Assembly (NCBI GenBank): GCA_015061745.1
Contig: SUWB01000004.1
Location: 47,883 to 111,882 of the forward strand
From: Lentisphaerota bacterium
GTDB lineage: Bacteria > Verrucomicrobiota > Lentisphaeria > Victivallales > Victivallaceae
DNA: 64,000 nt
Direction: 5' to 3'
Shown here: positions 1-64,000 of the stretch, one piece after another
Position numbering within the stretch: position 1 is the stretch's first letter
Layout: every line of letters starts with the position of its first letter
Translations under genes and position numbers: made by a program
Notes under the pieces: generated by a model
Database searches by the model: none
The model's input: only the letters and a program-made list of their open reading frames with translations
Told to the model about the DNA's origin: nothing

Positions 1-959
1 TCGGCATAGTGATCGGTCAGAACCAGATCCGCCCCCAGTTTTTCAAGAAAACCCTCAAAGCTCCTGGGGCTTGCGATGGCACTCAATGCTGCGGCCTTGA
101 TGCCTTTGAGACTTTCAAGAGCCAGGTGCTCCTGGGAATAAAGTTTCTGAAGGTACTGGGGTTTGTGGCAGCATTCAATGATTTCCGCCTTGCGGCAGTG
201 ACGGTTCAGAAAGCGTTTCAAATGGCGGTTGCGGCGTGTGCCTGTGGATTTTGTCAGAAAAATGTAATCTGCCCGCTTGATGTGTTCGATCGGTTCCCGC
301 AGAGTTCCCCGTGGCAGACAGTGACCGTTTCCGAAAGGAGATGTGGAATCAACCAACACAATATTGATATGAGGACGGAGCATCAGGTATTGAAATCCGT
401 CATCAAGGATGATAACATCTGTCTGAAAGTGATTGATGGCATAAACTCCGGATTTGACCCGGTCTTTATCCACCAGAACTGCAACATCGGGCAGATTGGA
501 AGCAAGCATATAGGGTTCGTCTCCGGCATATTCGCAATCCATAAGCAGATTTTTTCCGTCTGAAACAACTTTCGGGGGGATTTCATTATGCTCAGAGCTG
601 AACTTCTGTTTCATTTTTTCCCAGAAAGAGAGATTTTTACTTCTGTATCCCCGGCTGAGAATGGCAACTTTACGCCCCTGTTGACTGAGTGAACGGGCAA
701 AAACTTCCACAACAGGAGTTTTGCCTGTGCCGCCGCAAGTCAGATTGCCGATGCTGACCACCAGACAGCCCAGAGAATGATGACGGATAATACGGCTGTC
801 ATAGAGCCATAAACGGAATTTGGCTCCGTTGCTGAAAAAACGGGAGACGAAAAAAAGAAAAGAAAGCAGCAGACGGTCAAACCAGCGTTGCCGTTTACCG
901 TGCATCACTTCAAGGAAGTATTGTTCAAGATCTTCAGTTTTGAGTTTGAATTTATGCAT
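1..959 (-). CDS. lpxK: tetraacyldisaccharide 4'-kinase LpxK, C-terminus runs off the window start
   Basis: Absent from the ORF track because it has no in-window stop. My minus-strand translation from ATG 959 gives MHKFKLKTEDLEQYF...VVSIGNLTCGGTGKTPVVE...ILSRGY...IILDDGFQY...GNGHCLPRGTLREP. The GNLTxGGTGKTP P-loop and DDGFQ are LpxK hallmarks. Confidence 0.85.
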   Translation of the reverse strand, partial: MHKFKLKTEDLEQYFLEVMHGKRQRWFDRLLLSFLFFVSRFFSNGAKFRLWLYDSRIIRHHSLGCLVVSIGNLTCGGTGKTPVVEVFARSLSQQGRKVAILSRGYRSKNLSFWEKMKQKFSSEHNEIPPKVVSDGKNLLMDCEYAGDEPYMLASNLPDVAVLVDKDRVKSGVYAINHFQTDVIILDDGFQYLMLRPHINIVLVDSTSPFGNGHCLPRGTLREPIEHIKRADYIFLTKSTGTRRNRHLKRFLNRHCRKAEIIECCHKPQYLQKLYSQEHLALESLKGIKAAALSAIASPRSFEGFLEKLGADLVLTDHYA

Positions 960-988
960 TTTCTGATATTGCTCTCTGCCATTTACAT

Positions 989-1017
989 ACTATACCACAA
1001 AAATGCAGTATTCGCAA
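989..1017 (-). promoter_or_regulatory. sigma70-like promoter for lpxK (TTGCGA-17-TATAGT)
   Basis: Minus strand reads ggacTTGCGAatactgcatttttgtggTATAGT, about 30 nt upstream of the lpxK ATG. Confidence 0.5.
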
Positions 1018-1077
1018 GTCCCGGAGCGGAAAAAGAGTGCTCTTTCCTGCGGGAAAGAAGGGAAAAGTCAGGAACGA

Positions 1078-1779
1078 TCATTTCCGGAACTTTTTATCAA
1101 AGATCTCCTTGGAGGCAAATAAAAATCGTTTTACCCAAAGAGGCAGTGTTTTCAGAGAAAGAAAGCTGTTCGTCCGGGGAAGGAGCTGTTTTTCCGGGAT
1201 CGCAGCCGTGGGAAGATTGGATAAAGGAATATTTTTTCTTTTCTGAACTTCCACGTCCAGCAGGTACAGAAATCGTTTCTGACGCTGAAGAAGATACTTA
1301 TACGGAATAAGATTGAGCTGCTTGACCTTTGTATGAAACCCGGGCGTGTAAAGACAGCACCCCAGTGAGGCGATGTCGGCAAATGAAACCGGCCGCTGAG
1401 TTGAGACCAGCTGCAGGATGATATTACGCAGCCGGCTCCGTTCTTCCCGGGTGAGAGGAGCCTTTTTCAAGGCCGTACAAAGTTTTTTCTTGATGTAACC
1501 GGAACGGAAACAATAGGGATCGGCTTCAAGAAAATCAATGGCAAGCTGGATCTCATCGTGATTCCCCTGAACGATGCTTTTGAGAAATTCTTTGTCCTCA
1601 TAAGCATAAAAAGGGGCAAACTGTTTGAAATTGTCGATTTCAAAACGGTAACACTTGCGGAAAAACTCAGGATCAGCACTGTTGTTTATCTGCCAAATCG
1701 CTTCTCTGATCCGGCGGCGGGCGAGATGGATTTCCCCTGCCATCCACATAAGTTTTTCTTTTTTGAGGGTGGGCAGCAT
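1078..1779 (-). CDS. hypothetical protein (233 aa), last gene of the YhaO/YhaN-like operon
   Basis: Long ORF with an ATG start, 5 nt downstream of the preceding gene's stop. I recognise no motif. Confidence 0.6.
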   Translation of the reverse strand: MLPTLKKEKLMWMAGEIHLARRRIREAIWQINNSADPEFFRKCYRFEIDNFKQFAPFYAYEDKEFLKSIVQGNHDEIQLAIDFLEADPYCFRSGYIKKKLCTALKKAPLTREERSRLRNIILQLVSTQRPVSFADIASLGCCLYTPGFHTKVKQLNLIPYKYLLQRQKRFLYLLDVEVQKRKNIPLSNLPTAAIPEKQLLPRTNSFLSLKTLPLWVKRFLFASKEIFDKKFRK

Positions 1780-1784
1780 AAGGT

Positions 1785-2093
1785 TCAGATCAGAGATTTG
1801 AGCAGTTTCAGATCCTCGTCTGAAAAGTTTGCCGCGTTGACCAAAGCGTTTATCATTGCTTTGAATGTTTCTGCGGGAAGATCGCCCAGTTCTTCATAAT
1901 CTCCGGACTGCCGCAGGGCGATCAGCTCATCTATGGTAATCATCTCGGGCTGGGCCAAATTAAAAGGAGCTTCTGCGGATTCCGACCAGAAGCGCATTGA
2001 AAGAAGTGCCATAGGATTATGATTGACCAGTATAAAACGGCGGCCGCTGTTTTTTTCGAGATAGACAGTTCCCTGACGCATTTCAAGAGACAT
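1785..2093 (-). CDS. hypothetical small protein (~102 aa)
   Basis: The track ORF 1785..2216 overlaps the upstream gene. Internal ATG 2093 (MSLEMRQGTVYLEK...) is preceded by GAGGAA and lies 19 nt after the upstream stop. No motif recognised. Confidence 0.5.
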   Translation of the reverse strand: MSLEMRQGTVYLEKNSGRRFILVNHNPMALLSMRFWSESAEAPFNLAQPEMITIDELIALRQSGDYEELGDLPAETFKAMINALVNAANFSDEDLKLLKSLI

Positions 2094-2112
2094 AATGAAT
2101 TTTCCTCTGATT

Positions 2113-4242
2113 TTATTGACATTCAAAAAGAAGTACCTGATGAGAAGACGCAAACTGTTCCAAGCCTTTTTGTACTGCGGTTTTTCGTTTGGCGTCAAAG
2201 TTGACCAGAATATCATCCAGAACTACGGGCAGAGGTTCTGAATTGTTTTCAAAAGAATGGATCAGTGCAAGGCGCAAGGCAAGAAAAAGCTGCTCCCGGG
2301 TTCCCCGGGAAAGTTCGCTTGCTGCCTTATCTGCTTTTGTTTGAGAATTTCCGACCCTGAGGGCGTTTGCGGCCAGTTGTTTGCAGACAACAGTGTAGAC
2401 TCCGTTTGTGAAAATATCAAGCCACAAGGAGGCCTGTTTCAGAAGTTCCGGCTGATGTTCTCTTTCGCAGCGTTCAACGGCACGTTCCATAAGCAGCCTG
2501 GCCGCGGTCAGAACGAGGTAACGTTCTGCAGATGAACGCATTTCACCTCTTTTTTGTTCTCTGATATTAAGTTCAACGGCACAGTCTCTGTTTTTGAGCA
2601 GCAGAGATGATTCCCTCCGTTCTGCACCGGAGCGGCGGCAATTATCTTCAAGCTGCTGCTTCAATTCATTGATTTGATGTCTGATGCTGTCAAGTTCTTC
2701 CTGACAAGGAGGCGTGGATCGTTCCGGCGGCAGTTCATTTCTTCTTTTGACCAGGGCAAGTTTTTCTGCTTCATACCGGGCTTGAGCGGCAGTTATTTCC
2801 CGGCACAGCTTTTCATAACTGTGCTGTTCGGCTTCATAAGCATTCCGGGCGGAGGTGTATTCACACATTTGCTCATTGTAAAGTTTCAGACGCAGTTCAT
2901 ATTCAATGCGGAGTTTGTCATACTTTGTCTTTTTCTCAGTAAAAACTTCAAGTTGTTTTTCATATTCCTGTCGGGCTTTTTGAAACTTCATAAGATCAGC
3001 CAGGAGTTCCGGGTATTCTTCCGGCGGCACCCCGGGATCAATGAGAAATTTATAACGAAAGTGCTCTTTACCTTTTTTCAGTGCTGAGACAATACGGCTC
3101 TGCCTGATATAAAATCTTCCCCGGAATATTCCGGCAGCAATCAGAAACAGCAGGAATATGAAAAGGGCGGCTTTGCTGCCTGAAATGCAGGCTGCTGTTC
3201 CGGACAGGATAAGCACTGCTCCGGAAACTGCGTAAAAGAGCCACGGTTTTATATCTTGAGGCGCATTGCACCACTGAGCAGCAGCTGTAAAATCTGCCGC
3301 TTCAACGGCCGCTGCCCGGAAAACGTCGCATTTTCCTTCAAGTTCAGGGGCTTGAGGTGCTTGCGGAGGAACAGGAGTTTCTTCAACTGAGGGCAAAAGT
3401 GGCTTTTCCGGAATTTGCAGTGTAAAGGGAGGCAGCGGCGGCGGCATCGGTCCGGGAGGTGTGGAACGGGCAAAGGTTTCTTCATCCTCCATAAGTTTAT
3501 TCCGGTATTCCGCCGCAGCAAGAGCATCTTCAAGTTCTTTTTCCCGGATATAGAGTGATTCCAATTGACTTTTGAGCTGCAGTGATTCTTTTTCGATTTC
3601 TTCAGCTTTGAGAACAGCTTTTTCATAGGCAGGTAAATGTTGGGAAAGCTGCGCAAGACGTGCTTCGCTTTCGTCAAAGCTGTCAGAAAGTTTTTTCAAT
3701 GTGTGATGAAATCCCTTTTTTCTGTATATGCAAGCTGCTTTTTCCGCAAGCTGCAGCTGAAGTTCTGAAAGAGAAAGCCCGCCCACATTTAAGGCGTTTC
3801 CGTAAAGGCGGTTGCGTATTTCAGTATCATCAAGGGCTGCAAATGCAGTCAGTTCATCAATGGAAATGGCACATACATTGCGGTAAAAATTTTCTGAAAT
3901 TCCGGCCATATTTCCAATGTCTGGAACGATTTGAACACTGCCGTCAGAATGGATGATCTTTAATTGAGCTCTTTCCCCCCGCCGTTCAAGACGCAGCTCT
4001 TCTTTTTGAGCAGTGGTGACATCGAGATAGCCTCCGTAATGACCTGAGCCATTGAGGGCAGGGTAGGGATTGAGTCTGCTGCGTTTGTCGGGGAACCCCC
4101 AGAAAATACGGCGGATAAACTCAAGACAGGTGCTTTTTCCTCCTTCATTGGGCCAGGTAAAACGATTCAAGCCGGGAGTAAGATCAAGATCGAAGTTGTG
4201 AAAAGTACCGAAATTGTCAATATGCAGATGGCGGATGATCAT
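2113..4242 (-). CDS. YhaN/SbcC-like AAA ATPase with coiled coils, a central Pro-rich segment and two predicted TM helices
   Basis: N-terminal Walker A (FTWPNEGGKST). Long heptad-rich regions. The Pro-rich stretch is PPGPMPPPLPP...PVPPQAPQAPE and the hydrophobic pair is WLFYAVSGAVLILSGTAACI / ALFIFLLFLIAAGIF. C-terminal signature SRGTREQLFLALRLAL and Walker B PVVLDDILVNFD. Confidence 0.8.
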   Translation of the reverse strand: MIIRHLHIDNFGTFHNFDLDLTPGLNRFTWPNEGGKSTCLEFIRRIFWGFPDKRSRLNPYPALNGSGHYGGYLDVTTAQKEELRLERRGERAQLKIIHSDGSVQIVPDIGNMAGISENFYRNVCAISIDELTAFAALDDTEIRNRLYGNALNVGGLSLSELQLQLAEKAACIYRKKGFHHTLKKLSDSFDESEARLAQLSQHLPAYEKAVLKAEEIEKESLQLKSQLESLYIREKELEDALAAAEYRNKLMEDEETFARSTPPGPMPPPLPPFTLQIPEKPLLPSVEETPVPPQAPQAPELEGKCDVFRAAAVEAADFTAAAQWCNAPQDIKPWLFYAVSGAVLILSGTAACISGSKAALFIFLLFLIAAGIFRGRFYIRQSRIVSALKKGKEHFRYKFLIDPGVPPEEYPELLADLMKFQKARQEYEKQLEVFTEKKTKYDKLRIEYELRLKLYNEQMCEYTSARNAYEAEQHSYEKLCREITAAQARYEAEKLALVKRRNELPPERSTPPCQEELDSIRHQINELKQQLEDNCRRSGAERRESSLLLKNRDCAVELNIREQKRGEMRSSAERYLVLTAARLLMERAVERCEREHQPELLKQASLWLDIFTNGVYTVVCKQLAANALRVGNSQTKADKAASELSRGTREQLFLALRLALIHSFENNSEPLPVVLDDILVNFDAKRKTAVQKGLEQFASSHQVLLFECQ

Positions 4243-5471
4243 TTTTTCAGCTCCAATCTGCCGGTGAGCAATTCGGCCAGCAGAGCACTTCCTTCTCTGC
4301 GGAGTTCTTCAAAGCGTTCCGGTCGGATAGGGGGCAGGGAACGGTAGGTGTTTCTCATATCAGCATAGATGGATTCAAGGATTTTTTCTGCTGTAATTTC
4401 CTGCAATGCTTCTTCAAGTTCTTTTTCGGGCAGCAGTCCGGATTTTTCCGGATCAGGCATTTGTGTCAGCAGTACGATCTCCTCGAGGAAGCAGCCGTTA
4501 AAACGTTCTTTGAGAAATGAAGACACTGTGCGCTGCAATTCCTCCTGATCCCAGTTGCGCAGTTCGGCATCAAGGGGGGTGATCCCGGTCAATTTCAAAC
4601 GGAAGATCAGATCATTGTGCTCTTTCAGGGATATGAGCTTTTCCTGAAGCAGTTTCATAACACTGCCCAGATCCTCAATATCGCTGATATTCAGAGAAAC
4701 AACTTCAAAGTCCAGCACCGATGTGGGATGAAAGGTCATCGACAGTTCTCCGAAACCGTTGTGTTCAACAAGGAAACAGCCTTGTTTGCCCGGTTCGTGA
4801 ATATCTTTGCCTTGAACGCATCCGGAATAGACCACCCAGGGCTTTTCGCTTAAAACACGGCGGCTGTGCACGTGGCCGAGTGCCCAGTAATCCACGGGCA
4901 ATGCTGTTAATTCAGCAAGTGCGGCCGGAGCTGCGTGAAGATCGCCGCAGAGATTGGCGTGAACAAGAGCAATCCTGACTCCGGGGGCATCTTTCAGGGC
5001 TTCGCCTGTTTGGACAGCCAGATTTTCAAGAACATTCAAAGAGGAGTGTCCGATCCCTCCCACGGTAGCAACGATTTCTCCTTTTTTGACAATGGAATGA
5101 AGTTTCACTTCGTCAGGAGGGAAGAAAACAACGTTTTCCGGCAGCTTGATAGCTTTTGACCACGCTTGAGGGAAAGGATCGTGATTGCCGCTGACGATCA
5201 AAGCCGAGATCCCGGCAGCAGCCAGTTTTTCCAACCCCTTAACGAACTCAATGCGCCCTTTGAGGGAGGGCGCGTTCCGGTCAAAGCAATCTCCGGCAAT
5301 AAGGAGGAAATCCACTTCCTCTCTGATGGCTGTTTCAACAGTATTGTTCCAGGCGAGGAAGGGCGTTTCCGCAAGTTTGCCGTCCAGCTCGGGGAGTCTG
5401 CGGCTCAAACCGGTAAATGCGGAACCGATGTGCAAATCGGCGCAATGCAGAAAGCGAAAAGCTGCTCCCAT
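4239..5471 (-). CDS. metallophosphoesterase, SbcD/YhaO-like DNA-repair exonuclease
   Basis: Calcineurin-type phosphoesterase motifs are present: HCADLHIG, AGDCFD, SGNHD, GHVH. Its stop overlaps the downstream ATPase start by 4 nt. Confidence 0.85.
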   Translation of the reverse strand: MGAAFRFLHCADLHIGSAFTGLSRRLPELDGKLAETPFLAWNNTVETAIREEVDFLLIAGDCFDRNAPSLKGRIEFVKGLEKLAAAGISALIVSGNHDPFPQAWSKAIKLPENVVFFPPDEVKLHSIVKKGEIVATVGGIGHSSLNVLENLAVQTGEALKDAPGVRIALVHANLCGDLHAAPAALAELTALPVDYWALGHVHSRRVLSEKPWVVYSGCVQGKDIHEPGKQGCFLVEHNGFGELSMTFHPTSVLDFEVVSLNISDIEDLGSVMKLLQEKLISLKEHNDLIFRLKLTGITPLDAELRNWDQEELQRTVSSFLKERFNGCFLEEIVLLTQMPDPEKSGLLPEKELEEALQEITAEKILESIYADMRNTYRSLPPIRPERFEELRREGSALLAELLTGRLELKK

Positions 5472-5492
5472 TGTCTGCGGGACCTGAGATAA

Positions 5493-6809
5493 TCAAATCA
5501 AGTGGGCGGCGATGGTCCGTTTTTCAATATCCTGCCGTGCCTCATCACCGGTACGGCCGGTATAGATCTGTCTGGGACGAACCAATTTTGTGGAATCGCC
5601 GATCATTTCTTTCCAGTGCGCGACCCAACCGGGCAGACGGGCCAGGGCGAACATCACCGTGAACATATTTTCGGGGATACCCAGTGCACGGTAGAGAATT
5701 CCCGTATAAAAGTCCACATTGGGGTAGAGCTGACGGTCGATAAAGTAACTGTCCTTGCGGGCGGCATCTTCCACTCTGCGTGCCACGTCAAGCAGGGGAT
5801 CGCTGTAACCGGTGGCTTTTAAATATTTTTCGCACTCCTGTCTGGCGATTTCCGCACGGGGGTCATAGGTTTTATAGACCCGGTGTCCGAATCCCATCAG
5901 ACGGAAAGGATTGCTCTTGTCTTTGGCAAGACGGATGAATTTTTCCACATCACCGTCTTCCTGAATGAGACGGAGCATTTCAATGACTGCCTGATTTGCT
6001 CCGCCGTGCAGGGGACCGGAAAGTGCGGAAATTCCTGCTGAAATCGTGGCATACAAGTTCACCTGAGCACTGCCGATGACACGAACAGCTGAAGTTGAAC
6101 AGTTCTGTTCGTGGTCAGCGTGAATGATAAAAAGCTTATTGAGCAGACGGACTGCTTCGGGGCTGATCACATAGGGACGCACCGGAGAATCAAACATCAT
6201 ATTCAAAAAGTTGGCACAGTATGAAAGGTCCTGTCTGGGATAGACCACAGGTTCGCCAATAGATTTTTTGTAGGCAAACGCAGCCATTGTACGCACAATG
6301 GAAATGACACGGGCACAGGAGTCGTCAATGTTATCAGCCATTGATTTCAGGTCGACCTGAGGATAAAATGCTGCCATTGCATTGATCATTGTGGACAAGA
6401 TACACATCGGATGCGCACCTTGGGGAAAGTTGTCAAAAAACCTGCGCATATCCTCGTGGATCATTGAGTTCAAGTTCAACTGCCGTGAAAAGTTGCGACG
6501 TTCACTTTCGCTTGGAAGTTCCCCGTGCACAAGGAGATAAGCCACATCCACAAACATAACTTTTTTGCAAAGTTCCTGGATGTCATAACCCCGGTAACGG
6601 AGGATTCCGTTTTCACCGTCGATGTAGGTGATCTGGCTGTAACAGGAGGCGGTATTCATAAAACCGGGGTCAATCGTAACACAGGAGGTATCTCGTCGCA
6701 GGCCGGAAATGTCAATGCCTTTTTCTCCTTCGCTGCCGATAACAAGAGGAAGTTTGATTTCTTTACCCTCAACGGTAAGAAGTGCGTAGTTTTCCGGTTG
6801 CTGTGTCAT
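5493..6809 (-). CDS. gltA: citrate synthase
   Basis: GFGHRVYKTYDPRA, HADHEQNCSTS and LHGGAN are classic citrate synthase motifs. Length 438 aa. Confidence 0.95.
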   Translation of the reverse strand: MTQQPENYALLTVEGKEIKLPLVIGSEGEKGIDISGLRRDTSCVTIDPGFMNTASCYSQITYIDGENGILRYRGYDIQELCKKVMFVDVAYLLVHGELPSESERRNFSRQLNLNSMIHEDMRRFFDNFPQGAHPMCILSTMINAMAAFYPQVDLKSMADNIDDSCARVISIVRTMAAFAYKKSIGEPVVYPRQDLSYCANFLNMMFDSPVRPYVISPEAVRLLNKLFIIHADHEQNCSTSAVRVIGSAQVNLYATISAGISALSGPLHGGANQAVIEMLRLIQEDGDVEKFIRLAKDKSNPFRLMGFGHRVYKTYDPRAEIARQECEKYLKATGYSDPLLDVARRVEDAARKDSYFIDRQLYPNVDFYTGILYRALGIPENMFTVMFALARLPGWVAHWKEMIGDSTKLVRPRQIYTGRTGDEARQDIEKRTIAAHLI

Positions 6810-6858
6810 CGTAACCCCTTTACTATTGAATTGATTGACTTTTTGATAAAACCTACCT

Positions 6859-6887
6859 AATATACATTAAAAAGGTGGATTTGTCAA
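6859..6887 (-). promoter_or_regulatory. sigma70-like promoter for gltA (TTGACA-17-TATATT)
   Basis: Minus strand reads TTGACAaatccacctttttaatgTATATT, about 50 nt upstream of the gltA ATG. Confidence 0.6.
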
Positions 6888-6919
6888 TCATTTAACAACA
6901 GAAAAGTGGACTTTTATCC

Positions 6920-8878
6920 TCAATTACTGTGGATACGGTCATTTTCAAGCCGCAGTGCTTCAAGTTCCATTGCCGCTTCTTCCCAGTCTGTTTCACATTG
7001 GGTGAGCGCAGCTTCAACTTCCGCGAGTTCTTTTTTCAGAGCGGCGAAGTCAACTTTTCCGCCGCTTGAAAGTTTTGCCACAAGAAATGTTTTTCTGTCA
7101 GACAGTTCGTCGCATTGTTTTTCCAGACTTTCTACTCTGGTCTTTGCTTTTTTCAAATCACCCTGAATCGCCTGGCGGGCACGGGCACGCTCCTGCCGGC
7201 GGAGTTTTGCACTGTCCTGTAAGGGAGCTCCGTCTGAACGGATCTGGACTGCGGAGGGGATCAGAGCACTTGATTTTTCAAGATAGTAATCATAGTTGCC
7301 GTAATATTTTTTGACACCGCCGGGTTCGAGGGCCAGGATCGTGGTCGCAACATTGCGGACGAATTCAATGTCGTGGCTGACGATGCAGACTGTTCCCGGA
7401 AAATCACACAATGCCTGCTGGAGCAATTCCCTGGCATTCAAATCAAGGTGGGTGGTCGGTTCGTCCAGCAGAAGGAAGTTGGGGGGATTGACAAAAATAC
7501 GGGCGAACTGTAAACGGATCCTTTCGCCGCCTGAAAGTACGCCGCAGCGTTTTTCCACATCGTCGCCGGAAAATCCGAAAGAACCGAGAATGTTCATCAA
7601 ATTGGCAGTTGATGCTCCTGCCGGCAGAGCTTCACGCACAGCATCATAGACCGAAAGTTCATCAGGGAGCAGTTCCGAAAATTCCTGAGCCTGATAACCG
7701 ATGACTGCGTGGTGTCCCGGGGTTACTCTGCCTCCGACGGGCTGCAGTTTTCCAGCCATCAGTTTCATCAATGTGGTTTTTCCGCGGCCATTGTAACCGA
7801 TAATACCGACTTTGTCGCCGGAATTGACTGTCAGGTCGAGAGCCTGGAAAAGCAGCGTTTTATCATCATAGCCGAATGAAAGCTGTTCCAACCGGACCGC
7901 TTCGACTCCGGCATCAGGCGGGGCGGGGAAGCGGATCACGCCTTTGTAGTTAAGAGCATCCGGCAGTTCAACATCTTCAATGGCATCCAGTTTTTTCTGC
8001 CAGCTTTTTGCTGCGGCAGCTTTGGTGCTTTTACTGCGGAACCGGTCAATGAGCCGTTCGAGTCTCTCTTTTTCCCGGTCTGTGTTGCGCTTGGCTGCTT
8101 CGAGGGCGTGGGCACGCTGTTCTCTTTCGCGGCAGTAGAAGTCATAACTGCCCGGATAGCGGGTTGCGATCCCCTGATTGATTTCCACGATGACATTGGT
8201 CAGTTTACGCAACAGAAAACGGTCGTGGGAAATCAGGATCAATGTGCCCTGAAATGTTCCGAGAAAGCGGCAGAGCCATTCTACTGCCGGAATATCCAGA
8301 TAGTTTGACGGTTCGTCAAGGAGCAATGTGTCGGGACGGGAAATAAGTACCCTTGCCAACGCAGCGCGCATTTGCCAACCGCCGGAAAAACTTGAAAGAG
8401 GACGCTTGAAATCCTGTTCTGCAAAACCCAGACTGCTCAAGGCCTGGGCCGCTTCCACGTCAAGACGATAGGCTCCCAGATGTTCGATCATCGTCTGAAG
8501 TTCTCCGTGACGGCGGAGTGCCTTGTCCAATTCCTCATCGGGAATCCGGTCTTCAGCCATATCATTTTCCAGTTTTTTGAGTTCTTCAGCACCGCTTTTC
8601 AGTTCCGGAATGGCATCGGCAGTAAAATCCAGCAGAGACCGTGACAGTTCATTGTGGTCGATGTGCTGGCGCATAATGCCGATACGGTGGTTTTTTGGAA
8701 TTGCTATGGAACCGGAATCAGGAGACTGCTCCCCCATAAGAATGGAAAACAAGGTACTTTTACCGGCTCCGTTGGGGCCGACGATACCTACCCGCTCGCC
8801 GGGATTGATCCGGAGCGTAATGTCCCGGAGAATGTCCTTGCCGGAAAAACTTTTGCAAATATTGCGGAAATCGATCAT
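6920..8878 (-). CDS. ABC-F family ATPase (two ABC cassettes, C-terminal coiled coil, no TM domain)
   Basis: GPNGAGKST / LSGGWQMRAALARVL / LLLDEPSNYLD in the first cassette, GYNGRGKTT / LSGGERIRLQFARIF / LLLDEPTTHLD in the second. Start overlaps the upstream kinase stop by 4 nt. Confidence 0.9.
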   Translation of the reverse strand: MIDFRNICKSFSGKDILRDITLRINPGERVGIVGPNGAGKSTLFSILMGEQSPDSGSIAIPKNHRIGIMRQHIDHNELSRSLLDFTADAIPELKSGAEELKKLENDMAEDRIPDEELDKALRRHGELQTMIEHLGAYRLDVEAAQALSSLGFAEQDFKRPLSSFSGGWQMRAALARVLISRPDTLLLDEPSNYLDIPAVEWLCRFLGTFQGTLILISHDRFLLRKLTNVIVEINQGIATRYPGSYDFYCREREQRAHALEAAKRNTDREKERLERLIDRFRSKSTKAAAAKSWQKKLDAIEDVELPDALNYKGVIRFPAPPDAGVEAVRLEQLSFGYDDKTLLFQALDLTVNSGDKVGIIGYNGRGKTTLMKLMAGKLQPVGGRVTPGHHAVIGYQAQEFSELLPDELSVYDAVREALPAGASTANLMNILGSFGFSGDDVEKRCGVLSGGERIRLQFARIFVNPPNFLLLDEPTTHLDLNARELLQQALCDFPGTVCIVSHDIEFVRNVATTILALEPGGVKKYYGNYDYYLEKSSALIPSAVQIRSDGAPLQDSAKLRRQERARARQAIQGDLKKAKTRVESLEKQCDELSDRKTFLVAKLSSGGKVDFAALKKELAEVEAALTQCETDWEEAAMELEALRLENDRIHSN

Positions 8879-11421
8879 TTTTTCTCTGACAGTAAATTAT
8901 TCTTTTTTTCGACCGGCATAACATACCGGAATCCTACATCATTTCCCCCGCGGGAAGAATAAACAATATTAGAAAGCCGCGCTACGGAAGGTAATGAATG
9001 GTAAGAGTCTCCTGCAATAGCATACTTTCCTTTAAGACCGCCATTTTGAGCGGCCACTTTGACGAATTCGCGGACATTGCCTGAAAGATCAAAGACACCG
9101 TAAATAGAACAATCACCAGGCATTGAGCCCACTGGCAGGAAACCTGCTTTGTTAATAACGGCTCTGCTGTCGTCATATTCATTTCCCCAGGTGTATTCGG
9201 TACCGTCAATGCCTCCTGCGGCCTTGCTCCACTGAGTCCGGGTGGGCAGCTGGATGGGCCGCTTGAACTTTTTGCTCAGATAGGCACAGAACGCATCAGC
9301 GGCAAATCCGGAAATTCCGGTAACCGGATGATTCAGCGAAAGCCCCTTCCTTAAAAGTTTTCCGGAATCATCCCAGGAACGCAAACTTTGGAGTGTGCCG
9401 TTGTGGTCAAAATAATAGGAGGCATAAAGTTGTTTCAGCTTTTTATCCTTGAGATTGTTCCAGAATTCCAGATATTCCGCAACTGTGACCTCCGTTTGCT
9501 TTATCAGAAAATCATCTTCAATTGATTTGCGTCTGAAACCGTTGCTGATATCTGGAATATGGGTGAATTCACCTCCCGGGATAAAGACCATTCCCGGGGG
9601 GATGGCAGATGGCATAGAAAGGTCAGCCTTGTGCCGGACACTGAGGGAGGCGCGTATAGGAATTCTTTTTATACGGCCATCCGGAGTTTCTGCAATGACA
9701 GTATAAAGACCTACCGGCAGCTGGACTGTTTCAGTTTTATCCTCTTTTGGGGGGGCGTTCTGAAACGTAACCATCCGGCCGGAATTGTCTTCTATACGCC
9801 ATTTGACTCCGGAAACATTTTGTAGAATTACTGTTCCCGTTGCAGAAAGAGCCCGGCTGAACTGGCTGTTGAAGGGAGGATCACTCTTTCTTAACTGATC
9901 AAAAATATCTTTCCATTTTTTTTCGCACAGAGAGGTGAAATTTTTTAACTTTTCATCGTTTCTGGTCAGATGGCAGAAATCTGCGTAGGAAAGAAAAATC
10001 TTTTTAGCTGTCATATTGACATAATGGGGATTACGATATGAAACCGGGATACGTTCAATAATATCCAGCGTCGATTTGAAATCAGCTTCAGCATCAGCAG
10101 CATCTGCGGCAATGGCATTTTCCAAGGTTTGCATCTTGATTACGTCCAGAGACCCTTTGTCCAACTGAAAGACCTTTCTTTTTGCCTGCAAAAGACGTTT
10201 TTCTCCATCCCGGAATGAGAGGGCTGAAGCGTGTCTGAGAGATTCGACCTGGATTTTTTCTTGAAAAAACGAATAAAGGGAAAAAGCACACCAGGTCAGC
10301 AGAGAGAGAAAAAGCACGATGGGAACAACCGGGTGACGGAAAACAAATTTGCCGAACTTGTATATGGGGGAGGGGGAATAGGCCGCAACCGGCAGACCAT
10401 CCCGGTAATTCCTCAGATCTTCCAAAAGATCATTGACTGAATCATAACGATTTTCCGGCGTTCTGGCCATCGCTTTGAGGCAGATCGACTCCAGTTCTCT
10501 GGGGATCGCCATATCAGGAGAAGCGCATTTTCTGGGGGGAGGCAGTTTTTCCTGAACAACTTTCTTCTGGATTTCCTCAAGGGTCTCAGCTCCCTCAAAA
10601 GGAGAGGTTTTCAAGGTGAGAATGGAATAGAGCACGCACCCCAAGGCATAAATGTCGGATTTGACCGTTGCTTCATTGCTGCTGAGACTCAGGTGTTCCG
10701 GAGCCATAAAAACAGGAGTTCCTCCCATCTGGCGTTTTTTCTGTAATGCGGGGTCTGGGTCTTCCTTGCCGTATCCCGGCAGATAATGTGCCATACCCCA
10801 ATCCATAACCAGTACTTCGCCGAAGTTTCCGACCATAATGTTTTCAGGCTTCAAATCGCAGTGGCAGATACCATTCTGGTGGGCATAGTTGACTCCCTGG
10901 CAGGCACCCATAAAAATATCCACCAACCGGGGAAGGGGGAATTTTTTGCGGTATCCATTCCGGTTTTCTGAAAGTTTTTTCAGAATAGCCCTCAGAGTTT
11001 CTCCGGCGATACGCTTCATTGAAAAGTAGCAGCCCGCATCTTCAAAAACACCGATCCGGTGGACCGGGACGATGTTGGGGTGAGCGATCTGGGCCGTTAT
11101 CCGGGCTTCACGGATAAAAGCCATAATGCGCTCTTTCTGGTTGCGGTAACGGGGACGGAGGATCTTGAGAGCCAATTTTCGTTTCAGCCCCGGCTCTGTG
11201 GCAGCATAAACCGCCCCGAAACCGCCTATACCTATGGTATGCAGATCTTCATAAGCGGCCAGGCTGTTTTTTTCCGGAGGGGAAACCAGAGCTATGATTT
11301 CTTCCTGAGAAAGAACATCATCGCCGCCTGCTGCATCATCCAGAAGCTGAGTCAGATTTTCAGTTGATTGATCCAGTTGAAACAACGTGTCAACGGAACT
11401 GTGAGAAGTTAAATTCGGCAA
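8875..11421 (-). CDS. membrane Ser/Thr protein kinase with a C-terminal FGE/SUMF1-type (formylglycine-generating-enzyme-like) domain
   Basis: Hanks kinase motifs GIGGFGAVY, LALK, HCDLKPENIMV, DWGMA, GTPVFMAPE. TM helix VVPIVLFLSLLTWCAFSLYSFF. The C-terminal ~250 aa (FLIKQTEVTVAEY...HPVTGISGFAADAFCAYL...RLPTRTQWSKAAGG...GNVREF...GFRYV) looks FGE-sulfatase-like. Confidence 0.9.
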   Translation of the reverse strand: MPNLTSHSSVDTLFQLDQSTENLTQLLDDAAGGDDVLSQEEIIALVSPPEKNSLAAYEDLHTIGIGGFGAVYAATEPGLKRKLALKILRPRYRNQKERIMAFIREARITAQIAHPNIVPVHRIGVFEDAGCYFSMKRIAGETLRAILKKLSENRNGYRKKFPLPRLVDIFMGACQGVNYAHQNGICHCDLKPENIMVGNFGEVLVMDWGMAHYLPGYGKEDPDPALQKKRQMGGTPVFMAPEHLSLSSNEATVKSDIYALGCVLYSILTLKTSPFEGAETLEEIQKKVVQEKLPPPRKCASPDMAIPRELESICLKAMARTPENRYDSVNDLLEDLRNYRDGLPVAAYSPSPIYKFGKFVFRHPVVPIVLFLSLLTWCAFSLYSFFQEKIQVESLRHASALSFRDGEKRLLQAKRKVFQLDKGSLDVIKMQTLENAIAADAADAEADFKSTLDIIERIPVSYRNPHYVNMTAKKIFLSYADFCHLTRNDEKLKNFTSLCEKKWKDIFDQLRKSDPPFNSQFSRALSATGTVILQNVSGVKWRIEDNSGRMVTFQNAPPKEDKTETVQLPVGLYTVIAETPDGRIKRIPIRASLSVRHKADLSMPSAIPPGMVFIPGGEFTHIPDISNGFRRKSIEDDFLIKQTEVTVAEYLEFWNNLKDKKLKQLYASYYFDHNGTLQSLRSWDDSGKLLRKGLSLNHPVTGISGFAADAFCAYLSKKFKRPIQLPTRTQWSKAAGGIDGTEYTWGNEYDDSRAVINKAGFLPVGSMPGDCSIYGVFDLSGNVREFVKVAAQNGGLKGKYAIAGDSYHSLPSVARLSNIVYSSRGGNDVGFRYVMPVEKKNNLLSEKK

Positions 11422-11427
11422 AGGAGG

Positions 11428-13203
11428 TCACCGCTTTCGTTGAGGTTCATCTTTGAAGGCGCGGACAGCATTACCGAATTCATCAGCATAACGGGCTCCG
11501 GCTTGGGGGGTGACCGGGATTTTTACGGCCTTTTCCCAAAGCTTTGTGTCGGTGAAAAGAAGAACTTTAGCTTCACGTTTGCTGTCATTATCATAGCCGG
11601 TGACGACACCAACAAATCCGCCGTCCCGGGTAACGATAATGTCGCCGAGTTCTGCATTGAGCTGACTGCTGCTGCGGCTGCGGTCGTTGCGGATCAGCAG
11701 ATAGGGGAAGTCTTTACGGGGATCAAGGGAACAGCGTCCCACAAGGGAAGCACTGCTTGAACCGAATTTTTTGAAACTGAAAACGAAAAGATTTTCCAAA
11801 CCTTTTTCCATCAGCTCTTTTCTTGTTACCAGTTTCAGCGGAGTTCTGTTCTTTAGCGTCAATTCCACTGCGGCCAGTTTTTCGCCGCCCGGCATCTTGA
11901 CTGCCAGGATCGGTCCGGTCAACGGCTGCTGGACAGCGGAGTCGGGAAGTGAAAATGTGTAAGAAAGATCTGTGATGCTTCTGTAAAGCAGATTTGTTCC
12001 GGGAGTGCCTGTCAGCAGCTCAAAAGGAGCGATCGCCAGAGTCTTTTTTCCGAATTGAACCAGTACAGGAACATAGTTCCCCCTGGCAATACGTTCAAGA
12101 ACCATTGCCTTTTCACGGATAAAGAACTGCAGATTGAAGGCGGCTCCAGAGTAGCGTTTGAATGCTTCTGCGGCCGGTTTTGCTGTGACCTGTTTGAGGA
12201 TTTTTTCGGTTGCGGCAAGTTTTCCTTCTGCAAGTTTTGCCGCAGCTTTATTGGCATCAGATTCTTTTTTAGCTTCGGAAAGATCTTTGAGTGAACGTTT
12301 GACCAATTGCTGCATCTGGGCATTTTCCCGTTGAACTTCAGCAAGGACAAGTTTCTGCTGAGCGGCAGCACGCTGCAGTTTTAAAAGTTGTCCCTTATAA
12401 TCAGCATTGTCCCGTTCTGCGGTATTGAGCTTTCCTGTGGTAAAGGCAAGGGTACGTTGTAATTCCTGCCGTTCAAGAGAGACTTTACCGATACGGCTGT
12501 TCATTTCACGCAAAGCGTTTTTGACGCCGGAAAGATCTGCTTCCTTAGCGGCAATAGCACTGCGGGCGGCTGCGAGCTCCCGTTCAGTCAGGCGGCTTCT
12601 GGTCTCTGCACTGCCGAGTTTTTCCTGAACTTTGCGGTAATCTGCGGCAAGTTTACGCAGTTCAGCATTGGCACTGCGTTCAGCGTCTGACGTTTCGTTC
12701 AATTTTTTTTCTGTTTTGGCAAGCCGTTCTCTTTCGCCGGCCAGAAGTTTTCGTGTATGATCCAGCTCTGTTGAGGCTGTTTTTGCGTCAAGCTTCTGGT
12801 CTCTCAGGCGGATTTCCAGTTCCAAACGCCGTCTGGCTTCTTCTTCAAGTTTTGCCTGCAAGTCGGCGGCTGAAAGGTTACCGGTATTGGCGGCGGTCGC
12901 CTTCTGTGCCCGCTTGACATTTTCAATGCGGCGCATATTGTCGATCAATTCCTGAGTGATTTTTTTGACGGCCTGGTCAGTTTCCTGATTGACGCCTTTT
13001 TGAGATGCTGCCAGTCTGAGCTGCTGGCGCAAATTTTCCAGTTCCCTCTGCCGGAGTTCCAATTCACCCAGCAGAAGCCGTGTTGTACGCTCGTCCAACC
13101 CCACACCGGTACCGCCGGTATGGGCAGGAACCATTCCGGTCATCATCGACAGCATCGCTGAGACCAGAAAGTCGCAGATGACAATAAGAATGGCCCGGTT
13201 CAC
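11428..13203 (-). CDS. single-pass membrane protein with an Asp-containing N-terminal TM helix, ~300-aa coiled coil and ~230-aa C-terminal domain (MotB/ExbD/TolR-like anchor is an inference)
   Basis: GTG start overlaps the upstream stop (GTGA) and is preceded by GGAGAAGG. N-terminus is MNRAILIVICDFLVSAMLSMMTG. Roughly residues 40-340 are E/K/R/L/A/Q-rich heptad-like sequence. The C-terminus is beta-rich with ...GDIIVTRDGGFVGVVTGYD... Confidence 0.75.
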   Translation of the reverse strand: MNRAILIVICDFLVSAMLSMMTGMVPAHTGGTGVGLDERTTRLLLGELELRQRELENLRQQLRLAASQKGVNQETDQAVKKITQELIDNMRRIENVKRAQKATAANTGNLSAADLQAKLEEEARRRLELEIRLRDQKLDAKTASTELDHTRKLLAGERERLAKTEKKLNETSDAERSANAELRKLAADYRKVQEKLGSAETRSRLTERELAAARSAIAAKEADLSGVKNALREMNSRIGKVSLERQELQRTLAFTTGKLNTAERDNADYKGQLLKLQRAAAQQKLVLAEVQRENAQMQQLVKRSLKDLSEAKKESDANKAAAKLAEGKLAATEKILKQVTAKPAAEAFKRYSGAAFNLQFFIREKAMVLERIARGNYVPVLVQFGKKTLAIAPFELLTGTPGTNLLYRSITDLSYTFSLPDSAVQQPLTGPILAVKMPGGEKLAAVELTLKNRTPLKLVTRKELMEKGLENLFVFSFKKFGSSSASLVGRCSLDPRKDFPYLLIRNDRSRSSSQLNAELGDIIVTRDGGFVGVVTGYDNDSKREAKVLLFTDTKLWEKAVKIPVTPQAGARYADEFGNAVRAFKDEPQRKR

Positions 13204-13754
13204 TTGCCTTCTCCTTCTTTATTATCATCTGAAAGACGGAGCAGTTTTTGACGGAAAGGGTATTCCATAGTCAATTTCAGTGCAATACTGAACACAATAC
13301 CGATCAAAGTTGAGGAATAGGCGATCAAACGGCTGCTCTGGGGAGAAAATGTCATCACCAGAAAGGCGGATACTGTACCGAAAAGTCCCACATAAAGAGG
13401 CACGTCAAAAAAGATTCCCGCATTGTCCAACTGTTTGAGTTTTGAAGAAATAGAGTCTGCACTGTTTTTGATATTGCTGATGACAGCAAATCCCAGACCG
13501 AAAGCCAGAAGCTGAAGTGCTGTAATGACAGAAAAAATCAGCATTGATATCCAGGCGGCTATGCGGGTTTTTGCTGCAATGCTGGCAGGGGAGTTTTGAG
13601 CGACTTCGCCGACAACTTCACTGGAATCTCCGGAAAACAGCGTGCGGAATGCGGCAGAATTGTCAAAAAGCATAATCATTGCTGCAACAAAGCAGACCCC
13701 GATAATAAAAAGGATTGCAATGGGCAGTGCGGTACGTAATTTTCCATTTTTCAT
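13200..13754 (-). CDS. small (184 aa) 4-TM MotA/TolQ/ExbB-family-like proton-channel protein
   Basis: VPLYVGLFGTVSAF matches the ExbB/TolQ signature P-x-x-GLFGTV (E. coli PFIGLFGTVWGI / PYVGLFGTVWGI). Four hydrophobic helices by eye. ATG 13754 with CAGGAG upstream is preferred over the track's TTG at 13790. Confidence 0.6.
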   Translation of the reverse strand: MKNGKLRTALPIAILFIIGVCFVAAMIMLFDNSAAFRTLFSGDSSEVVGEVAQNSPASIAAKTRIAAWISMLIFSVITALQLLAFGLGFAVISNIKNSADSISSKLKQLDNAGIFFDVPLYVGLFGTVSAFLVMTFSPQSSRLIAYSSTLIGIVFSIALKLTMEYPFRQKLLRLSDDNKEGEGK

Positions 13755-13833
13755 ACGTTTGAGACTCCTGTTTTTAGCTTTGAAACTCAATATTTGTGAT
13801 TACAACATAAAAAGCTTATTTATTATTCATAAT

Positions 13834-13862
13834 AACATACGACACAGTTATGAAATATTCAA
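13834..13862 (-). promoter_or_regulatory. candidate promoter for the exbB-like operon (TTGAAT-17-TATGTT)
   Basis: Minus strand reads TTGAATatttcataactgtgtcgTATGTT, about 80 nt upstream of ATG 13754. Confidence 0.4.
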
Positions 13863-14046
13863 ATGAAAATCCTTTTATTTTCAGACTTTTTTCGGGATAT
13901 TTTTATTTTTTTGATTTTGTTCGGTTAAAAGAGTACCGTTTGAAATTATATGACCCTCCAGAATGTTGTCCCGCATATGCTGATCCGGAAAAATAACCCA
14001 AAAATATTAAAATGACTTTTTTTAAGTGATTTTCTAAAAAAAAGAT

Positions 14047-14075
14047 TTGACAAAAAGAGTAATCCGGTGTATACT
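14047..14075 (+). promoter_or_regulatory. sigma70-like promoter (TTGACA-17-TATACT)
   Basis: TTGACAaaaagagtaatccggtgTATACT. The predicted start site falls at about 14081-14083, the first base of the long helix described below. Confidence 0.65.
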
Positions 14076-14080
14076 ATGCA

Positions 14081-14181
14081 GTGGTCCGGGACTGGGAGCA
14101 ATGGAGGCTTGAATGCAATTTCTCCTCTTCATAAATTACTCCTCTTAAGCCTTTGTTGCTGCTGGTTCCGGGCCGCTTTTT
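14081..14181 (+). ncRNA. candidate ~100-nt structured small RNA or 5' leader: 30-position helix, 36-nt loop, U-tract
   Basis: 14081-14110 pairs with 14147-14176 at 29 of 30 positions, including 8 G-U wobbles that work only on the + strand. The loop GAAUGCAAUUUCUCCUCUUCAUAAAUUACUCCUCUU carries two CUCCUCUU motifs. UUUUU follows at 14177-14181. Confidence 0.5.
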
Positions 14182-14240
14182 GTAATAGAACTTTTTGCAC
14201 CGTCCGTGCAGAAAAATTTTTACCTCAAGGAGCTTTTACT

Positions 14241-15251
14241 ATGGATGAGACTCCCGATCTTTTTGAGTGGGCAGAACAACAGCGCAAGACTGTTGAAGCA
14301 TCTGAATGCGCTGCCCCTTCTGCCGTTGAAGAAAATATTGAAATATGTGATAACCGTCCGGTGGTGCTTATTGATGCTCTGAGTCAGATTTTCCGATCTT
14401 TCTATGCTATCCGCCAGTTGAATAATCACCGGGGGGAACCCGTTAATGCACTTTATCTTATGACTAAGCTGCTGCTGCAAATGGAAAAAGATCATTCCGG
14501 CTGCCGGGGAGCGTTGCTTTTCGATTCAGGTAAAGTGGCATTCCGTTTGGAATTGCTCCCTGAATACAAAGCGAACCGGCCGCCTATGCCGGAAGATCTG
14601 CAGCGGCAGATGCCCCGGATCGAAGAAATGGCACAGGCTTTCGGCTGGCCGTTGATCAAGGTCGAAAATTATGAAGCCGACGACCTTATCGGTGCTTTTG
14701 CTGTAAATCTCACAGGGCCGGTTTTTATCGTGACCGGAGATAAAGACCTTTCGTCTCTTGTGAATGAACAGGTGCATTTGTTGAAACCGGCACGTTCAGG
14801 CGGCGGATTTCAGGAGTGCGGACCAGAGGAAGTCCTCAGGGATTTCGGTGTCGTGCCTGAGCTTATTCCTGATTATCTTGCCCTCTTGGGGGACAGCGTG
14901 GACAATATTGACGGCGTACCCGGTATCGGGGCTAAAAGTGCTGTTGAATTGCTGAAAAATTACGGGCCTGCGGATTCCTGGTATGATGAAGCAGGTGTTT
15001 TCAAGTTCCCGGAGTCGAAATTTGCTGCCAAACTTCAGGGAAAACAGCCTTTGATCAAAAGGAATCTTGGATTGACCCGGTTGAAATGTCAGCTTCCTGA
15101 AGCATACGCCGATTGTGCTGCAGTTCTTGACAAAAAGGAGCCCGACTGGCAGAAAATCGCCAATATGTGTGCCGATAATGATTTCAAATCATTGTTGAAG
15201 GAACTTCCCGTAGCTCCGGAGGAAGTTAAACGGGAAAATGAACTTTTTTGA
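14241..15251 (+). CDS. stand-alone 5'-3' exonuclease (Pol I N-terminal / FEN-like domain)
   Basis: LPEYKANRPPMPEDL, ENYEADDLIG, VTGDKDLSSL and LLGDSVDNIDGVPGIGAKSAVELL are typical 5'-3' exonuclease/H3TH motifs. ATG 14241 has AAGGAG 9 nt upstream. The track's GTG 14067 extension covers the promoter and RNA. Confidence 0.9.
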   Translation: MDETPDLFEWAEQQRKTVEASECAAPSAVEENIEICDNRPVVLIDALSQIFRSFYAIRQLNNHRGEPVNALYLMTKLLLQMEKDHSGCRGALLFDSGKVAFRLELLPEYKANRPPMPEDLQRQMPRIEEMAQAFGWPLIKVENYEADDLIGAFAVNLTGPVFIVTGDKDLSSLVNEQVHLLKPARSGGGFQECGPEEVLRDFGVVPELIPDYLALLGDSVDNIDGVPGIGAKSAVELLKNYGPADSWYDEAGVFKFPESKFAAKLQGKQPLIKRNLGLTRLKCQLPEAYADCAAVLDKKEPDWQKIANMCADNDFKSLLKELPVAPEEVKRENELF

Positions 15252-15261
15252 GGAGAGAAAA

Positions 15262-15672
15262 GTGAGAAAATCTATTTGTGCGGCTGTGGCAGCTGTATTG
15301 CTTCTGGGTTCCGGCTGCGGGACATTGTTTTTTTCAGAACGTATCGGTAAAAAAATGTCCCGGCAGATCGACAGACGGGTTTTTGTGACCAATTGCATCC
15401 TGTGTCTGGCTGGAATCATTCCCGGAGTGGTCGCTTTTGTTCTTGACTACGACAATGAGACGATCTATTACACTGAAGCCGAATTGATCCCAGATGATTT
15501 TATGGACTATAAAGGTTCTTTCAATATGAAACAGATCCCCTGCAAAAAACTGGAGCTTGAACGGGCCGCAAGGATCCTGTCAGGAGTCCTGGGGAAAGAG
15601 ATCACGCCTTTGCAGCTCCGGTTGGCTGCCAAACAGGCCCCACAGGATTCCGGCAGAGTGTTTCAGAAATGA
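15262..15672 (+). CDS. hypothetical lipoprotein / membrane protein
   Basis: GTG 15262, preceded by GAGGAG, gives (M)RKSICAAVAAVLLLGSGC with a lipobox. A further hydrophobic helix follows. In frame with track ORF 15238..15672. Confidence 0.6.
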   Translation: MRKSICAAVAAVLLLGSGCGTLFFSERIGKKMSRQIDRRVFVTNCILCLAGIIPGVVAFVLDYDNETIYYTEAELIPDDFMDYKGSFNMKQIPCKKLELERAARILSGVLGKEITPLQLRLAAKQAPQDSGRVFQK

Positions 15673-15834
15673 TTTTTTTCTGTTGAAATCCCCGGAAAAT
15701 GACATCTCCCCGGTTGAAAAATCTTCAAATCGTGCTATAGTAAATACAGAAAATTTCTTTTGACACCTGTTACGGCAGTCAAAAAAAGAGGATTACAATT
15801 AAAGGTTTTTCAGAAGTTTTACAGGTGTGAAGTT

Positions 15835-17184
15835 ATGAATGACAGTGCTTTTTTGATATTATTTATTGCTTTTACAGCGATGATGAGTGTTATCCCGTTT
15901 TTTCTCCGCTGTTTCAAGATTCCGATGGTTATTTCTCTGCTGGTGGCAGGAATGTTGATCGGGCCGACCGGATTGAATCTGGTCAGCGTTCTTTCTGAAC
16001 CTCTGGCGTTTTTGGGAACTCCGCCTGCTGAAACGGTCAGTCACTTCAATTCTCTGGTCAACTCACTCGGGGCTTTGGGATTGATGTTTCTTATGGCTCT
16101 TGCCGGTATGGAAGCGGATTTCAGATTGATCAATTCTGCTAAAAAGCCGGTCATACTCCTGAGTATATTGACCTTTTTGATTCCTGCTGCTGCCGGATAC
16201 TGGGTTTATTGGTATTTCAAGCCTGACGATTTGCCCGGTAAGTTGCTTTATGCTTCTCTTTTTGCTTCCCACTCGGTCGGTATTGTGTTTCCGGTGATCC
16301 GGGAGCTGAAGCTTTCCAAGACCCGTTTCGGGGCAGCTGTTCTGATTTCGACTGTTATTACGGATATTGCCAGTATTATCCTGCTGGCCGTCAGTGTGCA
16401 GTTGCACCGGCAGTGGAATTCTCAGGCTCATATGGTCATAAAAGGGACTTTGTCGATTTTTGACCGTATGGATACTTCACTTCTGGGAAACAGTTTTACA
16501 CCGGTTTTTCTCCTGATTGTTTTCCTCTATCTTGCTGTTACCATTTTTGTGGTCAGCAAACTGGGGAACTGGCTGCGGAAAATTTTTCAGCCGAGTGAAG
16601 ATATGCTTATTACGCTGCTGCTGCTGGTCATTCTGGCAACGGTTCTTGTCGGAGAACTGCTCGGAATCAATTTGGTGGTGGGAGCCTTTATTGCCGGTCT
16701 CGGACTTTCCAAAGTCGTACAGAGTCAGGATATGGTGATTTTCCGCCGGTTTGAAAGCATCGGGTATGGATTTCTGATCCCGTTCCTCTTTGTTTCCATC
16801 GGAATGAAAACAGACTTTTCTGTCTTTGCTCAGGGAGGAAATCTGGCAATCATACTTTACACCGTGCTGGGATTGGTTATAAGTAAAGTTCTTTCCGGAT
16901 TTATTGCGATGAAGTGTTCCGGATTCAGTGCTCCGGCAGCGTTAAGTGCCGGACTGATGACTGTCCCGCAGCTTTCAGCCACTCTTGCGGCGGCGGCGAT
17001 CGGTAAAGATTTGGGAATCCTTGATACACAATTCTTTAACACGATCATCATTCTTGCTGTTGTGACCACGCTGCCGATACCTTCTCTTGTCAGGCTTGTG
17101 GTTGAACGCAGTAAATTGAGCTTTGCAGAAGCTGATGAGGAACATACTGCGCCCAAGGTGGTTCGTGAAGAAGAATTGCTCTGA
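15835..17184 (+). CDS. cation:proton antiporter (CPA1/CPA2, Na+/H+-exchanger family)
   Basis: Polytopic, about 12 hydrophobic helices. N-terminus IPMVISLLVAGMLIGPTGLNLV is typical of the Kef/NhaP family. Internal ATG 15835 (MNDSAF...) chosen. Confidence 0.85.
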   Translation: MNDSAFLILFIAFTAMMSVIPFFLRCFKIPMVISLLVAGMLIGPTGLNLVSVLSEPLAFLGTPPAETVSHFNSLVNSLGALGLMFLMALAGMEADFRLINSAKKPVILLSILTFLIPAAAGYWVYWYFKPDDLPGKLLYASLFASHSVGIVFPVIRELKLSKTRFGAAVLISTVITDIASIILLAVSVQLHRQWNSQAHMVIKGTLSIFDRMDTSLLGNSFTPVFLLIVFLYLAVTIFVVSKLGNWLRKIFQPSEDMLITLLLLVILATVLVGELLGINLVVGAFIAGLGLSKVVQSQDMVIFRRFESIGYGFLIPFLFVSIGMKTDFSVFAQGGNLAIILYTVLGLVISKVLSGFIAMKCSGFSAPAALSAGLMTVPQLSATLAAAAIGKDLGILDTQFFNTIIILAVVTTLPIPSLVRLVVERSKLSFAEADEEHTAPKVVREEELL

Positions 17185-17241
17185 TAACGTCAAGATGTTT
17201 TTTATTTGAAATATTTACAGGTAATAAATTTAAGGAGAGAA

Positions 17242-19830
17242 ATGAAAAATTTTTTATTTGCCGCAGCAGCTCTGCTTTTCATTTGCGGATGCAGCACTGT
17301 GAAAAATGATGCCCCGATCGGAAAACTGGTGATTACTTCCGCATCAAAGTATCAGATCGTGATCCCTGATGCAAAACCTGAAGCGTCGATCCCGGTGTTC
17401 CTGACGCAGAGTGCCAAAATTCTTCAGACAGCCCTTAAAGAGGGATTGGACTTGAACGTTCCCATTGTTGTCGAGTCCAAGGCCGCCAAAGATCTCAAGG
17501 CGATCTATATCGGTGATACCAAAGCTGCAAGAGAGATCGGAATTGATGCTTCCGCCCATACAAGTTTCGGATTTACCATTGCCGAAAACAATGGCAATAT
17601 TTTTATTGCCGGTGTTGACAAAACCCGTTTCGGCGAACCGGATAACCGGCGGCGGGGCTGGACGAACTTTATTCTCGGTTCAGTCAATGGTACTGTCAAG
17701 TTTGCCGAAAAATATTTGCATACCCGTTTCCTTTACCCCGGAAAGAACGGTATCGACTACGCAAAACTTACCAAAGTTGAAATTCCTGCCGGTTTGCGTG
17801 AAGTGTGTTCCCCCAAGCTGATTTTTGCGACCCGTGCCCGTGAAATGTTTTACAGTTACTCCAACAATGCCTATGGCGGCGGAGCCTTCAAAAGTTATGG
17901 CGGACACTCCTATTATGACGCTGTCCCTGTGAAAAAATACAGCAAAACTCATCCCCAGTATTTCGCTATGCGGGGCGGCAAACGGAATCCTTCCGGTAAT
18001 CACCTGTGTATTTCCAACCCTGAAGTTCAGGAGCTCATCTATCAGGAAATGGTCAAATGGGCGAAAAAAGGTGCCCTTGCCATCCAGCTTGCCCAGACTG
18101 ACGGTTATACTCCCTGTGAATGTCAGAACTGCAAAGACTACGGAAAAACTGACAACGCCGGAGAAAAACTGTGGATACTTCACCGGAAACTTGCTGAGAG
18201 ATTCTACAAAGAATATCCCGGACAATTTGCTCACATCATTTGTTACGGTCCCACCGCGATGCCCCCTGTGAGCTTCAAAAAATTCCCTCCCAATGTGATT
18301 ATCGAACTTTGCAACTATACGCCCGCAACATTCAAAAGATGGCGTGAATATGAGGTCAAAGGCGGTTTTACCACCTATGTCTACAACTGGGGCTGGTACA
18401 ATCGTGTGGGATTCCTGCCCAAGCGTACGCCTGAATTCTGTGCCGATCAGGTGCGGCTTTTCATTCAGAATAATGTCCGGGGCGTTTACCGCTGCGGATT
18501 CGGCGAAAACTACGGACTTGAAGGCCCTGCCTACTATGTTTACGGACAGATGTTCAACGATATCACTCAGAACGAGACCGTTTTGACTGATGACTTCATC
18601 CGCAGAGCTTTCCACGAAAGTTATGTGCCGATGAAGGTGTTTTACGATACATTGTTTGCCCGTTTGGCAATTTATTCAGCTTTGCAGAATGTCGATGCTG
18701 AACTGCCCGGTGGAAAGATCCGGCAAAGTCTGCTGCCCAATAATCCCAGAGTCTTGGTTACTGCGATTTTCAGCTCCGATGTCATCGACATCCTTTCCAA
18801 GAATCTTGACAGGGCCGAAAAAATGGCAAAAAATCCCAAAGTGAAAGCCCGTCTGGAATTGGTCCGCATTGAATTTGACTATGTGAAAAATCTGGCTGAG
18901 ACACTTCATCTCTATAATTCCTACCGCATCAACCCCACTTGGGCCAGCTTTGAACAGCTTGCCGCTTCTGTGGAAAAACGCAATGCTCTTATTAACTCCT
19001 ATACTCATCCCAAACGGCGTGGAACGACCCGGCTTTACTCCGCCAACTGGCCCGAATTGCCGATCTTTGGTGCTCCTCCCATCAAGATGCTTTTTGAAAA
19101 TGGCCGCCTCAGTGCTCCCATCGGAGCCCCCCTCAACTGGAATACCAAACTTCTTAAAGAGCAGAAGATCCTGCCCGGTGTCGGCAAAAAGAGTATGCGT
19201 ATCCCCCGGGCTTCAGGGAAGGTTTCTGCAACTGACTTTTCCAAAGGGGCTTGGGTAAAGGCAAAGTGGAATCATCTGGGCGGTATCCAGTTGGGAGCTG
19301 TGACCGACAAAACCCGCTTCAAAGCGGTGTACGACAGCAAGAATATTTATTTTGCCTTTGAAAGCGATCTGGATCAGAAACGGACCTTCAACGTTTGCGG
19401 TCAGGATGGCCCCTGTTTCGGTCAGGATTGTATGGAACTTCTGATCGACCCCACCGGTACTAAAAATGTCTACTATCACTTCATTGCCAACCCTGTTGCC
19501 AATTCCCGGTACGACGCTGCTTTCGGACTGATTACCGATGTCCTCGACCCCAACTACAATAAGGCAGATAAGAGTTGGAACGGCAAATGGGAATATGCGA
19601 CCAGCCGCAAAAACGGCAAGTGGTATCTGATGGTGACTGTGCCCTTTGCAACTTTGAACACAAAGCCTGCTGTTCCCGGAACTGTTTGGACGGGAAATTT
19701 CGGTAGGGAAGCATTTTCTTATCCTGCCGGAGCTCCTAAAGGTGTGATTGAATTGACTCTCTGGTCTCCCAATCTTGAAACGATGAGTTTTCACGACCGT
19801 GAAGCATTCGGCGATTTGATTTTTGAATAA
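17242..19830 (+). CDS. lipoprotein, DUF4838-like glycoside-hydrolase-related domain plus CBM9-like C-terminal domain (paralogue A)
   Basis: AAGGAG RBS. MKNFLFAAAALLFICGC lipobox. LCISNPEVQ and the CECQNC Cys motif. C-terminus FKAVYDSKNIYFAFE...GQDCMELLIDP...YYHFIANP resembles carbohydrate-binding family 9. Family assignment is from memory. Confidence 0.65.
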   Translation: MKNFLFAAAALLFICGCSTVKNDAPIGKLVITSASKYQIVIPDAKPEASIPVFLTQSAKILQTALKEGLDLNVPIVVESKAAKDLKAIYIGDTKAAREIGIDASAHTSFGFTIAENNGNIFIAGVDKTRFGEPDNRRRGWTNFILGSVNGTVKFAEKYLHTRFLYPGKNGIDYAKLTKVEIPAGLREVCSPKLIFATRAREMFYSYSNNAYGGGAFKSYGGHSYYDAVPVKKYSKTHPQYFAMRGGKRNPSGNHLCISNPEVQELIYQEMVKWAKKGALAIQLAQTDGYTPCECQNCKDYGKTDNAGEKLWILHRKLAERFYKEYPGQFAHIICYGPTAMPPVSFKKFPPNVIIELCNYTPATFKRWREYEVKGGFTTYVYNWGWYNRVGFLPKRTPEFCADQVRLFIQNNVRGVYRCGFGENYGLEGPAYYVYGQMFNDITQNETVLTDDFIRRAFHESYVPMKVFYDTLFARLAIYSALQNVDAELPGGKIRQSLLPNNPRVLVTAIFSSDVIDILSKNLDRAEKMAKNPKVKARLELVRIEFDYVKNLAETLHLYNSYRINPTWASFEQLAASVEKRNALINSYTHPKRRGTTRLYSANWPELPIFGAPPIKMLFENGRLSAPIGAPLNWNTKLLKEQKILPGVGKKSMRIPRASGKVSATDFSKGAWVKAKWNHLGGIQLGAVTDKTRFKAVYDSKNIYFAFESDLDQKRTFNVCGQDGPCFGQDCMELLIDPTGTKNVYYHFIANPVANSRYDAAFGLITDVLDPNYNKADKSWNGKWEYATSRKNGKWYLMVTVPFATLNTKPAVPGTVWTGNFGREAFSYPAGAPKGVIELTLWSPNLETMSFHDREAFGDLIFE

Positions 19831-19845
19831 AAGTAAAGGTTGAAA

Positions 19846-22416
19846 ATGATGAAAAAAATATTTTTAGCTCTTGCTGCAATGATTTTTGTCTGCGGCTGTG
19901 CGGAAAAATGTACAAGATCTTCACTCCCTCAAACTCCTGTTGCAAACTCTTTTCTGACGATTACCGGCAAATCAAAGTATCAGATTATTTTCCCTGATCT
20001 GCCGGCAAATTCTCCCCGGATCGCTATTTACGCCCGGGCGGCCAATATGCTTCATCAGGCATTGAAAGAAGGTGTGGGGCTTGCGGCTCCCATCCGAATG
20101 GAATCCAAGGCTCTCAAAGGGTACAAAGGAATTTTTATCGGTGATACCAAAGCTGCCAGGGCAGCGGGGATCAATGTGCAAAATCATCCTAATTTCGGCT
20201 TTGTCATTAAAGAAAAAGAGGGAAATATCTTCATTGCCGGTATGGATAAAACCCGTTTGAACCAGCCGGAAAAACGGGGACTTGCGTGGGTTTATTATAT
20301 CCTCGGATCAGTCAACGGCTGTGTGAAGTTTGCTGAAAAATATCTTAACACCCGTTTCCTTTATCCCGGAGAAAAGGGGATCGACTACGCTGCAAAAGTC
20401 GGAAAGTTTACCATTCCCGTCGGGTTGAACGAGGTGTGTGTGCCTCAGCTGGTCTTTGCCAGCCATACCCCCGATATGTTTTACAGCTATTCCAATAACG
20501 CTTACAGCTACGGGGATTTCAAAAGCTACGGCGGTCACTCCTACTACGATGCTGTGCCCGCGGCCAAGTATGCCAAAACTCATCCTCATTACTTTGCTTT
20601 CCGGGGCGGCAAACGCAATCCCATCGGCAATCATTTGTGTATTTCCAATCCCGAAGTTCAGGATTTGATCTATCAGGAAATGGTCAAATGGGCAAAAAAA
20701 GGAGCTTTTGCCATTCAGCTTGCTCAGACTGACGGTTACAATCCTTGCGAATGTAAAAACTGCAAAGCCTACGGCAACACCGATGATGAAGGTGAAAAAC
20801 TCTGGATCCTTCACCGTGATCTTGCGGCCAGATTTTATAAAGAGTATCCCGGTAAATTTGCCCATATCATCTGCTACGGTCCTACCGGAACTCCTCCGAA
20901 AACCTTTACAAAATTTCCTCCCAATGTCATTATTGAGCTTTGCTACTATACTCAGGAAAATTTTGACGAGTGGAAAAAATATGAGGTCAAAGGCGGTTTT
21001 ACCACCTATGTCTACAACTGGGGCTGGTACAACCGTGTGGGATTTCTGCCCAAACGCACTCCCAAATTCTGTGCCGATCAGGTGCGGCTTTTTATCCGCA
21101 ATGGTGTCCGGGGCGTTTACCGCTGCGGATTCGGGGAAAACTACGGCCTTGAAGGGCCCGCCTACTATGTCTATGGACAGATGTTCAATGACATCAAGCA
21201 GAATGAAGATAATCTGGTCAATGACTTCATTCGCCGTGCTTTCCACGAAAGCAGCGTGCCTATGAAACTTTTTTATCAGACTTTGAATACCCGGCTTGAG
21301 ATCTATTCCGCACTTCAGAAAACGGCTGCAATGCCCACCAATCCCCGGGTGCTGGTCACTGCGATCCTCAGCTCCGATGTTGTCGATGTCCTTGAGAAAA
21401 ATCTTGAACGGGCTGAAAAACTTGCCAAAAATCCCAAAGTGAAAGCCCGTCTGGAACTTGTGCGGGTCGAGTTTGATTATGTTAAAGCTCTTGCCAAGGC
21501 ATTGCATTTCTACAATACCTACCGTTTGAATCCCAATAAGGAGACCTTTGCTCTGCTTGCCGGTGCAGTGGAACAACGCAACAAACTCATAGAATCCTAT
21601 GCCGATCCCAAGACTAAAAAGACCCGTGTTTACTCCAAAAACTGGCCGATGCTCCGCATTTTTGGAAATCCTGGAGTCAGTGTCCTCAAAGAAAACGGTC
21701 GTTTGACAGCTCCCATTAATGCGCCTCTCACCTGGAATATTCCTTTGCTCAAAAAGCAGAATATCCTTCCCGGCGTGGGCAAAAAAGTCTTGCGGATCCC
21801 CAGGGCAACCGGTGTCGTTTCCACAACGGATTTTACCAAAGGTTCCTGGGCAAAGGCCAAGTGGCACAATATGAATGGTATCCAGTTGGGAGCCATTACG
21901 GAAAAGACCCGTTTCAAAGCTCTCTATGATGCAAAGAATGTTTACTTTGCCTTTGAAAGTGATGTCGCTCCCGACAAGAAATTCACCGCTCTGGGTAAAG
22001 ACGGTATCTGTTGGGGACAGGATTGTATGGAGCTTATTCTTGATCCCACCGGAACCCGGGATATCTATTATCATCTGATGGTGAACCCCATTGAAAATTC
22101 TTATTACGATGAGGCATTCGGTTTGATTACAGATGAGTTGAATCCTCTTTATAACAAACCTGACGGTTCCTGGAACTGCAAGTGGTCTTATACGACCCGG
22201 CGCAAAGGCGGCAAGTGGTATGTGTGCTTTACTATTCCTTTTGCCTCCTTTAATGTGCCTCCTGCTGCTCCCGGTACCATTTGGTACGGCAACTTTGGCC
22301 GGGAAGCCTTTTTCGGCGGGAAAAAAGGAACACTTGAGCTTTCTCTCTGGTCACCCAATCTGGAAACGATGAGTTTCCACGACCGGGAAACCCTGGGAGA
22401 TTTGATCTTTGAATGA
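19846..22416 (+). CDS. lipoprotein, DUF4838-like plus CBM9-like (paralogue B, tandem duplicate)
   Basis: MMKKIFLALAAMIFVCGC lipobox. Colinear with the preceding gene, by eye roughly 70-80% identical at protein level. ATG 19846 preferred over the track's TTG 19840. Confidence 0.65.
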   Translation: MMKKIFLALAAMIFVCGCAEKCTRSSLPQTPVANSFLTITGKSKYQIIFPDLPANSPRIAIYARAANMLHQALKEGVGLAAPIRMESKALKGYKGIFIGDTKAARAAGINVQNHPNFGFVIKEKEGNIFIAGMDKTRLNQPEKRGLAWVYYILGSVNGCVKFAEKYLNTRFLYPGEKGIDYAAKVGKFTIPVGLNEVCVPQLVFASHTPDMFYSYSNNAYSYGDFKSYGGHSYYDAVPAAKYAKTHPHYFAFRGGKRNPIGNHLCISNPEVQDLIYQEMVKWAKKGAFAIQLAQTDGYNPCECKNCKAYGNTDDEGEKLWILHRDLAARFYKEYPGKFAHIICYGPTGTPPKTFTKFPPNVIIELCYYTQENFDEWKKYEVKGGFTTYVYNWGWYNRVGFLPKRTPKFCADQVRLFIRNGVRGVYRCGFGENYGLEGPAYYVYGQMFNDIKQNEDNLVNDFIRRAFHESSVPMKLFYQTLNTRLEIYSALQKTAAMPTNPRVLVTAILSSDVVDVLEKNLERAEKLAKNPKVKARLELVRVEFDYVKALAKALHFYNTYRLNPNKETFALLAGAVEQRNKLIESYADPKTKKTRVYSKNWPMLRIFGNPGVSVLKENGRLTAPINAPLTWNIPLLKKQNILPGVGKKVLRIPRATGVVSTTDFTKGSWAKAKWHNMNGIQLGAITEKTRFKALYDAKNVYFAFESDVAPDKKFTALGKDGICWGQDCMELILDPTGTRDIYYHLMVNPIENSYYDEAFGLITDELNPLYNKPDGSWNCKWSYTTRRKGGKWYVCFTIPFASFNVPPAAPGTIWYGNFGREAFFGGKKGTLELSLWSPNLETMSFHDRETLGDLIFE

Positions 22417-22448
22417 TCCTCTAATAGAAAAATAAGCAATTAAAAAAA

Positions 22449-22495
22449 GGGCTGCTGCAAAAATTGTTTGAGTTTTTGCAGCAGCCCCTCTTTTT
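22449..22495. terminator. bidirectional rho-independent terminator between convergent genes
   Basis: GGGCTGCTGCAAAAA (22449-22463) pairs with TTTTTGCAGCAGCCC (22473-22487). An A-run lies upstream and a T-run downstream. Confidence 0.8.
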
Positions 22496-22513
22496 ATTGC
22501 GGTAAAATGAATC

Positions 22514-23560
22514 TTACCAGTGACGCACTTTCATTCCCATTGCTTCTGCCAGTTTGTCCCGTACCGGATGTACCGGATGAGTGGGGGTAACGTGATTTTT
22601 GACAAAAGCAACTGCAATGCCCCGTTCACGATCCGCAAAGCCTTCGCCGCCCAAAGCACCTCCGTGACCGAAAACAGCACTGCTTTCAGGTGCATAGGGC
22701 AATGCCCACCCCAAACCGAATTTAGCCCAGGAGGAGGAGAGAGGATTACTCCAGTGGCGGCGGACAATGGTGGCATTATCAATGGTTTCCGGAGCAAGCA
22801 TCGGTTTTCCGTCCAACCCGAAAGTAATGGCTGCATAAATCTTGGCCAGAGCGTTTGCAGTGGCAACGCCATTGGCAGAGGGAATAAAGCCCCGGCGGAG
22901 TTTTTCGCGGCTCATCATCTGTAAGGCGTTGGCTTTTTCTGTATCATCTTCTTCAACAAGGCGGGATTCCGCTTCTTCATCAGTTCCGAAGTAGAACTCT
23001 TTTTCGATATCAAGAACTTCAAAAATCTCCTGCCGGAGAAAATCTTTGAAAAAGATTCCGGATGCCCGGGTGGCCAATTCTCCAATAAGCCAGGCGTAGG
23101 TGATACCGTGGTATGCACAAACTTCACCGGGAGTATTGCCGGGGATCGCCTGAGCTATTTTATTGACCATCAAATCCCAATCTGCCATATCATCTTGAGT
23201 GTCGAGTTGGGGAAGTGCATTTACCGCAGCCCGGTGGGTCAGCGCGTGCCAGACCAAAGTGTCCTCTTTGCCGTTACAGCCGTATTCCGGCCAGTAGTCG
23301 GCGATGCGGTCGGAATAGCGGATTTTTTGCTGTTCCACCAACATATGGAATCCGGCAGTCATAACCCCCTTGCCGCAGGAGTAAATGGGAAAAAGGGTCT
23401 TTTCTGTGACGGGGATCGTTCTTGCTTTGTCGGCAAAACCGGAAACAAGAGAAGCAACCTGCTGGCCGTGGTCGTAGATAGCCAGCTGAAGACCGCATTC
23501 TTCTCCGGAGCCTGTGGCGTTGTCCATAATTTCCTGAAGTAACGGAATATCGAATTGCAT
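22514..23560 (-). CDS. serine hydrolase, beta-lactamase/esterase (class C-related) family
   Basis: S-x-x-K motif (YSCGKGV) near the N-terminus. Length 348 aa and overall pattern fit the beta-lactamase-related esterase family. Confidence 0.8.
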   Translation of the reverse strand: MQFDIPLLQEIMDNATGSGEECGLQLAIYDHGQQVASLVSGFADKARTIPVTEKTLFPIYSCGKGVMTAGFHMLVEQQKIRYSDRIADYWPEYGCNGKEDTLVWHALTHRAAVNALPQLDTQDDMADWDLMVNKIAQAIPGNTPGEVCAYHGITYAWLIGELATRASGIFFKDFLRQEIFEVLDIEKEFYFGTDEEAESRLVEEDDTEKANALQMMSREKLRRGFIPSANGVATANALAKIYAAITFGLDGKPMLAPETIDNATIVRRHWSNPLSSSWAKFGLGWALPYAPESSAVFGHGGALGGEGFADRERGIAVAFVKNHVTPTHPVHPVRDKLAEAMGMKVRHW

Positions 23561-23577
23561 AGTGAAAGTCCTTTGGA

Positions 23578-23617
23578 TAAAAACGAAAATGCTGAAAATC
23601 CGGGAAAGGATTTTCAG
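23578..23617 (-). terminator. rho-independent terminator after pheA
   Basis: Minus strand reads GCTGAAAATCC-tttccc-GGATTTTCAGC followed by ATTTTCGTTTTT. Confidence 0.7.
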
Positions 23618-23627
23618 CGTTGATTTT

Positions 23628-24776
23628 TTATATCATTTCACGGTAACCGCCGAGAAATACAAATGTATCCGGCCCTGAAGCCAAACCGTCGAGCAGCCGG
23701 ATGACTTCCGGATTGCGGGGAGAGGCTTCGAGGTCAAAGTAGAACATAAATTCAAATTCCCGTCCGGGAATGGGACGGCTTTCCAACTTGGTCAGGTTGA
23801 CTCCAATGGTGGCAAACTTTGAAATCAATCTGTAAAGAGAACCGGGACTGTGAGAGGTTGACAACATCAAACTGATTCTGTCTGCTCCCGGAAAAAGACG
23901 CATATTCCGGGAAATACAGATGAACCGGGTCCGGTTGGCGGCATTGTTCTGGATCTCCTCTGCGGCAAGGTCGCTGAGGCCGTAGACCTGTGCACAATTC
24001 AAAGAAGCAATGGCGGCAATGTCGTTGCGGTCAGATTCGGCCACCATCTTGGCTGCCATTGCCGTATTGTCGTGAATGGTGATCTTGATGCCGGGGTGCC
24101 GGTTGAGAAATTCCCGGCACTGCAAAATACCCTGTTCGTGAGAAACGATTTCTTTGATATCTTCCAGTTTGACTCCGGGTTTTGCCAGCAGATGGTGACG
24201 GATCGGCATAGAAAGACTCCGGACAATGTAGAATTTGTTGCTTCGCATCAAATCGTAAATGGCATTGACGCTGCCGGAAGTGCTGTTTTCAATGGGCAGT
24301 ATGCCATATTCGCACAAGCCCTGTTCCACAGCCTGAAAGACACCGGCAAAATTTCTGACATAGACGATGTCCGCCTGTTTGAAAAGCCGGTCACAGGCTT
24401 GCTGAGAATAGGCTCCTTCAACTCCCTGACAGGCAACGACGGCTCTTTCAGGGAACGGGGATTCCAGGTCAGCTTTTCCGGCAGCTTCCAAGGCTGCGGC
24501 AAGTTTTCCGTTGCCGGAAATAAGGTAACGCTGATAGGAACGGCTCAAGTCAAACAAAGTGGTGAAAAGGACGGCGGCTCTGTCTCCAAGTTCATCTCCT
24601 GCACGTTTGATCATACGCAAACGTTCTTCCCGTTCCCGGGAGTTGTCGGTGACTGCCAGATTGGCAGCGATTTTGGCTTTGGCAACTTCTGAAGAAACCT
24701 TCATCCGTTCCACGAAAAGATCGCAGATTTTATCATCGATATCGTTGATCTTATTACGACATTCCTGCAGATTCAT
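23628..24776 (-). CDS. pheA: bifunctional chorismate mutase / prephenate dehydratase (P-protein)
   Basis: N-terminal CM helix (LQECRNKINDIDDKICDLFVERM). PDT domain (VACQGVEGAYSQQA, NRTRFICIS). C-terminal ACT domain (ESRPIPGREFEFMFYFD). Confidence 0.9.
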   Translation of the reverse strand: MNLQECRNKINDIDDKICDLFVERMKVSSEVAKAKIAANLAVTDNSREREERLRMIKRAGDELGDRAAVLFTTLFDLSRSYQRYLISGNGKLAAALEAAGKADLESPFPERAVVACQGVEGAYSQQACDRLFKQADIVYVRNFAGVFQAVEQGLCEYGILPIENSTSGSVNAIYDLMRSNKFYIVRSLSMPIRHHLLAKPGVKLEDIKEIVSHEQGILQCREFLNRHPGIKITIHDNTAMAAKMVAESDRNDIAAIASLNCAQVYGLSDLAAEEIQNNAANRTRFICISRNMRLFPGADRISLMLSTSHSPGSLYRLISKFATIGVNLTKLESRPIPGREFEFMFYFDLEASPRNPEVIRLLDGLASGPDTFVFLGGYREMI

Positions 24777-25774
24777 TGGAGTGCATTCCTTAAATTATTG
24801 ATTTTTTTCATCATATTGTCGAAACTTCCGGGCGTCAGGGATTGAGCCCCGTCGCACAAGGCACAGGTGGGATTGTTGTGTACTTCAATAATAAGTCCGT
24901 CCGCACCGGCTGCGACGGCAGACATTGCCAGGGGTGAAACATATTTGGCGATACCGATGGAGTGACTGGGGTCAACAATAATGGGCAGATGGCTCAGGGA
25001 TTTGATGACGGGAATGGCTGAAATATCAAGGGTATTTCTGGTCTGGGGCTCAAAGGTACGGATACCTCTTTCGCAGAGAATGACCTGATCGTTACCTGAG
25101 GACATAATGTATTCAGCACTCATAAGCCATTCCTGATAGGTATTGGCAAGGCCTCTTTTCAGCAGAATGGGTTTGCGCTGCTTGCCGATCTGGCGGAGCA
25201 ATTCAAAGTTCTGCATATTTCTGGCACCGATCTGGATCACGTCAACTTCATCAAAAAGGTCAAGCTGTGAAAGATCCATAATTTCAGTGACGATGGGCAG
25301 ACCGGTTTCTTTTTTTGCTTCAAGAAGCAGCCGGATACCTTCGCCCCGGAGACCCTGGAAGGCATAGGGGCTGGTACGGGGTTTGAAAGCACCGCCGCGG
25401 AGCATTGTAGCACCGGAGGCTTTGACTGCTTTGGCAACAGTGATGATCTGTTCTTCGGATTCCACAGAACAGGGACCGGCAATGACAGAGAAAAAACCGC
25501 CGCCGAGTTTGACATCACCGACTTTGACAATGGTGTCATCGGGATGAAATTTCCGGTTGGCATCTTTGTAGGGTTCCTGGATGCGTTTGACATCTTCAAT
25601 AATGTCAAGAGCTTTGAGCATTTCCATATCGACCCGTGATGTGTCGCCCACCAAACCGATAACGGTCTGGTTTTTCCCTTCAGACAAGTGAGCCTGAAGA
25701 CCGTGCTGTTCCAGAAATTTACGCAGTGAATCAACTTGCGTTGCCCCCGGATTGGGCTTGAGAATGATGACCAT
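24773..25774 (-). CDS. 3-deoxy-7-phosphoheptulonate (DAHP) synthase, type I-beta with an N-terminal regulatory ferredoxin-like domain
   Basis: VIAGPCSVESEEQ, GGAFKPRTSPYAFQGL and PSH motifs. The N-terminal ~65 aa extension is of the Thermotoga type. 4-nt overlap with pheA. Confidence 0.9.
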   Translation of the reverse strand: MVIILKPNPGATQVDSLRKFLEQHGLQAHLSEGKNQTVIGLVGDTSRVDMEMLKALDIIEDVKRIQEPYKDANRKFHPDDTIVKVGDVKLGGGFFSVIAGPCSVESEEQIITVAKAVKASGATMLRGGAFKPRTSPYAFQGLRGEGIRLLLEAKKETGLPIVTEIMDLSQLDLFDEVDVIQIGARNMQNFELLRQIGKQRKPILLKRGLANTYQEWLMSAEYIMSSGNDQVILCERGIRTFEPQTRNTLDISAIPVIKSLSHLPIIVDPSHSIGIAKYVSPLAMSAVAAGADGLIIEVHNNPTCALCDGAQSLTPGSFDNMMKKINNLRNALQ

Positions 25775-25796
25775 TTTTTTCTCTCCTTATAGTCAT

Positions 25797-25831
25797 AAAA
25801 AAAGCTCCGTGCGATTTTTTTCGCCCGGAGC
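25797..25831 (-). terminator. rho-independent terminator/attenuator in the leader of the DAHP synthase-pheA operon
   Basis: Minus strand reads GCUCCGGGCG-AAAAAAAU-CGCACGGAGC (10 positions, one G-A mismatch) followed by UUUUUUU. It ends 22 nt before the DAHP synthase ATG. Confidence 0.65.
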
Positions 25832-25857
25832 CGTATCTCGAATGCTGTTACTCATCA

Positions 25858-25947
25858 TCAGTGAACATTTACAGCACGCAGAGACCGACTCCGCTTGGTA
25901 AAAGCAAAACCGGTAAAATAAAAGCTGCTGTAATAATATTTGTTCAT
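25858..25947 (-). CDS. candidate 29-aa Tyr/Phe-rich leader peptide
   Basis: My translation is MNKYYYSSFYFTGFAFTKRSRSLRAVNVH followed by TGA TGA TGA. GAGGAA lies about 8 nt upstream of the ATG. Eight aromatic residues occur in positions 4-16. Confidence 0.5.
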   Translation of the reverse strand: MNKYYYSSFYFTGFAFTKRSRSLRAVNVH

Positions 25948-25978
25948 CAATAATTCCTCATTTCTGATTTTCTTCTCT

Positions 25979-26007
25979 AATATAGCACACCAAAATATTC
26001 TTTTCAA
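25979..26007 (-). promoter_or_regulatory. sigma70-like promoter for the leader / DAHP synthase-pheA operon (TTGAAA-17-TATATT)
   Basis: Minus strand reads ggacTTGAAAagaatattttggtgtgcTATATT, about 30 nt upstream of the leader ATG. Confidence 0.6.
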
Positions 26008-26062
26008 GTCCTGATTTATATATTTTTTTGATTTTTTTTCTGCCGCTGTGAGTATCTTGGAT

Positions 26063-26398
26063 TCAGCACCAATTCCCCTGGACAAGGAACATATAAACAA
26101 TGGTGCCGATCACAATGGAAAGCAATGGATTCTTTTTCCACATCTGCAGCGCAACGACAACGGTGCTTGCAATGAGTTCAGCTCCGACAGCGGTCCGGGT
26201 GTGCCAATGGCTGAAAAGGCAGTAGACAGTGAGCATCGCTATGGCTGCCGGAGAAATTACGCTGCCCAAATAACGGATGAGAGGAGGTGTTTCCTTGTGT
26301 CTGCCGAATGCAATAAAAGGGAACGCCCGGAGCAGAACTGTGGTCAACGAGGCAAGAAATACGATCAGGAGAGCATAGGTTATGGAAGAAGTATTCAT
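26063..26398 (-). CDS. azlD: branched-chain amino acid exporter small subunit AzlD
   Basis: 111-aa, about 4-TM protein with LRAFPFIAF. Overlaps azlC by 4 nt, the typical AzlCD arrangement. Confidence 0.75.
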   Translation of the reverse strand: MNTSSITYALLIVFLASLTTVLLRAFPFIAFGRHKETPPLIRYLGSVISPAAIAMLTVYCLFSHWHTRTAVGAELIASTVVVALQMWKKNPLLSIVIGTIVYMFLVQGNWC

Positions 26399-27117
26399 TT
26401 TTTTACAACCCTTCCTGATTGAAACTTTTTACGGAAAATGAGAAAAACGGCCGTCATCACGATCATTGCGGGGATGAGCATCTTGTCCACCGGGAAAAAA
26501 CATCTTGCCAGAAGGGCAGCCGCAAAACCGGTCAGGGCCGGAAGTTTGTTGGATTTTTCACGGAGCTGATCGGTCAGTATAACCAGAAACAATGCTGTCA
26601 TAGCAAAGTCGATCCCCCGGCAGTTGAAGGGCAGGGCACTTCCCACCAATGCTCCCAGAGATACACCGGAAACCCAATAGCAGTGATCCAGAAAGGCAAC
26701 TTTCATACAATAATCCACTGAATCCTGCTTGTCCTGCCTTTTGTCGGCACATTGCAACGCATAGGTTTCATCGGTCAAGGTCCAGATAAGATACCACTTT
26801 TTCCAGCGGGGGATTCCCTCAAAACGTTCAATGAGAGAAAATCCGTACATTGCATAACGCAAATTGAGAAACAAGGTCAGCAAGACCACATCTGTCAGGG
26901 GAATCGACTCCTTGAGCCAGTCGACCATAATGAACTGCAACGCTCCGGAGATGCTCAGGGTACTGCTGACAGTTCCCCACAAAGGCATTGCCGGAAGGGT
27001 AGGCAATGTACCTGCCAGTACGATTCCTGCGGCAGCTCCCATTGCAAGATATCCCATTAAAACAGGCAGCGTATCTTTGAAGGCACTCTGCCAATTTTTC
27101 TTTTTCATCAAAAACAT
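26395..27117 (-). CDS. azlC: branched-chain amino acid exporter AzlC
   Basis: 240-aa polytopic protein. N-terminus FKDTLPVLMGYLAMGAAAGIV is typical of the AzlC family. Confidence 0.8.
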   Translation of the reverse strand: MFLMKKKNWQSAFKDTLPVLMGYLAMGAAAGIVLAGTLPTLPAMPLWGTVSSTLSISGALQFIMVDWLKESIPLTDVVLLTLFLNLRYAMYGFSLIERFEGIPRWKKWYLIWTLTDETYALQCADKRQDKQDSVDYCMKVAFLDHCYWVSGVSLGALVGSALPFNCRGIDFAMTALFLVILTDQLREKSNKLPALTGFAAALLARCFFPVDKMLIPAMIVMTAVFLIFRKKFQSGRVVKK

Positions 27118-27142
27118 TCCTTTTTTTGCTGTACGGGTGGGA

Positions 27143-28006
27143 TCATTCTAAATTTCCGGGAATGATCTGGATCGAATTGAAAGGACAATTGAGCAAAGTT
27201 GTTATAACTTCGCATTTTGCCCGGAAAAGATAGAAAACAGGCCGTTTTAAAAGATGTTCCATAGATTCAAAGTTTCCCTGGCCCTTGGCAATGACCAGAT
27301 CCACATTGTGGAGTTTTTCAAGAAATTCCGGGCTGGAACGGGTGAATGATACTCCGGCTGTGCCGTCACCGGTATCAATGACGGGAGCAAAGTCGATGCC
27401 GGACTCCAGGGCATCCGGACGGGTGACATCGTTGAGAACCGGGATCCCTCTGACGCCGACGGTGAGTTTTTCTTTATAAGGCTCCATAAGAAGTCTGTCG
27501 ATGACAGCTTCGCCGCAATTGTCCAGCATATAGAGTATGGAATCCGCAGCATCCATACGCTTTTTCAGTTCGCTTGCGGCATTTTTGTCGTAAGGCTGAT
27601 CGAGAATTGAGGTGATGCTTTCTTCCACGGTTGACAAATCAAGATCCCGGTTGATGCCGTAGTCGATAATATTCCCTGCGGCAGCAAGACGCAAAGCCGT
27701 GTCAAAAGGATTGTCTGAAGCGTTGACGATTTCCCTCAGGCGGGGCAGAAGCTGTAATGCCAGACGAGTGGAATTGTGCTTTATTTCAGCCATCGGATCA
27801 CTGCATCCTGATTCCCGGACGTGGATGCCGCCCCACAAATGAGCCAGAACTTCAGGAGGAGTTCCCCCATTGGATGAAACATCAATAAAGGCATTGAGCA
27901 TTTCATTGGCAAGATTTTTCCGGGAGTCATTGCAGTGTCCCAGTTTTTCTGAAAGTTCAAGAATAAGCTTGAAAATACAGTCATAACATTTGAAGTCGAT
28001 TTTCAT
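27143..28006 (-). CDS. DUF89 / ARMT1-like damage-control phosphatase family protein
   Basis: DNCGEAVID and KGQGNFES motifs. Internal ATG 28006 (MKIDFKCYDC...) avoids overlap with the upstream gene. Confidence 0.75.
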   Translation of the reverse strand: MKIDFKCYDCIFKLILELSEKLGHCNDSRKNLANEMLNAFIDVSSNGGTPPEVLAHLWGGIHVRESGCSDPMAEIKHNSTRLALQLLPRLREIVNASDNPFDTALRLAAAGNIIDYGINRDLDLSTVEESITSILDQPYDKNAASELKKRMDAADSILYMLDNCGEAVIDRLLMEPYKEKLTVGVRGIPVLNDVTRPDALESGIDFAPVIDTGDGTAGVSFTRSSPEFLEKLHNVDLVIAKGQGNFESMEHLLKRPVFYLFRAKCEVITTLLNCPFNSIQIIPGNLE

Positions 28007-28046
28007 AAAAATATTTCCCGTAAAGCGCAGAAAAGGCGAAGTGTTT

Positions 28047-29093
28047 TTAACTTTGTTTTTCTCCGGATGCACTGAGGGCGAGGCCAAGCAGTATACCGCA
28101 TCCTACAAGAGAACTGCCGCCGTAGCTGATGAGAGGCAGAGTCAATCCAGTGGGAGGAAGCAGACTCAAGTTGACGCCGATGTGCAAAAGAGTCTGTATC
28201 CCGATGATGATAGCTGCTCCCGCAACAAAAAGTTTGGCATATTCCGTCAGGTCACGGCGCAGGGCTGTCATACTCAGTGCGCCAAGCATAAGCACAAAAA
28301 GCAGCAGCACCAGCAGGGCTCCGGCAAAACCGATCGTTTCTGTCAATGTGGCATAAGCGGAGTCATTGTAGGGCAGCGGCACATAAGCATTGCTCCAGAG
28401 GGCTTGGCCCAGTTTGGAACCAAACCAGCCGCCCCGGGCACTTGCCAGTTCAAGCTGCTGCAAATGCCAGGAGCTTGAGGGATTGAGAAACGCTTGTAAA
28501 CGGCCCTGAGCGTAGGGGTGGGTTTTGATGAAAAGAAAGGCTGTTCCTCCGGCAAGAACGGCACTGCCCAACAACCATTTCCAGCCTATCCCGGCAGTGA
28601 AGATCAATAAAATAAAGGTGGCAAGGTAGATGAAAGATGTTCCGAAATCCGGTTGTATGAGAATTGCTCCCAGCCAGAGCAGGGTATAACCGAGACCTGC
28701 AATATATTGCAGACTTTCTTTTTGAAAGTGTTTGAGAATAAAAACAGCCCCCAAAAGGAAAAAGCCTTTGGCGATCTCAGTGGGCTGCAAACTGAATGAT
28801 CCGTAACGGAACCAACCGCACATACCGTTGATCCGGGTACCGCATAAGGGCAGAATCAGAACCGCCAAAAGGGAGATTCCTGCCAATAAAAGGGCGTTTT
28901 TGCGGAAAAATGAGAAAGGAACAGCCCCGCAGAGCAGCATAAGTACCAATGCTGTAACAAAGGCAAACAGCTGCCTGATGACCAGATAATAAGGAGAGGC
29001 GGCTTCGCTTTGAGAACTCATAATGGTGAGCAGCCCGAAAAAACTGAGCAGGATCATCGAAAAAACAATTGTACCGCGGAGTGAAAATTTCAT
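28047..29093 (-). CDS. rodA: SEDS-family peptidoglycan polymerase (RodA/FtsW/SpoVE)
   Basis: About 10 TM helices. QPTEIAKGFFLL and the C-terminal LPLISYGGSSLV are canonical SEDS motifs. Coupled to a PBP2-like N-terminal-domain gene. Confidence 0.85.
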   Translation of the reverse strand: MKFSLRGTIVFSMILLSFFGLLTIMSSQSEAASPYYLVIRQLFAFVTALVLMLLCGAVPFSFFRKNALLLAGISLLAVLILPLCGTRINGMCGWFRYGSFSLQPTEIAKGFFLLGAVFILKHFQKESLQYIAGLGYTLLWLGAILIQPDFGTSFIYLATFILLIFTAGIGWKWLLGSAVLAGGTAFLFIKTHPYAQGRLQAFLNPSSSWHLQQLELASARGGWFGSKLGQALWSNAYVPLPYNDSAYATLTETIGFAGALLVLLLFVLMLGALSMTALRRDLTEYAKLFVAGAAIIIGIQTLLHIGVNLSLLPPTGLTLPLISYGGSSLVGCGILLGLALSASGEKQS

Positions 29094-29779
29094 AATGCCG
29101 GCTCCGTGTATTTTTGTTCAAGTTCTTCCAGAGTCTCCTTGAGTTTCAAATCTTTGCCGTTTGAAGGCGGCGCGATCAGTTTGAAACTTTTAGGCATATA
29201 GTTTCCAAAGCGGTCAAGCAATACAGAAAAACGTCCCGGGAGACCGCGTAAAAGCAATTCATTTTCCAACTCCCAACCGCTGATGCCGCATTGGACTCCG
29301 TTACGCAGGGCAACTTTGCCCGCAAGACGGCGCACTGTGTCTGAATTGCAGACAACTCTTTCGTGACGGACGCGAATCTGCAAAGGGGCTCCTTTCAGCA
29401 ATAAAGGTTCAAGGGCGATGACTTCATCCGGACGCAAGTGACGCCGCAACGGAGTTGAGGGAGGAACGCTGAAGTCCAGTTTCCCGAACATTTCAATAAG
29501 GGCGTGCTGTTCATCTTCGCCGAGCTCAGATTCTCCGGCTTCCTTATAGTGCAAATCGCAGTAAAGTTCGCTCCATACCAGAACTTTTCCTTTGCGGTCG
29601 AGGATCCTGCCTCTTTTGGCAGGCAGGCTCCGCCAGGTACGGGCAAATTTTTCTCCTCTGGCAAGTATCGTTTCACGGTCGGGACCTGCCAGACGGCAGC
29701 CTTTGACTGCGCAGCACAGAAATCCGGCACTGAAAGAAAGCAGGAGAAATAAAAATCTTGTATGATTCATTGTCTGCAT
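29090..29779 (-). CDS. membrane-anchored protein resembling only the N-terminal pedestal/dimerisation domain of PBP2 (no transpeptidase domain)
   Basis: N-terminal TM helix (FLFLLLSFSAGFLCCAV). RGRILDRKGKVLVWS and GISGWELENELLLRGLPGRFSVLLDRFGNY match PBP2/FtsI N-domain motifs. The ORF ends at ~229 aa with no SxxK, SxN or KTG. 4-nt overlap with rodA. Confidence 0.55.
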   Translation of the reverse strand: MQTMNHTRFLFLLLSFSAGFLCCAVKGCRLAGPDRETILARGEKFARTWRSLPAKRGRILDRKGKVLVWSELYCDLHYKEAGESELGEDEQHALIEMFGKLDFSVPPSTPLRRHLRPDEVIALEPLLLKGAPLQIRVRHERVVCNSDTVRRLAGKVALRNGVQCGISGWELENELLLRGLPGRFSVLLDRFGNYMPKSFKLIAPPSNGKDLKLKETLEELEQKYTEPAL

Positions 29780-29786
29780 AGCCTGT

Positions 29787-31046
29787 TTACCTGTTTTTTC
29801 TTCCAACTCCCGGCGGAGGAACCCGCCGGGCAACATACAGCATAGCCGGAATCATAAGAAAATAAAAGCAGCCTGCTATCAGAAAGAGTCCGTGGACTCC
29901 CCCCAATGCAACAGCGATGCCGCCTCCTGCAAAAGAACCGGTCATCCACCCGGTCGAACGGGCCGTCGCCGACCAGCCAAGCATCTTGCTGTGATTATGG
30001 GGACGGGTCACTCCGGCCAGCCAAGCCTGAAAAAGCGGTTCCATACCGCCTCCCGCCAGAACTTGAACAAAGCGTTCGATCATAACGATTTCCGGAGTCG
30101 GAGAAAAGGCCAGAAGCAGCCGCATACTGCCCGCAATGGCAATGACACAGGCAAGAACTTTGAGCAGAGGCAGTTTGCTTGCCGCATACCCCAGTATAAG
30201 CCCGGAAAGCATACCGGCCAGAGCACACATCCCATTGATCCAGCCTGTCCAGCGTAAAGCATCTTTGGACTCTTTGACAACTTCCATCACCAACTGGGGC
30301 AGAAAGGGACCGTCAATATCCCTGGAAAATCCCATAAAAACAAAGAGCAAAAGCAGCAGTCCCGCATTGCCGAAACGGGGGAGACGGAATTTGAATGCGG
30401 TGTTCCGGAGCTTTTTTTTGCGGACAACGGGGTGGAAGTTTTCTTTTGTAAAGAGTATCAGAAGCGTACTGATCCCCAGAAGTACGCCGCACCACATAAA
30501 GGTTTGAAAAAAGCCCAGACGGTTGACCAATTCTCCTCCGAGGAACTGACCGCCCATTATACCGGCAAACATTCCGGCTGAAGCTGCTCCAAGTGAAATC
30601 GTTAAGTGTTTTTCAGGCGTCGTCGTTACGATCAGAGTTTGAGCCGCTGTTACGGTTCCCACCAAAGCTCCCAGAGCCAAACGATGCCAGATCATTAACG
30701 CCGGATCAGCAATAAAAGCCATAAGGGGAGTCAGGATCGCTCCCCCGAATGTTGCCCGCAGCAGCATCATTTTTCTGCCGTAACGATCTCCGAGAATACC
30801 CCAGATAGGGGCGAAAATACAGAAACTCAAGTTTCCGGCCACATTGTAGAGGGCGACATACATCGAAAGCTCCCCCTGATCCTTGATCATAGCCACATCT
30901 TTGAACCAGAAAGGCATAAAAGTCATCGCTGAACAGAATGCCAATTGTCCAAAGAATTGGGCTATGGTTACGAGGATCACATTCCTGAGCCAGAAAGAGT
31001 TGTTTTTTTCCAGTTGGATCTCAACAGTTGTTCCGGAGTCGGACAT
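29787..31046 (-). CDS. MFS transporter
   Basis: 12 predicted TM helices. GDRYGRK loop motif between TM2 and TM3. Confidence 0.85.
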   Translation of the reverse strand: MSDSGTTVEIQLEKNNSFWLRNVILVTIAQFFGQLAFCSAMTFMPFWFKDVAMIKDQGELSMYVALYNVAGNLSFCIFAPIWGILGDRYGRKMMLLRATFGGAILTPLMAFIADPALMIWHRLALGALVGTVTAAQTLIVTTTPEKHLTISLGAASAGMFAGIMGGQFLGGELVNRLGFFQTFMWCGVLLGISTLLILFTKENFHPVVRKKKLRNTAFKFRLPRFGNAGLLLLLFVFMGFSRDIDGPFLPQLVMEVVKESKDALRWTGWINGMCALAGMLSGLILGYAASKLPLLKVLACVIAIAGSMRLLLAFSPTPEIVMIERFVQVLAGGGMEPLFQAWLAGVTRPHNHSKMLGWSATARSTGWMTGSFAGGGIAVALGGVHGLFLIAGCFYFLMIPAMLYVARRVPPPGVGRKNR

Positions 31047-31107
31047 ACTTTTGGGGTAATTCCTTTACTTTGGCACGAGAGTTTTTGCTGGCAAAGCAAA
31101 ACGTTGA

Positions 31108-31578
31108 TCACTCCTCTGTGATAATTCCGTCAAGGGCACTCCAGGCAAGATTCCCTTGAGGTGTACATTTGCACTCTTTTTGATTGCGGTTGACACCACA
31201 TACGGGACACAGGCCTTTGCACTCCTCATCACACAGAGGATTCATAGGCAGTTCAATAAGCAACTCATCCCGGATATCGGCTGTAATGTCGAGTTCTTCA
31301 TCGGTGATATCTTCTTTGGCATAATAAAGTTCGATATCTTCATTGCTTATTTCCAGTTCCACGGGAGTCAGACAGCGGCCGCAGCAGCTTTTGACTCTGC
31401 CTGAAACGCTGCCGTTGACCAGTATGGAACCTGCGGCGGCTTTTACATTCAATGTATAAGTGACATCCTCTGTTGCGGTGTATTGGTCATCTGCCGGAAG
31501 GTCCCAGAATTCAGGCCCTTCGCTGCCTTCGAGCAATATGGGTTCTTTTTCCACCCGGCTTACGGAAAATTTGATCAT
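31108..31578 (-). CDS. yceD: YceD/DUF177 family protein (large-subunit rRNA accumulation protein)
   Basis: 156 aa, acidic. Carries CCGRC...CKGLCPVCGVNRNQKECKC, the typical DUF177 Cys pattern. Confidence 0.8.
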   Translation of the reverse strand: MIKFSVSRVEKEPILLEGSEGPEFWDLPADDQYTATEDVTYTLNVKAAAGSILVNGSVSGRVKSCCGRCLTPVELEISNEDIELYYAKEDITDEELDITADIRDELLIELPMNPLCDEECKGLCPVCGVNRNQKECKCTPQGNLAWSALDGIITEE

Positions 31579-31602
31579 AGTCAGCCTCTTTTCAGATAGT
31601 GA

Positions 31603-33426
31603 TTATTTACCGTAGACGGGAGTGAGGACTTCCAGCAGCCGGGCACACTCTTCCGGAGTGCCGATCGTGATCCGGACATATTTGCCCTCTGCTGCTTTGG
31701 GGAAGTAACGCACCACGACGGCGGATTCACGCAGAAGTTTGAAGCAGCGTTCACCATTCTGATCCGGCGGGGAAACGAAAAGGAAGTTTGCTTCTGAAGG
31801 AATGATCTTGAAGCCTAAAGCCGCCAAGTCTGCTGCCAGGGCGTTGCGCTGAGCGATAACGGCGGCACAACGGCTGTTGAAGTATTCCCGATCGGTGAAG
31901 GCAGCTTCTGCAATCGTCTGGCTGATCATATCCACATTGTAAGAGTCTTTGAGCTTCATAAGACCGTCAATAAGTTCTTTTGAGCCCACGGCATATCCCA
32001 GACGGAGCCCGGCAAGACCATAACTCTTGGACATTGTACGCATTACGAGAACATTTGGGAAAAGTGTGGCAAATTCCATACAGTTGTCGGCACTGAAATC
32101 GCCGTAGGCTTCGTCAATGACCACAATACCGTTGAATTCACGGCAGAGTTTCCGGACATCTTCTTTGGAAAAAGCGTTGCCCGTAGGAGCATTGGGCCGG
32201 GGGAAAATCAGCAGATTGGCACCCTCTGCCTGAGCAAGAAAATCTCCCGGCAGATCAAAATTGCGTTCTTCGTCCAAATCAATCTTGATGACCTTTGCCC
32301 CTTGCATCGCCGCAAGAACAGGATAGAGGGAATAGGTCGGTTCCGGGATCGCCACAGGCAGTTCGGGAGAGGTGAAAGCACGGAAAATCATCGTCAGAAG
32401 ATCATCGGAACCATTGCCCACAATGATATTTTCACGTTTGACACCATTGACCGCAGCAAAAGCATCCCGGAGTTTGTCTGCACAGGGATCGGGGTAACGG
32501 TTGAGCCGTTTCCAGTCAAATTCCCGCCAGGCTTTTTCAACGGCAGGGGAGGGAGGCCAGGGATTTTCATTGGTATTGAGTTTGACCAGATTGGTGAATT
32601 TGGGCTGTTCACCGGGGGCATAGCCTTCGAGAGCATCTATTTCTGCTCTGAAATAGGACTTCTGGGGCCACCGGCGTTCATTTTTATCCCGGGCAACTGT
32701 ACGCCGGATAGCGGTACAAGGGGCAATGGGAGAAAGTGCTTTGATAAAACGCTCAAAGGTTTTTTCGTCGGGAACAGGGATATTTTCCACCGTGCCGGGA
32801 CGGTCGAGAGAGTTCAATTCAATGGAGTCAAGACGCATTTTTCCGAGCAGAGAGGCAAATCGGGCAACGGATTCTTCAGAGTCATTGATTCCGGGGACGA
32901 TAAAAAGTTCCAGTCTGATCTGAGCAGGGCACTGTTGGGTGAATGCTGTCAACTTTGAGGTGAATTCATCAAAAGTAATACTTGCTTCCGGGCGGTTGAT
33001 CGCTTTGAGTTCAGCTTCGTTTGAACCGTCGAAAGAGGGGACGATCAAGTCCGCTTTGTTGAGATCCTGCCACAATGATTCATCCTGAAGTGCGACAGCA
33101 TTGGTGAGCAGACAGAGTTTGTATCCGGGATGTTTGCTTTTGATGTGACAGATGATATCGGTGATTCCGGAGTGAAGCATCGGTTCTCCGGCACCGGAAA
33201 AGGTAATAAAGTCGATTTCAGGCTTGGCTGAAAGCACTTCGTCAAGTTCCCGTATGACTTCAGCAGTGGGGACATATTCTTTGCGGCAGCAGGTGAGATC
33301 AGTTGTTGCTTTGGCTTCGCAGTAAATGCAGTCCAGTTGACAGGTTTTGGGGGGAATGAGAGAAACTCCCAGAGATCTGCCGAGCCGCCGTGAGTTTAAG
33401 GGTCCGAAAACATATTTTCCGTTCAT
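31603..33426 (-). CDS. fusion protein: N-terminal radical-SAM domain plus C-terminal histidinol-phosphate aminotransferase (HisC-like)
   Basis: N-terminal part: GPLNSRRLGRSLGVSLIPPKTCQLDCIYCE (CxxxCxxC). C-terminal part from about residue 255: LNTNENPWPPSP, IVGNGSDDL, VVIDEAYGDF, RTMSKSYGLAGLRLGY (PLP lysine). Confidence 0.85.
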   Translation of the reverse strand: MNGKYVFGPLNSRRLGRSLGVSLIPPKTCQLDCIYCEAKATTDLTCCRKEYVPTAEVIRELDEVLSAKPEIDFITFSGAGEPMLHSGITDIICHIKSKHPGYKLCLLTNAVALQDESLWQDLNKADLIVPSFDGSNEAELKAINRPEASITFDEFTSKLTAFTQQCPAQIRLELFIVPGINDSEESVARFASLLGKMRLDSIELNSLDRPGTVENIPVPDEKTFERFIKALSPIAPCTAIRRTVARDKNERRWPQKSYFRAEIDALEGYAPGEQPKFTNLVKLNTNENPWPPSPAVEKAWREFDWKRLNRYPDPCADKLRDAFAAVNGVKRENIIVGNGSDDLLTMIFRAFTSPELPVAIPEPTYSLYPVLAAMQGAKVIKIDLDEERNFDLPGDFLAQAEGANLLIFPRPNAPTGNAFSKEDVRKLCREFNGIVVIDEAYGDFSADNCMEFATLFPNVLVMRTMSKSYGLAGLRLGYAVGSKELIDGLMKLKDSYNVDMISQTIAEAAFTDREYFNSRCAAVIAQRNALAADLAALGFKIIPSEANFLFVSPPDQNGERCFKLLRESAVVVRYFPKAAEGKYVRITIGTPEECARLLEVLTPVYGK

Positions 33427-33449
33427 TTTATTTTTATCCTTGCAATGGT

Positions 33450-34148
33450 TTAGATATTTTCAGCTTTTTGCAGTTTGCCTTTGGAAAGTTCCACGGTCAC
33501 ATCTGCAAATTTGCACAAATCCCGGTTATGGGTGATCATAATAATAGATTGATTTTTTTGCCGTTCAGCGCGGAGCGAGCAAAATAAATCCATAATAGCG
33601 GCACCAGTGGCTTCGTCCAGATTGCCGGTAGGTTCATCTGCGAGCAGCAGCGGCGGATCGTTGACCAGAGCCCTGGCTACCGCAGAACGCTGCTGTTCAC
33701 CGCCGGAAAGTTCAGACGGACGGTGAAACCTGCGGTGAGAAAGACCGACCCGCTCCAACAGGTAGTCCGCCTTTTCTCCGGCATCTCCGGCAGATAATCC
33801 ATTGAGTCTTGCTGCCATCATCACATTTTCACGGATGCTCAATTCAGGGAGCAGACAATAGGACTGAAAGATGAAACCAATCGTTGCGGAGCGGAATCTT
33901 GCACACTCCCGGCGGCTCATTGAGGAGAGAAGTTTACCCCCCACTTCTATGGAGCCTGAGTCGCATTTTTCAAGTGTTCCTATCAGATTGAGCAAGGTTG
34001 TTTTTCCGCTGCCGGAGGCTCCGAGGATACAGCACCACTTGTCCTCTTGCAATTCAAAGTTGACGCCGTGGAGTACTTCAATACGTTTTTTGCCGATAGA
34101 GTACCCGTGATGCACATCTTGCAGTTTGACGATATTTTTACCAGACAT
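33450..34148 (-). CDS. lolD: lipoprotein-releasing system ATP-binding protein LolD-like
   Basis: [24 protein letters not shown] and [12 protein letters not shown]. Adjacent to a LolC/E-type permease. Confidence 0.8.
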
Positions 34149-34163
34149 AAATCTTTTTCCTTA

Positions 34164-35423
34164 TCAGTAACGCAGGGCATCGGCCGGGGCCAGACGGGCG
34201 GCACGCAATGCGGGGAGCAGAGCCCCCAGTGTACAGAGCAGAACACTTGATACCACGATGAACAGCACATCTTCCGGCACGATCATCGCCGGCAGATCGC
34301 TGAAATAGTAAAAGCGTTTCGGGAAAAGTTCAGTCCCGGAAATCCTGGAGGCCAACGCCAGAATGTCATTTCTGAAAGCTATGACCAGAGAACCTGTAAT
34401 AACACCTGCCACACTGCCGATGAGGCCGATCAGAAATCCCTGAAAGACGAAAACCAGAGTAACGCTCCGGTCAGTCATCCCCAGGGCTTTGAGCATACCG
34501 ATTTCCCGGGTTTTCTGATAAATGGAGGTAATGAGGGTGTTTGCAATGCTGAATGCGGCAACAAGGACGATAAAGATAAGCAAAAAGAACATCATCCTTT
34601 TTTCCACCGCAAGCACACCGAGAAGCTGCTGATTCTGTTCTTCCCAGGAAACGACCCGGTAGGCCGGGAGTTCTGTCTTGAGTTTTTCCAGAAGTTTATC
34701 CTGCTTAAAGGGATCGGGACTCCAGCCGAGCACTGCACTGGCACTTCCCCAGTCAAAATTAAAAAGTTCTGCTGCGGTGTCGATATCCGAAAAGACCACC
34801 ATACGGTCAAAATCATATTTGCCCACTTCGTAGATCCCTTTGATCGTAAATTCGGTAGGCAGATAGGCAGAGGCTTTGTCGTTGAGCTTGACACCGCCCC
34901 CTTTGACAAAGGTGACAAGGCCGGTCAGTTTCTTGGCAGAATGGATCATCACCTTGTCACCGACGCCTAAACGCCAGCGCATAGCGATATCCCGGCTGAT
35001 GATGAGGCCCTTGTTGTCAAAATCAAGTTCCCCCTCTACGAGTATTGTTTTCCAGTCAAACTGCTTTTTCAGATCTTCAGCATTGACACCGAAGATCATA
35101 ATGCCGGGATCAAGGGAGCCTTTATACTGGGCAAGAACAGGACCTTGCATAACCGGACAGGCCCGGCCGCCGGACTGCTTGACTGTCTCAACGATTTTTG
35201 AAGGATCAGTGATGACATAGGCACGGTCATCGATCTGAAAGTGAGCCTGGGTTTCGACCAGTTTTTGCTTCATTCTTTCGGTGAAGCCGGTCATAACCGC
35301 AAGCACCACCATAAGGACTGTGACTCCGAGAATGACACCCACAAGGCTGGTCACGGTAATAAGAGAAACTGCACTGCGCCGGGGACGCAGATGACGCAGT
35401 GCTAAAAAAAGTTCTGTCCGCAT
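34164..35423 (-). CDS. LolC/LolE-family (FtsX-like) lipoprotein-release permease
   Basis: 419 aa with an N-terminal TM helix, a large periplasmic domain, three C-terminal TM helices and a C-terminal ARLAPADALRY. Confidence 0.8.
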   Translation of the reverse strand: MRTELFLALRHLRPRRSAVSLITVTSLVGVILGVTVLMVVLAVMTGFTERMKQKLVETQAHFQIDDRAYVITDPSKIVETVKQSGGRACPVMQGPVLAQYKGSLDPGIMIFGVNAEDLKKQFDWKTILVEGELDFDNKGLIISRDIAMRWRLGVGDKVMIHSAKKLTGLVTFVKGGGVKLNDKASAYLPTEFTIKGIYEVGKYDFDRMVVFSDIDTAAELFNFDWGSASAVLGWSPDPFKQDKLLEKLKTELPAYRVVSWEEQNQQLLGVLAVEKRMMFFLLIFIVLVAAFSIANTLITSIYQKTREIGMLKALGMTDRSVTLVFVFQGFLIGLIGSVAGVITGSLVIAFRNDILALASRISGTELFPKRFYYFSDLPAMIVPEDVLFIVVSSVLLCTLGALLPALRAARLAPADALRY

Positions 35424-35478
35424 TAGATTTTACTCCTGATTCAGAGGCTTGAAATTATCCAGAAAAAACACTTTCTAT

Positions 35479-35507
35479 AATATACTTGTGCAATGGAGTC
35501 TTTTCAA
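35479..35507 (-). promoter_or_regulatory. sigma70-like promoter for the lol operon (TTGAAA-17-TATATT)
   Basis: Minus strand reads gggacTTGAAAagactccattgcacaagTATATT. Confidence 0.55.
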
Positions 35508-35531
35508 GTCCCTGAACAGGAGTTTGAACAC

Positions 35532-36782
35532 TCATATTTCCTTTTCTTCAAGAAGCCCTTTGAGTTGTTCTGACAGCCACAAACGGTGCATCGGAGCATA
35601 TTCCCGGGGGCCGCCGCCGTGGCCGTGATTGATCTTGTTGAACATAAACTTGGGGCCGGCAAGATTGTTGTAGATCGCATAGACTGCTGTAGGAGCACAG
35701 GCACCGTCAAAGAATCCCACACTCATAAAAATGGGAATGGTGATCCTGCGGGCACAGAAGGATGTATCAAAGTATTTCCGGGTATCCACGTGGTCACGGA
35801 ATTCAGGTGAGTTGGAATCAGAGATATGGCGGCCGGCAAGGAATCCTGCAATGTCTCCAAAGTTGGGAACACCGCAAAAGGCGGCTTTGATATGCTTTGA
35901 AAAGCAGGCGTAATAAAGGCCGAAGCCGCCGCCGTGACTGGCTCCGGAATAGACGACTGCATCTTTATTGATGCCGGGCAGTTCCACCACCAGATCCAGC
36001 AATCTGAGTGAACCGAGGATAGAGGGATAGGCATAAAACTTTTTGGGGTCATCCAAACCGTAGAAAATATAGCGTCTGAGGCCGATCTCTTTCAGGAATT
36101 CCTCGTGACGGGCCTGCCGGTCATCTGCATTGACCACGGGGGGATAGGGCGGCAGCTGGAAAAAAAGAACTGCACAGGTGATGCCGTCCATACGTTCTTT
36201 TATGGCAGCAGGTTCGTTGCGGAAACTGCTCTCTGAAATATAGGCTTCTCCGCCGCCGAACATAACATAGAGGGGAACTTTTTTGCTTTTATCTCTGGGC
36301 TGGGCGAACATCGCGTAGGAACGCAGACCGTTGACATTGGCACAGTCGAGACGGTAAATTTCAAATTCGTCAGTGCCTTCACAGGGAATCATATGGAAAT
36401 CCGCAGGAATGGCATCCCGCTCTTTGAAAGCATTGGCCCAGAATTCGTCAAAGTCTTCAGGTTCTTCCATTAAAGGCCTGATCTGATCAGGATCGACACC
36501 CACACCGCATTCTGCTCCTGCTCCCTCAGCGGAAACTGCACAACGCAGGAATCCGGGGTGGGGAAGTGACGCCTTAAGGGTGGCAGGCGGGGTAATCATC
36601 TGGGTGGAAAGGAGCGTCTCTGCATCAATTGTGATCTCAGCTTTGAGAGGGATCGTCTGATTGGCTGTGATGTAAAACTCTACCGTTTCGCCAACGTGGC
36701 ACAAGTGGGACAGCGGTTTACATTCAATACTGATTTTTAACTCTTCCATTAGTAAACTCCGTATGTTCTGTGTATACGGCAT
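35532..36782 (-). CDS. acetyl-xylan-esterase-like (AXE1/CE7-type) alpha/beta hydrolase with an N-terminal Ig-like domain
   Basis: PEDFDEFWANAFKE followed by an alpha/beta-hydrolase core with the nucleophile elbow GASHGGG. Confidence 0.65.
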   Translation of the reverse strand: MPYTQNIRSLLMEELKISIECKPLSHLCHVGETVEFYITANQTIPLKAEITIDAETLLSTQMITPPATLKASLPHPGFLRCAVSAEGAGAECGVGVDPDQIRPLMEEPEDFDEFWANAFKERDAIPADFHMIPCEGTDEFEIYRLDCANVNGLRSYAMFAQPRDKSKKVPLYVMFGGGEAYISESSFRNEPAAIKERMDGITCAVLFFQLPPYPPVVNADDRQARHEEFLKEIGLRRYIFYGLDDPKKFYAYPSILGSLRLLDLVVELPGINKDAVVYSGASHGGGFGLYYACFSKHIKAAFCGVPNFGDIAGFLAGRHISDSNSPEFRDHVDTRKYFDTSFCARRITIPIFMSVGFFDGACAPTAVYAIYNNLAGPKFMFNKINHGHGGGPREYAPMHRLWLSEQLKGLLEEKEI

Positions 36783-36831
36783 ACTTTATCACCTGAACAG
36801 AAAATTGTCAAGAGGGAAATAAGAGATAACG

Positions 36832-37548
36832 TTATTTTTTCCAGACAATTGAACGCATTTCCGCTGCCGCAGCACTGTATTGTTCCAGAATTCCTTGAGT
36901 AACGTGCTGTACACTGAAGCCCACAACCAACGCATCGGGCAGGATAAATGCAACGGCAAAAGAGTCTTTTTTATGCTGACAGCAGAACCCGTCTTGCAGA
37001 ACTTGTTTTTTCTGCTGTTCAAAGTTTTTGACTGTCCCCCATTTGCCAATACCGAATTCATCAAATGGAAACTTTTTTTCCAATTCTCTTGACAGTTCGG
37101 GATTTGCCGATTGCAAGGCAATGGCTGAGGCGGAAACATAGGGCATAAAAATGCGGTCAGAGGGATGTTGAAGCAGCCCCGGCAGATCCGGCGATACTCT
37201 GAGGAGACATCTGATCTCATTGCCCCGTAAAGCGGAAACGGTCAGCGTGCATTGGGGAAAACGACGGGAAAAATCAAGGAGCATTGTGCTCAAATTTTCC
37301 ATCGTGTCATTCTTTTTCATAGAGCTTGCCATATCCAAAACAGCCGGTCCCAGTGAAAAACGGTTGAGGCTGTCTTTCACCAGAAATTCCCGTGCTGCCA
37401 GGGTACGGAGCAAATTGTGGACGGTGGACTTTTTCAAGCCGGTATCTTGGGTGATCTCGTTGAGTCTCATCCCCTCCGGCCGGGAGGAGATGAGTTTCAA
37501 GATATCCAGCCCTCTGAGCAGTGAATGGACAAGATCGGAATGTGCCAT
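36832..37548 (-). CDS. IclR-family transcriptional regulator
   Basis: N-terminal wHTH LRGLDILKLISSRPEGMRLNEITQDTGLKKSTVHNLLRTL plus a C-terminal effector domain. Length 238 aa. Confidence 0.85.
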   Translation of the reverse strand: MAHSDLVHSLLRGLDILKLISSRPEGMRLNEITQDTGLKKSTVHNLLRTLAAREFLVKDSLNRFSLGPAVLDMASSMKKNDTMENLSTMLLDFSRRFPQCTLTVSALRGNEIRCLLRVSPDLPGLLQHPSDRIFMPYVSASAIALQSANPELSRELEKKFPFDEFGIGKWGTVKNFEQQKKQVLQDGFCCQHKKDSFAVAFILPDALVVGFSVQHVTQGILEQYSAAAAEMRSIVWKK

Positions 37549-37551
37549 AGA

Positions 37552-38613
37552 TCAATCCGCTTCGTTTTGAGGTGTCTCTGCTTGTTTGATATTGGAAAGA
37601 TTGGGATCTTCTTGGCTCCAATCCACGCTCCAAACAGGACGGCGGCGGAATTTTTCTTTGAATGTATTTTGCAGAACTCCACGGGATTCCAAACTGATCA
37701 TACAGGCCCGGGTACATCCTCTTGAACCGCAGACGGCCTGACCGGTTTTATACAGACTGACAGGTTTGTGACGGAAAGGAGACCATTCACCGGGAACTGT
37801 GTCGTTGGGTTCGCCTTTCAGATAGGGATCATCCTGAATGACACCTGAATGTTTTGTGCCGGTAAAAATAGAACCGCATTTCTGGATGTCGATGTCTGCC
37901 CACTCCACTTCGTGCCCGGCAAGGTTGACTTTTACGGTTTTTTCAGGGTCGAAACATTGTCCGGGGCAGGCTTTGACACAGGCCATACAGCGGTTGCAGA
38001 GCTGAGGGCCGTCATAAATGGGGTCAGGTTCAAGTTCCACATCAGTGAGAACGATCCCCACCCGGCAGCGGGGGCCGAACTGGGGGCTCAGGAACATCTT
38101 GCTGAAGCCGATTTCTCCCAGACCGCAGAGGTAGGCGGCAATACGCAGATGAACCATAATATCAGGACGTGCCTGTCCGGGACGGGCCGGACGGCTGAAG
38201 TTGTTTTTAAGATCTCCGCTGTTGTTGATCGCCCGCCAGTCACTCTGATGTCCCATCGGTATGGCTTCATAGCCCTGATCTTCGATGAATTTGCTCAAAT
38301 TGATCACGGTCATAGGCATATAAAGATAGGTGATGCCGCCGTAGCCCATTGCGGAGTAGTTACTGAAAAAAGTACCTTCTTCGACGCCCCGCAAACTGCC
38401 CCGTTCCACACGGAAAACAAGTCCGATAATGCTTTTGCATTCCGGCATAATCTGGCGGGGATCCATTTGCAGCGGAGAATTTTCCCAGCGTTCAATATTG
38501 CCGATCCCGACAACATCAGCTCCCAGTTCAAGAGCCTTGCGTTTCACTGCAAGAGCGGCTGCTTTGGGATCACTCAGGTCTACTGAGTTAAAATCTCTGG
38601 TCATAATGGCCAT
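37552..38613 (-). CDS. 4Fe-4S cluster protein, QueG / reductive-dehalogenase-like family
   Basis: CNRCMACVKACP ferredoxin motif plus a second Cys group CGSRGCTRAC. The N-terminal region resembles the RdhA/QueG-type fold. Confidence 0.6.
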   Translation of the reverse strand: MAIMTRDFNSVDLSDPKAAALAVKRKALELGADVVGIGNIERWENSPLQMDPRQIMPECKSIIGLVFRVERGSLRGVEEGTFFSNYSAMGYGGITYLYMPMTVINLSKFIEDQGYEAIPMGHQSDWRAINNSGDLKNNFSRPARPGQARPDIMVHLRIAAYLCGLGEIGFSKMFLSPQFGPRCRVGIVLTDVELEPDPIYDGPQLCNRCMACVKACPGQCFDPEKTVKVNLAGHEVEWADIDIQKCGSIFTGTKHSGVIQDDPYLKGEPNDTVPGEWSPFRHKPVSLYKTGQAVCGSRGCTRACMISLESRGVLQNTFKEKFRRRPVWSVDWSQEDPNLSNIKQAETPQNEAD

Positions 38614-38676
38614 AATAAAAATCTCCTTTTTGTGTTCATCAATGATGTATATTTGTCTATCGTTGTCTTTTGGAAA

Positions 38677-38705
38677 AATATATACCGGGATGTTGATAAA
38701 TACAA
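38677..38705 (-). promoter_or_regulatory. candidate promoter (TTGTAT-17-TATATT)
   Basis: Minus strand reads aggacTTGTATttatcaacatcccggtaTATATT, about 64 nt upstream of ATG 38613. Confidence 0.4.
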
Positions 38706-38753
38706 GTCCTGAAATAAAGAAATTCTGAAAATTTTCCGGGAGCGGTAAAATGG

Positions 38754-39461
38754 TCAGAAAAGAAGTTTTCCCAGTAATGCCGCCAAAGCGAATTCTGTAC
38801 GCAAGATCCTTGTTCCGAGAGACATTGCATTGAAATTGTGTTCTTTCAATGTGTTAATCTCGTACTCTGTGAATCCCCCTTCCGGCCCTAAAGCCAATGT
38901 GACAGGAGTCCCCCGGACGGGAACGGGGGCTGTGCCTGCGGGGTCTCCGAAAAGCCTCAGGGAATTTCCGGCGATATTTTCCAGTTCGTCGTCGGCAAAA
39001 GGTTTGAAACGGCGGTGAAAAAAGAGCTGCGGTTCGACCGGGTCGGCAGATTGCTCAAGGGCAAGATCGATTTCTTCCTGCAAGTTTTCCGGAAGCAGTC
39101 TGGAACTCTGCCAGTAACTTTTTTCCACCTTGAAAGTATGGATAAAATGGATCTTTTTAATGCCGATCGTCACCGCACTGTGAATGACTTTACTGAAAGT
39201 CTGAGGCCGCTGCAAGGCGATGATCAAGGTCAGAGGCGGTGCCGGGGGAGGGGGAGTCAACGGGGTATAATCCAGTTCCGCAGACTCTGAAGTAAGGGCC
39301 GTGACCACAGCTGTGCCGCAGGATGTGTTCCGGACGCCTGCTTTGATGTTTTTCCCGATGTCGATGTGGATAAAATCCTTCAAACGGGTAAAGCGGCGGC
39401 CGGAAATAGAAACTCTAACCGGAGAAACAAAATCATTTTTATCTAAGAGAAGCATATTCAT
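38754..39461 (-). CDS. rsmE: 16S rRNA (uracil1498-N3)-methyltransferase RsmE
   Basis: C-terminal GPEGGFTEYE motif. Length 235 aa with a PUA-like N-terminus. Confidence 0.8.
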   Translation of the reverse strand: MNMLLLDKNDFVSPVRVSISGRRFTRLKDFIHIDIGKNIKAGVRNTSCGTAVVTALTSESAELDYTPLTPPPPAPPLTLIIALQRPQTFSKVIHSAVTIGIKKIHFIHTFKVEKSYWQSSRLLPENLQEEIDLALEQSADPVEPQLFFHRRFKPFADDELENIAGNSLRLFGDPAGTAPVPVRGTPVTLALGPEGGFTEYEINTLKEHNFNAMSLGTRILRTEFALAALLGKLLF

Positions 39462-39576
39462 CTTTTTTATTCCTTTAATTTTTTTTCAGTTTGACGTCAT
39501 TTTTTCCGGATAACAGGGAATGTTCCGGAACTTAGCCGGAGAGACGGCAAAAGAAAAAAGGTGTTTGTTTTTTTCA

Positions 39577-41388
39577 TCAGGCGTCTCCCGAATGTCGATC
39601 GGTTTTGGAATACAGTGCGTAATAGTACCCTTTGCGGGCAAGAAGTTCCGAATGGGAGCCTGATTCCACGATTTTTCCCGATCTCATACAGTAAATGCAG
39701 TCGGCATCCTGAATGGTGGAAAGCCGGTGGGCGATGACAATAGAGGTGCGGTTGCGGCCCAGCTTGTCAAAGGCTTGCTGAACAAGTGTTTCAGATTCAT
39801 TATCAAGGGAACTTGTCGCTTCATCAAGAATAAGGATCGGAGGATTTTTCAGGAACACCCGGGCTATGGCGATCCGCTGCCGCTGGCCCCCTGAAAGTTT
39901 GACGCCGTTTTCTCCGCAGTGACTTTCGTATTGGTCGGGCAGCGTGGTGATGAAATCGTGAATACCTGCAAAACGTGCTGCTGCAATGATTGCTTCATCA
40001 TCCGCCCCGGGGCGGCCTACGGAAATATTTTCTTTTATGGAACCGTCAAAGATCCAGGGACTTTGGCTGACGGTGCCGATGTTGGAACGGAGCAATTCCA
40101 GAGAATAGGTGTTGATGTTTCTGCCGTCCAGCAGGATCTCTCCTGAAACAGGTTCATAGAAACGTGAAATTAAAGCTCCGAGGGTGGTTTTTCCTGCCCC
40201 TGATTCACCCACAAGAGCGATTTTTTTGCCGGGGGCGATGAGCAGGGAAATATTTTTGAGCACTTCAGGTTCTTCCGGCTTCATAGAGGGATATTTGAAA
40301 CTCACATTCCGGAGTTCCAGCTGCCCTTTGAGCGGTTCCGGCAAAGTTGTCAGACATCCCGGATTGTCTTTGATGGCGGGAGTAATGCTCATAATTTCAC
40401 GGAATCTTTCAAAAGCCGCCATTCCCTGCTGATACTGTTCGGCAAGTTCCACCATCATCATCAAAGGATGGGTAATGGAGTGGGAATACATAAAGAAAAC
40501 GATCAACTCGGCCGTATCCGCCATCTTGAAGCAGACAAGGACTACGCCGATAGCAATAAAAACCCGGGTATAGCCGTGAAGCAAAAGCCGCATCCCGATG
40601 TGAAAAAGAGCCAGCAGTTGACGCAATGATTCCTGAAAAACAAGCAGAGCACTGTTTTTTGCCGAAAATCTGGCAAGCTGCTCTTTTTCATTGGTGAAAC
40701 TCTGGGTTTCCCGGATGCCTTTTATTCCATTGTCGACACAGGCGTTCAGTTCGGCAACACTTTTGCGGACATTTCCGAAAGAATTTCTCATTCTGTTTTG
40801 GAAGAAATACATCCAGAGAAGAATAAATGGGGCGGGCAGCAGAATAAAACAGGCAAGACGCCAGTTGATCCACATCATAATGGCCACGCCCAAAAGAAAA
40901 CGCAGTCCCGCAGAAACAAGGATCTCCGGAGCTCGGTGGGCAAGAGAAGAAACTGTCGTCAGATCATTGGTCATCCGCGAAAGAATTGTTCCGCTGCGTT
41001 CCGAGTCGTAATATGAAAAAGGCAGAGAGAGCAGGTGGCGGAAAAGATCCTGCCGCATATCCGCTTCCATCCGGTAGCCCAGAACGGCCCCCCAACGCAT
41101 AGAAATGTAGTCGAAAACACCTCCGGCCACGAGGAGAAATACGACCAGAAGCATACTGAGGAGTACCATAGAAGTATTACCGGATGGCAGATAATTTTTC
41201 AGAGCTTCCAATATGACCACCGGAGAAAATGATGCTGCTGCCGGGGCGGCAACAGCGGCAAGAAGGGTGATGAAAAGCAGTTTTTTGTAACGGGGATAAT
41301 ACAGCAAAAAGGCCTTCAGAAGCTTCTTTTGCTCCTGAAAGCTCAATTTGGGGGCTTTTTCATCAGCAAATCTGAAATGAGGCGGCAT
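39577..41388 (-). CDS. ABC exporter, fused permease/ATPase (MsbA-like type I exporter)
   Basis: Six N-terminal TM helices, then GESGAGKTT, LSGGQRQRIAIARVFL and ILILDEATSSLD. Confidence 0.9.
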   Translation of the reverse strand: MPPHFRFADEKAPKLSFQEQKKLLKAFLLYYPRYKKLLFITLLAAVAAPAAASFSPVVILEALKNYLPSGNTSMVLLSMLLVVFLLVAGGVFDYISMRWGAVLGYRMEADMRQDLFRHLLSLPFSYYDSERSGTILSRMTNDLTTVSSLAHRAPEILVSAGLRFLLGVAIMMWINWRLACFILLPAPFILLWMYFFQNRMRNSFGNVRKSVAELNACVDNGIKGIRETQSFTNEKEQLARFSAKNSALLVFQESLRQLLALFHIGMRLLLHGYTRVFIAIGVVLVCFKMADTAELIVFFMYSHSITHPLMMMVELAEQYQQGMAAFERFREIMSITPAIKDNPGCLTTLPEPLKGQLELRNVSFKYPSMKPEEPEVLKNISLLIAPGKKIALVGESGAGKTTLGALISRFYEPVSGEILLDGRNINTYSLELLRSNIGTVSQSPWIFDGSIKENISVGRPGADDEAIIAAARFAGIHDFITTLPDQYESHCGENGVKLSGGQRQRIAIARVFLKNPPILILDEATSSLDNESETLVQQAFDKLGRNRTSIVIAHRLSTIQDADCIYCMRSGKIVESGSHSELLARKGYYYALYSKTDRHSGDA

Positions 41389-41409
41389 CTTGTTCCCTTG
41401 TTAAGTTGC

Positions 41410-41446
41410 ACAAAAGGCACTGAAGTAATTGCCGCTTCAGTGCCTT
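41410..41446 (-). terminator. hairpin terminator after the oxidoreductase gene
   Basis: Perfect 12-bp stem AAGGCACTGAAG / CTTCAGTGCCTT. On the minus strand it is followed by TTTTGTG. Confidence 0.6.
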
Positions 41447-41470
41447 GATGTCGATTGTATGTTTCTGAAA

Positions 41471-42316
41471 TCAAATAATGTTGATCCAGCTGCCGGGCTG
41501 TGCCATACCTTTGACGGCAGCATCAAGGATAGCAGCGATCTCAATGGTTTCTGCAACAGGAATGGGGTTGATCTTTGTTTTGTAGAATTCCAGAATGGCT
41601 TGAAGCAGATTGGGGAAGATATTGCTATGGGTATTCAGCTGGGCACCTGTATCATCAGATGCTGCTGCAAGAGTGAATCCCCAATGAGGTGAATAGTTCA
41701 TAGAAGCGATCCGCTCATCACCGTAACGGAGGGCAACGGTCAGTTTTTTCTCATCACCGCAGAGTTGAAGTTCTTTTGCTCCTGTTCCCAGCAGAGAGAC
41801 GATCATCTCGATCTGGTGAATGGCGTATTCAGGGAAATTTCTGCCGCCCCCGCAGGTGCTTGCACTGAGAAATTTGATACCCTTTTTACGCAAATCAATC
41901 AACTCTGTGCCGAAACGCAATGCTGAACTGCTCATAAGAGGGGTATTGTATTGGGCCGCGAGAGCAAACATCCGTTCTGCTGCCGCACGGTTCGGGGCAA
42001 AGGGTTTGTCAACGTAGACAGGTTTTCCGCTTTTAAGAGCAAGATCGGCAAGTTCTTCGTGGACTTCCGGATTGGAAGGAGCCAGTACACAGATGCAGTC
42101 ACTGTTTTCAATGACCTCCTCAATTGAAGCTGCCGGAGTAACCTGCTGTGCCGCACACCACTCTGTAAGGGACTTTTGGCCTTCAAGGGGAGCTTTTTCC
42201 CAGGCAAATGCCACATCAAACTCATCTTTTAATGCGGATTCTCTGATCCAATTGGGATAGTTATTTGCGTGCCATTCGTCGATAAAAAGGTCGATAAAGC
42301 CGATTTTCTTTTTCAT
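41471..42316 (-). CDS. Gfo/Idh/MocA-like oxidoreductase
   Basis: VLAPSNPEVHEELADLALKSGKPVYVDKPFA is the typical family pattern. ATG 42316 (MKKKIGFID...) avoids overlap with the upstream gene. Confidence 0.7.
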   Translation of the reverse strand: MKKKIGFIDLFIDEWHANNYPNWIRESALKDEFDVAFAWEKAPLEGQKSLTEWCAAQQVTPAASIEEVIENSDCICVLAPSNPEVHEELADLALKSGKPVYVDKPFAPNRAAAERMFALAAQYNTPLMSSSALRFGTELIDLRKKGIKFLSASTCGGGRNFPEYAIHQIEMIVSLLGTGAKELQLCGDEKKLTVALRYGDERIASMNYSPHWGFTLAAASDDTGAQLNTHSNIFPNLLQAILEFYKTKINPIPVAETIEIAAILDAAVKGMAQPGSWINII

Positions 42317-42320
42317 AGGG

Positions 42321-43799
42321 TCACTCATCCTTACATTTTTTTTCATCCACGCTGGGGTCGCACCCGTTCCAACAGTAGGTGCACAAATTTTCTTTGGGGA
42401 TTCCGATCGCCTCAAGAAGTTTGTCCAACTGCTGGAATTTCAATGTGGTGAAATTGAGTTTCTTGCGGATCACATTGACCATTGCATTATACTCTTTTGA
42501 ACCGAATACCTGATATTTGGCAAGAATTTCAGGAGTCAGTTCTTCGGTGCCTTCAAGTTCAGAGATCGCTTTTCTGGCAGCCAGTTCCTGTTCGTTGCGG
42601 GAACGGGAGAAGTTCAGGAAACGGCAGCCGTAAAGCAAAGGAGGACAGGCGGAACGCATATGGACTTCCACCGCACCTTTTTCATAGATACGTTTGACCG
42701 TATCGCCCAACTGAGTGCCGCGGACGATGGAATCATCGCAGAAAAGCAACTTTTTCCCGGCAATCTGACTTTCGACAGGAATCAGTTTCATCTTTGCCAC
42801 TTTTTCACGCATACTCTGGTTGGGGGGCATAAAAGAACGGGCCCAGGTGGGCGTGTATTTTACAAATGAACGCTGATACGGACGGCCGAAACGGTTGGCA
42901 TAACCGATCGCATGGGGGATCCCGGAATCCGGAATACCGCAAATAGAGTCGATTTTTCCTTTGTATTCTTCGTCCTGATCCGCCATTGAAGCACCGTTGC
43001 GGTAGCGGGCGGATTCTGTATTGATGCCTTCATAGCAACTGGAGGGATAACCGTAATAGACCCAGAAAAAGGTGCATATTTTCATACAGGAGCCGCAAGG
43101 CTTCATAACTTTGGCTTCTTTGAGAGTGAGCATACGGATCTCGCCGGGGCCCAACTCGACATCCGGTTCGATATCAAGATTGGGAAATGCGGAAGTTTCC
43201 ATAGTGACTGCACGGGCGGTGATGCTGCCGGAATCATCTTTCCGGACTCCCAGGACGACCGGAGTTCTGCCGAAGCGGTCACGGGCGGCATAGATGACTC
43301 CCTGATGCAGGATCAGAAGTGAAAGAGAACCGTCGATGATCTGCTGGGCGTGGGCAATACCTTCAACAATGGAGTTTTTTCTGGAAATGAGAATGGCGGC
43401 GATTTCTGTGGGATTGGGTTCGCCCGATCCGTATTCAGACAGATGGGAAAGGCCGTCAGCCATCTCATTTTTGATGATCTCATCAATATTGTTGATCTTG
43501 CCGACTGTGATAATGGCAAAAGTACCGAACTTTGATGTAACCACCAAGGGCTGGTCGTCATCGTCGCTGATAACACCTATACCGCTGGTGCATCCGCTGA
43601 AAAGAGCCAGACTTTCCGCTCCGAATTTTGTTCTGAACGGGGTGTTTGAAATGTCGTGAATTCTTCTTCTTATGACCCCGTCCCCGGTGCTCATAGCCAT
43701 ACCGCCGCGCCGGGTGCCGAGATGAGAATGATAGTCTGTACCGTAATAGATGTCCTCAACGCATTCTGCGCTGGAAACGACTCCGAAAAAACCGCCCAT
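42321..43799 (-). CDS. amidophosphoribosyltransferase-like protein (PurF family) lacking the N-terminal Cys nucleophile
   Basis: N-terminus is MGGFFGVVS where canonical PurF has MCG. The Ntn-amidotransferase-like fold pattern is present. PRPP loop is LLFCDDSIVRGTQL. The track start is GTG 43847. ATG 43799 is preferred but uncertain. Confidence 0.75.
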   Translation of the reverse strand: MGGFFGVVSSAECVEDIYYGTDYHSHLGTRRGGMAMSTGDGVIRRRIHDISNTPFRTKFGAESLALFSGCTSGIGVISDDDDQPLVVTSKFGTFAIITVGKINNIDEIIKNEMADGLSHLSEYGSGEPNPTEIAAILISRKNSIVEGIAHAQQIIDGSLSLLILHQGVIYAARDRFGRTPVVLGVRKDDSGSITARAVTMETSAFPNLDIEPDVELGPGEIRMLTLKEAKVMKPCGSCMKICTFFWVYYGYPSSCYEGINTESARYRNGASMADQDEEYKGKIDSICGIPDSGIPHAIGYANRFGRPYQRSFVKYTPTWARSFMPPNQSMREKVAKMKLIPVESQIAGKKLLFCDDSIVRGTQLGDTVKRIYEKGAVEVHMRSACPPLLYGCRFLNFSRSRNEQELAARKAISELEGTEELTPEILAKYQVFGSKEYNAMVNVIRKKLNFTTLKFQQLDKLLEAIGIPKENLCTYCWNGCDPSVDEKKCKDE

Positions 43800-43904
43800 A
43801 TTGTGATAATCTCCGTTTTCAAGAATTGCCGTTGCTAAATTTATCACAAAATTGCTGTTTTTTCAACTGTTTCGTGATAAAATTTTGCAATATTCCTTAA
43901 AAAA

Positions 43905-44735
43905 TCATTTTTTGACGGAAGGAACGATATGGGAGTCCACCTCTTTTGTTCCTTTGCCGTTTTTAAGAGATGCCTGATAGATTTCCCGGTAAAAGCTCAG
44001 GGGAACCTTGATCGTCACTTCAGCTTTGCAGGAAAGTTTTTCAAAGTCTATATTTTTCTCAGGGATGCCCACTGTTTTGAGCAGGCAGCGTGCCATCATC
44101 ATATCGCCTGCGGGTGCCATATGGACACCGTCGGTAGTCAGCAGATTGCCTTTGGCTGCGGGGTATTGCTTTTTGAGCCGGGCAAGTTCATTCTGCATAG
44201 CTGCATTGGTGTCGGCAAGGAGACATTTTTTCCGGGCTGCCAGTTCACGCAGAAAGGCATTGTAGTCCGCAAGTTTTCTGTTGGCGGCGTTTCCGGCATC
44301 TTCGCGGATCATCGTAGCGGTCATAATGCACACGGTGATGTTGGCTTTTTGAGCCTTTTCGACGATAGCGGTGATATTTTTCTTATACTGTTCCAGTTTG
44401 ATTCCTCTTGCTCCGTGCCAGACATCGTTGACGCCGCAGCTCAAAAAGAGGAATTGGGCTTTCTTTTTGATGACATCTCTGTCCAGCCGGGCGAGCATCT
44501 GGTCGGACTTGTGACCGCTGATACCGGCTTTTATGGGGATGATTTTTATCTTGTTCTGAGCAAGGATATTGATGACAAGATTGACATAACCTGCTTCCCG
44601 TCTCTGGCCGTACTGCGTGATCGAATCCCCGAGAAAGGCAACCCGGGAATTGTTTTTGATGACACATTCGGCAGCTCCGGCAGTGAGGGCGAAAACAAGA
44701 GTGAAAATAATCGAATTTGCAATATTCTTAGACAT
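43905..44735 (-). CDS. secreted SGNH/GDSL-family hydrolase
   Basis: Signal peptide. Block I is VAFLGDSIT. Later blocks include GVNDV, and DGVH sits near the C-terminus. Confidence 0.8.
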   Translation of the reverse strand: MSKNIANSIIFTLVFALTAGAAECVIKNNSRVAFLGDSITQYGQRREAGYVNLVINILAQNKIKIIPIKAGISGHKSDQMLARLDRDVIKKKAQFLFLSCGVNDVWHGARGIKLEQYKKNITAIVEKAQKANITVCIMTATMIREDAGNAANRKLADYNAFLRELAARKKCLLADTNAAMQNELARLKKQYPAAKGNLLTTDGVHMAPAGDMMMARCLLKTVGIPEKNIDFEKLSCKAEVTIKVPLSFYREIYQASLKNGKGTKEVDSHIVPSVKK

Positions 44736-44937
44736 AAATTATTCTCCGTAAGTTTTAGTGGACTTTGTCTGTCGGATAATATAACCTGTAAAGGAAATTT
44801 TTTCAAGAGTTTTCCCCGGAAGTTGAATTTCATTTTTTCAGACTGTATATTATTGAAAAGTACAGTGGAGAAAAGATGAAAAAGTGTATAATTTTGCATT
44901 TTTAGCAGAAAAGTCCACAATAATGCAGAAAAATCCA

Positions 44938-44966
44938 TTGCTTTTCACCCCTTTTTGCACTATACT
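44938..44966 (+). promoter_or_regulatory. candidate promoter (TTGCTT-17-TATACT)
   Basis: TTGCTTttcacccctttttgcacTATACT, about 85 nt upstream of ATG 45052. Confidence 0.4.
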
Positions 44967-45051
44967 ATAAGCGGAACTTGTGAAACTGTATATTGCAAGA
45001 GTCCCGTCAAAGACGATCCAACAGCTTGAATAATTTTCAGAAGGTTGAAAA

Positions 45052-46350
45052 ATGGTAGAAGCAATTATTGTCGGAGCCGGTCACCGGTCTTTGTGTTACG
45101 CCCAGTATGCTCATGAACATCCGGATGTGTTCCGGATCACCGGAGTGGTGGATCCGTTGCCGGATCGCCGCCTTGCCGTTCAAAAAGAGTTCGGAATAGA
45201 CGATTCTATGCTTTTTGAGAATGTTGAGGCCCTCTGTGCCAAACCCCGCCTTGCCGATGCCGTCATCAATGGTACTATGGATGAACTTCACGTTCCCACC
45301 TCTCTGCCCCTGCTTGAAAAAGGATATCATATTCTGCTCGAAAAACCGGTTGCAATCAGTTTGAAAGAGCTCAATCAGCTCCGGGCTGCCCAGGAAAAGG
45401 CCGGCAAAGTGGTGATGATCTGTCACGTTCTGCGTTACGCCCCCTTTTATGCTGCTATCAAGCAGAAAATGCTTGACGGTGAAATCGGCAAACTTATTTC
45501 ACTTTCAACTGACGAATATGTGAGCTACCACCACTATGCCACCTGTTTTGTCAGAGGAAAATGGGGCAACTCAGTTGCCTGCCGCACCAGTATGCTTATG
45601 GCGAAATGCTGTCACGATATGGATCTTGTTTCCTGGCTCACGTCCGGAGTCAAGCCTGTCCGCGTTGACAGTTTCGGCGGTCTCCGCTGGTTCCATAAGG
45701 GAAATGCTCCCGCCGGTTCAGGAACTCACTGCCTGAAAAACTGTCCTCTGGTGGACAGTTGCGACTTCTCCTCAAAGAGAATGTATCTCGACCACCCCGA
45801 AAGGTGGAGTACCTATGTCTGGCCCGAGTTCGATTACCGCAAGGAGCTCAATACCCCGGAAAATCGTCTTGCCAAACTGATGGAAGATAACAATCCCCAC
45901 TCCCGTTGTGTCTGGAAGTGCGATAACGATCAGGCCGACCGGCAGAGCGTCATTGTCGAATTTGAAAACGGTTGTGTCGCCACTCATCAGCTCATTGCTG
46001 ATACCTGCCGTGCTGACCGCCGGGTACTGGTCGTGGGAACAGAGGGCGAAATCGAAGGCTTTATGAGTGAAAATAAATTTGTGCTCCGCAAGCACGACCT
46101 GCGGCCCGGACACGATTATTCTGAAGAAGTCATCGACGTTTCTGTTGCCGACGGCGACGGACACGGGGGCGGCGATTTGAGACTGGTTGCTGATTTTATC
46201 GCCCGGATCAATGGAGAGGCTCCTTCAATATCTTCGACCGATCTGTCTGATTCTGTTATCGGAAATCAGTTGGTCTTTGCCGCTGACGCAGCAATGACCG
46301 GAAGTGGCAGAATTGAAGATTTTGACTCTTTCTGTGAAGAACAGGCTTGA
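45052..46350 (+). CDS. Gfo/Idh/MocA-family oxidoreductase
   Basis: N-terminal Rossmann segment (VGAGHRS) and LLEKGYHILLEKPVA. Confidence 0.75.
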   Translation: MVEAIIVGAGHRSLCYAQYAHEHPDVFRITGVVDPLPDRRLAVQKEFGIDDSMLFENVEALCAKPRLADAVINGTMDELHVPTSLPLLEKGYHILLEKPVAISLKELNQLRAAQEKAGKVVMICHVLRYAPFYAAIKQKMLDGEIGKLISLSTDEYVSYHHYATCFVRGKWGNSVACRTSMLMAKCCHDMDLVSWLTSGVKPVRVDSFGGLRWFHKGNAPAGSGTHCLKNCPLVDSCDFSSKRMYLDHPERWSTYVWPEFDYRKELNTPENRLAKLMEDNNPHSRCVWKCDNDQADRQSVIVEFENGCVATHQLIADTCRADRRVLVVGTEGEIEGFMSENKFVLRKHDLRPGHDYSEEVIDVSVADGDGHGGGDLRLVADFIARINGEAPSISSTDLSDSVIGNQLVFAADAAMTGSGRIEDFDSFCEEQA

Positions 46351-46379
46351 CTTTTTTGTAAATGTCTGCTAAATTAAGT

Positions 46380-46410
46380 GCAGGAGGTATTTTGCCGCCT
46401 GCATTTTTTT
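46380..46410 (+). terminator. rho-independent terminator
   Basis: GCAGGAGG-tattttg-CCGCCTGC (one mismatch) followed by ATTTTTTT. Confidence 0.6.
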
Positions 46411-46462
46411 GTGAGAACGCAGTTTTGCGTCTGTAATACAATAAATATAGGAGAAATGAAAA

Positions 46463-46999
46463 ATGGCTATCGACAAAAATTCAAAGACCTGGAAGAATCT
46501 GGAGTATGCCTTTGCCGGTGAATCTCAGGCCCGTAACAAATACACCTATTTTGCCTCCAAGGCCCGCAAAGAAGGTTATGAGCAGATTGCTGCCATTTTT
46601 GAGCAGACTGCCAACAATGAAAAAGAACACGCCAAACTTTGGTTCAAAGAGTTGAACGGTATCGGTACCACGATTGAAAATCTTGCCGCCGCCGCTGCCG
46701 GTGAACACGAAGAATGGACCGAAATGTATCGTACCTTTGCCATCGAAGCTGAACAGGAAGGCTACACTGAGCTTGCCCGCGTTCTTGAACGCGTCGCTGC
46801 CATTGAAAAGCGTCACGAAGAACGCTACCGGAAACTGTTGGCCAATCTCGAATCCGGTGAAGTTTGGGTCCGTACCGGTGAAAACCGTTGGGAATGCCGC
46901 AACTGCGGTCACGTCTATATCGGTGAAAAAGCTCCCGAAATCTGCCCCACTTGCAAACATCCCAAAGCCTATTTTGAGATCGAAGCTCAGAACTACTGA
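46463..46999 (+). CDS. rbr: rubrerythrin
   Basis: The diiron four-helix part has two ExxH motifs ([20 protein letters not shown]). C-terminal rubredoxin part: CRNCGH...[12 protein letters not shown]. Confidence 0.95.
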
Positions 47000-47053
47000 T
47001 AATACTTCAGTGTTTTATCGGCAGCTGATTTGATCTCTGCCGGACAATTGTAA

Positions 47054-47085
47054 AACTCCTCTCGCTTTTTGAGGGGAGTTTTTTT
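47054..47085 (+). terminator. rho-independent terminator after rbr
   Basis: AACTCCTCTC-gcttttt-GAGGGGAGTT (10 bp, one G-U) followed by a T-run. Confidence 0.8.
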
Positions 47086-47168
47086 ATGCCTTTATTTTTC
47101 CGGTTCTATCCGGATTTTAGAAAATGATAAAAAATCTAACAGATTTAGATATTTTTTGATAAAAATAC

Positions 47169-47197
47169 TTGACAATATATGAATTTGGGTGTATATT
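47169..47197 (+). promoter_or_regulatory. sigma70-like promoter (TTGACA-17-TATATT) for the lipoprotein / secretin-pair locus
   Basis: TTGACAatatatgaatttgggtgTATATT, 57 nt upstream of ATG 47254. Confidence 0.6.
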
Positions 47198-47253
47198 ATT
47201 TAACATTGCAAGATATTTTTTGTAAAAACATTTTATTTTTTAAGGCAGCTTTT

Positions 47254-47721
47254 ATGAAAAGGAATCAGATTTTTTCCATTCTTTCCTGTGCGGCAATTCT
47301 TTTTGTTGTTGCCGGATGTTCTACGGTCAGGGAACTTGCTCCTGAAAAACGTCTGGGCGAACCTGCGGCAGTGGAATACAAGCTTTCCCGTGAGATCCTT
47401 GTCAACTTCATCAACAAGGACTTTGAAAAATGCCGCCAAAACCTTACTCCCGAAAATCAGCAGAAGTTCGATATTAAAAAGGTGGAAAATGTATACAATG
47501 AGATTGTCCGTTCACTGGGGACTCCTGTTTCATTTTCCTATCTGACTGAACTTGAGTTCGTTACTTTTAAGATTTACGTTTGGAAAATCAAATTCCGCCG
47601 GATCGGAAAAGAAAGAGGAACCGGAAAAGAAAAAGAGTTTTTCAGCGAAGCACTGTTCAGAGTCATTACCGGCAGAACTGGCAAAGATCAGGTGATGATT
47701 ATGGGCTTCAATTTTCTCTGA
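47254..47721 (+). CDS. small lipoprotein (155 aa), function unknown
   Basis: MKRNQIFSILSCAAILFVVAGC lipobox. Internal ATG chosen because the track's upstream extension covers the promoter. Confidence 0.7.
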   Translation: MKRNQIFSILSCAAILFVVAGCSTVRELAPEKRLGEPAAVEYKLSREILVNFINKDFEKCRQNLTPENQQKFDIKKVENVYNEIVRSLGTPVSFSYLTELEFVTFKIYVWKIKFRRIGKERGTGKEKEFFSEALFRVITGRTGKDQVMIMGFNFL

Positions 47722-47745
47722 ATATTTGAAAGCAGTGTCCAACAG

Positions 47746-47777
47746 AGAGCGTTAAAGAACGCTCTTTGTTGTTTTTT
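47746..47777 (+). terminator. hairpin plus T-run (possibly a partial terminator) between the lipoprotein and secretin genes
   Basis: AGAGCGTT-aaag-AACGCTCT followed by TTGTTGTTTTTT. Confidence 0.55.
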
Positions 47778-47828
47778 GAGTTCTTACTTTAAAATTTCCA
47801 GGTAAACAATACTAAAGAAAGGAAAAAA

Positions 47829-49364
47829 ATGAACAAAAAAATTTGTTCAGCCCTGGCGGTTCTTACCGCTTTGGCGATTCTGCCGGCGGTTGCCGCTGAC
47901 GGAAAAAAAGATGGTGCTGTCCGCACGATCCACCTGATCCAATCTGATGCTCAGGTGCGTTTTGACAGCAAGGTTTATGAGCTGAAGAATGTTTCTTCCG
48001 AGTCTATTCTTCCCTTTGTCAACTCAGCCATCAAGCGTTACAGTGCCAACTCCTCTGTGCGCCGCGTGACTTCTGTAAATGGCAAACGCGAAGCTCTGCT
48101 GGTTTCCACAGCTCAGGAGTTTTTCCCCTATGTTGACAAGATTGTCGCTGCTCTTGACTCTCCCGGAAAGATGAACAAAAACGGGATCGAAGGTACCGGA
48201 ATTTCCCGTATTGCCTACACTCCCAAGTATCGCGCAGCCACTCAGTTTTCCAGCATCATCAACAACACCAGCGGTTCTTCTGTCGGTGCTGCTTATGTGA
48301 ACAAAGAAACCAATACTATTTTCTGGCGCGATCAGGCTGATGCTGCCAAAAAGACTCTTAAATATGTTGAGTTCCTTGACCAGCCCCTGCCTCAGGTCAA
48401 TGTGCGTCTCAACTACTACGAATTGCGTGACAGCGACCTCAAGGACTGGGGATTTGATTATCTTGCCTGGAAGAACGGTCCCGGTGTCAACCTTTTCAAT
48501 GTCGGCTACAATGTCGGTCATCTTTTTATGGACGAAGTCCTTACCGGTGCGTTGAATGTGGCAACTTCCGCCACCTGGGCTGCCGGCGGTTTCTTCACTG
48601 CCCCCCAGTTTGATATGAGTTTCATCCGCTGTTTGCAGCAGTCCGGAAATGCCAGCATTGCTTCACACGCTGAACTGCGTATGATCAGTACTCCTGTCAG
48701 CTCAATGGCTCAGTTCCGTACTCTGCAGGCAACCCAGCTCAAGGATATCAGCAAAGCTCCCTTTGTCTACTCAATTTCTATGACTCCCGAATACCAGACC
48801 ATCGGTAAAAACAGCCTCGGACGTACCTTCGTCGGTAAGAGCTTCATTGAAGATGACGACGGAACCAGACGGGGCGATGCTCCCCAGCTTGAAGCTCAGA
48901 TCATCAATCCTTTTGTCTGTATGCCCGGCAAAAACGGAAAAGGCGGTCTGATTTTTAATTATGCTCTTTATCTTAAAGGAGTTGTTGAGCGCGGAAATAC
49001 CGGTTCTGAACTTTCCAACGCTGTGAGTTTCTCCGGTTCCTCCTCCATCGCTTTCGGTACTGAAAAGCTCCTTGCCGTCTACGAAAAAGAAAACTGGGTC
49101 GAACAGACCATCGGTCTGCCTATTCTCTGCCGTATTCCCATTCTTAAATATCTTTTCAGCACCACCACTAAGATCCAGGAGCGTACTTACATCGTGATCA
49201 CCGCTGAAGCTACTCCTGTTGATGCCACTGTCGGCAGCAGAAAGCACGTCAGTGCCACCACCAAGATCGACAGACGCAAAGATTACCCCATTAAGAGTTT
49301 CTTTGAGAAAAAAGACGACGTGAAGAAAGCTGAAAAGAAATCTGCTAAGAAAGGTAACAAATAA
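47829..49364 (+). CDS. secretin-family outer-membrane channel protein (paralogue A, 511 aa)
   Basis: Signal peptide ...LPAVAADG. Two Secretin_N-like modules (...LLVSTAQEFFPYVDKIVAALD). Secretin-domain start PQVNVRLNYYELRDSDLKDWGFDY. C-terminal signature IGLPILCRIPILKYLFSTTTKIQERTYIVITAEA. Confidence 0.8.
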   Translation: MNKKICSALAVLTALAILPAVAADGKKDGAVRTIHLIQSDAQVRFDSKVYELKNVSSESILPFVNSAIKRYSANSSVRRVTSVNGKREALLVSTAQEFFPYVDKIVAALDSPGKMNKNGIEGTGISRIAYTPKYRAATQFSSIINNTSGSSVGAAYVNKETNTIFWRDQADAAKKTLKYVEFLDQPLPQVNVRLNYYELRDSDLKDWGFDYLAWKNGPGVNLFNVGYNVGHLFMDEVLTGALNVATSATWAAGGFFTAPQFDMSFIRCLQQSGNASIASHAELRMISTPVSSMAQFRTLQATQLKDISKAPFVYSISMTPEYQTIGKNSLGRTFVGKSFIEDDDGTRRGDAPQLEAQIINPFVCMPGKNGKGGLIFNYALYLKGVVERGNTGSELSNAVSFSGSSSIAFGTEKLLAVYEKENWVEQTIGLPILCRIPILKYLFSTTTKIQERTYIVITAEATPVDATVGSRKHVSATTKIDRRKDYPIKSFFEKKDDVKKAEKKSAKKGNK

Positions 49365-51655
49365 TGAACAGCAAATATATTCTTATTTCCGCAGCAGCGG
49401 CAGGTTTCCTTTTCTGCGGATGTCAGAACCAGGGACAGACTCCTGCGGCTCAGATGCTTCCTGCGGCTGGCGGCAACACTGTCGGCAACAGAGAGGTTTC
49501 TGTCATTCCTCAGGCTATTCCCGGTACTCCCCGTTATATGAACAACGGAACCACCGGCGGCTATGCCCCCAGCAATGTTCAGGCTCAGCTGAAAATTGAT
49601 GTCAAGGACTCCACCAAAGAGGTGAAGGTCATCCGTGACAACGCCGATCCTTTTGTGATCACCAAGCCCTATACCCTGAAATATGCTGATCCCTACGCTG
49701 TCCGCAGCTATCTTGAAGCTGCTGTGGGTTCCCGCAGCATCACTGCCAGCCCTGCACAGGTTATGGCTGTCAAGAGAAATGACGGTACCGGTGTTGTTCT
49801 GGTTTCTGCTGAAGAATACCGCTTCAAAGACAGCAAAGCCGGAAGGGGGATTGACAATATTATCAAATCCCTTGACCGCAAAGGACTTTCCTACGCTCCT
49901 GATGCCGGTGTCTACGTCTATTTCCCCCGGCTCAGCCGTGCCGTCAATCTGCGTTCTATGCTGCTCAAGGTCGGTTCTCACGAACTGGATCCCCAGTTTG
50001 TTGTGGCTCCTTCCTGCATTATGGTTGACGGTGAGCTGAATGCTCTGCTTATCAAGGCTCCCGAATGGAGCTGGAAAGAGATGCGCAAACTGCTCCAGAA
50101 ATATGACCGCGCCATCCCTGAAGTGAAGATCTCTTACAGAGTTCTTGAGATCTATGCTGAAAATGATGACCGTATCGGTGTGGACTTCCAGAGCTGGAAG
50201 AACAACGAAGGTGTGGACTTCTTTTCTACCGGTATGACTTCCCGCCGCAATTGGGGAACTTTCTTCACCAGCGGCGTTCACGAAAACGGCTGGAATCGTA
50301 CCTCCTACTGGAACTTCAACCCCAAATGGAATACCCGTTATCTTGACTTTATGACCTCTATCGGCAAAGCCAAGTGTCTTGCCCAGGGAACCCTTGTGGC
50401 TCAGAACCGCCGTGCTTCACGGGTTGCGGTCAACACCGGTTTCTTCTATGACAGAACCTACTACACCGCCGGAGCCACCACCATTGCTGAAGGTACCGGA
50501 GAGTTCGCTTATGCCGACCTCAACCCCGATACCATTATGCGTGAAGGTATCAACAAGATCCTCACCTATCAGGAACTTGCCGGTCTCTATGCGAAAGTCG
50601 GACGCGACAATCCTTCCGCTCTTGCCGAATCCCTCATTGGTGCCAATCCTGAGAAATTCCTTCAGCACATCACTTATACCCAGCGCGTTATGGGTATCCA
50701 CACCGGAACTTCTCTCTACGGTGATGTTCTTTCTCAGCTTACCGACGAACAGAAAGCTCTGCTGACTCCCCAGGTCGCTGCCAAGATCGCCGAAGAAAAA
50801 GCCCCTCAGATGGCTGCTGAAAAGGTTACTGCCGCATTGACTCAGATGGGGCTGCAGCCCGGAACTCCTATGTTTGAGCAGTACTACAATGCTAAGTATG
50901 ATGCAGCTTACGAAGCCTGCTACGAAGGCATCTATGCAGAAGCTGAAAAGCAGGTTAAAGACGGAATGAAAATTCTCGGAACCAGTGAACTTTCCAAGTA
51001 TATCGGCGGTTATGTTAACGACGAAGGCAAGTGGGTCGCTCCCGGTTACTACAATGGCTACACCAACCGTGACCAGGCAAGTTCTGCTCCCGGAATCATC
51101 CACGGCTGGCTTCAGTACCCTATGATCCAGGATGGTTTCAAATTCAATTTGAAGGTCATTCCTGTCGTTACCGGAAAAGCTGCCAAACTGCGCTTTGAAC
51201 TGGACAGCATCTCTCTTATGGGATGGAACTCTGACGGTTCCGCCCGTACCAGCAAGTCCGGCACCGCCACCACCGTCCAGATCGGCTATGAGCCTCAGGA
51301 GTTCGTTATCGGCGGTCTCCGCAAGAGTGAATCTGTCCGCGGTACTGCGGGACTTCCCTTCCTCAAAGATCTTCCTATCATCGGCAGACTTCTTTCCACC
51401 GAGACTGAATCCATCAAGCAGTCCCAGCTGGTACTGATCGCCAGGGTTGAACTTTCTCACCCCGATGACAAGATGGGGGCTGATGTCAAGGAAAATGTCG
51501 GCAAGATCATCAAACAGGTCAACAAGGGCGTGAACAGTCCTATCGGAAATATGCTTTTCCAGCAGTATCTCCTTGATGAGGACCGTGCTGATCGTGAGAA
51601 TCGTCTTGACAAACTCTCAGACAAGATTAACGACAAGTATCAGGAACACAAGTAA
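49364..51655 (+). CDS. secretin-family lipoprotein (lipo-secretin, paralogue B, 763 aa) with a large internal insertion
   Basis: Lipobox AAAAGFLFCGC. N-domain modules. Secretin-domain start PEVKISYRVLEIYAENDDRIGVDFQSW. C-terminal signature TAGLPFLKDLPIIGRLLSTETESIKQSQLVLIARVE. Start overlaps the paralogue A stop (TAATG). Confidence 0.8.
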   Translation: MNSKYILISAAAAGFLFCGCQNQGQTPAAQMLPAAGGNTVGNREVSVIPQAIPGTPRYMNNGTTGGYAPSNVQAQLKIDVKDSTKEVKVIRDNADPFVITKPYTLKYADPYAVRSYLEAAVGSRSITASPAQVMAVKRNDGTGVVLVSAEEYRFKDSKAGRGIDNIIKSLDRKGLSYAPDAGVYVYFPRLSRAVNLRSMLLKVGSHELDPQFVVAPSCIMVDGELNALLIKAPEWSWKEMRKLLQKYDRAIPEVKISYRVLEIYAENDDRIGVDFQSWKNNEGVDFFSTGMTSRRNWGTFFTSGVHENGWNRTSYWNFNPKWNTRYLDFMTSIGKAKCLAQGTLVAQNRRASRVAVNTGFFYDRTYYTAGATTIAEGTGEFAYADLNPDTIMREGINKILTYQELAGLYAKVGRDNPSALAESLIGANPEKFLQHITYTQRVMGIHTGTSLYGDVLSQLTDEQKALLTPQVAAKIAEEKAPQMAAEKVTAALTQMGLQPGTPMFEQYYNAKYDAAYEACYEGIYAEAEKQVKDGMKILGTSELSKYIGGYVNDEGKWVAPGYYNGYTNRDQASSAPGIIHGWLQYPMIQDGFKFNLKVIPVVTGKAAKLRFELDSISLMGWNSDGSARTSKSGTATTVQIGYEPQEFVIGGLRKSESVRGTAGLPFLKDLPIIGRLLSTETESIKQSQLVLIARVELSHPDDKMGADVKENVGKIIKQVNKGVNSPIGNMLFQQYLLDEDRADRENRLDKLSDKINDKYQEHK

Positions 51656-52119
51656 TGAATTCCTATGGAGATTGCGAAAGAAGCTCCGCGCTTCCTGATG
51701 TGTCGGTTTTCAAAAAAATGGTACGTCTGCTTGAACTTCAGAGACGGCAGTTTTTTGAGACCGACTGGAAAAATTGTTCAGTTATGATCCCCAGGGCTCA
51801 GTTCAATCATCTGATGCTGGTGCGTTTTTCTATGCCTTGCAATCTCGGAACTATTATGAGCATAACCGGTTTGACTTCGGCAGGAGCCTCCCTCTTTGTC
51901 GACAAACTGGTTAATGCCGGAGTTCTGAAACGGGAGGAAGATCCCAACGACCGCAGAAATATCATCATTTCAGTTACCACCCAGGGACAGGAGTTTCTGC
52001 AGGAAATTGATGACCGTCTTGATGATTTCATCTACAAATATTTTGCTGAATGTTCTGCTGAAGAACTGCAAATTATTGATAGAACGATGCGGATCGTCTG
52101 TTCAAAACTCGAATCCTGA
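51655..52119 (+). CDS. MarR-family transcriptional regulator
   Basis: wHTH pattern LGTIMSITGLTSAGASLFVDKLVNAGVLKREEDPNDRRNIIISVTTQG. Start overlaps the secretin B stop (TAATG). Confidence 0.8.
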   Translation: MNSYGDCERSSALPDVSVFKKMVRLLELQRRQFFETDWKNCSVMIPRAQFNHLMLVRFSMPCNLGTIMSITGLTSAGASLFVDKLVNAGVLKREEDPNDRRNIIISVTTQGQEFLQEIDDRLDDFIYKYFAECSAEELQIIDRTMRIVCSKLES

Positions 52120-52152
52120 GTTTTTATGAAAACTCTTTGAATGGAGTTTTTG

Positions 52153-52193
52153 CACCGGAAACTGCCAAGTACAGTTTCCGGTGTTTGCTTTTT
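52153..52193 (+). terminator. rho-independent terminator after marR
   Basis: Perfect 12-bp stem CACCGGAAACTG / CAGTTTCCGGTG followed by TTTGCTTTTT. Confidence 0.8.
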
Positions 52194-52213
52194 AAAGATT
52201 TCTGAAGTATATT
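52185..52213 (+). promoter_or_regulatory. candidate promoter for the btuF-like operon (TTGCTT-17-TATATT)
   Basis: TTGCTTtttaaagatttctgaagTATATT, 31 nt upstream of ATG 52244. Confidence 0.45.
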
Positions 52214-52243
52214 ATAGAGATAATTTCAGGAAAACTGTATTTT

Positions 52244-53035
52244 ATGAAGCGCATATTGTTTTTTTGTTTGATTTTTGCTTCTCTGCTCGGAGCTGCTGAA
52301 TTGCGGGTCGTCTCACTGTCACCGGCTTTAACCGAGCTCATATGCCATTTAGGCAGGGGAAGTGTGCTGGTTGGACGCAGTGATGTTTGTAACGAGCCTG
52401 CTGCTGTCCGCCGCCTGCCGGTTGCCGGACGTTTTGCAGTTCCCTTTGTTGAAAAAATCATTGCTTTGAAACCGAATCTTCTCATAACCAATGACTTCGT
52501 CAATCCCGGCGTAAAAGTTCCCTTTGAACGTGCCGGGATCAGAACATTGCAGCTCCCCTGCCGCAATATGCAGGAGTACCGCCGCTGCGTGGAAATTCTG
52601 GGGCGGGAACTGAACGCTTCTGAGGCTGCTGCCAAAGAACTGAAAAGAATAGAGCTCTTTGGGGCTGAAAAGAGAAAGAAGCTCAATTTGCGCGTCCTCT
52701 GGGTCGTGTGGGATACGCCTTTGATGACTCCCGGGAAATATTCGCACTTGAATGAAATTATTGAACTTGCCGGAGCTCAAAATGCAACCGGAAAATTTGA
52801 GCTTGAATATTTGAGGCCCTCTTTGGATAAACTTCTCAAAGACAGAATAGATGTGATTATCTGGAGTGCTTCCAGTTCCGGGTGGAAACAACGCCGGGTC
52901 TGGAAAAAGTTTCAGGCGGTTCAGAAAAAACAGGTCTATGCCGATTTTGATCAGGATGCTCTGCTGCGTCCCGGGCCCCGTTTGCCGGAGGCTGTGCGGC
53001 AGCTTAGAAAAATATTGGAAAAGTGGAGCAAATGA
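52244..53035 (+). CDS. ABC-importer periplasmic binding protein, BtuF/FhuD (Peripla_BP_2) type
   Basis: Signal peptide followed by RVVSLSPALTELICHLG, typical of cobalamin/siderophore binding proteins. Confidence 0.75.
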   Translation: MKRILFFCLIFASLLGAAELRVVSLSPALTELICHLGRGSVLVGRSDVCNEPAAVRRLPVAGRFAVPFVEKIIALKPNLLITNDFVNPGVKVPFERAGIRTLQLPCRNMQEYRRCVEILGRELNASEAAAKELKRIELFGAEKRKKLNLRVLWVVWDTPLMTPGKYSHLNEIIELAGAQNATGKFELEYLRPSLDKLLKDRIDVIIWSASSSGWKQRRVWKKFQAVQKKQVYADFDQDALLRPGPRLPEAVRQLRKILEKWSK

Positions 53036-53964
53036 TGAAAAAAAATTCCCTGTCACTGTTTTTACTTTTTTTTGTTTTTATTTCCGGAGTCGTTCTGGGG
53101 AGTGAAATATTGAATTTCAATGATTTGTGGAATTCTCCGGTAGCCGAGCTCCGCTTTTTCAGAATGCTGGGGGCTTTGTTTATCGGGGGAGCTTTGAGTT
53201 TGAGTGGTATGGTCTTTCAGGCTGTTTTGCGGAACCCTTTGGCAGAACCTTATACATTGGGGGTCTCTGCCGGAGCCGGAGTCGGTGCTGCTGCGGCTTT
53301 TATTACAGGTCTTCACGCACTGAGTGTGTATTCTGTCCCTTTTGCCGCTTTGGGGGGAGCTCTTGTAACTGTTCTGCTCGTGCTGCGTATCAGCAGGGCA
53401 GGGGGGAGTGAAAAACTGCTGCTTTCAGGAGTCATTGCCGGAACGATTTGTTCCAGTGTACTTATGTTTCTTCTCTCTGTTGCCCGGAGTGAAGAAGTTG
53501 CCGCTGCGTCCTGGTGGCTCCTGGGGGATTTGCAATCTGTCAATGAAAAATTGCTGCTTCCTGTTATTGTGCTGACGCTGGGGATTATGTTTTATCTGCG
53601 CTGGATGGCAGGAGCTCTTGATCTGCTGGCTCTGGGAGAAAGAGAAGCTTTTTTTCTGGGACTTGACGTCGGGCGTATGAGATTGCTTATGGTTATTTGT
53701 GCATCCGCTTTGGCTGCGGCTTCTGTTGCATTGGCCGGTGCGGTTGGGTTTTGCGGGTTGATCGTTCCTCACGCTGTCCGCCGTTTGTATTCTGCTTCTC
53801 ACAGAAAGAATGTTTTTGCTATGTTCATTTGGGGCGGGATTTTTCTTATGGTATGCGATGTGATAAGCCGCATTGTGCTGCCCGGGCAGGAGTTGCCGGT
53901 AGGCGTTGTGACCTCTATAACGGGAGGGCCTGTCTTTTTGTGGATCTTGAACAGAAAGAAGTGA
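53032..53964 (+). CDS. FecCD/BtuC-family ABC permease
   Basis: Polytopic, with LLSGVIAG and GLIVPH motifs. ATG 53032 overlaps the upstream stop (ATGA). The track start is GTG 53023. Confidence 0.85.
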   Translation: MMKKNSLSLFLLFFVFISGVVLGSEILNFNDLWNSPVAELRFFRMLGALFIGGALSLSGMVFQAVLRNPLAEPYTLGVSAGAGVGAAAAFITGLHALSVYSVPFAALGGALVTVLLVLRISRAGGSEKLLLSGVIAGTICSSVLMFLLSVARSEEVAAASWWLLGDLQSVNEKLLLPVIVLTLGIMFYLRWMAGALDLLALGEREAFFLGLDVGRMRLLMVICASALAAASVALAGAVGFCGLIVPHAVRRLYSASHRKNVFAMFIWGGIFLMVCDVISRIVLPGQELPVGVVTSITGGPVFLWILNRKK

Positions 53965-53969
53965 ATCTT

Positions 53970-54731
53970 ATGGAATTGCAAGTTCAACAGCTCAGTTTTT
54001 CTTATGGCAAAAAAAGAGTCATAACGGATTGTTCTTTTTCTCTTGCTGCCGGTGAATTGACTGTGATTACGGGGCCTAACGGCAGCGGCAAATCCACTCT
54101 TGTCCATTTACTCGGCGGGGCTCTGACGCCGGATTCCGGAAAGATCACGATTGACGGCAGAAGACTGGCTGAATTTGACCATTTGGAACGTTCCTGTACC
54201 GTGGGTGTTCTTATGCAGGAAAAAATGCCCGCCCTTGATTTTACCGTGCGTGAAAGGGTGATGATGGGACGTTTTGCTTCTCTGCCCCGGATTTTTGCTC
54301 CCGGTGCAGATGAGTGCCGCAGAACAGATGAAATCCTTGAAGTGCTGGGAATGAGCTCCTTTGCTCAAACCCCCTGTAATCGCCTTTCGGGGGGAGAATA
54401 CCAGAAGGTGCTGATTGCTTCTTTACTGGTGCGTGAAACGCCGGTTATGCTTCTTGATGAACCGACTTCTGCATTGGATCCGGCCGGAGCTCTTGAAGTT
54501 ATGGCTCTGTTGCAGAAGAAAAAGAAAGAGTGTGCCATAGCTGTTGTGACTCACGATCTGACACTTGCTTCACTTTTTGCCGATAAGCTGCTGCTTGTCA
54601 GTAACGGCGGAATCTGGGCAGCGGGAGTCCCTGAAAAAGTATTGACCGCTGAAAATATTGCAGCTGTTTATAAATGTGATTCAGAAATACTGCCTTCTTC
54701 TGCGGGGCCTGTGCCTGTTTTCAGAAGGTGA
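53970..54731 (+). CDS. ABC-importer ATP-binding protein (BtuD/FecE-like)
   Basis: GPNGSGKST, LSGGEYQKVLIASLL and MLLDEPTSALD. Internal ATG 53970 lies 6 nt after the permease stop. Confidence 0.85.
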   Translation: MELQVQQLSFSYGKKRVITDCSFSLAAGELTVITGPNGSGKSTLVHLLGGALTPDSGKITIDGRRLAEFDHLERSCTVGVLMQEKMPALDFTVRERVMMGRFASLPRIFAPGADECRRTDEILEVLGMSSFAQTPCNRLSGGEYQKVLIASLLVRETPVMLLDEPTSALDPAGALEVMALLQKKKKECAIAVVTHDLTLASLFADKLLLVSNGGIWAAGVPEKVLTAENIAAVYKCDSEILPSSAGPVPVFRR

Positions 54732-54755
54732 TGAAGGAAATTTTTTGTTTTATTC

Positions 54756-54784
54756 TTGAATTTCAGCAGAAAAAGTATTATATT
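54756..54784 (+). promoter_or_regulatory. sigma70-like promoter (TTGAAT-17-TATATT)
   Basis: TTGAATttcagcagaaaaagtatTATATT, 44 nt upstream of ATG 54828. Confidence 0.55.
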
Positions 54785-54827
54785 TAAAAAATTTATACTT
54801 CTTTCAGATAAAATTAAGGAAAATATT

Positions 54828-55865
54828 ATGAGCAAAGTTATCCGTTGCGGTGTTTGCGGACTGGGCCGGATCGGATGGGGATTTCATCTGCCGGCAATCA
54901 AAAATTGTGAAGGAATGGAAGTGACTGCCGTTGCCGATCCCCTTCAGGAACGGCTGGATGAAGCACAGCAGAATTACGGAGTTCCGTATCGTTTTACTGA
55001 CTGGAAAGCTCTGGGGGATGCCAACTTGATCGATCTGGCAGTTATCGCTTCACCGACTGCATTTCATCGTGAACAGTGTGAATTCTTTTTACGCAGAGGA
55101 ATTAATGTTTTCTGTGATAAACCAATGGCTCTTTCTCTTGAAGATGCTCAATCTATGGCTCAGACCGCTAAAGAGTATGGACGGAAAATTATGGTATATC
55201 AGCCTCACCGTCTGAATGCTTTGACCCTGAAAGCCCGGGAGATCATCAATTCCGGTAAACTTGGCCGGATCTACAAATTCCGCCGCAATGTTTATTCCTT
55301 TGTCCGCCGGAACGACTGGCAGGCCTTTACGGCTCAAGGTGGCGGTATGCTGAATAACTATGGGGCTCATTTTCTCGATCAGCTTCTCTATCTGGGGGGC
55401 GAGAAAAAAGCTGAAGCGATCCGGTGCGAAACAGCCAGACTGCTTTCTGCCGGTGATGCAGAGGATTATGTTTCTGTTGTAATGCGGGGGGAGAAAGGGA
55501 TCATTTACGAACTTGAGATCAATATGGCTGCCGCTCATTCAGCTCCCTTTGATCTGGAAATTTACGGAACTCAGGGGAGTGCCGTCTTTCAGAAAGGCAA
55601 ATGGACGTTGAGGTATTGCGGAGAACTTCCCGAAGTGACCATTCAACAGGGCCTTGCTGCCCTTGATCGCCGCTACCCGCCCAAAGAACAGAATTTTACA
55701 GAGGAAATTGAGGAAAATCCCGAAGTTTCTTCTTATGACTGGTACAAATATTGCAGGGATTTTTTCGGCGGCAGTGCAGCTCCGTTTGTCCCTGTTGAAA
55801 ATACCCTCGAAGTGATGCGGCTGCTTGAAGAAAGCCGCAAATCATCAGCTCAATTTTGGAAATGA
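54828..55865 (+). CDS. Gfo/Idh/MocA-family oxidoreductase
   Basis: IRCGVCGLGRIGWGFH Rossmann motif and FLRRGINVFCDKPMA. AAGGA RBS. Confidence 0.8.
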   Translation: MSKVIRCGVCGLGRIGWGFHLPAIKNCEGMEVTAVADPLQERLDEAQQNYGVPYRFTDWKALGDANLIDLAVIASPTAFHREQCEFFLRRGINVFCDKPMALSLEDAQSMAQTAKEYGRKIMVYQPHRLNALTLKAREIINSGKLGRIYKFRRNVYSFVRRNDWQAFTAQGGGMLNNYGAHFLDQLLYLGGEKKAEAIRCETARLLSAGDAEDYVSVVMRGEKGIIYELEINMAAAHSAPFDLEIYGTQGSAVFQKGKWTLRYCGELPEVTIQQGLAALDRRYPPKEQNFTEEIEENPEVSSYDWYKYCRDFFGGSAAPFVPVENTLEVMRLLEESRKSSAQFWK

Positions 55866-58162
55866 ATCACCGGGTGAATAAAATGAAAAAAACATTGGAT
55901 ACGATTCTTACTGAACGTACTCTCAACTGGCGTCAGCATTGCGGAATGACTCCCAATTGGGGATTGAGAAAACCGTCGGTTTTGGATCTTTCTCAAGATG
56001 CTCTCGCTCTTTTACGCAGGAATCCTGCCGCATACGGTAAAAAAATCTGGCGCAATGGAGATATTCTGTTCCCGGCAGCGGATTTTTCAAAGCCCTATGC
56101 TTTGCCTGAAGCTGAGTTCGGCAAAAACTTTATTGCCTCTGTTCCGGACGGACATACATTTTACACCGCTCTTGCCAAAAAAATGGGCGGGAAGATCATT
56201 TCAGACAAAGCCCCTCTCCCTGAAGGGGAAAAGGCAATTATTTTCGGATCTTCTGCTGAAAATCAGCACGCCTGCCGTCTGGCTATGCTTCAGCGGGTTA
56301 TGGCCAACGGGATTTTTCCCGGTAAGGGCGGCTGGAGTCTGGAATTCCCCTATGGCAAAACTTTGAGGGCCGTGGTCTGCTGTGACGAAGAAAGTGAAGC
56401 GGCATTTCTCAAGCATTGGGAATCAGAACGGACTCCTGCTTCTGCTCCCGGACCTTTTGTGCCTGAAATTTACAAAGATCCAGAGAAACTTCTTGCCACA
56501 GAGGTAAGTGCCCGGATCGAAGTTGAAAGCTTTGAAGATTGTGTCGAAAAGATCAATGCCGCTTTTGACTGCGGCGGTCCTGAGGTGGGAAGGGACAACG
56601 GTCATTGTACTGTGCCCACTCTGGTGAAATGTTTTTACGCCTGGTTTTATACCGGAGATATCCGTTTCCTTAAAACATTCAAAGAGATTTTCTTCGGGCT
56701 GGTGCATTACTATCTTGCCTTTCCCGACGGTGCAAGTTATATTTCAGACTACGATTTTTATCTGGGTTCTCTCATCAACTGTTTTGCGGCCGCAGAAAGA
56801 CACCCGCTTTTTACTGATGAGGAACGTCTGCTGGGAAGTGCATTTATGCTGAGTTCATTCCGGCTTATTGAAAAATACGGCAAAGATCACTGGCCTATGC
56901 GGGAGTGTGCGTTGCGTTTCAATCACGAAACATTCCCCGCTATCAGCTGCTACTGGGGAGCACGGTACTTTGAAGAAAATTACGGACTGAAAAGTGATGC
57001 CGCACGTTGGAAATTTTATGCAAAAACCGCTTTTTGCGGCGGAGAGCTCAGCCGGACCTGGCGGCAGAGAGAGAATTCCGGCGACTATCAGTGGATCGTG
57101 CCCAGTCAGAAACTCCAATGGGATCTGGCTGAAAAAGGCAAGCCTTCTCCCGGATTCCGTAAGATGGCTGAAGCTATTGGCTGCGTTTCAGATAATCAGG
57201 GACGGCAAGTCGGATATGGAGATGCCGCAGCAATGGCGGGTGCCGGACACAAAGATATGCTGCAAGCATTGGCACAGGTGTGTAATGACAAACTGGCGAG
57301 TGCACTTTCAGCTCAGCTTGATGCTTATGGAGCTTCTTATCTCCCCGTTCCCGGCTGGGGCGGGTATTTGCATACTGCCGGGGAGAAAAATTCCGGTGTG
57401 ACGGTGAAAAAAGGGTGGAAGGAGCTTCCCCTTGTTTCTCACGTGCTCAAACGTTTCCCCGAAGCCGCAGCCTGCAAAGCGGACAAGGTCCTCTACCGGG
57501 ATGAAAATCGTTATTTTCTCTTTGAACCTTGTTCCTGTGATTCCCACCGGCACCACGATACCGGAGCTATTCTTGCTTATGAGCACGGAAAGCATTTCTG
57601 GCTGGTGGATAACGGATACGGATTTGATGTGCACAACACGCCTGTCAATATGAGCAAGGCATACAGTTCCCGTGAAGTGGGACCTCATTGTCACAATACG
57701 CTGATTTTCCGCGATGCCGAAGGAAAAATCGTTTATCCTCCTGAATTTTCTGTGTTCCGCCGCCGGGGCGATACGCTCTATTGCGAAATGACTCTGCCCG
57801 GGATCAAGTGGTGCCGGCAGGTAGAACTTCTTGCCAACGGTCTGCAGGTCATTGACGAAGTGACCCGTACCGGAGAGACCGCTGCAGTTTCAGTTGAGTG
57901 TCAGTTCAACTCTTTGGGAAATGCAAAACTCCGGAAAAACGTCTGGAGTCTTGAACAGAAAGAAAATGGCAAGGCGGAATTGCACTTTAATGATTCAGTA
58001 AAGTGCAAAGTCATTGAAAGTTCATATTTGACTAAAGGTTGGGAAAGTGCTTTGAAGACCCATTACACTCTGGCTGAAGGCGATGTGAAACAGCTTCGCC
58101 GCATTGCAGAGCTGCCTGCTGTGGACGAAAAAGTTGTCTTTCAAAGTGTTTTTTCAGTGTGA
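55862..58162 (+). CDS. heparinase II/III-like polysaccharide-lyase-family protein
   Basis: SHRHHDTGAILAYEHGKHFWLVDNGY matches the heparinase II/III C-terminal pattern (H-x-H-x-D...DxG). ATG 55862 overlaps the upstream stop. ATG 55883 is an alternative start. Confidence 0.6.
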   Translation: MNHRVNKMKKTLDTILTERTLNWRQHCGMTPNWGLRKPSVLDLSQDALALLRRNPAAYGKKIWRNGDILFPAADFSKPYALPEAEFGKNFIASVPDGHTFYTALAKKMGGKIISDKAPLPEGEKAIIFGSSAENQHACRLAMLQRVMANGIFPGKGGWSLEFPYGKTLRAVVCCDEESEAAFLKHWESERTPASAPGPFVPEIYKDPEKLLATEVSARIEVESFEDCVEKINAAFDCGGPEVGRDNGHCTVPTLVKCFYAWFYTGDIRFLKTFKEIFFGLVHYYLAFPDGASYISDYDFYLGSLINCFAAAERHPLFTDEERLLGSAFMLSSFRLIEKYGKDHWPMRECALRFNHETFPAISCYWGARYFEENYGLKSDAARWKFYAKTAFCGGELSRTWRQRENSGDYQWIVPSQKLQWDLAEKGKPSPGFRKMAEAIGCVSDNQGRQVGYGDAAAMAGAGHKDMLQALAQVCNDKLASALSAQLDAYGASYLPVPGWGGYLHTAGEKNSGVTVKKGWKELPLVSHVLKRFPEAAACKADKVLYRDENRYFLFEPCSCDSHRHHDTGAILAYEHGKHFWLVDNGYGFDVHNTPVNMSKAYSSREVGPHCHNTLIFRDAEGKIVYPPEFSVFRRRGDTLYCEMTLPGIKWCRQVELLANGLQVIDEVTRTGETAAVSVECQFNSLGNAKLRKNVWSLEQKENGKAELHFNDSVKCKVIESSYLTKGWESALKTHYTLAEGDVKQLRRIAELPAVDEKVVFQSVFSV

Positions 58163-58253
58163 AAGTGGGGACCATATTGGTGAATTTTCTCAGACCGCAC
58201 CAATTTACAAGGCGTAATCAAAAGAGAATGGAATGTAGATAAAAAGGTTTTTT

Positions 58254-59153
58254 ATGAAAAGAAATTATTTTACCCTGATTGAATTGCTTGTAAGCAAAAC
58301 TTGTCAAATATGTGTTTATACTTTGCGAAAAATTGCCTCTTGCCTTAATATTTGCCATTGCAATCCTGCCAAATGCGGGATTGTCGGTTTTGCAAATGCA
58401 AAAACGGCAATCCACCAAAAGTTTTTGGCAAGGATGGATGGGGCCCGGGGAAGGAAGGGAGAACCTTTTTTCAAAAAGGGTTCCCTTCCTTCCCCGGCTC
58501 CTTTCACCTTGATAGAACTTCTTGTTGTAATTGCAATTATTGCAATTCTTGCCGCTATGCTTTTGCCTGCCTTGCAGCAGGCCCGGGAAGTTGCCAAAAA
58601 GAACTCCTGTCTGAATCAGTTGACTCAGGTCGGGAAGGGAACGGCATTTTATGAACAGGATAATGTTGATTTTATTCCGCCTTACCGGAATGACAAAGGA
58701 ACCCCCAAGAGCGATGTCAAATACTTATTTGGCCGGGGTGATGTCGATTGGCTGCTTACACCTTATCTTCCAGGCAAGGGTGGGGATGTGCCCTATGGTG
58801 TGCTGCGTGCCAATGGGAGACGTTCTTCCCTTACGTGTCAAACCCGGGAAAATACCCAGGGCGGCAATATGAATGTGCTGGGTATGAACAGCCGGATAGA
58901 TAACAGCTATAACAGTTACAAGATAACAGTTGCCAAACGGCCCTCCAGAACTTTTTTTATTGGAGAGACTATGGATCTGGCTGATTCAAATTATATTCGT
59001 ACAGACAGTTACAACAATCGTTTTTGGGGATTCCCTCACCGGGATACTGCCAATGTGCTTTATCTTGACGGACATTGTGATTCCCGGAAACCTGCGGAGA
59101 TTTCCACTGATACTTCCAAGCCGGATGTCGCGGCTTTCTGGATTTTGAAATAA
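58254..59153 (+). CDS. prepilin-type N-terminal-domain, H-X9-DG (DUF1559-like) pseudopilin-like protein with a duplicated FTLIELLV motif
   Basis: Residues 6-13 are FTLIELLV. From residue 84 the sequence is [33 protein letters not shown]. The C-terminus has [13 protein letters not shown] (H-X9-DG). An alternative in-frame ATG lies at 58434. Confidence 0.8.
58445..58497 (+). repeat. long inverted repeat (about 24-bp hairpin) between the two prepilin motifs
   Basis: CCGGGGAAGGAAGGG(AG)AACCTTTTT-tca-AAAAGGGTT-CCCTTCCTTCCCCGG. No adjacent U-tract on either strand. Confidence 0.8.
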
Positions 59154-59234
59154 GTTTTTTTCAAACAGAACGGCGAGTGGTGAAAGATTGGGGTTCTTCT
59201 GTCCGGAAAAGTGTTTTTTTTACCACCTGAGAGC

Positions 59235-59263
59235 TTGCAATTTGAGGGTTTCAGCTTTATATT
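59235..59263 (+). promoter_or_regulatory. sigma70-like promoter for purA (TTGCAA-17-TATATT)
   Basis: TTGCAAtttgagggtttcagcttTATATT, 49 nt upstream of ATG 59312. Confidence 0.55.
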
Positions 59264-59311
59264 ATAGACGTTACTGTTTGTCATTAATCATTTAATATAG
59301 GAAAAAAGAAA

Positions 59312-60577
59312 ATGCCTGTTGACATTCTCGTGGGTACCCAGTGGGGCGATGAAGGAAAAGGAAAACTTATTGACGTTTTGACCGGTGATGTGGATATGGT
59401 CGTCCGTTTTCAGGGCGGCAACAATGCCGGACACACTGTTGAGATCGGTTCTGAGCGTTATGTGCTGCATCTGGTTCCCTCCGGAATCTTCCGTCCCGGA
59501 GTCCGTTGCGTGATCGGTAACGGACTTGTTGTTGACCCGATCGCTCTTGTTGAAGAACTTGAAGGCATCCGTGCCCGGGGTATCGCTGCTGACAATCTTG
59601 AACTTTCTGATCGTGCTCAGCTGATTTTTATTTATCACAAGCGTGCTGATGCCCTCAATGAAAAAGGTGCCGTCCGCAAAATCGGTACCACCGGACGGGG
59701 CATCGGCCCTGCCTACTGCGACAAGATGCGCCGCAGCGGTATCCGCGGATGCGATCTGTGCAAACCTGAGATCCTGAGCGCAAAGTTCCGTGCCGAGGCT
59801 GCCCGTTACAACAAGATTTTTGCCGAAGCCGGTGCCGAACTCATTGATATCGAAAAAGAACTTGCTCTTGTTCTTGAAGCTGCTGCCAAGTTGGCTCCTC
59901 TGGTTCGTAATACTGCTTACACCATCGCCCAGGCTGTCAAAGAAGGCAAAAAAATCCTTTGCGAAGGTGCTCAGGGCGGTCTGCTTGACGTTGACCACGG
60001 AACTTATCCTTTTGTGACCAGCAGCAACACCATTTCAGGCGGAGCCTGCACCGGTGCCGGAATTCCTCCCACTGCTGTGCGTAATGTGTACGGTGTGATC
60101 AAGGCCTATACCACTCGCGTGGGTGAAGGACCTTTCCCCACTGAACTCTTTGATGCTGACGGTGAACTTCTGCGTGCCCGCGGCCGTGAATTTGGAGCTA
60201 CGACCGGCCGTCCCCGCCGTTGCGGTTGGTTTGATGCTGTGGCTTCCCGTTACTCCTGTATGCTCAGCGGCGTGAACAAACTTGTTGTCACCAAACTGGA
60301 CGTACTTGACGAATTTGACGAGATCGCTGTCTGTACTGCTTATGAAATCGACGGTGTCCGTACTACTGAATTTCCTGCCGCTGTGGAAGATCTGGAAAAG
60401 GTCAAGCCCGTCTACGAAATGATGCCCGGTTGGAAGACTGCTCTTGATGCTGTCACTTCTGCTGATCAGCTTCCTGAGAATGCCCGCAAATATCTTGCCC
60501 GTATGGCAGAGCTCATCGGTGCTGATATTGAAATCATCTCAGTCGGTCCCCGTCGGGATCAGACCTTTAAGGCGTGA
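59312..60577 (+). CDS. purA: adenylosuccinate synthase
   Basis: GTQWGDEGKGK, GGNNAGHT, GTTGRGIGP and GATTGRPRRCGW are canonical PurA motifs. Confidence 0.95.
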   Translation: MPVDILVGTQWGDEGKGKLIDVLTGDVDMVVRFQGGNNAGHTVEIGSERYVLHLVPSGIFRPGVRCVIGNGLVVDPIALVEELEGIRARGIAADNLELSDRAQLIFIYHKRADALNEKGAVRKIGTTGRGIGPAYCDKMRRSGIRGCDLCKPEILSAKFRAEAARYNKIFAEAGAELIDIEKELALVLEAAAKLAPLVRNTAYTIAQAVKEGKKILCEGAQGGLLDVDHGTYPFVTSSNTISGGACTGAGIPPTAVRNVYGVIKAYTTRVGEGPFPTELFDADGELLRARGREFGATTGRPRRCGWFDAVASRYSCMLSGVNKLVVTKLDVLDEFDEIAVCTAYEIDGVRTTEFPAAVEDLEKVKPVYEMMPGWKTALDAVTSADQLPENARKYLARMAELIGADIEIISVGPRRDQTFKA

Positions 60578-60585
60578 GATGACCT

Positions 60586-61857
60586 ATGGCCGCTGCCGGC
60601 CGTCCTGACATAAACGACTCCGGGAATCCTGTAAAACGGGAATCCCGGAGTTTTTGTGCTTTTATTGCCGGATTTGATTGGATTCAGATCTTTTCTCTGC
60701 TCTTTTTGTTAGCTTTCGGATTGGTTTTTATCCATTCTACGGGTGTGCAGGTCGGAACTGCTGCATCGGCACGTTTTTTTGAAAAACAGTTGACCCAATG
60801 GATCCCCTGCGGAGCTTTGCTGTGGCTGTTTTTCTCTTTGATCGACTACCGGAAATTATATTTCAAAGTCGGGGCTGTTCTTTTCTTTCTTGTGACGACT
60901 CTGGCTCTGGTTCTGGTGCTGAAATACGGAGTCAAAGTCTATGGGGCGACCCGCTGGCTTATGGTGGGGGCATTTCGTCTGCAGCCCTCTGAGTTTGGGA
61001 AACTCTCTCTTATTCTCGTATTGGCGTGGCTCTTTTCATCGCCCCGTTTCAGCGGCGCAAAGTGGACGGGGATCTTTGCGGGGACGGCTCTTGTTATGGT
61101 GCCGGCTGTTTTGATTTTCAAAGAGCCTGATCTGGGAGGGACGCTGATTCTTTTTCCCATTGCCGGGACTATGCTTTTGGTTTCCGGATTGAAATGGCGT
61201 TGGCTGCTGTTGGTCTCTGCAATCTGTTGTGCTGCCTTTTTCTCGCTACGTGCTGTGGTTTTGTCCTATAAATCGGACTCGGAAAAAAAGAGTGCAGCCA
61301 TTGTCCGGAAAGAGGGGAACGCCAAAGCTGCCAGGGTAAAGAATACCTGGTTCGGTTTGAAAGAATACCAGATAAAGCGGCTTAGGGTTTTCTTTAAACC
61401 CAATTCTGACATTTCCAACAGCGGGCATAATGTGTATCAGTCCCGTTTAGCTGTCGGTTCCGGCGGCTTCCGGGGCAAAGGAATCGGCAACGGCACTCAA
61501 AACCGGTATGGTTTTTTGCCGCAGACAGTTGCAAACAACGACTTTATTTTTTCTGTCATCGCTGAAGAAACCGGATTTGTGGGATGTCTGCTTCTTATTG
61601 CCGGGTATGTTGTATTTTTTTATTCGATTTTCCGGACGGCTTTCAAAGCACCGCCTTTGGGGCGTATGATCGCCGTTGGCATTGGGACAATGTTGTTTTG
61701 TCATACCTATATCAATATTGGTATGTGCATCGGTCTTGCTCCTGTGACCGGGCTGCCTTTGCCTTTTGTCAGCTACGGAGGCTCTTTCATTTTTGTGGGA
61801 ATGATGTGTATGGGGATTCTCCAGAGCGTTTACCGCAACAGTACTTCTGAAAGATAA
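60586..61857 (+). CDS. second SEDS-family protein (FtsW/RodA/SpoVE)
   Basis: About 10 TM helices. RLQPSEFGKLSLIL, QSRLAVGSGGFRGKG and LPLPFVSYGGSFIF. Confidence 0.85.
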   Translation: MAAAGRPDINDSGNPVKRESRSFCAFIAGFDWIQIFSLLFLLAFGLVFIHSTGVQVGTAASARFFEKQLTQWIPCGALLWLFFSLIDYRKLYFKVGAVLFFLVTTLALVLVLKYGVKVYGATRWLMVGAFRLQPSEFGKLSLILVLAWLFSSPRFSGAKWTGIFAGTALVMVPAVLIFKEPDLGGTLILFPIAGTMLLVSGLKWRWLLLVSAICCAAFFSLRAVVLSYKSDSEKKSAAIVRKEGNAKAARVKNTWFGLKEYQIKRLRVFFKPNSDISNSGHNVYQSRLAVGSGGFRGKGIGNGTQNRYGFLPQTVANNDFIFSVIAEETGFVGCLLLIAGYVVFFYSIFRTAFKAPPLGRMIAVGIGTMLFCHTYINIGMCIGLAPVTGLPLPFVSYGGSFIFVGMMCMGILQSVYRNSTSER

Positions 61858-61886
61858 TTCTGTCTGAAAACGACATCTGAAAAAAA

Positions 61887-61916
61887 GCTGCCGCAAGAGA
61901 TTTTTCCTGCGGCAGC
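61887..61916. terminator. bidirectional terminator between convergent genes
   Basis: 9-bp stem GCTGCCGCA / TGCGGCAGC, flanked by an A-run upstream and a T-run downstream. Confidence 0.7.
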
Positions 61917-61935
61917 TTTTGCAGTATATTGGACC

Positions 61936-64000
61936 TTATTTCCCGATTTTTAGTTCCGGAGAAAACAACTTGAGATATGTTTCCCAATCAGACTTTTTGA
62001 TTTGTGCCAGGGCTGCCTGGGAAACTTTCTTTTCCATAAATTCATAGTAGAAAATATGTCGGCTTGACTTGAGAGGTGAAAGCGCGATCGCGTTGAAAAA
62101 TTCCTTTCTTATTCGGCCTTTATTCATAGAAAGTTTTTTAATTTTTCCGTCGTAGGACTGGTAATACACAGCTTTCCCGGGAACAACTTTGACAATATTT
62201 CTCATACTGCTGCCAACTTGAACGATCATAGGGGGACGGGGATAAGATTCTGAAATCTTTTCCATTGTCGCTTTATATGCGGATATTTCTTTGAGGGCAC
62301 GGGGCAGGAATTTTTGGAAGCCCGTGAATTCTGCGATTTTAGCCACTTCAATTGGAGTTGTGCAGCTGCTGGGGATCAGATAATCCTTCGCTTGGGTCAG
62401 TGCATCGTTGAGAGCCTGAGGCGTGTTATTTTCAATAGAAAGATAAAATCCTTTGGTCAGAGATTGGTAAATTTTATTGAAGTCGTCAGTCAATTTCCGG
62501 GTACGGGCATCATTTTCAGCCTTGGTACGGGCTGCTTGTTCCCTCAGTTTTGCTTCCTCTGCTGCTTGAGATTCTGCAGCAGATTGTTGCTGTTTGGCAG
62601 ATTCCAACTGTGCTTTCAAGGCATTGGCTTTGGCATCGCGCTCTGCTTGCAGGCGTTGCTTCCACGCATTGATAGCTTCCTGACGTTTCGGGGCGAATCT
62701 GAAGTTTTCATCTGCGGGAGCATAAGCCACCCGCAACGCAGAGAGTGCTTTGGCTTCTTCATTGGTGACGACAGGCAGGAATTGAGCCAGAAGTTTATCT
62801 GCACTCTCAAGGAACTGCATTCCTTTATCCGGGTTGCTGCGATAGTTATCCAAAAGAGTTTTTACACCGTCTACAAAGGCTTTACGGGTGACGGGTTTGG
62901 GCTTCGGTTTGGGAAGAACCTGAGACGGAGCCGCCTGGGGCGCAACAGTACTGACTGTTTTCTGCGCTTCAGGAGCGGCTGCTTTGATCTTGAAAACAGA
63001 ATTGACAAAGGCCGCATATTTTTCTCCGGGAGCTTTCAGTTTTTCGGGCAATTTCCCTTTTTGTGCCAAAACATAAAAGAGTACAGCCAAAAGAATGAGG
63101 AAAACGGGCAGAAATACCAGATAAGTAATCAGCGACCACTTATTACGGCTGGGCCGCTCAATGCGTTCCTTGTCTTTCCCTTTTTTATCTTTTCCTTTTT
63201 CCTTACTTTTATCTTCCCCTTTTCCTTCTTTATCTTCCTTTTCTGCAGGGGCTTTTTTAGTTTTGGGGGGAGCGAGAGTCAGTTCATCTGATTTGGCTTC
63301 GGGCGCAGGGGCGGGAGTTGCGGGAACTTCAGCTTGAGGCTGTTCTGCCTGATTAGGGGTGGGGGCAGCTTCTGCTTTTTTTACTTCTGCAGCTTGTTCC
63401 GGCGCAGCAGGGGTCGCTGCCGCCGGAGCTTCTTTTTTTTCTGGAGCCGCGGGGGGAGCTGGCACGGCAGGCTTTGCCGGGGTCGCAGGCTTTGCCGGAG
63501 TTGCAGGTTTTGCCGGAGTCGCAGGTTTTGCCGGAGTCGCAGGTTTGGGGGCAAGTGCTTTTGGCATTGCTGCGGCAGGTTTTGCCGTTGTTCCGGGGAC
63601 TCCGATTTTTGGGGCAGTTCCGGGTTTTGCTGTGGTTCCTGCTGTCGGTCCGAATTTCGGTGGAAGCAAAGGGGATTTGCCCTTGGCTGCTCCATTTGGA
63701 GAGAAATTCAAACTCAGTTTCGGGATAGCTACACTGGCCGTTTTGAGTGAATATGCGTCAAGGTCTTTGATAATATCGGCGGGGGTCTGGTAACGGTCTT
63801 CAATATGCCGAGCCATCATCTTGACGATAATATCATTCAATTGCTGGGGCAGTTCCGGATTGATATCTTTTGGGGGAGTCAGATTACCTTCCACGTGCTT
63901 GCGTGCCATTGCTTCGGCGGATTCTTCGGGATAGGGAAACTGGCCCGTAACAAATTGATAAAAGGTTGCTCCGAGACTGTAAATATCGCTTCGGACGTCG
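61936..64000 (-). CDS. membrane Ser/Thr protein kinase, N-terminus beyond the window end: Pro/Ala/Lys-rich linker, TM helix, extracytoplasmic coiled-coil domain
   Basis: The frame stays open upstream of the track's Met. My translation of 63910-64000 gives DVRSDIYSLGATFYQFVTGQFPYPEESAEA (kinase subdomain IX). It is followed by the KPATPA repeats and the TM helix WSLITYLVFLPVFLILLAVLFYVLA. Confidence 0.85.
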   Translation of the reverse strand, partial: DVRSDIYSLGATFYQFVTGQFPYPEESAEAMARKHVEGNLTPPKDINPELPQQLNDIIVKMMARHIEDRYQTPADIIKDLDAYSLKTASVAIPKLSLNFSPNGAAKGKSPLLPPKFGPTAGTTAKPGTAPKIGVPGTTAKPAAAMPKALAPKPATPAKPATPAKPATPAKPATPAKPAVPAPPAAPEKKEAPAAATPAAPEQAAEVKKAEAAPTPNQAEQPQAEVPATPAPAPEAKSDELTLAPPKTKKAPAEKEDKEGKGEDKSKEKGKDKKGKDKERIERPSRNKWSLITYLVFLPVFLILLAVLFYVLAQKGKLPEKLKAPGEKYAAFVNSVFKIKAAAPEAQKTVSTVAPQAAPSQVLPKPKPKPVTRKAFVDGVKTLLDNYRSNPDKGMQFLESADKLLAQFLPVVTNEEAKALSALRVAYAPADENFRFAPKRQEAINAWKQRLQAERDAKANALKAQLESAKQQQSAAESQAAEEAKLREQAARTKAENDARTRKLTDDFNKIYQSLTKGFYLSIENNTPQALNDALTQAKDYLIPSSCTTPIEVAKIAEFTGFQKFLPRALKEISAYKATMEKISESYPRPPMIVQVGSSMRNIVKVVPGKAVYYQSYDGKIKKLSMNKGRIRKEFFNAIALSPLKSSRHIFYYEFMEKKVSQAALAQIKKSDWETYLKLFSPELKIGK
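63469..63540 (-). repeat. four tandem 18-bp in-frame repeats encoding (KPATPA)n in the kinase linker
   Basis: Plus strand reads AGGCTTTGCCGGGGTCGC / AGGCTTTGCCGGAGTTGC / AGGTTTTGCCGGAGTCGC / AGGTTTTGCCGGAGTCGC, with degenerate copies on both flanks. Confidence 0.85.

What the first reader, a model, noticed from the sequence alone, without database searches (positions are those of the whole stretch)
25797..26007. Tyr/Phe-rich leader peptide plus terminator upstream of the DAHP synthase-pheA operon: candidate ribosome-mediated attenuator
The elements in transcription order:
- A TTGAAA-17-TATATT promoter.
- A GAGGAA RBS.
- A 29-codon ORF MNKYYYSSFYFTGFAFTKRSRSLRAVNVH with 4 Tyr and 4 Phe in positions 4-16, ending in three consecutive TGA codons.
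- A terminator, GCUCCGGGCG/CGCACGGAGC plus U7, that ends 22 nt before the DAHP synthase start.

The leader segment CGGAGUC (codons 19-21) is complementary to GGCUCCG, the 5' arm of the terminator, which gives a possible antiterminator.

This mirrors the logic of the enterobacterial pheL/pheA attenuator. I am not aware of it being described for PVC bacteria or for a type I-beta DAHP synthase operon.
Basis: partly seen in the sequence, partly recalled or inferred. Interest (0 to 1): 0.65.

Follow-up and report, generated by a model that had tools for sequence, protein, structure and literature searches.

The report
Phe/Tyr leader-peptide attenuator of DAHP synthase
A short upstream reading frame packed with tyrosine and phenylalanine codons, followed by a terminator and a competing hairpin, most likely lets this gut Lentisphaeria bacterium switch on aromatic amino-acid synthesis when Phe or Tyr runs short; it is a classical mechanism, found here in a new phylum and as part of a large family that is not in Rfam.

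Summary

The attenuator reading is well supported by comparison, though not by experiment.
- The uORF, terminator and promoter are kept in all 15 distinct Lentisphaeria-group orthologous leaders examined, even where the upstream genes differ.
- Phe and Tyr codons swap freely between orthologues.
- Where the terminator sequence changes completely, the segment after the aromatic codons changes with it.
- The same architecture precedes 113 of 159 distinct homologous DAHP synthase genes, mostly gut Clostridia. Leaders with at least 7 aromatics in 12 residues occur in 50 of 79 real upstream regions and 0 of 79 in each control.

No Rfam family matches. The principle is not new. C. glutamicum aroR-aroF is a proven Phe/Tyr leader attenuator of a DAHP synthase, and the uORFC-13-1 motif was predicted upstream of Acholeplasma aroF.

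Verdict: real, a new member of a known kind, moderately interesting because of its breadth and its first record in a PVC bacterium.

The parts
25979..26007 (-). Sigma-70-type promoter: -35 TTGAAA (26007-26002), 17-nt spacer with extended -10 TG, -10 TATATT (25984-25979). The predicted transcript start is near 25972.
   Evidence: It matches 10 of 12 consensus positions (joint highest in 22-30 kb) and is the only hit with an extended -10 TG. Equivalent TTGCAA/TTGACA-17-TATATT/TATTTT boxes sit at the same place in the orthologues. Metatranscriptome contigs cover the leader but do not join it to azlD upstream.
25954..25959 (-). Shine-Dalgarno sequence GAGGAA of the leader ORF, 6 nt upstream of the ATG.
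   Evidence: Family-wide, SD pairing of -6 kcal/mol or better occurs at 68% of uORF starts against 8% of control triplets.
25852..25947 (-). Leader ORF of 29 codons (MNKYYYSSFYFTGFAFTKRSRSLRAVNVH), with its stop at 25860-25858 followed by two more in-frame TGA codons up to 25852.
   Evidence: Orthologous peptides include MNRFYYSSYYLTGFAYNRRSRSLRAVMFH, MNKFYYSNYYFTGYAYNKRSREFCAVNFH and MKKFYYSSCYFTGFAFSKRSWFLRAVNFH.
25900..25938 (-). Regulatory codon cluster, codons 4-16, with 4 Tyr (UAU/UAC) and 4 Phe (UUU). This is the proposed ribosome stall zone.
   Evidence: Across 113 family leaders the aromatic codons are 55% Phe, 43% Tyr and 2% Trp, and 107 of 113 have at least 2 of both Phe and Tyr.
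25902..25914 (-). Segment 1 (ACCGGUUUUGCUU, codons 12-16). It is the 5' arm of the 1:2 anti-antiterminator hairpin. An outer extension, UUACAGCAGC (25933-25924), pairs with GC.GUGCUGUAA (25879-25869).
   Evidence: MFE fold. Helices 1 and 2 of the terminated form are 88% and 86% paired in 9 distinct relatives, with 5 pairs changed on both sides.
25884..25896 (-). Segment 2 (AAGCGGAGUCGGU, codons 18-22). It pairs either with segment 1 or with the terminator's 5' arm.
25825..25893 (-). Antiterminator, a long hairpin: CGGAGUCGGUCUC..UGCUGU / ACAGCA..GAGAUACGGCUCCG. It consumes 25832-25825 of the terminator's 5' arm.
   Evidence: Constrained folds with a ribosome on codons 4-14 and segment 4 not yet made give -30 to -34 kcal/mol. 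The structure is 79-83% paired in relatives against 38-51% in slid controls, and the core helix is 93% paired. The energy is z = -3.2 against shuffles.
25797..25832 (-). Intrinsic terminator: stem 25832-25803 (GGCUCCG.GGCG / CGC.ACGGAGCU, about -16 to -18 kcal/mol) and U7 tract 25803-25797.
   Evidence: The stem is 94% paired in relatives. It ends 22 nt before the DAHP synthase ATG and does not cover that gene's AAGGAGAG RBS.
24773..25774 (-). Regulated gene 1: type I-beta DAHP synthase with an N-terminal ferredoxin-like (FXD) regulatory domain.
   Evidence: Pfam PF18152 + PF00793. The closest solved structures are the full-length T. maritima enzyme 1RZM/3PG9/1VR6.
23628..24776 (-). Regulated gene 2: bifunctional chorismate mutase / prephenate dehydratase (PheA). 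It overlaps the DAHP synthase stop by 4 nt. The operon terminator is at 23618-23591.
   Evidence: Pfam CM_2 + PDT; terminator scan.

Best explanation
This is a classical ribosome-mediated transcription attenuator that couples expression of the DAHP synthase-pheA operon to the charging of tRNA-Phe and tRNA-Tyr.

Shown by sequence and comparison:
- Transcription starts at its own promoter, near 25972.
- The leader encodes a well-initiated 29-codon ORF whose codons 4-16 hold 4 Tyr and 4 Phe.
- The RNA can adopt two exclusive folds. One is a terminated fold: hairpin 1:2 over the Phe codons plus terminator 3:4 with U7. The other is an antiterminated fold: a long 2:3 hairpin that uses up the terminator's 5' arm.

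Inferred:
- When Phe-tRNA and Tyr-tRNA are plentiful, the ribosome runs through segment 2 to the tandem stop codons close behind RNA polymerase. Segment 2 is then either covered by the ribosome or re-captured by segment 1. Segment 3 pairs with segment 4, and transcription stops at 25797.
- When either charged tRNA is scarce, the ribosome stalls in the Tyr/Phe cluster and holds segment 1. Segment 2 pairs with segment 3 as it emerges, the terminator cannot form, and polymerase reads into the DAHP synthase and pheA genes.
- The switch must be kinetic, because the full-length RNA is thermodynamically most stable with the terminator formed.
For: - Anatomy is exact.
- Constrained folding gives a -30 to -34 kcal/mol antiterminator once codons 4-14 are occupied.
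- Conservation: all Lentisphaeria-group orthologues (94-70% identical synthase, different neighbours) keep the promoter, SD, aromatic uORF and terminator.
- In 9 distinct close relatives the terminated fold is 88.9% paired against 33-47% with slid partners, and 14 cells changed on both sides (1 of 500 shuffles).
- In the same relatives the antiterminated fold is 78.6% paired against 38-51% slid, with its core helix 92.6% paired and 8 pairs changed on both sides.
- In more distant relatives the terminator sequence is replaced and segment 2 changes to match: GCGGAGUCGG/CGGCUCCG, GCGGAGCUGG/CAGCUCCGC, GCGGGCC/GGCCCGC, AGCGGGGC/GCCCCGCU. These duplexes are -18 to -28 kcal/mol, against -13 to -22 for the terminators.
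- Family-wide, an aromatic uORF is present in 113 of 159 distinct loci, and 99 distinct leaders have uORF plus terminator.
- Null controls: 50 of 79 against 0 of 79.
- The pre-segment-4 fold beats at least 95% of shuffles in 45 of 98 leaders.
- Stalling raises capture of the terminator arm from 0.58 to 0.77.
- SD, ATG and frame-specific aromatic codons support translation.
- RNA contigs from three metatranscriptomes span the leader, the terminator and the 5' end of the coding sequence.
- Experimental precedent exists for the same logic on a DAHP synthase gene: aroR-aroF (PMC11802643).
Against: - There is no experimental evidence for this element. The RNA data are low-depth assembled contigs that show only read-through, not a terminated leader or any regulation.
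- Full-length MFE keeps the terminator in 88 of 99 leaders even with a stalled ribosome, so antitermination rests on an assumed kinetic order.
- Without stalling, truncated folds still capture 0.58 of the arm on average. In several Lentisphaeria relatives the capture is as high as with stalling, so the protective role of hairpin 1:2 is not demonstrated.
- Covariation comes from only 9 related sequences, the structure was derived from one of them, and one slid control (-3) equals the covariation score of the antiterminated fold.
- A ribosome at the stop codon does not cover the core of segment 2, which lies 26 nt upstream.
- A stall at Phe16 would mask part of segment 2.
Confidence: 0.85

Rival explanations
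1. The small ORF is translated, but the signal is the nascent peptide, possibly with free Phe/Tyr bound in the exit tunnel (TnaC-like arrest), or the peptide acts in trans. It is not tRNA charging.
For: A short motif is shared in the Lentisphaeria group (F-A-F-x-x-[KR]-[KR]-R/S), and many Clostridia leaders share G-K-A after the aromatic run. Leader peptides with trans functions are known (peTrpL papers listed).
Against: Apart from aromatic content, the peptides are very diverse in length and sequence. Phe and Tyr interchange freely. The conserved residues coincide with the RNA segments that form the stems (GCUU/AAGC, GCGG), so RNA constraints explain them. An arrest that sensed abundant amino acid would switch the pathway on when the product is plentiful, which is the wrong sign for a biosynthetic operon.
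Confidence: 0.05
2. The hairpin plus U7 is a constitutive or leaky terminator (for example the end of the upstream azlCD unit), and the aromatic ORF is a by-product of U-rich spacer sequence.
For: azlD lies upstream on the same strand and no other terminator was seen between it and the leader. AT-rich spacers can yield aromatic small ORFs by chance; one such case is at 13850-13996.
Against: A promoter lies between azlD and the hairpin. The leader stays with the DAHP synthase gene when the upstream genes are different or divergent (L083/L088: ABM + acetyltransferase; L085/L175: divergent ETF). Controls give 0 of 79 against 50 of 79. The SD and frame signals are specific.
Confidence: 0.03
3. Another sensor (T-box, riboswitch or an RNA-binding protein) controls the terminator, and the ORF is incidental.
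For: In Firmicutes, aromatic amino-acid genes are commonly under T-box control (background stated in PMC1262725 and PMC2965389). An alternative-hairpin design is shared by all these systems.
Against: No Rfam family matches the window leader even at E of 10 or less. At gathering thresholds, none matches the whole window or 20 related loci. The leader is only about 175 nt, and most of it is the ORF and the two hairpins. What is conserved is codon identity, not a ligand-pocket-like core.
Confidence: 0.04
4. The uORF regulates translation or mRNA stability of the DAHP synthase gene rather than transcription termination.
For: The leader ends only 22 nt from the gene's start. Metatranscriptome contigs show read-through RNA.
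Against: The synthase RBS (AAGGAGAG) lies outside every predicted helix. A canonical GC-rich stem plus U7 is present and conserved, and 99 distinct family leaders have one.
Confidence: 0.03

Closest known systems
aroR-aroF leader-peptide attenuator of Corynebacterium glutamicum (Neshat et al. 2014, as summarised in PMC11802643)
   Same: A short leader peptide with Phe and Tyr codons (Phe-Tyr-Phe) sits upstream of an operon starting with a DAHP synthase gene. Ribosome stalling raises transcription of the operon. It is the same regulatory target and the same logic.
   Different: It is in Actinobacteria. It has only three regulatory codons, against eight here. It was reported to respond to Phe but not Tyr limitation. 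Its DAHP synthase is, from my memory, a different subtype, not the FXD type I-beta enzyme.
uORFC-13-1 motif (Brewer et al. 2021, PMC8632094)
   Same: It is a predicted uORF with a promoter, RBS and U-run coding for Phe, immediately before an intrinsic terminator. It is found exclusively upstream of aroF (3-deoxy-7-phosphoheptulonate synthase).
   Different: It was reported only from Acholeplasma and unidentified environmental sequences (24 representatives). It is described as having 'at least one' Phe codon, with no Tyr component noted. It was not detected by the Rfam 15 scans, and its alignment was not available, so I could not test whether it is the same family.
pheL-pheA attenuator of Enterobacteria (Rfam Phe_leader; PMC3082878)
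   Same: It has the same ribosome-mediated 1:2 / 2:3 / 3:4 logic and an aromatic-codon leader, and pheA is under its control.
   Different: pheL is about 15 codons with runs of Phe only and directly precedes pheA. Here the leader has 29 codons with equal Tyr and Phe, precedes the DAHP synthase gene, and pheA is the second gene. There is no Rfam match and no sequence similarity.
trpL, hisL and leuL type classical attenuators
   Same: They share the general architecture and the kinetic coupling of translation to terminator choice.
   Different: They sense a different amino acid. In trpL the stop codon lies between segments 1 and 2, whereas here the ORF runs through segment 2 and ends about 29 nt before segment 3.

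Membership tests
Classical ribosome-mediated (leader-peptide) transcription attenuator | A short upstream ORF with its own start codon and ribosome-binding site | tested here: met
   GAGGAA lies 6 nt before the ATG. Family-wide, 103 of 113 uORFs start with ATG, and SD pairing of -6 kcal/mol or better occurs at 68% of starts against 8% of controls.
Classical ribosome-mediated (leader-peptide) transcription attenuator | Enrichment of codons for the amino acid(s) made by the regulated pathway | tested here: met
   8 of 13 codons at positions 4-16 are Tyr or Phe. Leaders with at least 7 aromatics in 12 residues: 50 of 79 real upstream regions against 0 of 79 in each control. The enrichment is frame-specific: 1018 against 329 and 460.
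Classical ribosome-mediated (leader-peptide) transcription attenuator | An intrinsic terminator between the leader ORF and the structural gene | tested here: met
   Stem of -16 to -18 kcal/mol plus U7 at 25832-25797. It is 94% paired in relatives, and 99 distinct family leaders have one.
Classical ribosome-mediated (leader-peptide) transcription attenuator | An antiterminator that is mutually exclusive with the terminator | tested here: met
   The 2:3 hairpin of about -30 kcal/mol uses 25832-25825. It is 79-83% paired in relatives, with changes on both sides. Segment 2 tracks the replaced terminators. 45 of 98 leaders beat shuffles.
Classical ribosome-mediated (leader-peptide) transcription attenuator | An upstream 1:2 structure overlapping the regulatory codons that sequesters segment 2 when the ribosome is not stalled | tested here: inconclusive
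   The 13-bp hairpin 1:2 plus an outer helix is present and 86-88% paired in relatives. However, truncated folds without a stalled ribosome still capture the terminator arm in many leaders: 0.58 against 0.77 with stalling.
Classical ribosome-mediated (leader-peptide) transcription attenuator | Read-through that rises when the cognate charged tRNA is scarce | not testable with these tools
   Only assembled metatranscriptome contigs were available. They show read-through RNA but not regulation.
Enterobacterial pheL/pheA leader (Rfam Phe_leader) | A match to the family covariance model | tested here: not met
   The Rfam 15 E-value scan of 25000-27000 gave no leader family at E of 10 or less. The gathering scan of the whole window gave 0 hits.
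Enterobacterial pheL/pheA leader (Rfam Phe_leader) | A short peptide with runs of Phe only, directly upstream of pheA | tested here: not met
   Tyr and Phe are equal (4 + 4), the leader has 29 codons, and the first regulated gene is the DAHP synthase.
uORFC-13-1 motif (aroF uORF, PMC8632094) | A location exclusively upstream of aroF, with promoter, RBS, Phe-coding U-run and adjacent terminator | tested here: met
   The same gene class and the same listed features are present.
uORFC-13-1 motif (aroF uORF, PMC8632094) | Sequence and structure consensus of the published alignment | not testable with these tools
aroR-aroF attenuator (C. glutamicum) | A Phe/Tyr leader peptide upstream of a DAHP synthase operon acting by ribosome stalling | tested here: inconclusive
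   The architecture is analogous. Sequence relatedness to aroR was not tested because no aroR sequence was on hand, and stalling was not tested.

The most novel reading that the evidence does not exclude
The window element is one member of a large leader-peptide attenuator family that is not in Rfam and that I did not find described in the searched literature. The family reads Phe and Tyr codons together and travels with FXD-type (type I-beta) DAHP synthase genes across phyla as a self-contained regulated module: gut Clostridia, Lentisphaeria, and possibly a MAG labelled Thermoguttaceae (Planctomycetota). In Clostridia it replaces the T-box control expected there. It adds a transcriptional layer to an enzyme whose structural relative is itself Tyr/Phe-inhibited.
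Probability: 0.5. Interest if true: 0.55.

Novelty: new member of a known kind. Interest (0 to 1): 0.45.

Why it matters
- It extends classical ribosome-mediated attenuation to the PVC superphylum (Lentisphaeria).
- Among the homologous DAHP synthase loci sampled here, mostly from gut Clostridia, about 70% carry a Tyr/Phe leader peptide. None of the 20 related loci scanned had a T-box.
- It supplies a ready annotation rule for hundreds of MAG loci where these 20-35-codon ORFs are uncalled or listed as hypothetical.
- It offers a natural dual Phe/Tyr-responsive expression switch.
- It provides a test case for whether regulatory leaders move horizontally together with their gene.
- It does not change the understanding of the mechanism itself.

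Tried and rejected
- **Rfam**: the E-value scan of the region, the gathering scan of the whole window, and the gathering scan of 20 related loci found nothing on any leader.
- **Collection scans**: Close relatives had to come from exact-protein look-ups, which are now exhausted.
- **RNA-seq**: only Logan contigs of five gut metatranscriptomes were available. They have no strand or end information, so termination could not be assessed.
- **Cross-phylum covariance model**: model R1, built from six leaders, gave only 20-35-bit hits in Clostridia. These were positionally right but too weak to claim homology. The resulting alignment was contaminated by two stray window hits and missed L170 and L173, so I did not use it for pair counts.
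- **Stray hits**: 47693-47777 is an ordinary terminator, and 53033-53182 lies inside a coding sequence.
- **Second aromatic small ORF** at 13850-13996 (+), upstream of a 5'-3' exonuclease gene: it has no terminator, sits in an AT-rich spacer and has no functional link, so I judged it chance.
my first string search picked the wrong ACAGCA copy. Constrained folding replaced it.
- **L002 (Victivallaceae)**: my terminator finder rejected its GGGGTTTGTTTTTT tail. By eye it has the same design.
- **uORFC-13-1 membership**: the published alignment is not in the held supplements.
Full report
**1. The observation**

- Promoter: -35 TTGAAA at 26007-26002, a 17-nt spacer containing an extended -10 TG, and -10 TATATT at 25984-25979. 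It matches 10 of 12 consensus positions (joint highest in 22-30 kb) and is the only hit with an extended -10 TG. Such hits as a class are not enriched (7 found, 9.0 expected).
- RBS: GAGGAA at 25959-25954, 6 nt before the ATG at 25947.
- Leader ORF: 29 codons, MNKYYYSSFYFTGFAFTKRSRSLRAVNVH, with Tyr at 4, 5, 6 and 10 and Phe at 9, 11, 14 and 16.
- Stops: three in-frame TGA codons at 25860-25852.
- Terminator: arms GCUCCGGGCG (25831-25822) and CGCACGGAGC (25813-25804), followed by U7 at 25803-25797.
- Spacing: exactly 22 nt to the ATG of the next gene at 25774.

That gene is a DAHP synthase with an N-terminal ferredoxin-like domain (PF18152 + PF00793). It is followed, with a 4-nt overlap, by a chorismate mutase / prephenate dehydratase. 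The closest solved structures are the full-length Thermotoga maritima enzyme 1RZM/3PG9/1VR6, which makes it the type I-beta subtype. From my own knowledge, that enzyme is feedback-inhibited by Tyr and Phe through this domain.

The organism is a gut Lentisphaeria.
- PurA in the window is about 100% identical to a protein named 'MAG: Lentisphaeria bacterium', and all named hits down to 70% identity are Lentisphaeria or Victivallis.
- A secretin gene is present.
- The DNA is found in faecal, goat-gut and bovine-gut metagenomes.

**2.

The 198-nt leader folds at -51 kcal/mol, z = -2.85 against dinucleotide shuffles. The fold shows more than the terminator.
- A 13-bp hairpin lies inside the ORF. 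ACCGGUUUUGCUU (codons 12-16, 'segment 1') pairs with AAGCGGAGUCGGU (codons 18-22, 'segment 2').
- An outer helix encloses it: UUACAGCAGC (codons 5-8) pairs with GC.GUGCUGUAA (codons 24-27).

I then modelled a ribosome parked with any of codons 4-14 in its A site, with segment 4 not yet transcribed. The RNA then forms one long hairpin of -30 to -34 kcal/mol from 25893 to 25825. It reads CGGAGUCGGUCUC..UGCUGU paired with ACAGCA..GAGAUACGGCUCCG, and it uses up the 5' arm of the terminator.

The layout is therefore the textbook 1:2 / 2:3 / 3:4 design.

**3. Conservation in close relatives**

Exact-protein look-ups gave orthologous loci whose synthase is 94, 91, 89, 88, 86, 85, 84, 81, 74, 73 and 71% identical. 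Every one has a promoter-like box, an SD, an aromatic uORF and a terminator in front of the synthase gene.

This holds even though the upstream genes differ:
- azlCD in the window and L081;
- ABM + acetyltransferase in L083, L088 and L178;
- divergent ETF genes in L085, L175 and L176;
- trpBA plus a second DAHP synthase in L086.

The element therefore belongs to the synthase gene, not to the upstream unit.

The peptides differ mainly by Phe<->Tyr swaps (TTT<->TAT). Examples are MNRFYYSSYYLTGFAYNRRS..., MNKFYYSNYYFTGYAYNKRS... and MKKFYYSSCYFTGFAFSKRS.... Selection is therefore on 'aromatic codon', not on a particular residue.

I counted pairs on a MAFFT alignment of 10 leaders, 9 of them distinct.
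- Terminated fold: 88.9% paired against 33-47% when partners are slid. 14 cells changed on both sides, which 1 of 500 shuffles reach.
- Antiterminated fold: 78.6% paired against 38-51% slid. The core 2:3 helix is 92.6% paired, and 8 pairs changed on both sides (17 of 500).
- The six-sequence alignment gave the same picture.

There are three caveats. The sequences are few and related. The structures were derived from the window sequence. One slid control (-3) equals the covariation score of the antiterminated fold.

**4. The stronger test comes from more distant Lentisphaeria-group leaders**

In these leaders the terminator has a different sequence, and segment 2 changes with it:

| Leaders | Segment 2 core | Segment 3 core |
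|---|---|---|
| window | GCGGAGUCGG | CGGCUCCG |
| L090 | GCGGAGCUGG | CAGCUCCGC |
| L170 | GCGGGCC | GGCCCGC |
| L171, L173 | AGCGGGGC / AGCGGGG | GCCCCGCU / CCCCGCU |
| L086 | GCGGAGC + GCGAUUGC | GCUCCGC + GCAAUUGC |

L002 shows the same AGCGGGG / CCCCGCU pairing by eye, although my terminator finder rejected its T-tract.

The 2:3 duplexes are -18 to -28 kcal/mol. That is as strong as or stronger than the corresponding terminators, which are -13 to -22.

**5. The family is large**

The genome and metagenome scans returned mostly 61-71% identical synthase genes from gut Clostridia: Oscillospiraceae, Ruminococcaceae, Lachnospiraceae, Acutalibacteraceae and Anaerovoracaceae. Cultured strains among them include Oscillibacter valericigenes Sjm18-20, Angelakisella massiliensis and Hominicoprocola fusiformis. 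A few MAGs were labelled Victivallaceae, Thermoguttaceae, Planctomycetaceae or Bacteroidaceae.

- Of 159 distinct loci, 113 have a small ORF with at least 6 F/Y/W in 12 residues, a median of 29 codons long, lying mostly about 75-160 nt before the synthase start.
- In the controls, leaders with at least 7 aromatics in 12 residues occur in 50 of 79 real upstream regions. They occur in 0 of 79 reverse complements, 0 of 79 coding stretches and 0 of 79 shuffles.
- The aromatic codons are 55% Phe, 43% Tyr and 2% Trp, and 107 of 113 leaders have at least 2 of both Phe and Tyr.
- ATG starts 103 of 113 uORFs. SD pairing of -6 kcal/mol or better is found at 68% of starts against 8% of control triplets. 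Aromatic codons number 1018 in frame, against 329 and 460 out of frame.
- 99 distinct leaders also have a hairpin plus T-run between the uORF and the gene.
- The RNA available before segment 4 is more stable than at least 95% of dinucleotide shuffles in 45 of 98 leaders, where about 5 are expected.
- Modelling a stalled ribosome raises the captured fraction of the terminator arm from 0.58 to 0.77. Capture rises in 39 leaders and falls in 7.
- pheA follows the synthase in only 13 of 96 judgeable uORF-bearing loci, so the leader goes with the synthase gene.

A covariance model built from six Lentisphaeria leaders finds the Clostridia leaders only weakly, at 20-35 bits. About 20 of the 22 non-seed hits lie on the sense strand within about 190 nt upstream of the gene. 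This shows a shared architecture; homology is not established.

**6. Mechanism**

*Shown:* the parts, their order, their conservation, and the two exclusive folds.

*Inferred:*
- With ample Phe-tRNA and Tyr-tRNA, the ribosome follows the polymerase through segment 2 to the stop codons. Segment 2 is either occupied or re-captured by segment 1, 3:4 forms, and transcription ends at 25797.
- With either charged tRNA scarce, the ribosome stalls in codons 4-14 on or before segment 1. Segment 2 pairs with segment 3, and the polymerase reads through.

The switch must be kinetic. In the full-length RNA the terminator is in the MFE in 88-97 of 99 leaders, whatever the ribosome position.

Two points remain open. 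A ribosome at the stop codon does not cover the core of segment 2. And the protective role of hairpin 1:2 is not clear from folding alone.

The RNA evidence is thin. Assembled contigs from three bovine-gut metatranscriptomes span the leader, the terminator and the 5' coding region (25538-26003, 25544-25939, 25744-25895), and none joins the leader to azlD. This fits an own promoter and some read-through, but it says nothing about termination.

**7. Comparison with what is known**

No Rfam 15 family matches the leader, either here or in 20 related loci. It is not a member of the enterobacterial Phe_leader family. The model does not match, the peptide is not Phe-only, and pheA is not the first gene.

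The principle has two direct precedents.
- In C. glutamicum, the aroR leader peptide (Phe-Tyr-Phe) upstream of the aroF operon raises transcription when ribosomes stall under Phe limitation (PMC11802643).
- The uORFC-13-1 motif is a predicted Phe-coding uORF next to a terminator, found exclusively upstream of aroF in Acholeplasma and unidentified environmental sequences (PMC8632094).

I could not test membership in uORFC-13-1 because its alignment is not held.

Broad attenuator surveys do not mention an aromatic leader before a DAHP synthase (PMC2965389 and PMC1262725). Searches combining Lentisphaerae with attenuator or leader-peptide terms found nothing. The library is incomplete, so absence from it is not proof of novelty.

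**8. Verdict**

It is a new member of a known kind.

What is new is the phylum, the balanced Tyr + Phe codon content, the association with the FXD-type synthase, and above all the size and spread of the family, which is not in Rfam.

Noticed in passing
L001-L169 (for example L010 Oscillibacter valericigenes 3567337-3574323, L043 Angelakisella massiliensis, L020 Hominicoprocola fusiformis): Tyr/Phe-rich leader ORFs precede about 70% of the homologous DAHP synthase genes, mostly in gut Clostridia. Examples are MKKVFNYYFYNFYFFRPY and MNGTFAYAYYYFYFFYRS. Several carriers are cultured strains that could be used for experiments.
   Followed up: yes
window 24773-25774 compared with 59312-60577: The DAHP synthase is as similar to Oscillospiraceae genes (up to 71%) as to other Lentisphaerae genes (70-73%). 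For PurA, by contrast, every named hit down to 70% identity is Lentisphaeria or Victivallis. This suggests that the synthase, perhaps together with its leader, moved between gut Clostridia and Lentisphaeria.
   Followed up: partly
window 25852-25860; the same position in L081, L090, L083 and L088: Tandem in-frame stop codons end the leader ORF in most close relatives (TGA TGA TGA; TAA TAG TGA; TAA TAA TGA; TGA TAA). A second stop follows directly in 25 of 113 family leaders. This is possibly selection for prompt ribosome release before segment 3.
   Followed up: partly
L085, L175, L176, L177 leaders (for example L085 2806-2967): In this sub-group the leader ORF starts with TTG and carries one Trp codon among the aromatics (MKKFYYGAYWFAGFAFSRRS...). 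Two A-U pairs of the outer 1':2' helix are replaced by G-C.
   Followed up: partly
L086 1618-4011: A second DAHP synthase gene without the FXD domain (342 aa, PF00793 only) lies at the end of a trpBA cluster. It sits directly upstream of the leader and the FXD-type synthase, giving two isoenzymes in tandem with apparently separate control.
   Followed up: no
window 31603-33426 (-): A 607-aa protein combines an N-terminal radical SAM domain with a C-terminal class I/II aminotransferase domain. This is an unusual fusion.
   Followed up: no
window 13850-13996 (+): This is the only other small ORF in the window with 7 aromatics in 12 residues. It lies in an AT-rich spacer before a 5'-3' exonuclease gene, has no terminator, and was judged to be chance.
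   Followed up: yes
window 22514-23560 (-): A serine beta-lactamase-family gene follows pheA after the operon terminator (23618-23591). The same neighbour is kept in L083 and L088.
   Followed up: no
window 25774, 25796, 25839: The strain seen in the bovine metatranscriptomes differs in the leader by T>C at 25796 (just past the U-tract), C>T at 25839, and a 1-nt shorter A-run before the synthase ATG.
   Followed up: no

Follow-up and report, generated by a model that had tools for sequence, protein, structure and literature searches.

Secretins, the largest gated outer-membrane pores of bacteria, are known from T2SS, T4P, T3SS and filamentous phages, where work on them has dealt with homo-oligomers. 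The superfamily builds a double-walled beta-barrel from 12 to 16 copies of one protein. Some members (HxcQ, BfpB and TcpC) are lipidated, small accessory proteins such as BfpG or TcpQ are known as partners, and pilotins (PulS/AspS, PilF/TadD and MxiM classes) are often encoded beside secretin genes. In the PVC superphylum, Amuc_1098 of the Verrucomicrobia is a PilQ-type secretin, a single protein of ~900 aa with an N-terminal TPR/BAM-like region, which we take to be encoded in a pilus-like gene cluster. BfpB is called a lipoprotein in PMC12531336. The rhizobial T3SS uses two secretin-family genes: RhcC1, of which only a truncated N-terminal remnant is left, and RhcC2, a secretin of Tad origin that took the place of the C-terminal part of RhcC1 (PMC3459982). 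This was the only natural case that we found with two secretin-family genes for one machine, and it is a precedent for the locus described here.

The locus carries two secretin genes, A and B (Table 1), in a window of 64 kb (the whole stretch of DNA that was analysed). Both ORFs match exactly the positions given in the sequence-only reading, and both products are annotated as 'hypothetical protein' in GenBank. All of the motifs quoted in that reading were found, namely the secretin-domain starts (PQVNVRLNYYEL at A188 and PEVKISYRVLEI at B252) and the C-terminal signatures of A (GLPILCRIPILKYLFSTTTK...YIVITAEA) and B (GLPFLKDLPIIGRLLSTETES...LVLIARVE). A has two ring-type domains in its N-terminal part; a divergent secretin domain follows from about residue 188, and the C-terminal tail is rich in Lys. 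In B, N-terminal domains precede a secretin domain (approximately residues 252-696) that is split by an insertion, and the C-terminal tail is helical and conserved. The proposed translational coupling can be read directly in the junction AAATAATGAAC, where the TAA stop of A overlaps the ATG start of B (TAATG); the two proteins are therefore made together in a fixed ratio. The B/MarR junction is a second TAATG overlap.

Table 1 Features of the secretin pair and its surroundings (positions in the window)
Feature	Position	Strand	Details
Imperfect 16-nt inverted repeat	47124..47160	.	ATGATAAAAAATCTAA / TTAGATATTTTTTGAT, 81% complementary, 5 nt between arms
Sigma-70-like promoter	47169..47197	+	TTGACA-17-TATATT, 11/12 positions
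Small lipoprotein gene	47254..47721	+	155 aa, signal MKRNQIFSILSCAAILFVVAG-C
Terminator-like hairpin	47740..47771	+	14-bp stem then T-run, 93% complementary; between lipoprotein gene and A
Secretin A	47829..49364	+	511 aa, signal-peptidase-I signal
Secretin B	49364..51655	+	763 aa, lipobox Cys20
Insertion in B secretin domain	50456..51133	+	approximately residues 365-590
Conserved C-terminal tail of B	51461..51652	+	GNMLFQQYLLD motif
MarR-family regulator gene	51655..52119	+	154 aa, TAATG-coupled to B
Terminator-like hairpin	52152..52184	+	13-bp stem then T-run; closes unit

A and B are distant secretin-family paralogues, each with N-terminal domains and a secretin domain. When the A and B profiles were aligned using hhalign, the probability was 98.4% (E 8e-15); the best-conserved region common to both was the N-terminal domains of A. 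A and B are ~21% identical over the N-terminal part. B scored 48.2 bits against the Pfam Secretin model (PF00263, gathering score 27.5), and A scored 21.6 bits with only model positions 129-162 (34 residues) matched. Both were under the Secretin_N threshold (PF03958; A 20.8 and B 19.2 bits vs 28.2). Thus, the profile check proposed with the sequence-only reading placed B over PF00263 and left A under PF00263 and both proteins under PF03958. Among the homologues, most of those of A and many of those of B carry precomputed PF03958 matches, and several of those of A carry precomputed PF00263 matches. The AF2 monomer models were poor (mean pLDDT 51 and 53). In Foldseek searches with these models, all 40 matches of A at E <= 1e-3 (best E 2.5e-11) and all 17 of B were secretins, and XcpQ N0-N2 gave weak fold matches to both. 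Assignment of both proteins to the secretin family is upheld by these results. The idea that one copy is a decayed pseudogene does not hold, as both are intact and highly conserved, with mean column identities of 62% (A family) and 64% (B family), extended invariant stretches and no sign of decay.

The best sequence and fold matches for A and B were GspD/PulD/XcpD (PDB 5WQ8, 5WLN, 6HCG), which belong to the same superfamily, share the layout of N-terminal rings followed by the secretin domain and have the G-LP-L…IP-G-LF signature in common with A and B. B matched the GspD chains in PDB with an E-value of 3.6e-8. Both proteins remained far below the cut-offs of the system-specific models TIGR02517 (GspD; B 53.4, A 29.8 bits vs 351), TIGR02515 (T4P PilQ; B 44.4, A 27.2 vs 284), TIGR02519 (MshL; B 62.8, A 23.2 vs 250) and TIGR02516 (T3SS SctC; B 44.8, A 31.6 vs 238). 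The Amuc_1098-type PilQ model (NF042912; PMC4960237) matched B weakly, at the C-terminal end (E 4.7e-5; 21.6 bits vs a cut-off of 750). GspD comes from a single gene of the gsp operon, and its 15-mer consists of that protein alone, whereas A and B are two coupled, divergent paralogues with no gsp-like gene near. The pair does not fit a split secretin of the RhcC1/RhcC2 type, as A and B each have N-terminal domains and the C-terminal secretin signature; unlike the rhizobial pair, they are adjacent paralogues from an old duplication.

A may lack pore formation, because its secretin domain is under the Pfam threshold with so few residues matched. In an alternative built on this, B is the pore and A is a secretin-derived non-barrel accessory (a periplasmic ring, scaffold, gate-keeper or chaperone) docked under or around B. 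The greater divergence of A (best PDB profile match E 0.002) would fit such a role, as would the conservation of its N-terminal domains above the rest of the part common to B and the loss from Victivallales A of a GFDxWLLD-type C-terminal motif, which B keeps. However, A retains the G-[LI]P-[IF]L…IP-[IV]L-K-YLF signature and the WKNGPG motif, and its model, although of low confidence, shows five long beta-strands at the C-terminal end, as a secretin barrel should have, and they are about as long as those of B. In addition, gene 1 is the more canonical secretin in Sumerlaeota-type pairs (Pfam positions 2-167/169, 108 bits). We consider an accessory role for A rather improbable.

B differs from GspD in its insertion, which is ~140-230 aa long and varies in length among homologues. 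It contains a confidently predicted helical hairpin (residues 461-536; pLDDT 84-91 over 450-540). When residues 380-590 were removed, the remainder of B gave one contiguous Pfam Secretin match (model positions 3-164/169, 58.8 bits), and F594 of B aligns to residue 482 of V. cholerae GspD. The insertion thus appears to map to the central-gate loop of canonical secretins, as defined in PMC10550240. A ring of B only is disfavoured, because fifteen gate-loop domains would probably crowd the lumen. In the C-terminal tail of B, the invariant columns are G728, N729, M730, F732, Q734, L737 and D738. The tail motif is related to GFDQWLLD in the distant pairs, where either the second gene alone or both carry it, and the Sumerlaeota-type pairs keep the GFDxWLLD-type motif in both partners.

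The signal peptide of A is of the signal-peptidase-I type (…LPAVA/ADG) and B carries a lipobox (FLFCG-C20), both as stated in the sequence-only reading. The signal-peptidase-II lipobox is a feature that B shares with HxcQ, BfpB and TcpC, and BfpB-BfpG (9u5s) was among the fold matches of A. The partner of B is nevertheless a second full secretin in place of a small accessory protein, no pilus operon is present, and the lipobox has been lost in several lineages. Its Cys is conserved at 90% or more in 25 homologues; the lipobox is absent in a sub-clade with the MarR gene first and in several other loci. The description of B as an HxcQ-type lipo-secretin therefore stands for the lipobox and is weakened for self-piloting, because the lipobox was lost several times.

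Each of the 74 readable Lentisphaeria/Victivallales loci has A immediately before B, the two being -4 to +33 nt apart, and the genes flanking the pair are unrelated between Victivallales loci. A relative of B was found in 216 species genomes, the best 80 of which were all labelled Lentisphaerae/Lentisphaeria/Victivallales or 'uncultured bacterium'. Eight distant relatives have two adjacent secretin genes each, and so does every one of 72 informative metagenome loci; 8 further loci were cut by contig ends. The distant and metagenome pairs include MAGs labelled Sumerlaeia and Planctomycetes, and the pair is also present in gut Lentisphaerae. In three loci (L087, L088 and L090), gene 1 scored 230-360 bits on the A profile and 37-54 on the B profile, and gene 2 scored 276-436 bits on the B profile and 38-80 on the A profile; the A/B duplication therefore predates these lineages. 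Adjacency of the two secretin genes was exceptionless in ~150 loci, and neither A nor B was found alone wherever the context was readable. Synteny of the lipoprotein / A / B / MarR block extends to related genomes. We found no description of the pair in the curated families or literature searched.

These observations strongly support functional coupling of A and B, and the exceptionless dyad strengthens the earlier idea of a heteromeric or two-component channel, in which co-assembly of the two proteins would be a further step. They also bear on the alternative that A and B are two independent, co-expressed homo-oligomers, each for a different type-IV-filament machine (e.g. T2SS-like and T4P-like) encoded elsewhere. 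Every secretin from the PDB sequence and fold searches was deposited as multiple copies of one chain, which favours that alternative, as do the strong divergence of A and B over the N-terminal part and their different targeting (signal peptidase I vs lipobox). At least one genome probably has more than one machine, because the genome of L082 has two MshEN-type PilB/GspE ATPase genes and a PilT-like gene, and this would fit two machines with their own secretin each. Two independent secretins are, on the other hand, hard to reconcile with genes that are always adjacent across deep lineages, that do not occur singly and that stand beside the genes of no machine. To our knowledge, gspD and pilQ are neither adjacent nor translationally coupled in bacteria with both T2SS and T4P, which also counts against it. 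We regard independent homo-oligomers as unlikely, though worth keeping in mind.

The 64-kb window yielded no gene for a T2SS/T4P ATPase, platform or pilin, either in Pfam searches of 46 ORFs (the cassette, two flanks and 40 other large ORFs) or in a motif scan, and no T2SS, T4P, Tad, T3SS or filamentous-phage cluster surrounds the pair there. When the flanks were scanned (~1.3 Mb in Victivallales, 0.68 Mb in distant loci), ATPase motifs were present within 10 kb of the pair in 2 of 85 Victivallales loci and in none of the 88 distant ones. The statement that the pair is encoded away from secretion genes is borne out, and a recent rearrangement does not account for it, as the block is 'orphan' in nearly every genome. 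A partner machine is nevertheless predicted in the genomes that carry the pair, because T2SSE ATPase genes were found in L082 and L017 and PVC-type prepilin genes are scattered across many Victivallales flanks.

If the pair were a stand-alone outer-membrane channel independent of a pseudopilus machine, maybe for polymer export or import in the way suggested for secretins that secrete slime, this would explain why it is not linked to ATPase, platform or pilin genes, which are consistently absent from both sets of flanks. Secretins are reported to be required for the secretion of exopolymer slime, and Myxococcus has orphan secretin paralogues (PMC12475490). Carbohydrate-use neighbours (glycoside hydrolases, transporters) are frequent, but the neighbourhoods are not the same from locus to locus, and the genomes are in any case rich in genes of this kind. 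Moreover, A and B both keep the N-terminal ring domains typical of machine-docking secretins, and the T2SSE ATPases and many prepilins encoded in the genomes also argue against a channel of this kind, which we judge very unlikely.

The small gene upstream of A resembles pilotin genes in its position and in encoding an outer-membrane-type lipoprotein. Its start is likely 47254 and not 47179; the later start is supported by the promoter, which falls within the mechanical ORF 47179-47721, and the GenBank call is also 155 aa. The lipobox G21-C22 is invariant in 17 homologues. The gene is found upstream of A in 64 loci and is absent from one Victivallales sub-clade, and in Sumerlaeota-type pairs an unrelated lipoprotein of ~265 aa occupies the same position. 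The product has no sequence or profile similarity to PulS/AspS, PilF/TadD or MxiM-class pilotins or to solved structures in PDB, and its sole Pfam match is weak (DUF3887, E 0.03). Of the proposal that it is a possible pilotin, the lipoprotein with its lipobox was seen; the lack of a match to known pilotin families, the hairpin before A and the sub-clade absence speak against it. That hairpin could be a terminator or an attenuator.

The MarR protein scored 30.0 bits against PF01047 (cut-off 24.6) and is named MarR family transcriptional regulator in GenBank. Its gene is directly 3' of B in most loci and directly 5' of A in 10 divergent loci. The inverted repeat stands just upstream of the -35 hexamer and may be a candidate MarR operator, or could be due to chance because the region is AT-rich. 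The cassette is flanked by a rubrerythrin gene and a Peripla_BP_2 / FecCD / ABC_tran importer, in agreement with the BtuFCD-like importer named previously.

Our best explanation, to which we give about an even chance, is that A and B form one outer-membrane secretin complex serving type-IV-filament machinery encoded elsewhere. The single complex assembled from the two proteins could be a mixed ring or a pair of associated rings, and it would act as the outer-membrane conduit for T2SS/T4P-like machinery encoded elsewhere in the genome. B, usually lipidated, would bring the large gate-loop insertion and the conserved C-terminal tail, and A would be the short partner with a normal signal peptide. 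The small lipoprotein may help to assemble or pilot the pair, and the co-translated MarR protein probably autoregulates the unit. A T2SS/T4P-like partner machine and these roles of the lipoprotein and the MarR protein are proposals. Physical hetero-oligomerisation of A and B is likewise what we infer from their conserved coupling.

More tentatively, A and B may be a natural obligate hetero-oligomeric secretin, e.g. with alternating subunits in a 14- or 16-mer; we hold this as a possibility with some doubt. If true, only B subunits would supply the gate-loop domain, and the gate or plug would then be built as in no secretin solved so far. The two-subunit design would then be ancestral to the secretin clade of Lentisphaeria and the Sumerlaeota- and Planctomycetes-labelled lineages, and PVC members could use the A/B secretin for machinery handling very large prepilin-type protein families.

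A and B give annotation pipelines two new families. The conserved pair suggests a two-subunit secretin channel, in contrast to the single-protein secretins solved so far. A heterotypic pair across deep lineages, apart from its machine, would question how ring stoichiometry and symmetry are set and how a gate is built from only half of the subunits. It would also question how proteins or filaments cross the outer membrane in PVC-group and Sumerlaeota bacteria, which are without well-described secretion systems.

A two-secretin module was observed in the window, in which genes A and B lie between a small lipoprotein gene and a MarR gene. Both products are named 'hypothetical protein' in the GenBank MAG 'Lentisphaerae bacterium', the source of the window, whose assembly includes MBE6384486-MBE6384489. 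The ORFs, motifs and TAATG overlap described in the sequence-only reading were all present as stated. At the A/B junction (AAATAATGAAC) one base is common to the TAA stop of A and the ATG of B. The flanks of that reading, rubrerythrin and a BtuFCD-like importer, were also recovered by Pfam. A strong promoter-like site was found within the longer mechanical ORF of the lipoprotein gene; thus, the true start of this gene is probably at 47254. GenBank calls a product of 155 aa. A terminator-like hairpin stands between the rubrerythrin gene and the cassette promoter.

Coordinates of the cassette, its flanks and other features (window positions unless a locus is named)
Feature	Position	Strand	Remarks
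Rubrerythrin gene	46463-46999		flank; Pfam
Terminator-like hairpin	47052-47082		3' of rubrerythrin gene; AAAACTCCTCTC…GAGGGGAGTTTT, then T-run
Promoter-like site	47169-47197		TTGACA-17-TATATT
Secretin A	47829-49364	+	511 aa; mechanical ORF list
Secretin B	49364-51655	+	763 aa; mechanical ORF list
MarR ORF	51655-52119	+	154 aa; joined to B by TAATG overlap
Peripla_BP_2 / FecCD / ABC_tran importer	52244-54731		flank; Pfam
Ser/Thr protein kinase + C-terminal FGE-sulfatase (formylglycine-generating-enzyme-like) fusion	8875-11421	-	848 aa
N-terminal radical-SAM + C-terminal class I/II aminotransferase fusion	31603-33426	-	607 aa
Two tandem DUF4838 proteins	17206-19830, 19840-22416	+	~860 aa each
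Large ORF	55856-58162	+	768 aa
Large ORF	61936-63909	-	657 aa
Large ORF	11428-13203	-	591 aa
Large ORF	37552-38613	-	353 aa
FtsW/RodA-family gene	28047-29836	-	
FtsW/RodA-family gene	60586-61857	+	
~265-aa lipoprotein gene	L092:8963-9751, L093:469-1269, L091:2027-2860		5' of Sumerlaeota-type pairs; also in 43 further loci
Split second secretin	L089:5636-7411		ORFs of 268 and 322 aa
Three tandem T2SSE ATPase genes	L082:795-5368	-	one PilT-like, two with MshEN domains
Protein with two T2SSE domains	L017:15369-17642	-	757 aa

When compared with Pfam Secretin, B scored 48.2 bits (gathering score 27.5), and the B-family profile matched GspD chains in the PDB (E-value 3.6e-8). A scored 21.6 bits with only 34 residues matched, and its family profile found only phage pIV in the PDB (E-value 0.002); judged by sequence, A is the more divergent of the two. 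The earlier assignment of both ORFs to the secretin family is borne out for B by the Pfam threshold, whereas A was placed in the superfamily by three other results. Precomputed Secretin_N and Secretin matches are found on many A homologues. The A-family and B-family profiles aligned in hhalign (probability 98.4 %, E-value 8e-15), and the alignment spans the N-terminal domains plus strand 1 of the secretin domain. In Foldseek, 40/40 matches of the A model at E <= 1e-3 were secretins (GspD, InvG, BfpB, PilQ, pIV and RcpA), as were 17/17 of the B model. The AF2 monomer models are of low confidence (mean pLDDT 51 and 53; TM-scores 0.13-0.26), and their use was limited to secondary structure and Foldseek family assignment, with geometry excluded. 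The two proteins therefore appear to be distant secretin paralogues. Neither reached the NCBIfam equivalog cut-offs for GspD, PilQ, MshL or SctC, and they lie within the superfamily yet outside every curated subfamily. That A is a non-pore accessory of B is considered quite improbable.

Hundreds of close homologues of B were found and, where named, all come from Lentisphaeria/Victivallaceae metagenome bins. Three distant members from unrelated neighbourhoods all showed the order ~150-aa gene, A, B, MarR. When one genome per species was scanned, relatives of B were observed in 216 genomes; the best 80 of these are labelled Lentisphaerae, Lentisphaeria or Victivallales, except for eight 'uncultured bacterium', and most were sampled from gut, rumen or faeces of animals and humans. 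A is directly 5' of B (gap -4 to +33 nt) in all 74 loci with both genes readable, and in the few loci without A the contig begins within B or a little ahead of it. In most loci MarR lies 3' of B at a distance of -4 to +67 nt. The block order proposed for checking is kept in related genomes and unrelated contexts, apart from a divergent sub-clade of 10 loci (B 45-48 % identical) with MarR directly upstream of A and without the small lipoprotein. The mean column identity of the A and B families is 62-64 %, with long invariant runs. Both evolve slowly, at rates that are alike, and a decayed pseudogene copy, which the sequence-only reading had allowed for, was seen in neither family. The two-secretin module is real and conserved. 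MAG RGIG10120 has two cassette copies on different contigs (L042 and L080), which could be a duplication, strain mixture or binning artefact.

An exhaustive A-family profile search gave 527 cluster representatives at E <= 1e-3, of which 60 reached E <= 1e-30. When the loci around eight distant representatives were analyzed, two adjacent secretin genes were observed in 8/8, with products of 457-569 aa for the first gene and 537-719 aa for the second (split in one contig). The split second gene (L089) is located beside an IS66 transposase gene and may be a frameshift, pseudogene or assembly error. Two of these eight are from labelled MAGs, L092 from Sumerlaeia (4-nt overlap) and L093 from Planctomycetes; other relatives in the distant clade are labelled Sumerlaeota, Planctomycetes and, in two probably mis-binned MAGs, Proteobacteria. 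In a metagenome scan seeded with this clade, the second secretin was 3' of the first in 72/80 loci, and a contig end cuts the other eight. In three pairs (L087, L088 and L090) gene 1 scored 230-360 bits with the A profile versus 37-54 with the B profile, and gene 2 scored 276-436 bits with B versus 38-80 with A. Both genes of the distant loci termed Sumerlaeota-type pairs are about equally far from A and B, and both carry a GFDxWLLD motif at their C-terminal end; among Victivallales pairs this motif type is kept by B only, as GNMLFQQYLLD. No MarR was found in the distant cassettes. The profile scores of the distant pairs show that the duplication is an old one, and the pairing predates Victivallales by far. 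A protein of 3396 aa from the public collection (P0384), also recovered with the A-family profile, matches the first N-domain of A (profile positions 41-114) in 13 places and seems to consist of a very long series of Secretin_N-like repeats.

Because of the strict adjacency, translational coupling, deep co-inheritance and comparable constraint, A and B are very likely to be functionally interdependent. That A and B are independent homomeric secretins, each for a machine of its own, is a rather unlikely explanation.

A starts with an ordinary signal peptide (…LPAVA followed by ADG) and B with MNSKYILISAAAAGFLFCGC, in which Cys20 is at least 90 % conserved (25 homologues). The lipo-secretin nature proposed for B agrees with this lipobox in the window, but the lipobox is lost in several lipoprotein-bearing loci and in the MarR-first sub-clade, where B lacks a conserved Cys and its signal resembles the signal-peptidase-I type. 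A tie between B lipidation and the small lipoprotein was rejected, as at least eight loci have the lipoprotein and a B without lipobox. The G-C of the lipobox is invariant in 17 homologues of the upstream 155-aa lipoprotein; no Pfam or PDB match supports this protein as the 'possible pilotin' suggested earlier. About half of the distant cassettes have a conserved upstream lipoprotein of ~265 aa, with no Pfam family. Homology of the 155-aa protein to this Sumerlaeota-type lipoprotein (265 aa) was also rejected (hhalign probability 20 %, confined to the lipobox).

The Pfam Secretin match on B is limited to model positions 59-164. When residues 380-590 were removed, a single contiguous match (positions 3-164) with a higher score was obtained; thus, an insertion of ~210 aa interrupts the secretin domain. 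B F594 aligns with residue 482 of V. cholerae GspD. The central gate of XcpD lies between two pivot glycines (466-496), and G466 is taken as the equivalent of the glycine mutated by Yan et al. (PMC10550240); the G453A mutant of V. cholerae is deposited as PDB 5WQ9. From the alignment and these gate limits, we infer that the insertion falls within the central-gate loop or at its C-terminal edge. AF2 confidently predicted a helical hairpin in it (residues 461-536, pLDDT 84-91), and its length is ~140 to 230 aa across B homologues. An insertion general to all second secretins was rejected, as Sumerlaeota-type gene 2 fits the gene-1 HMM end to end with no large insert. The insertion characterizes the Lentisphaerae-type B family.

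A Pfam scan that covered the four cassette genes, both flanking genes and a further 40 large window ORFs found housekeeping, transport and carbohydrate-related genes and no T2SSE, T2SSF, PilM/N/O, GspC/L/M, prepilin peptidase or N_methyl pilin. A six-frame motif scan of the window detected no GspE/PilB Walker boxes and no prepilin FTLIE motif, in agreement with the earlier statement that no secretion ATPase, platform or pilin is nearby. ATPase Walker motifs were found within 10 kb of the cassette in only 2/85 Victivallales loci (L017 and L082) and confirmed as T2SSE. These genes are 4-8 kb from the cassette, in these two loci only. PVC-type prepilin genes are dispersed in many loci's flanks with no specific linkage to the cassette, and 0.68 Mb of flanks of distant cassettes contained no ATPase or prepilin genes. 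Conserved linkage to either gene class was ruled out by the motif scans of window, Victivallales and distant flanks. These genomes do carry PilB/GspE/PilT-type ATPases and many prepilins, so the likely client would be type-IV-filament machinery encoded elsewhere in the genome. A machine-independent polymer channel is very improbable.

Other features of the window include two fusion proteins and tandem DUF4838 proteins (see table); in L001, a relative's locus, a DUF4838 gene is located between the rubrerythrin gene and the cassette. The four large ORFs gave no Pfam match at E <= 1e-5. One of the FtsW/RodA-family genes adjoins a gene whose short product has a PBP_dimer domain only.

When co-expressed, f1 and IKe pIV reportedly formed mixed multimers (Kazmierczak et al. 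1994); therefore, heteromeric secretins are physically possible. The closest functional precedent, a loose one, is RhcC1/RhcC2 of the rhizobial T3SS, two secretin genes for one machine; however, RhcC1/RhcC2 are a split and replacement, whereas A and B are full-length paralogues. Paired secretins and these phyla are not mentioned in a large type-IV-filament survey (PMC6668835). A literature search on paired or heteromeric secretins, or secretins in Lentisphaerae, Sumerlaeota and Planctomycetes, returned no paper on this pair, and the module is apparently undescribed.

The heteromeric channel proposed from sequence is strengthened by the conserved pairing, which stops short of proof. The simplest mechanism would be a single outer-membrane complex holding both A and B subunits, and the bulky gate-loop domain would fit more easily if B fills only some ring positions. 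We give about even chances to the full statement, that A and B form an outer-membrane complex serving type-IV-filament machinery encoded elsewhere.
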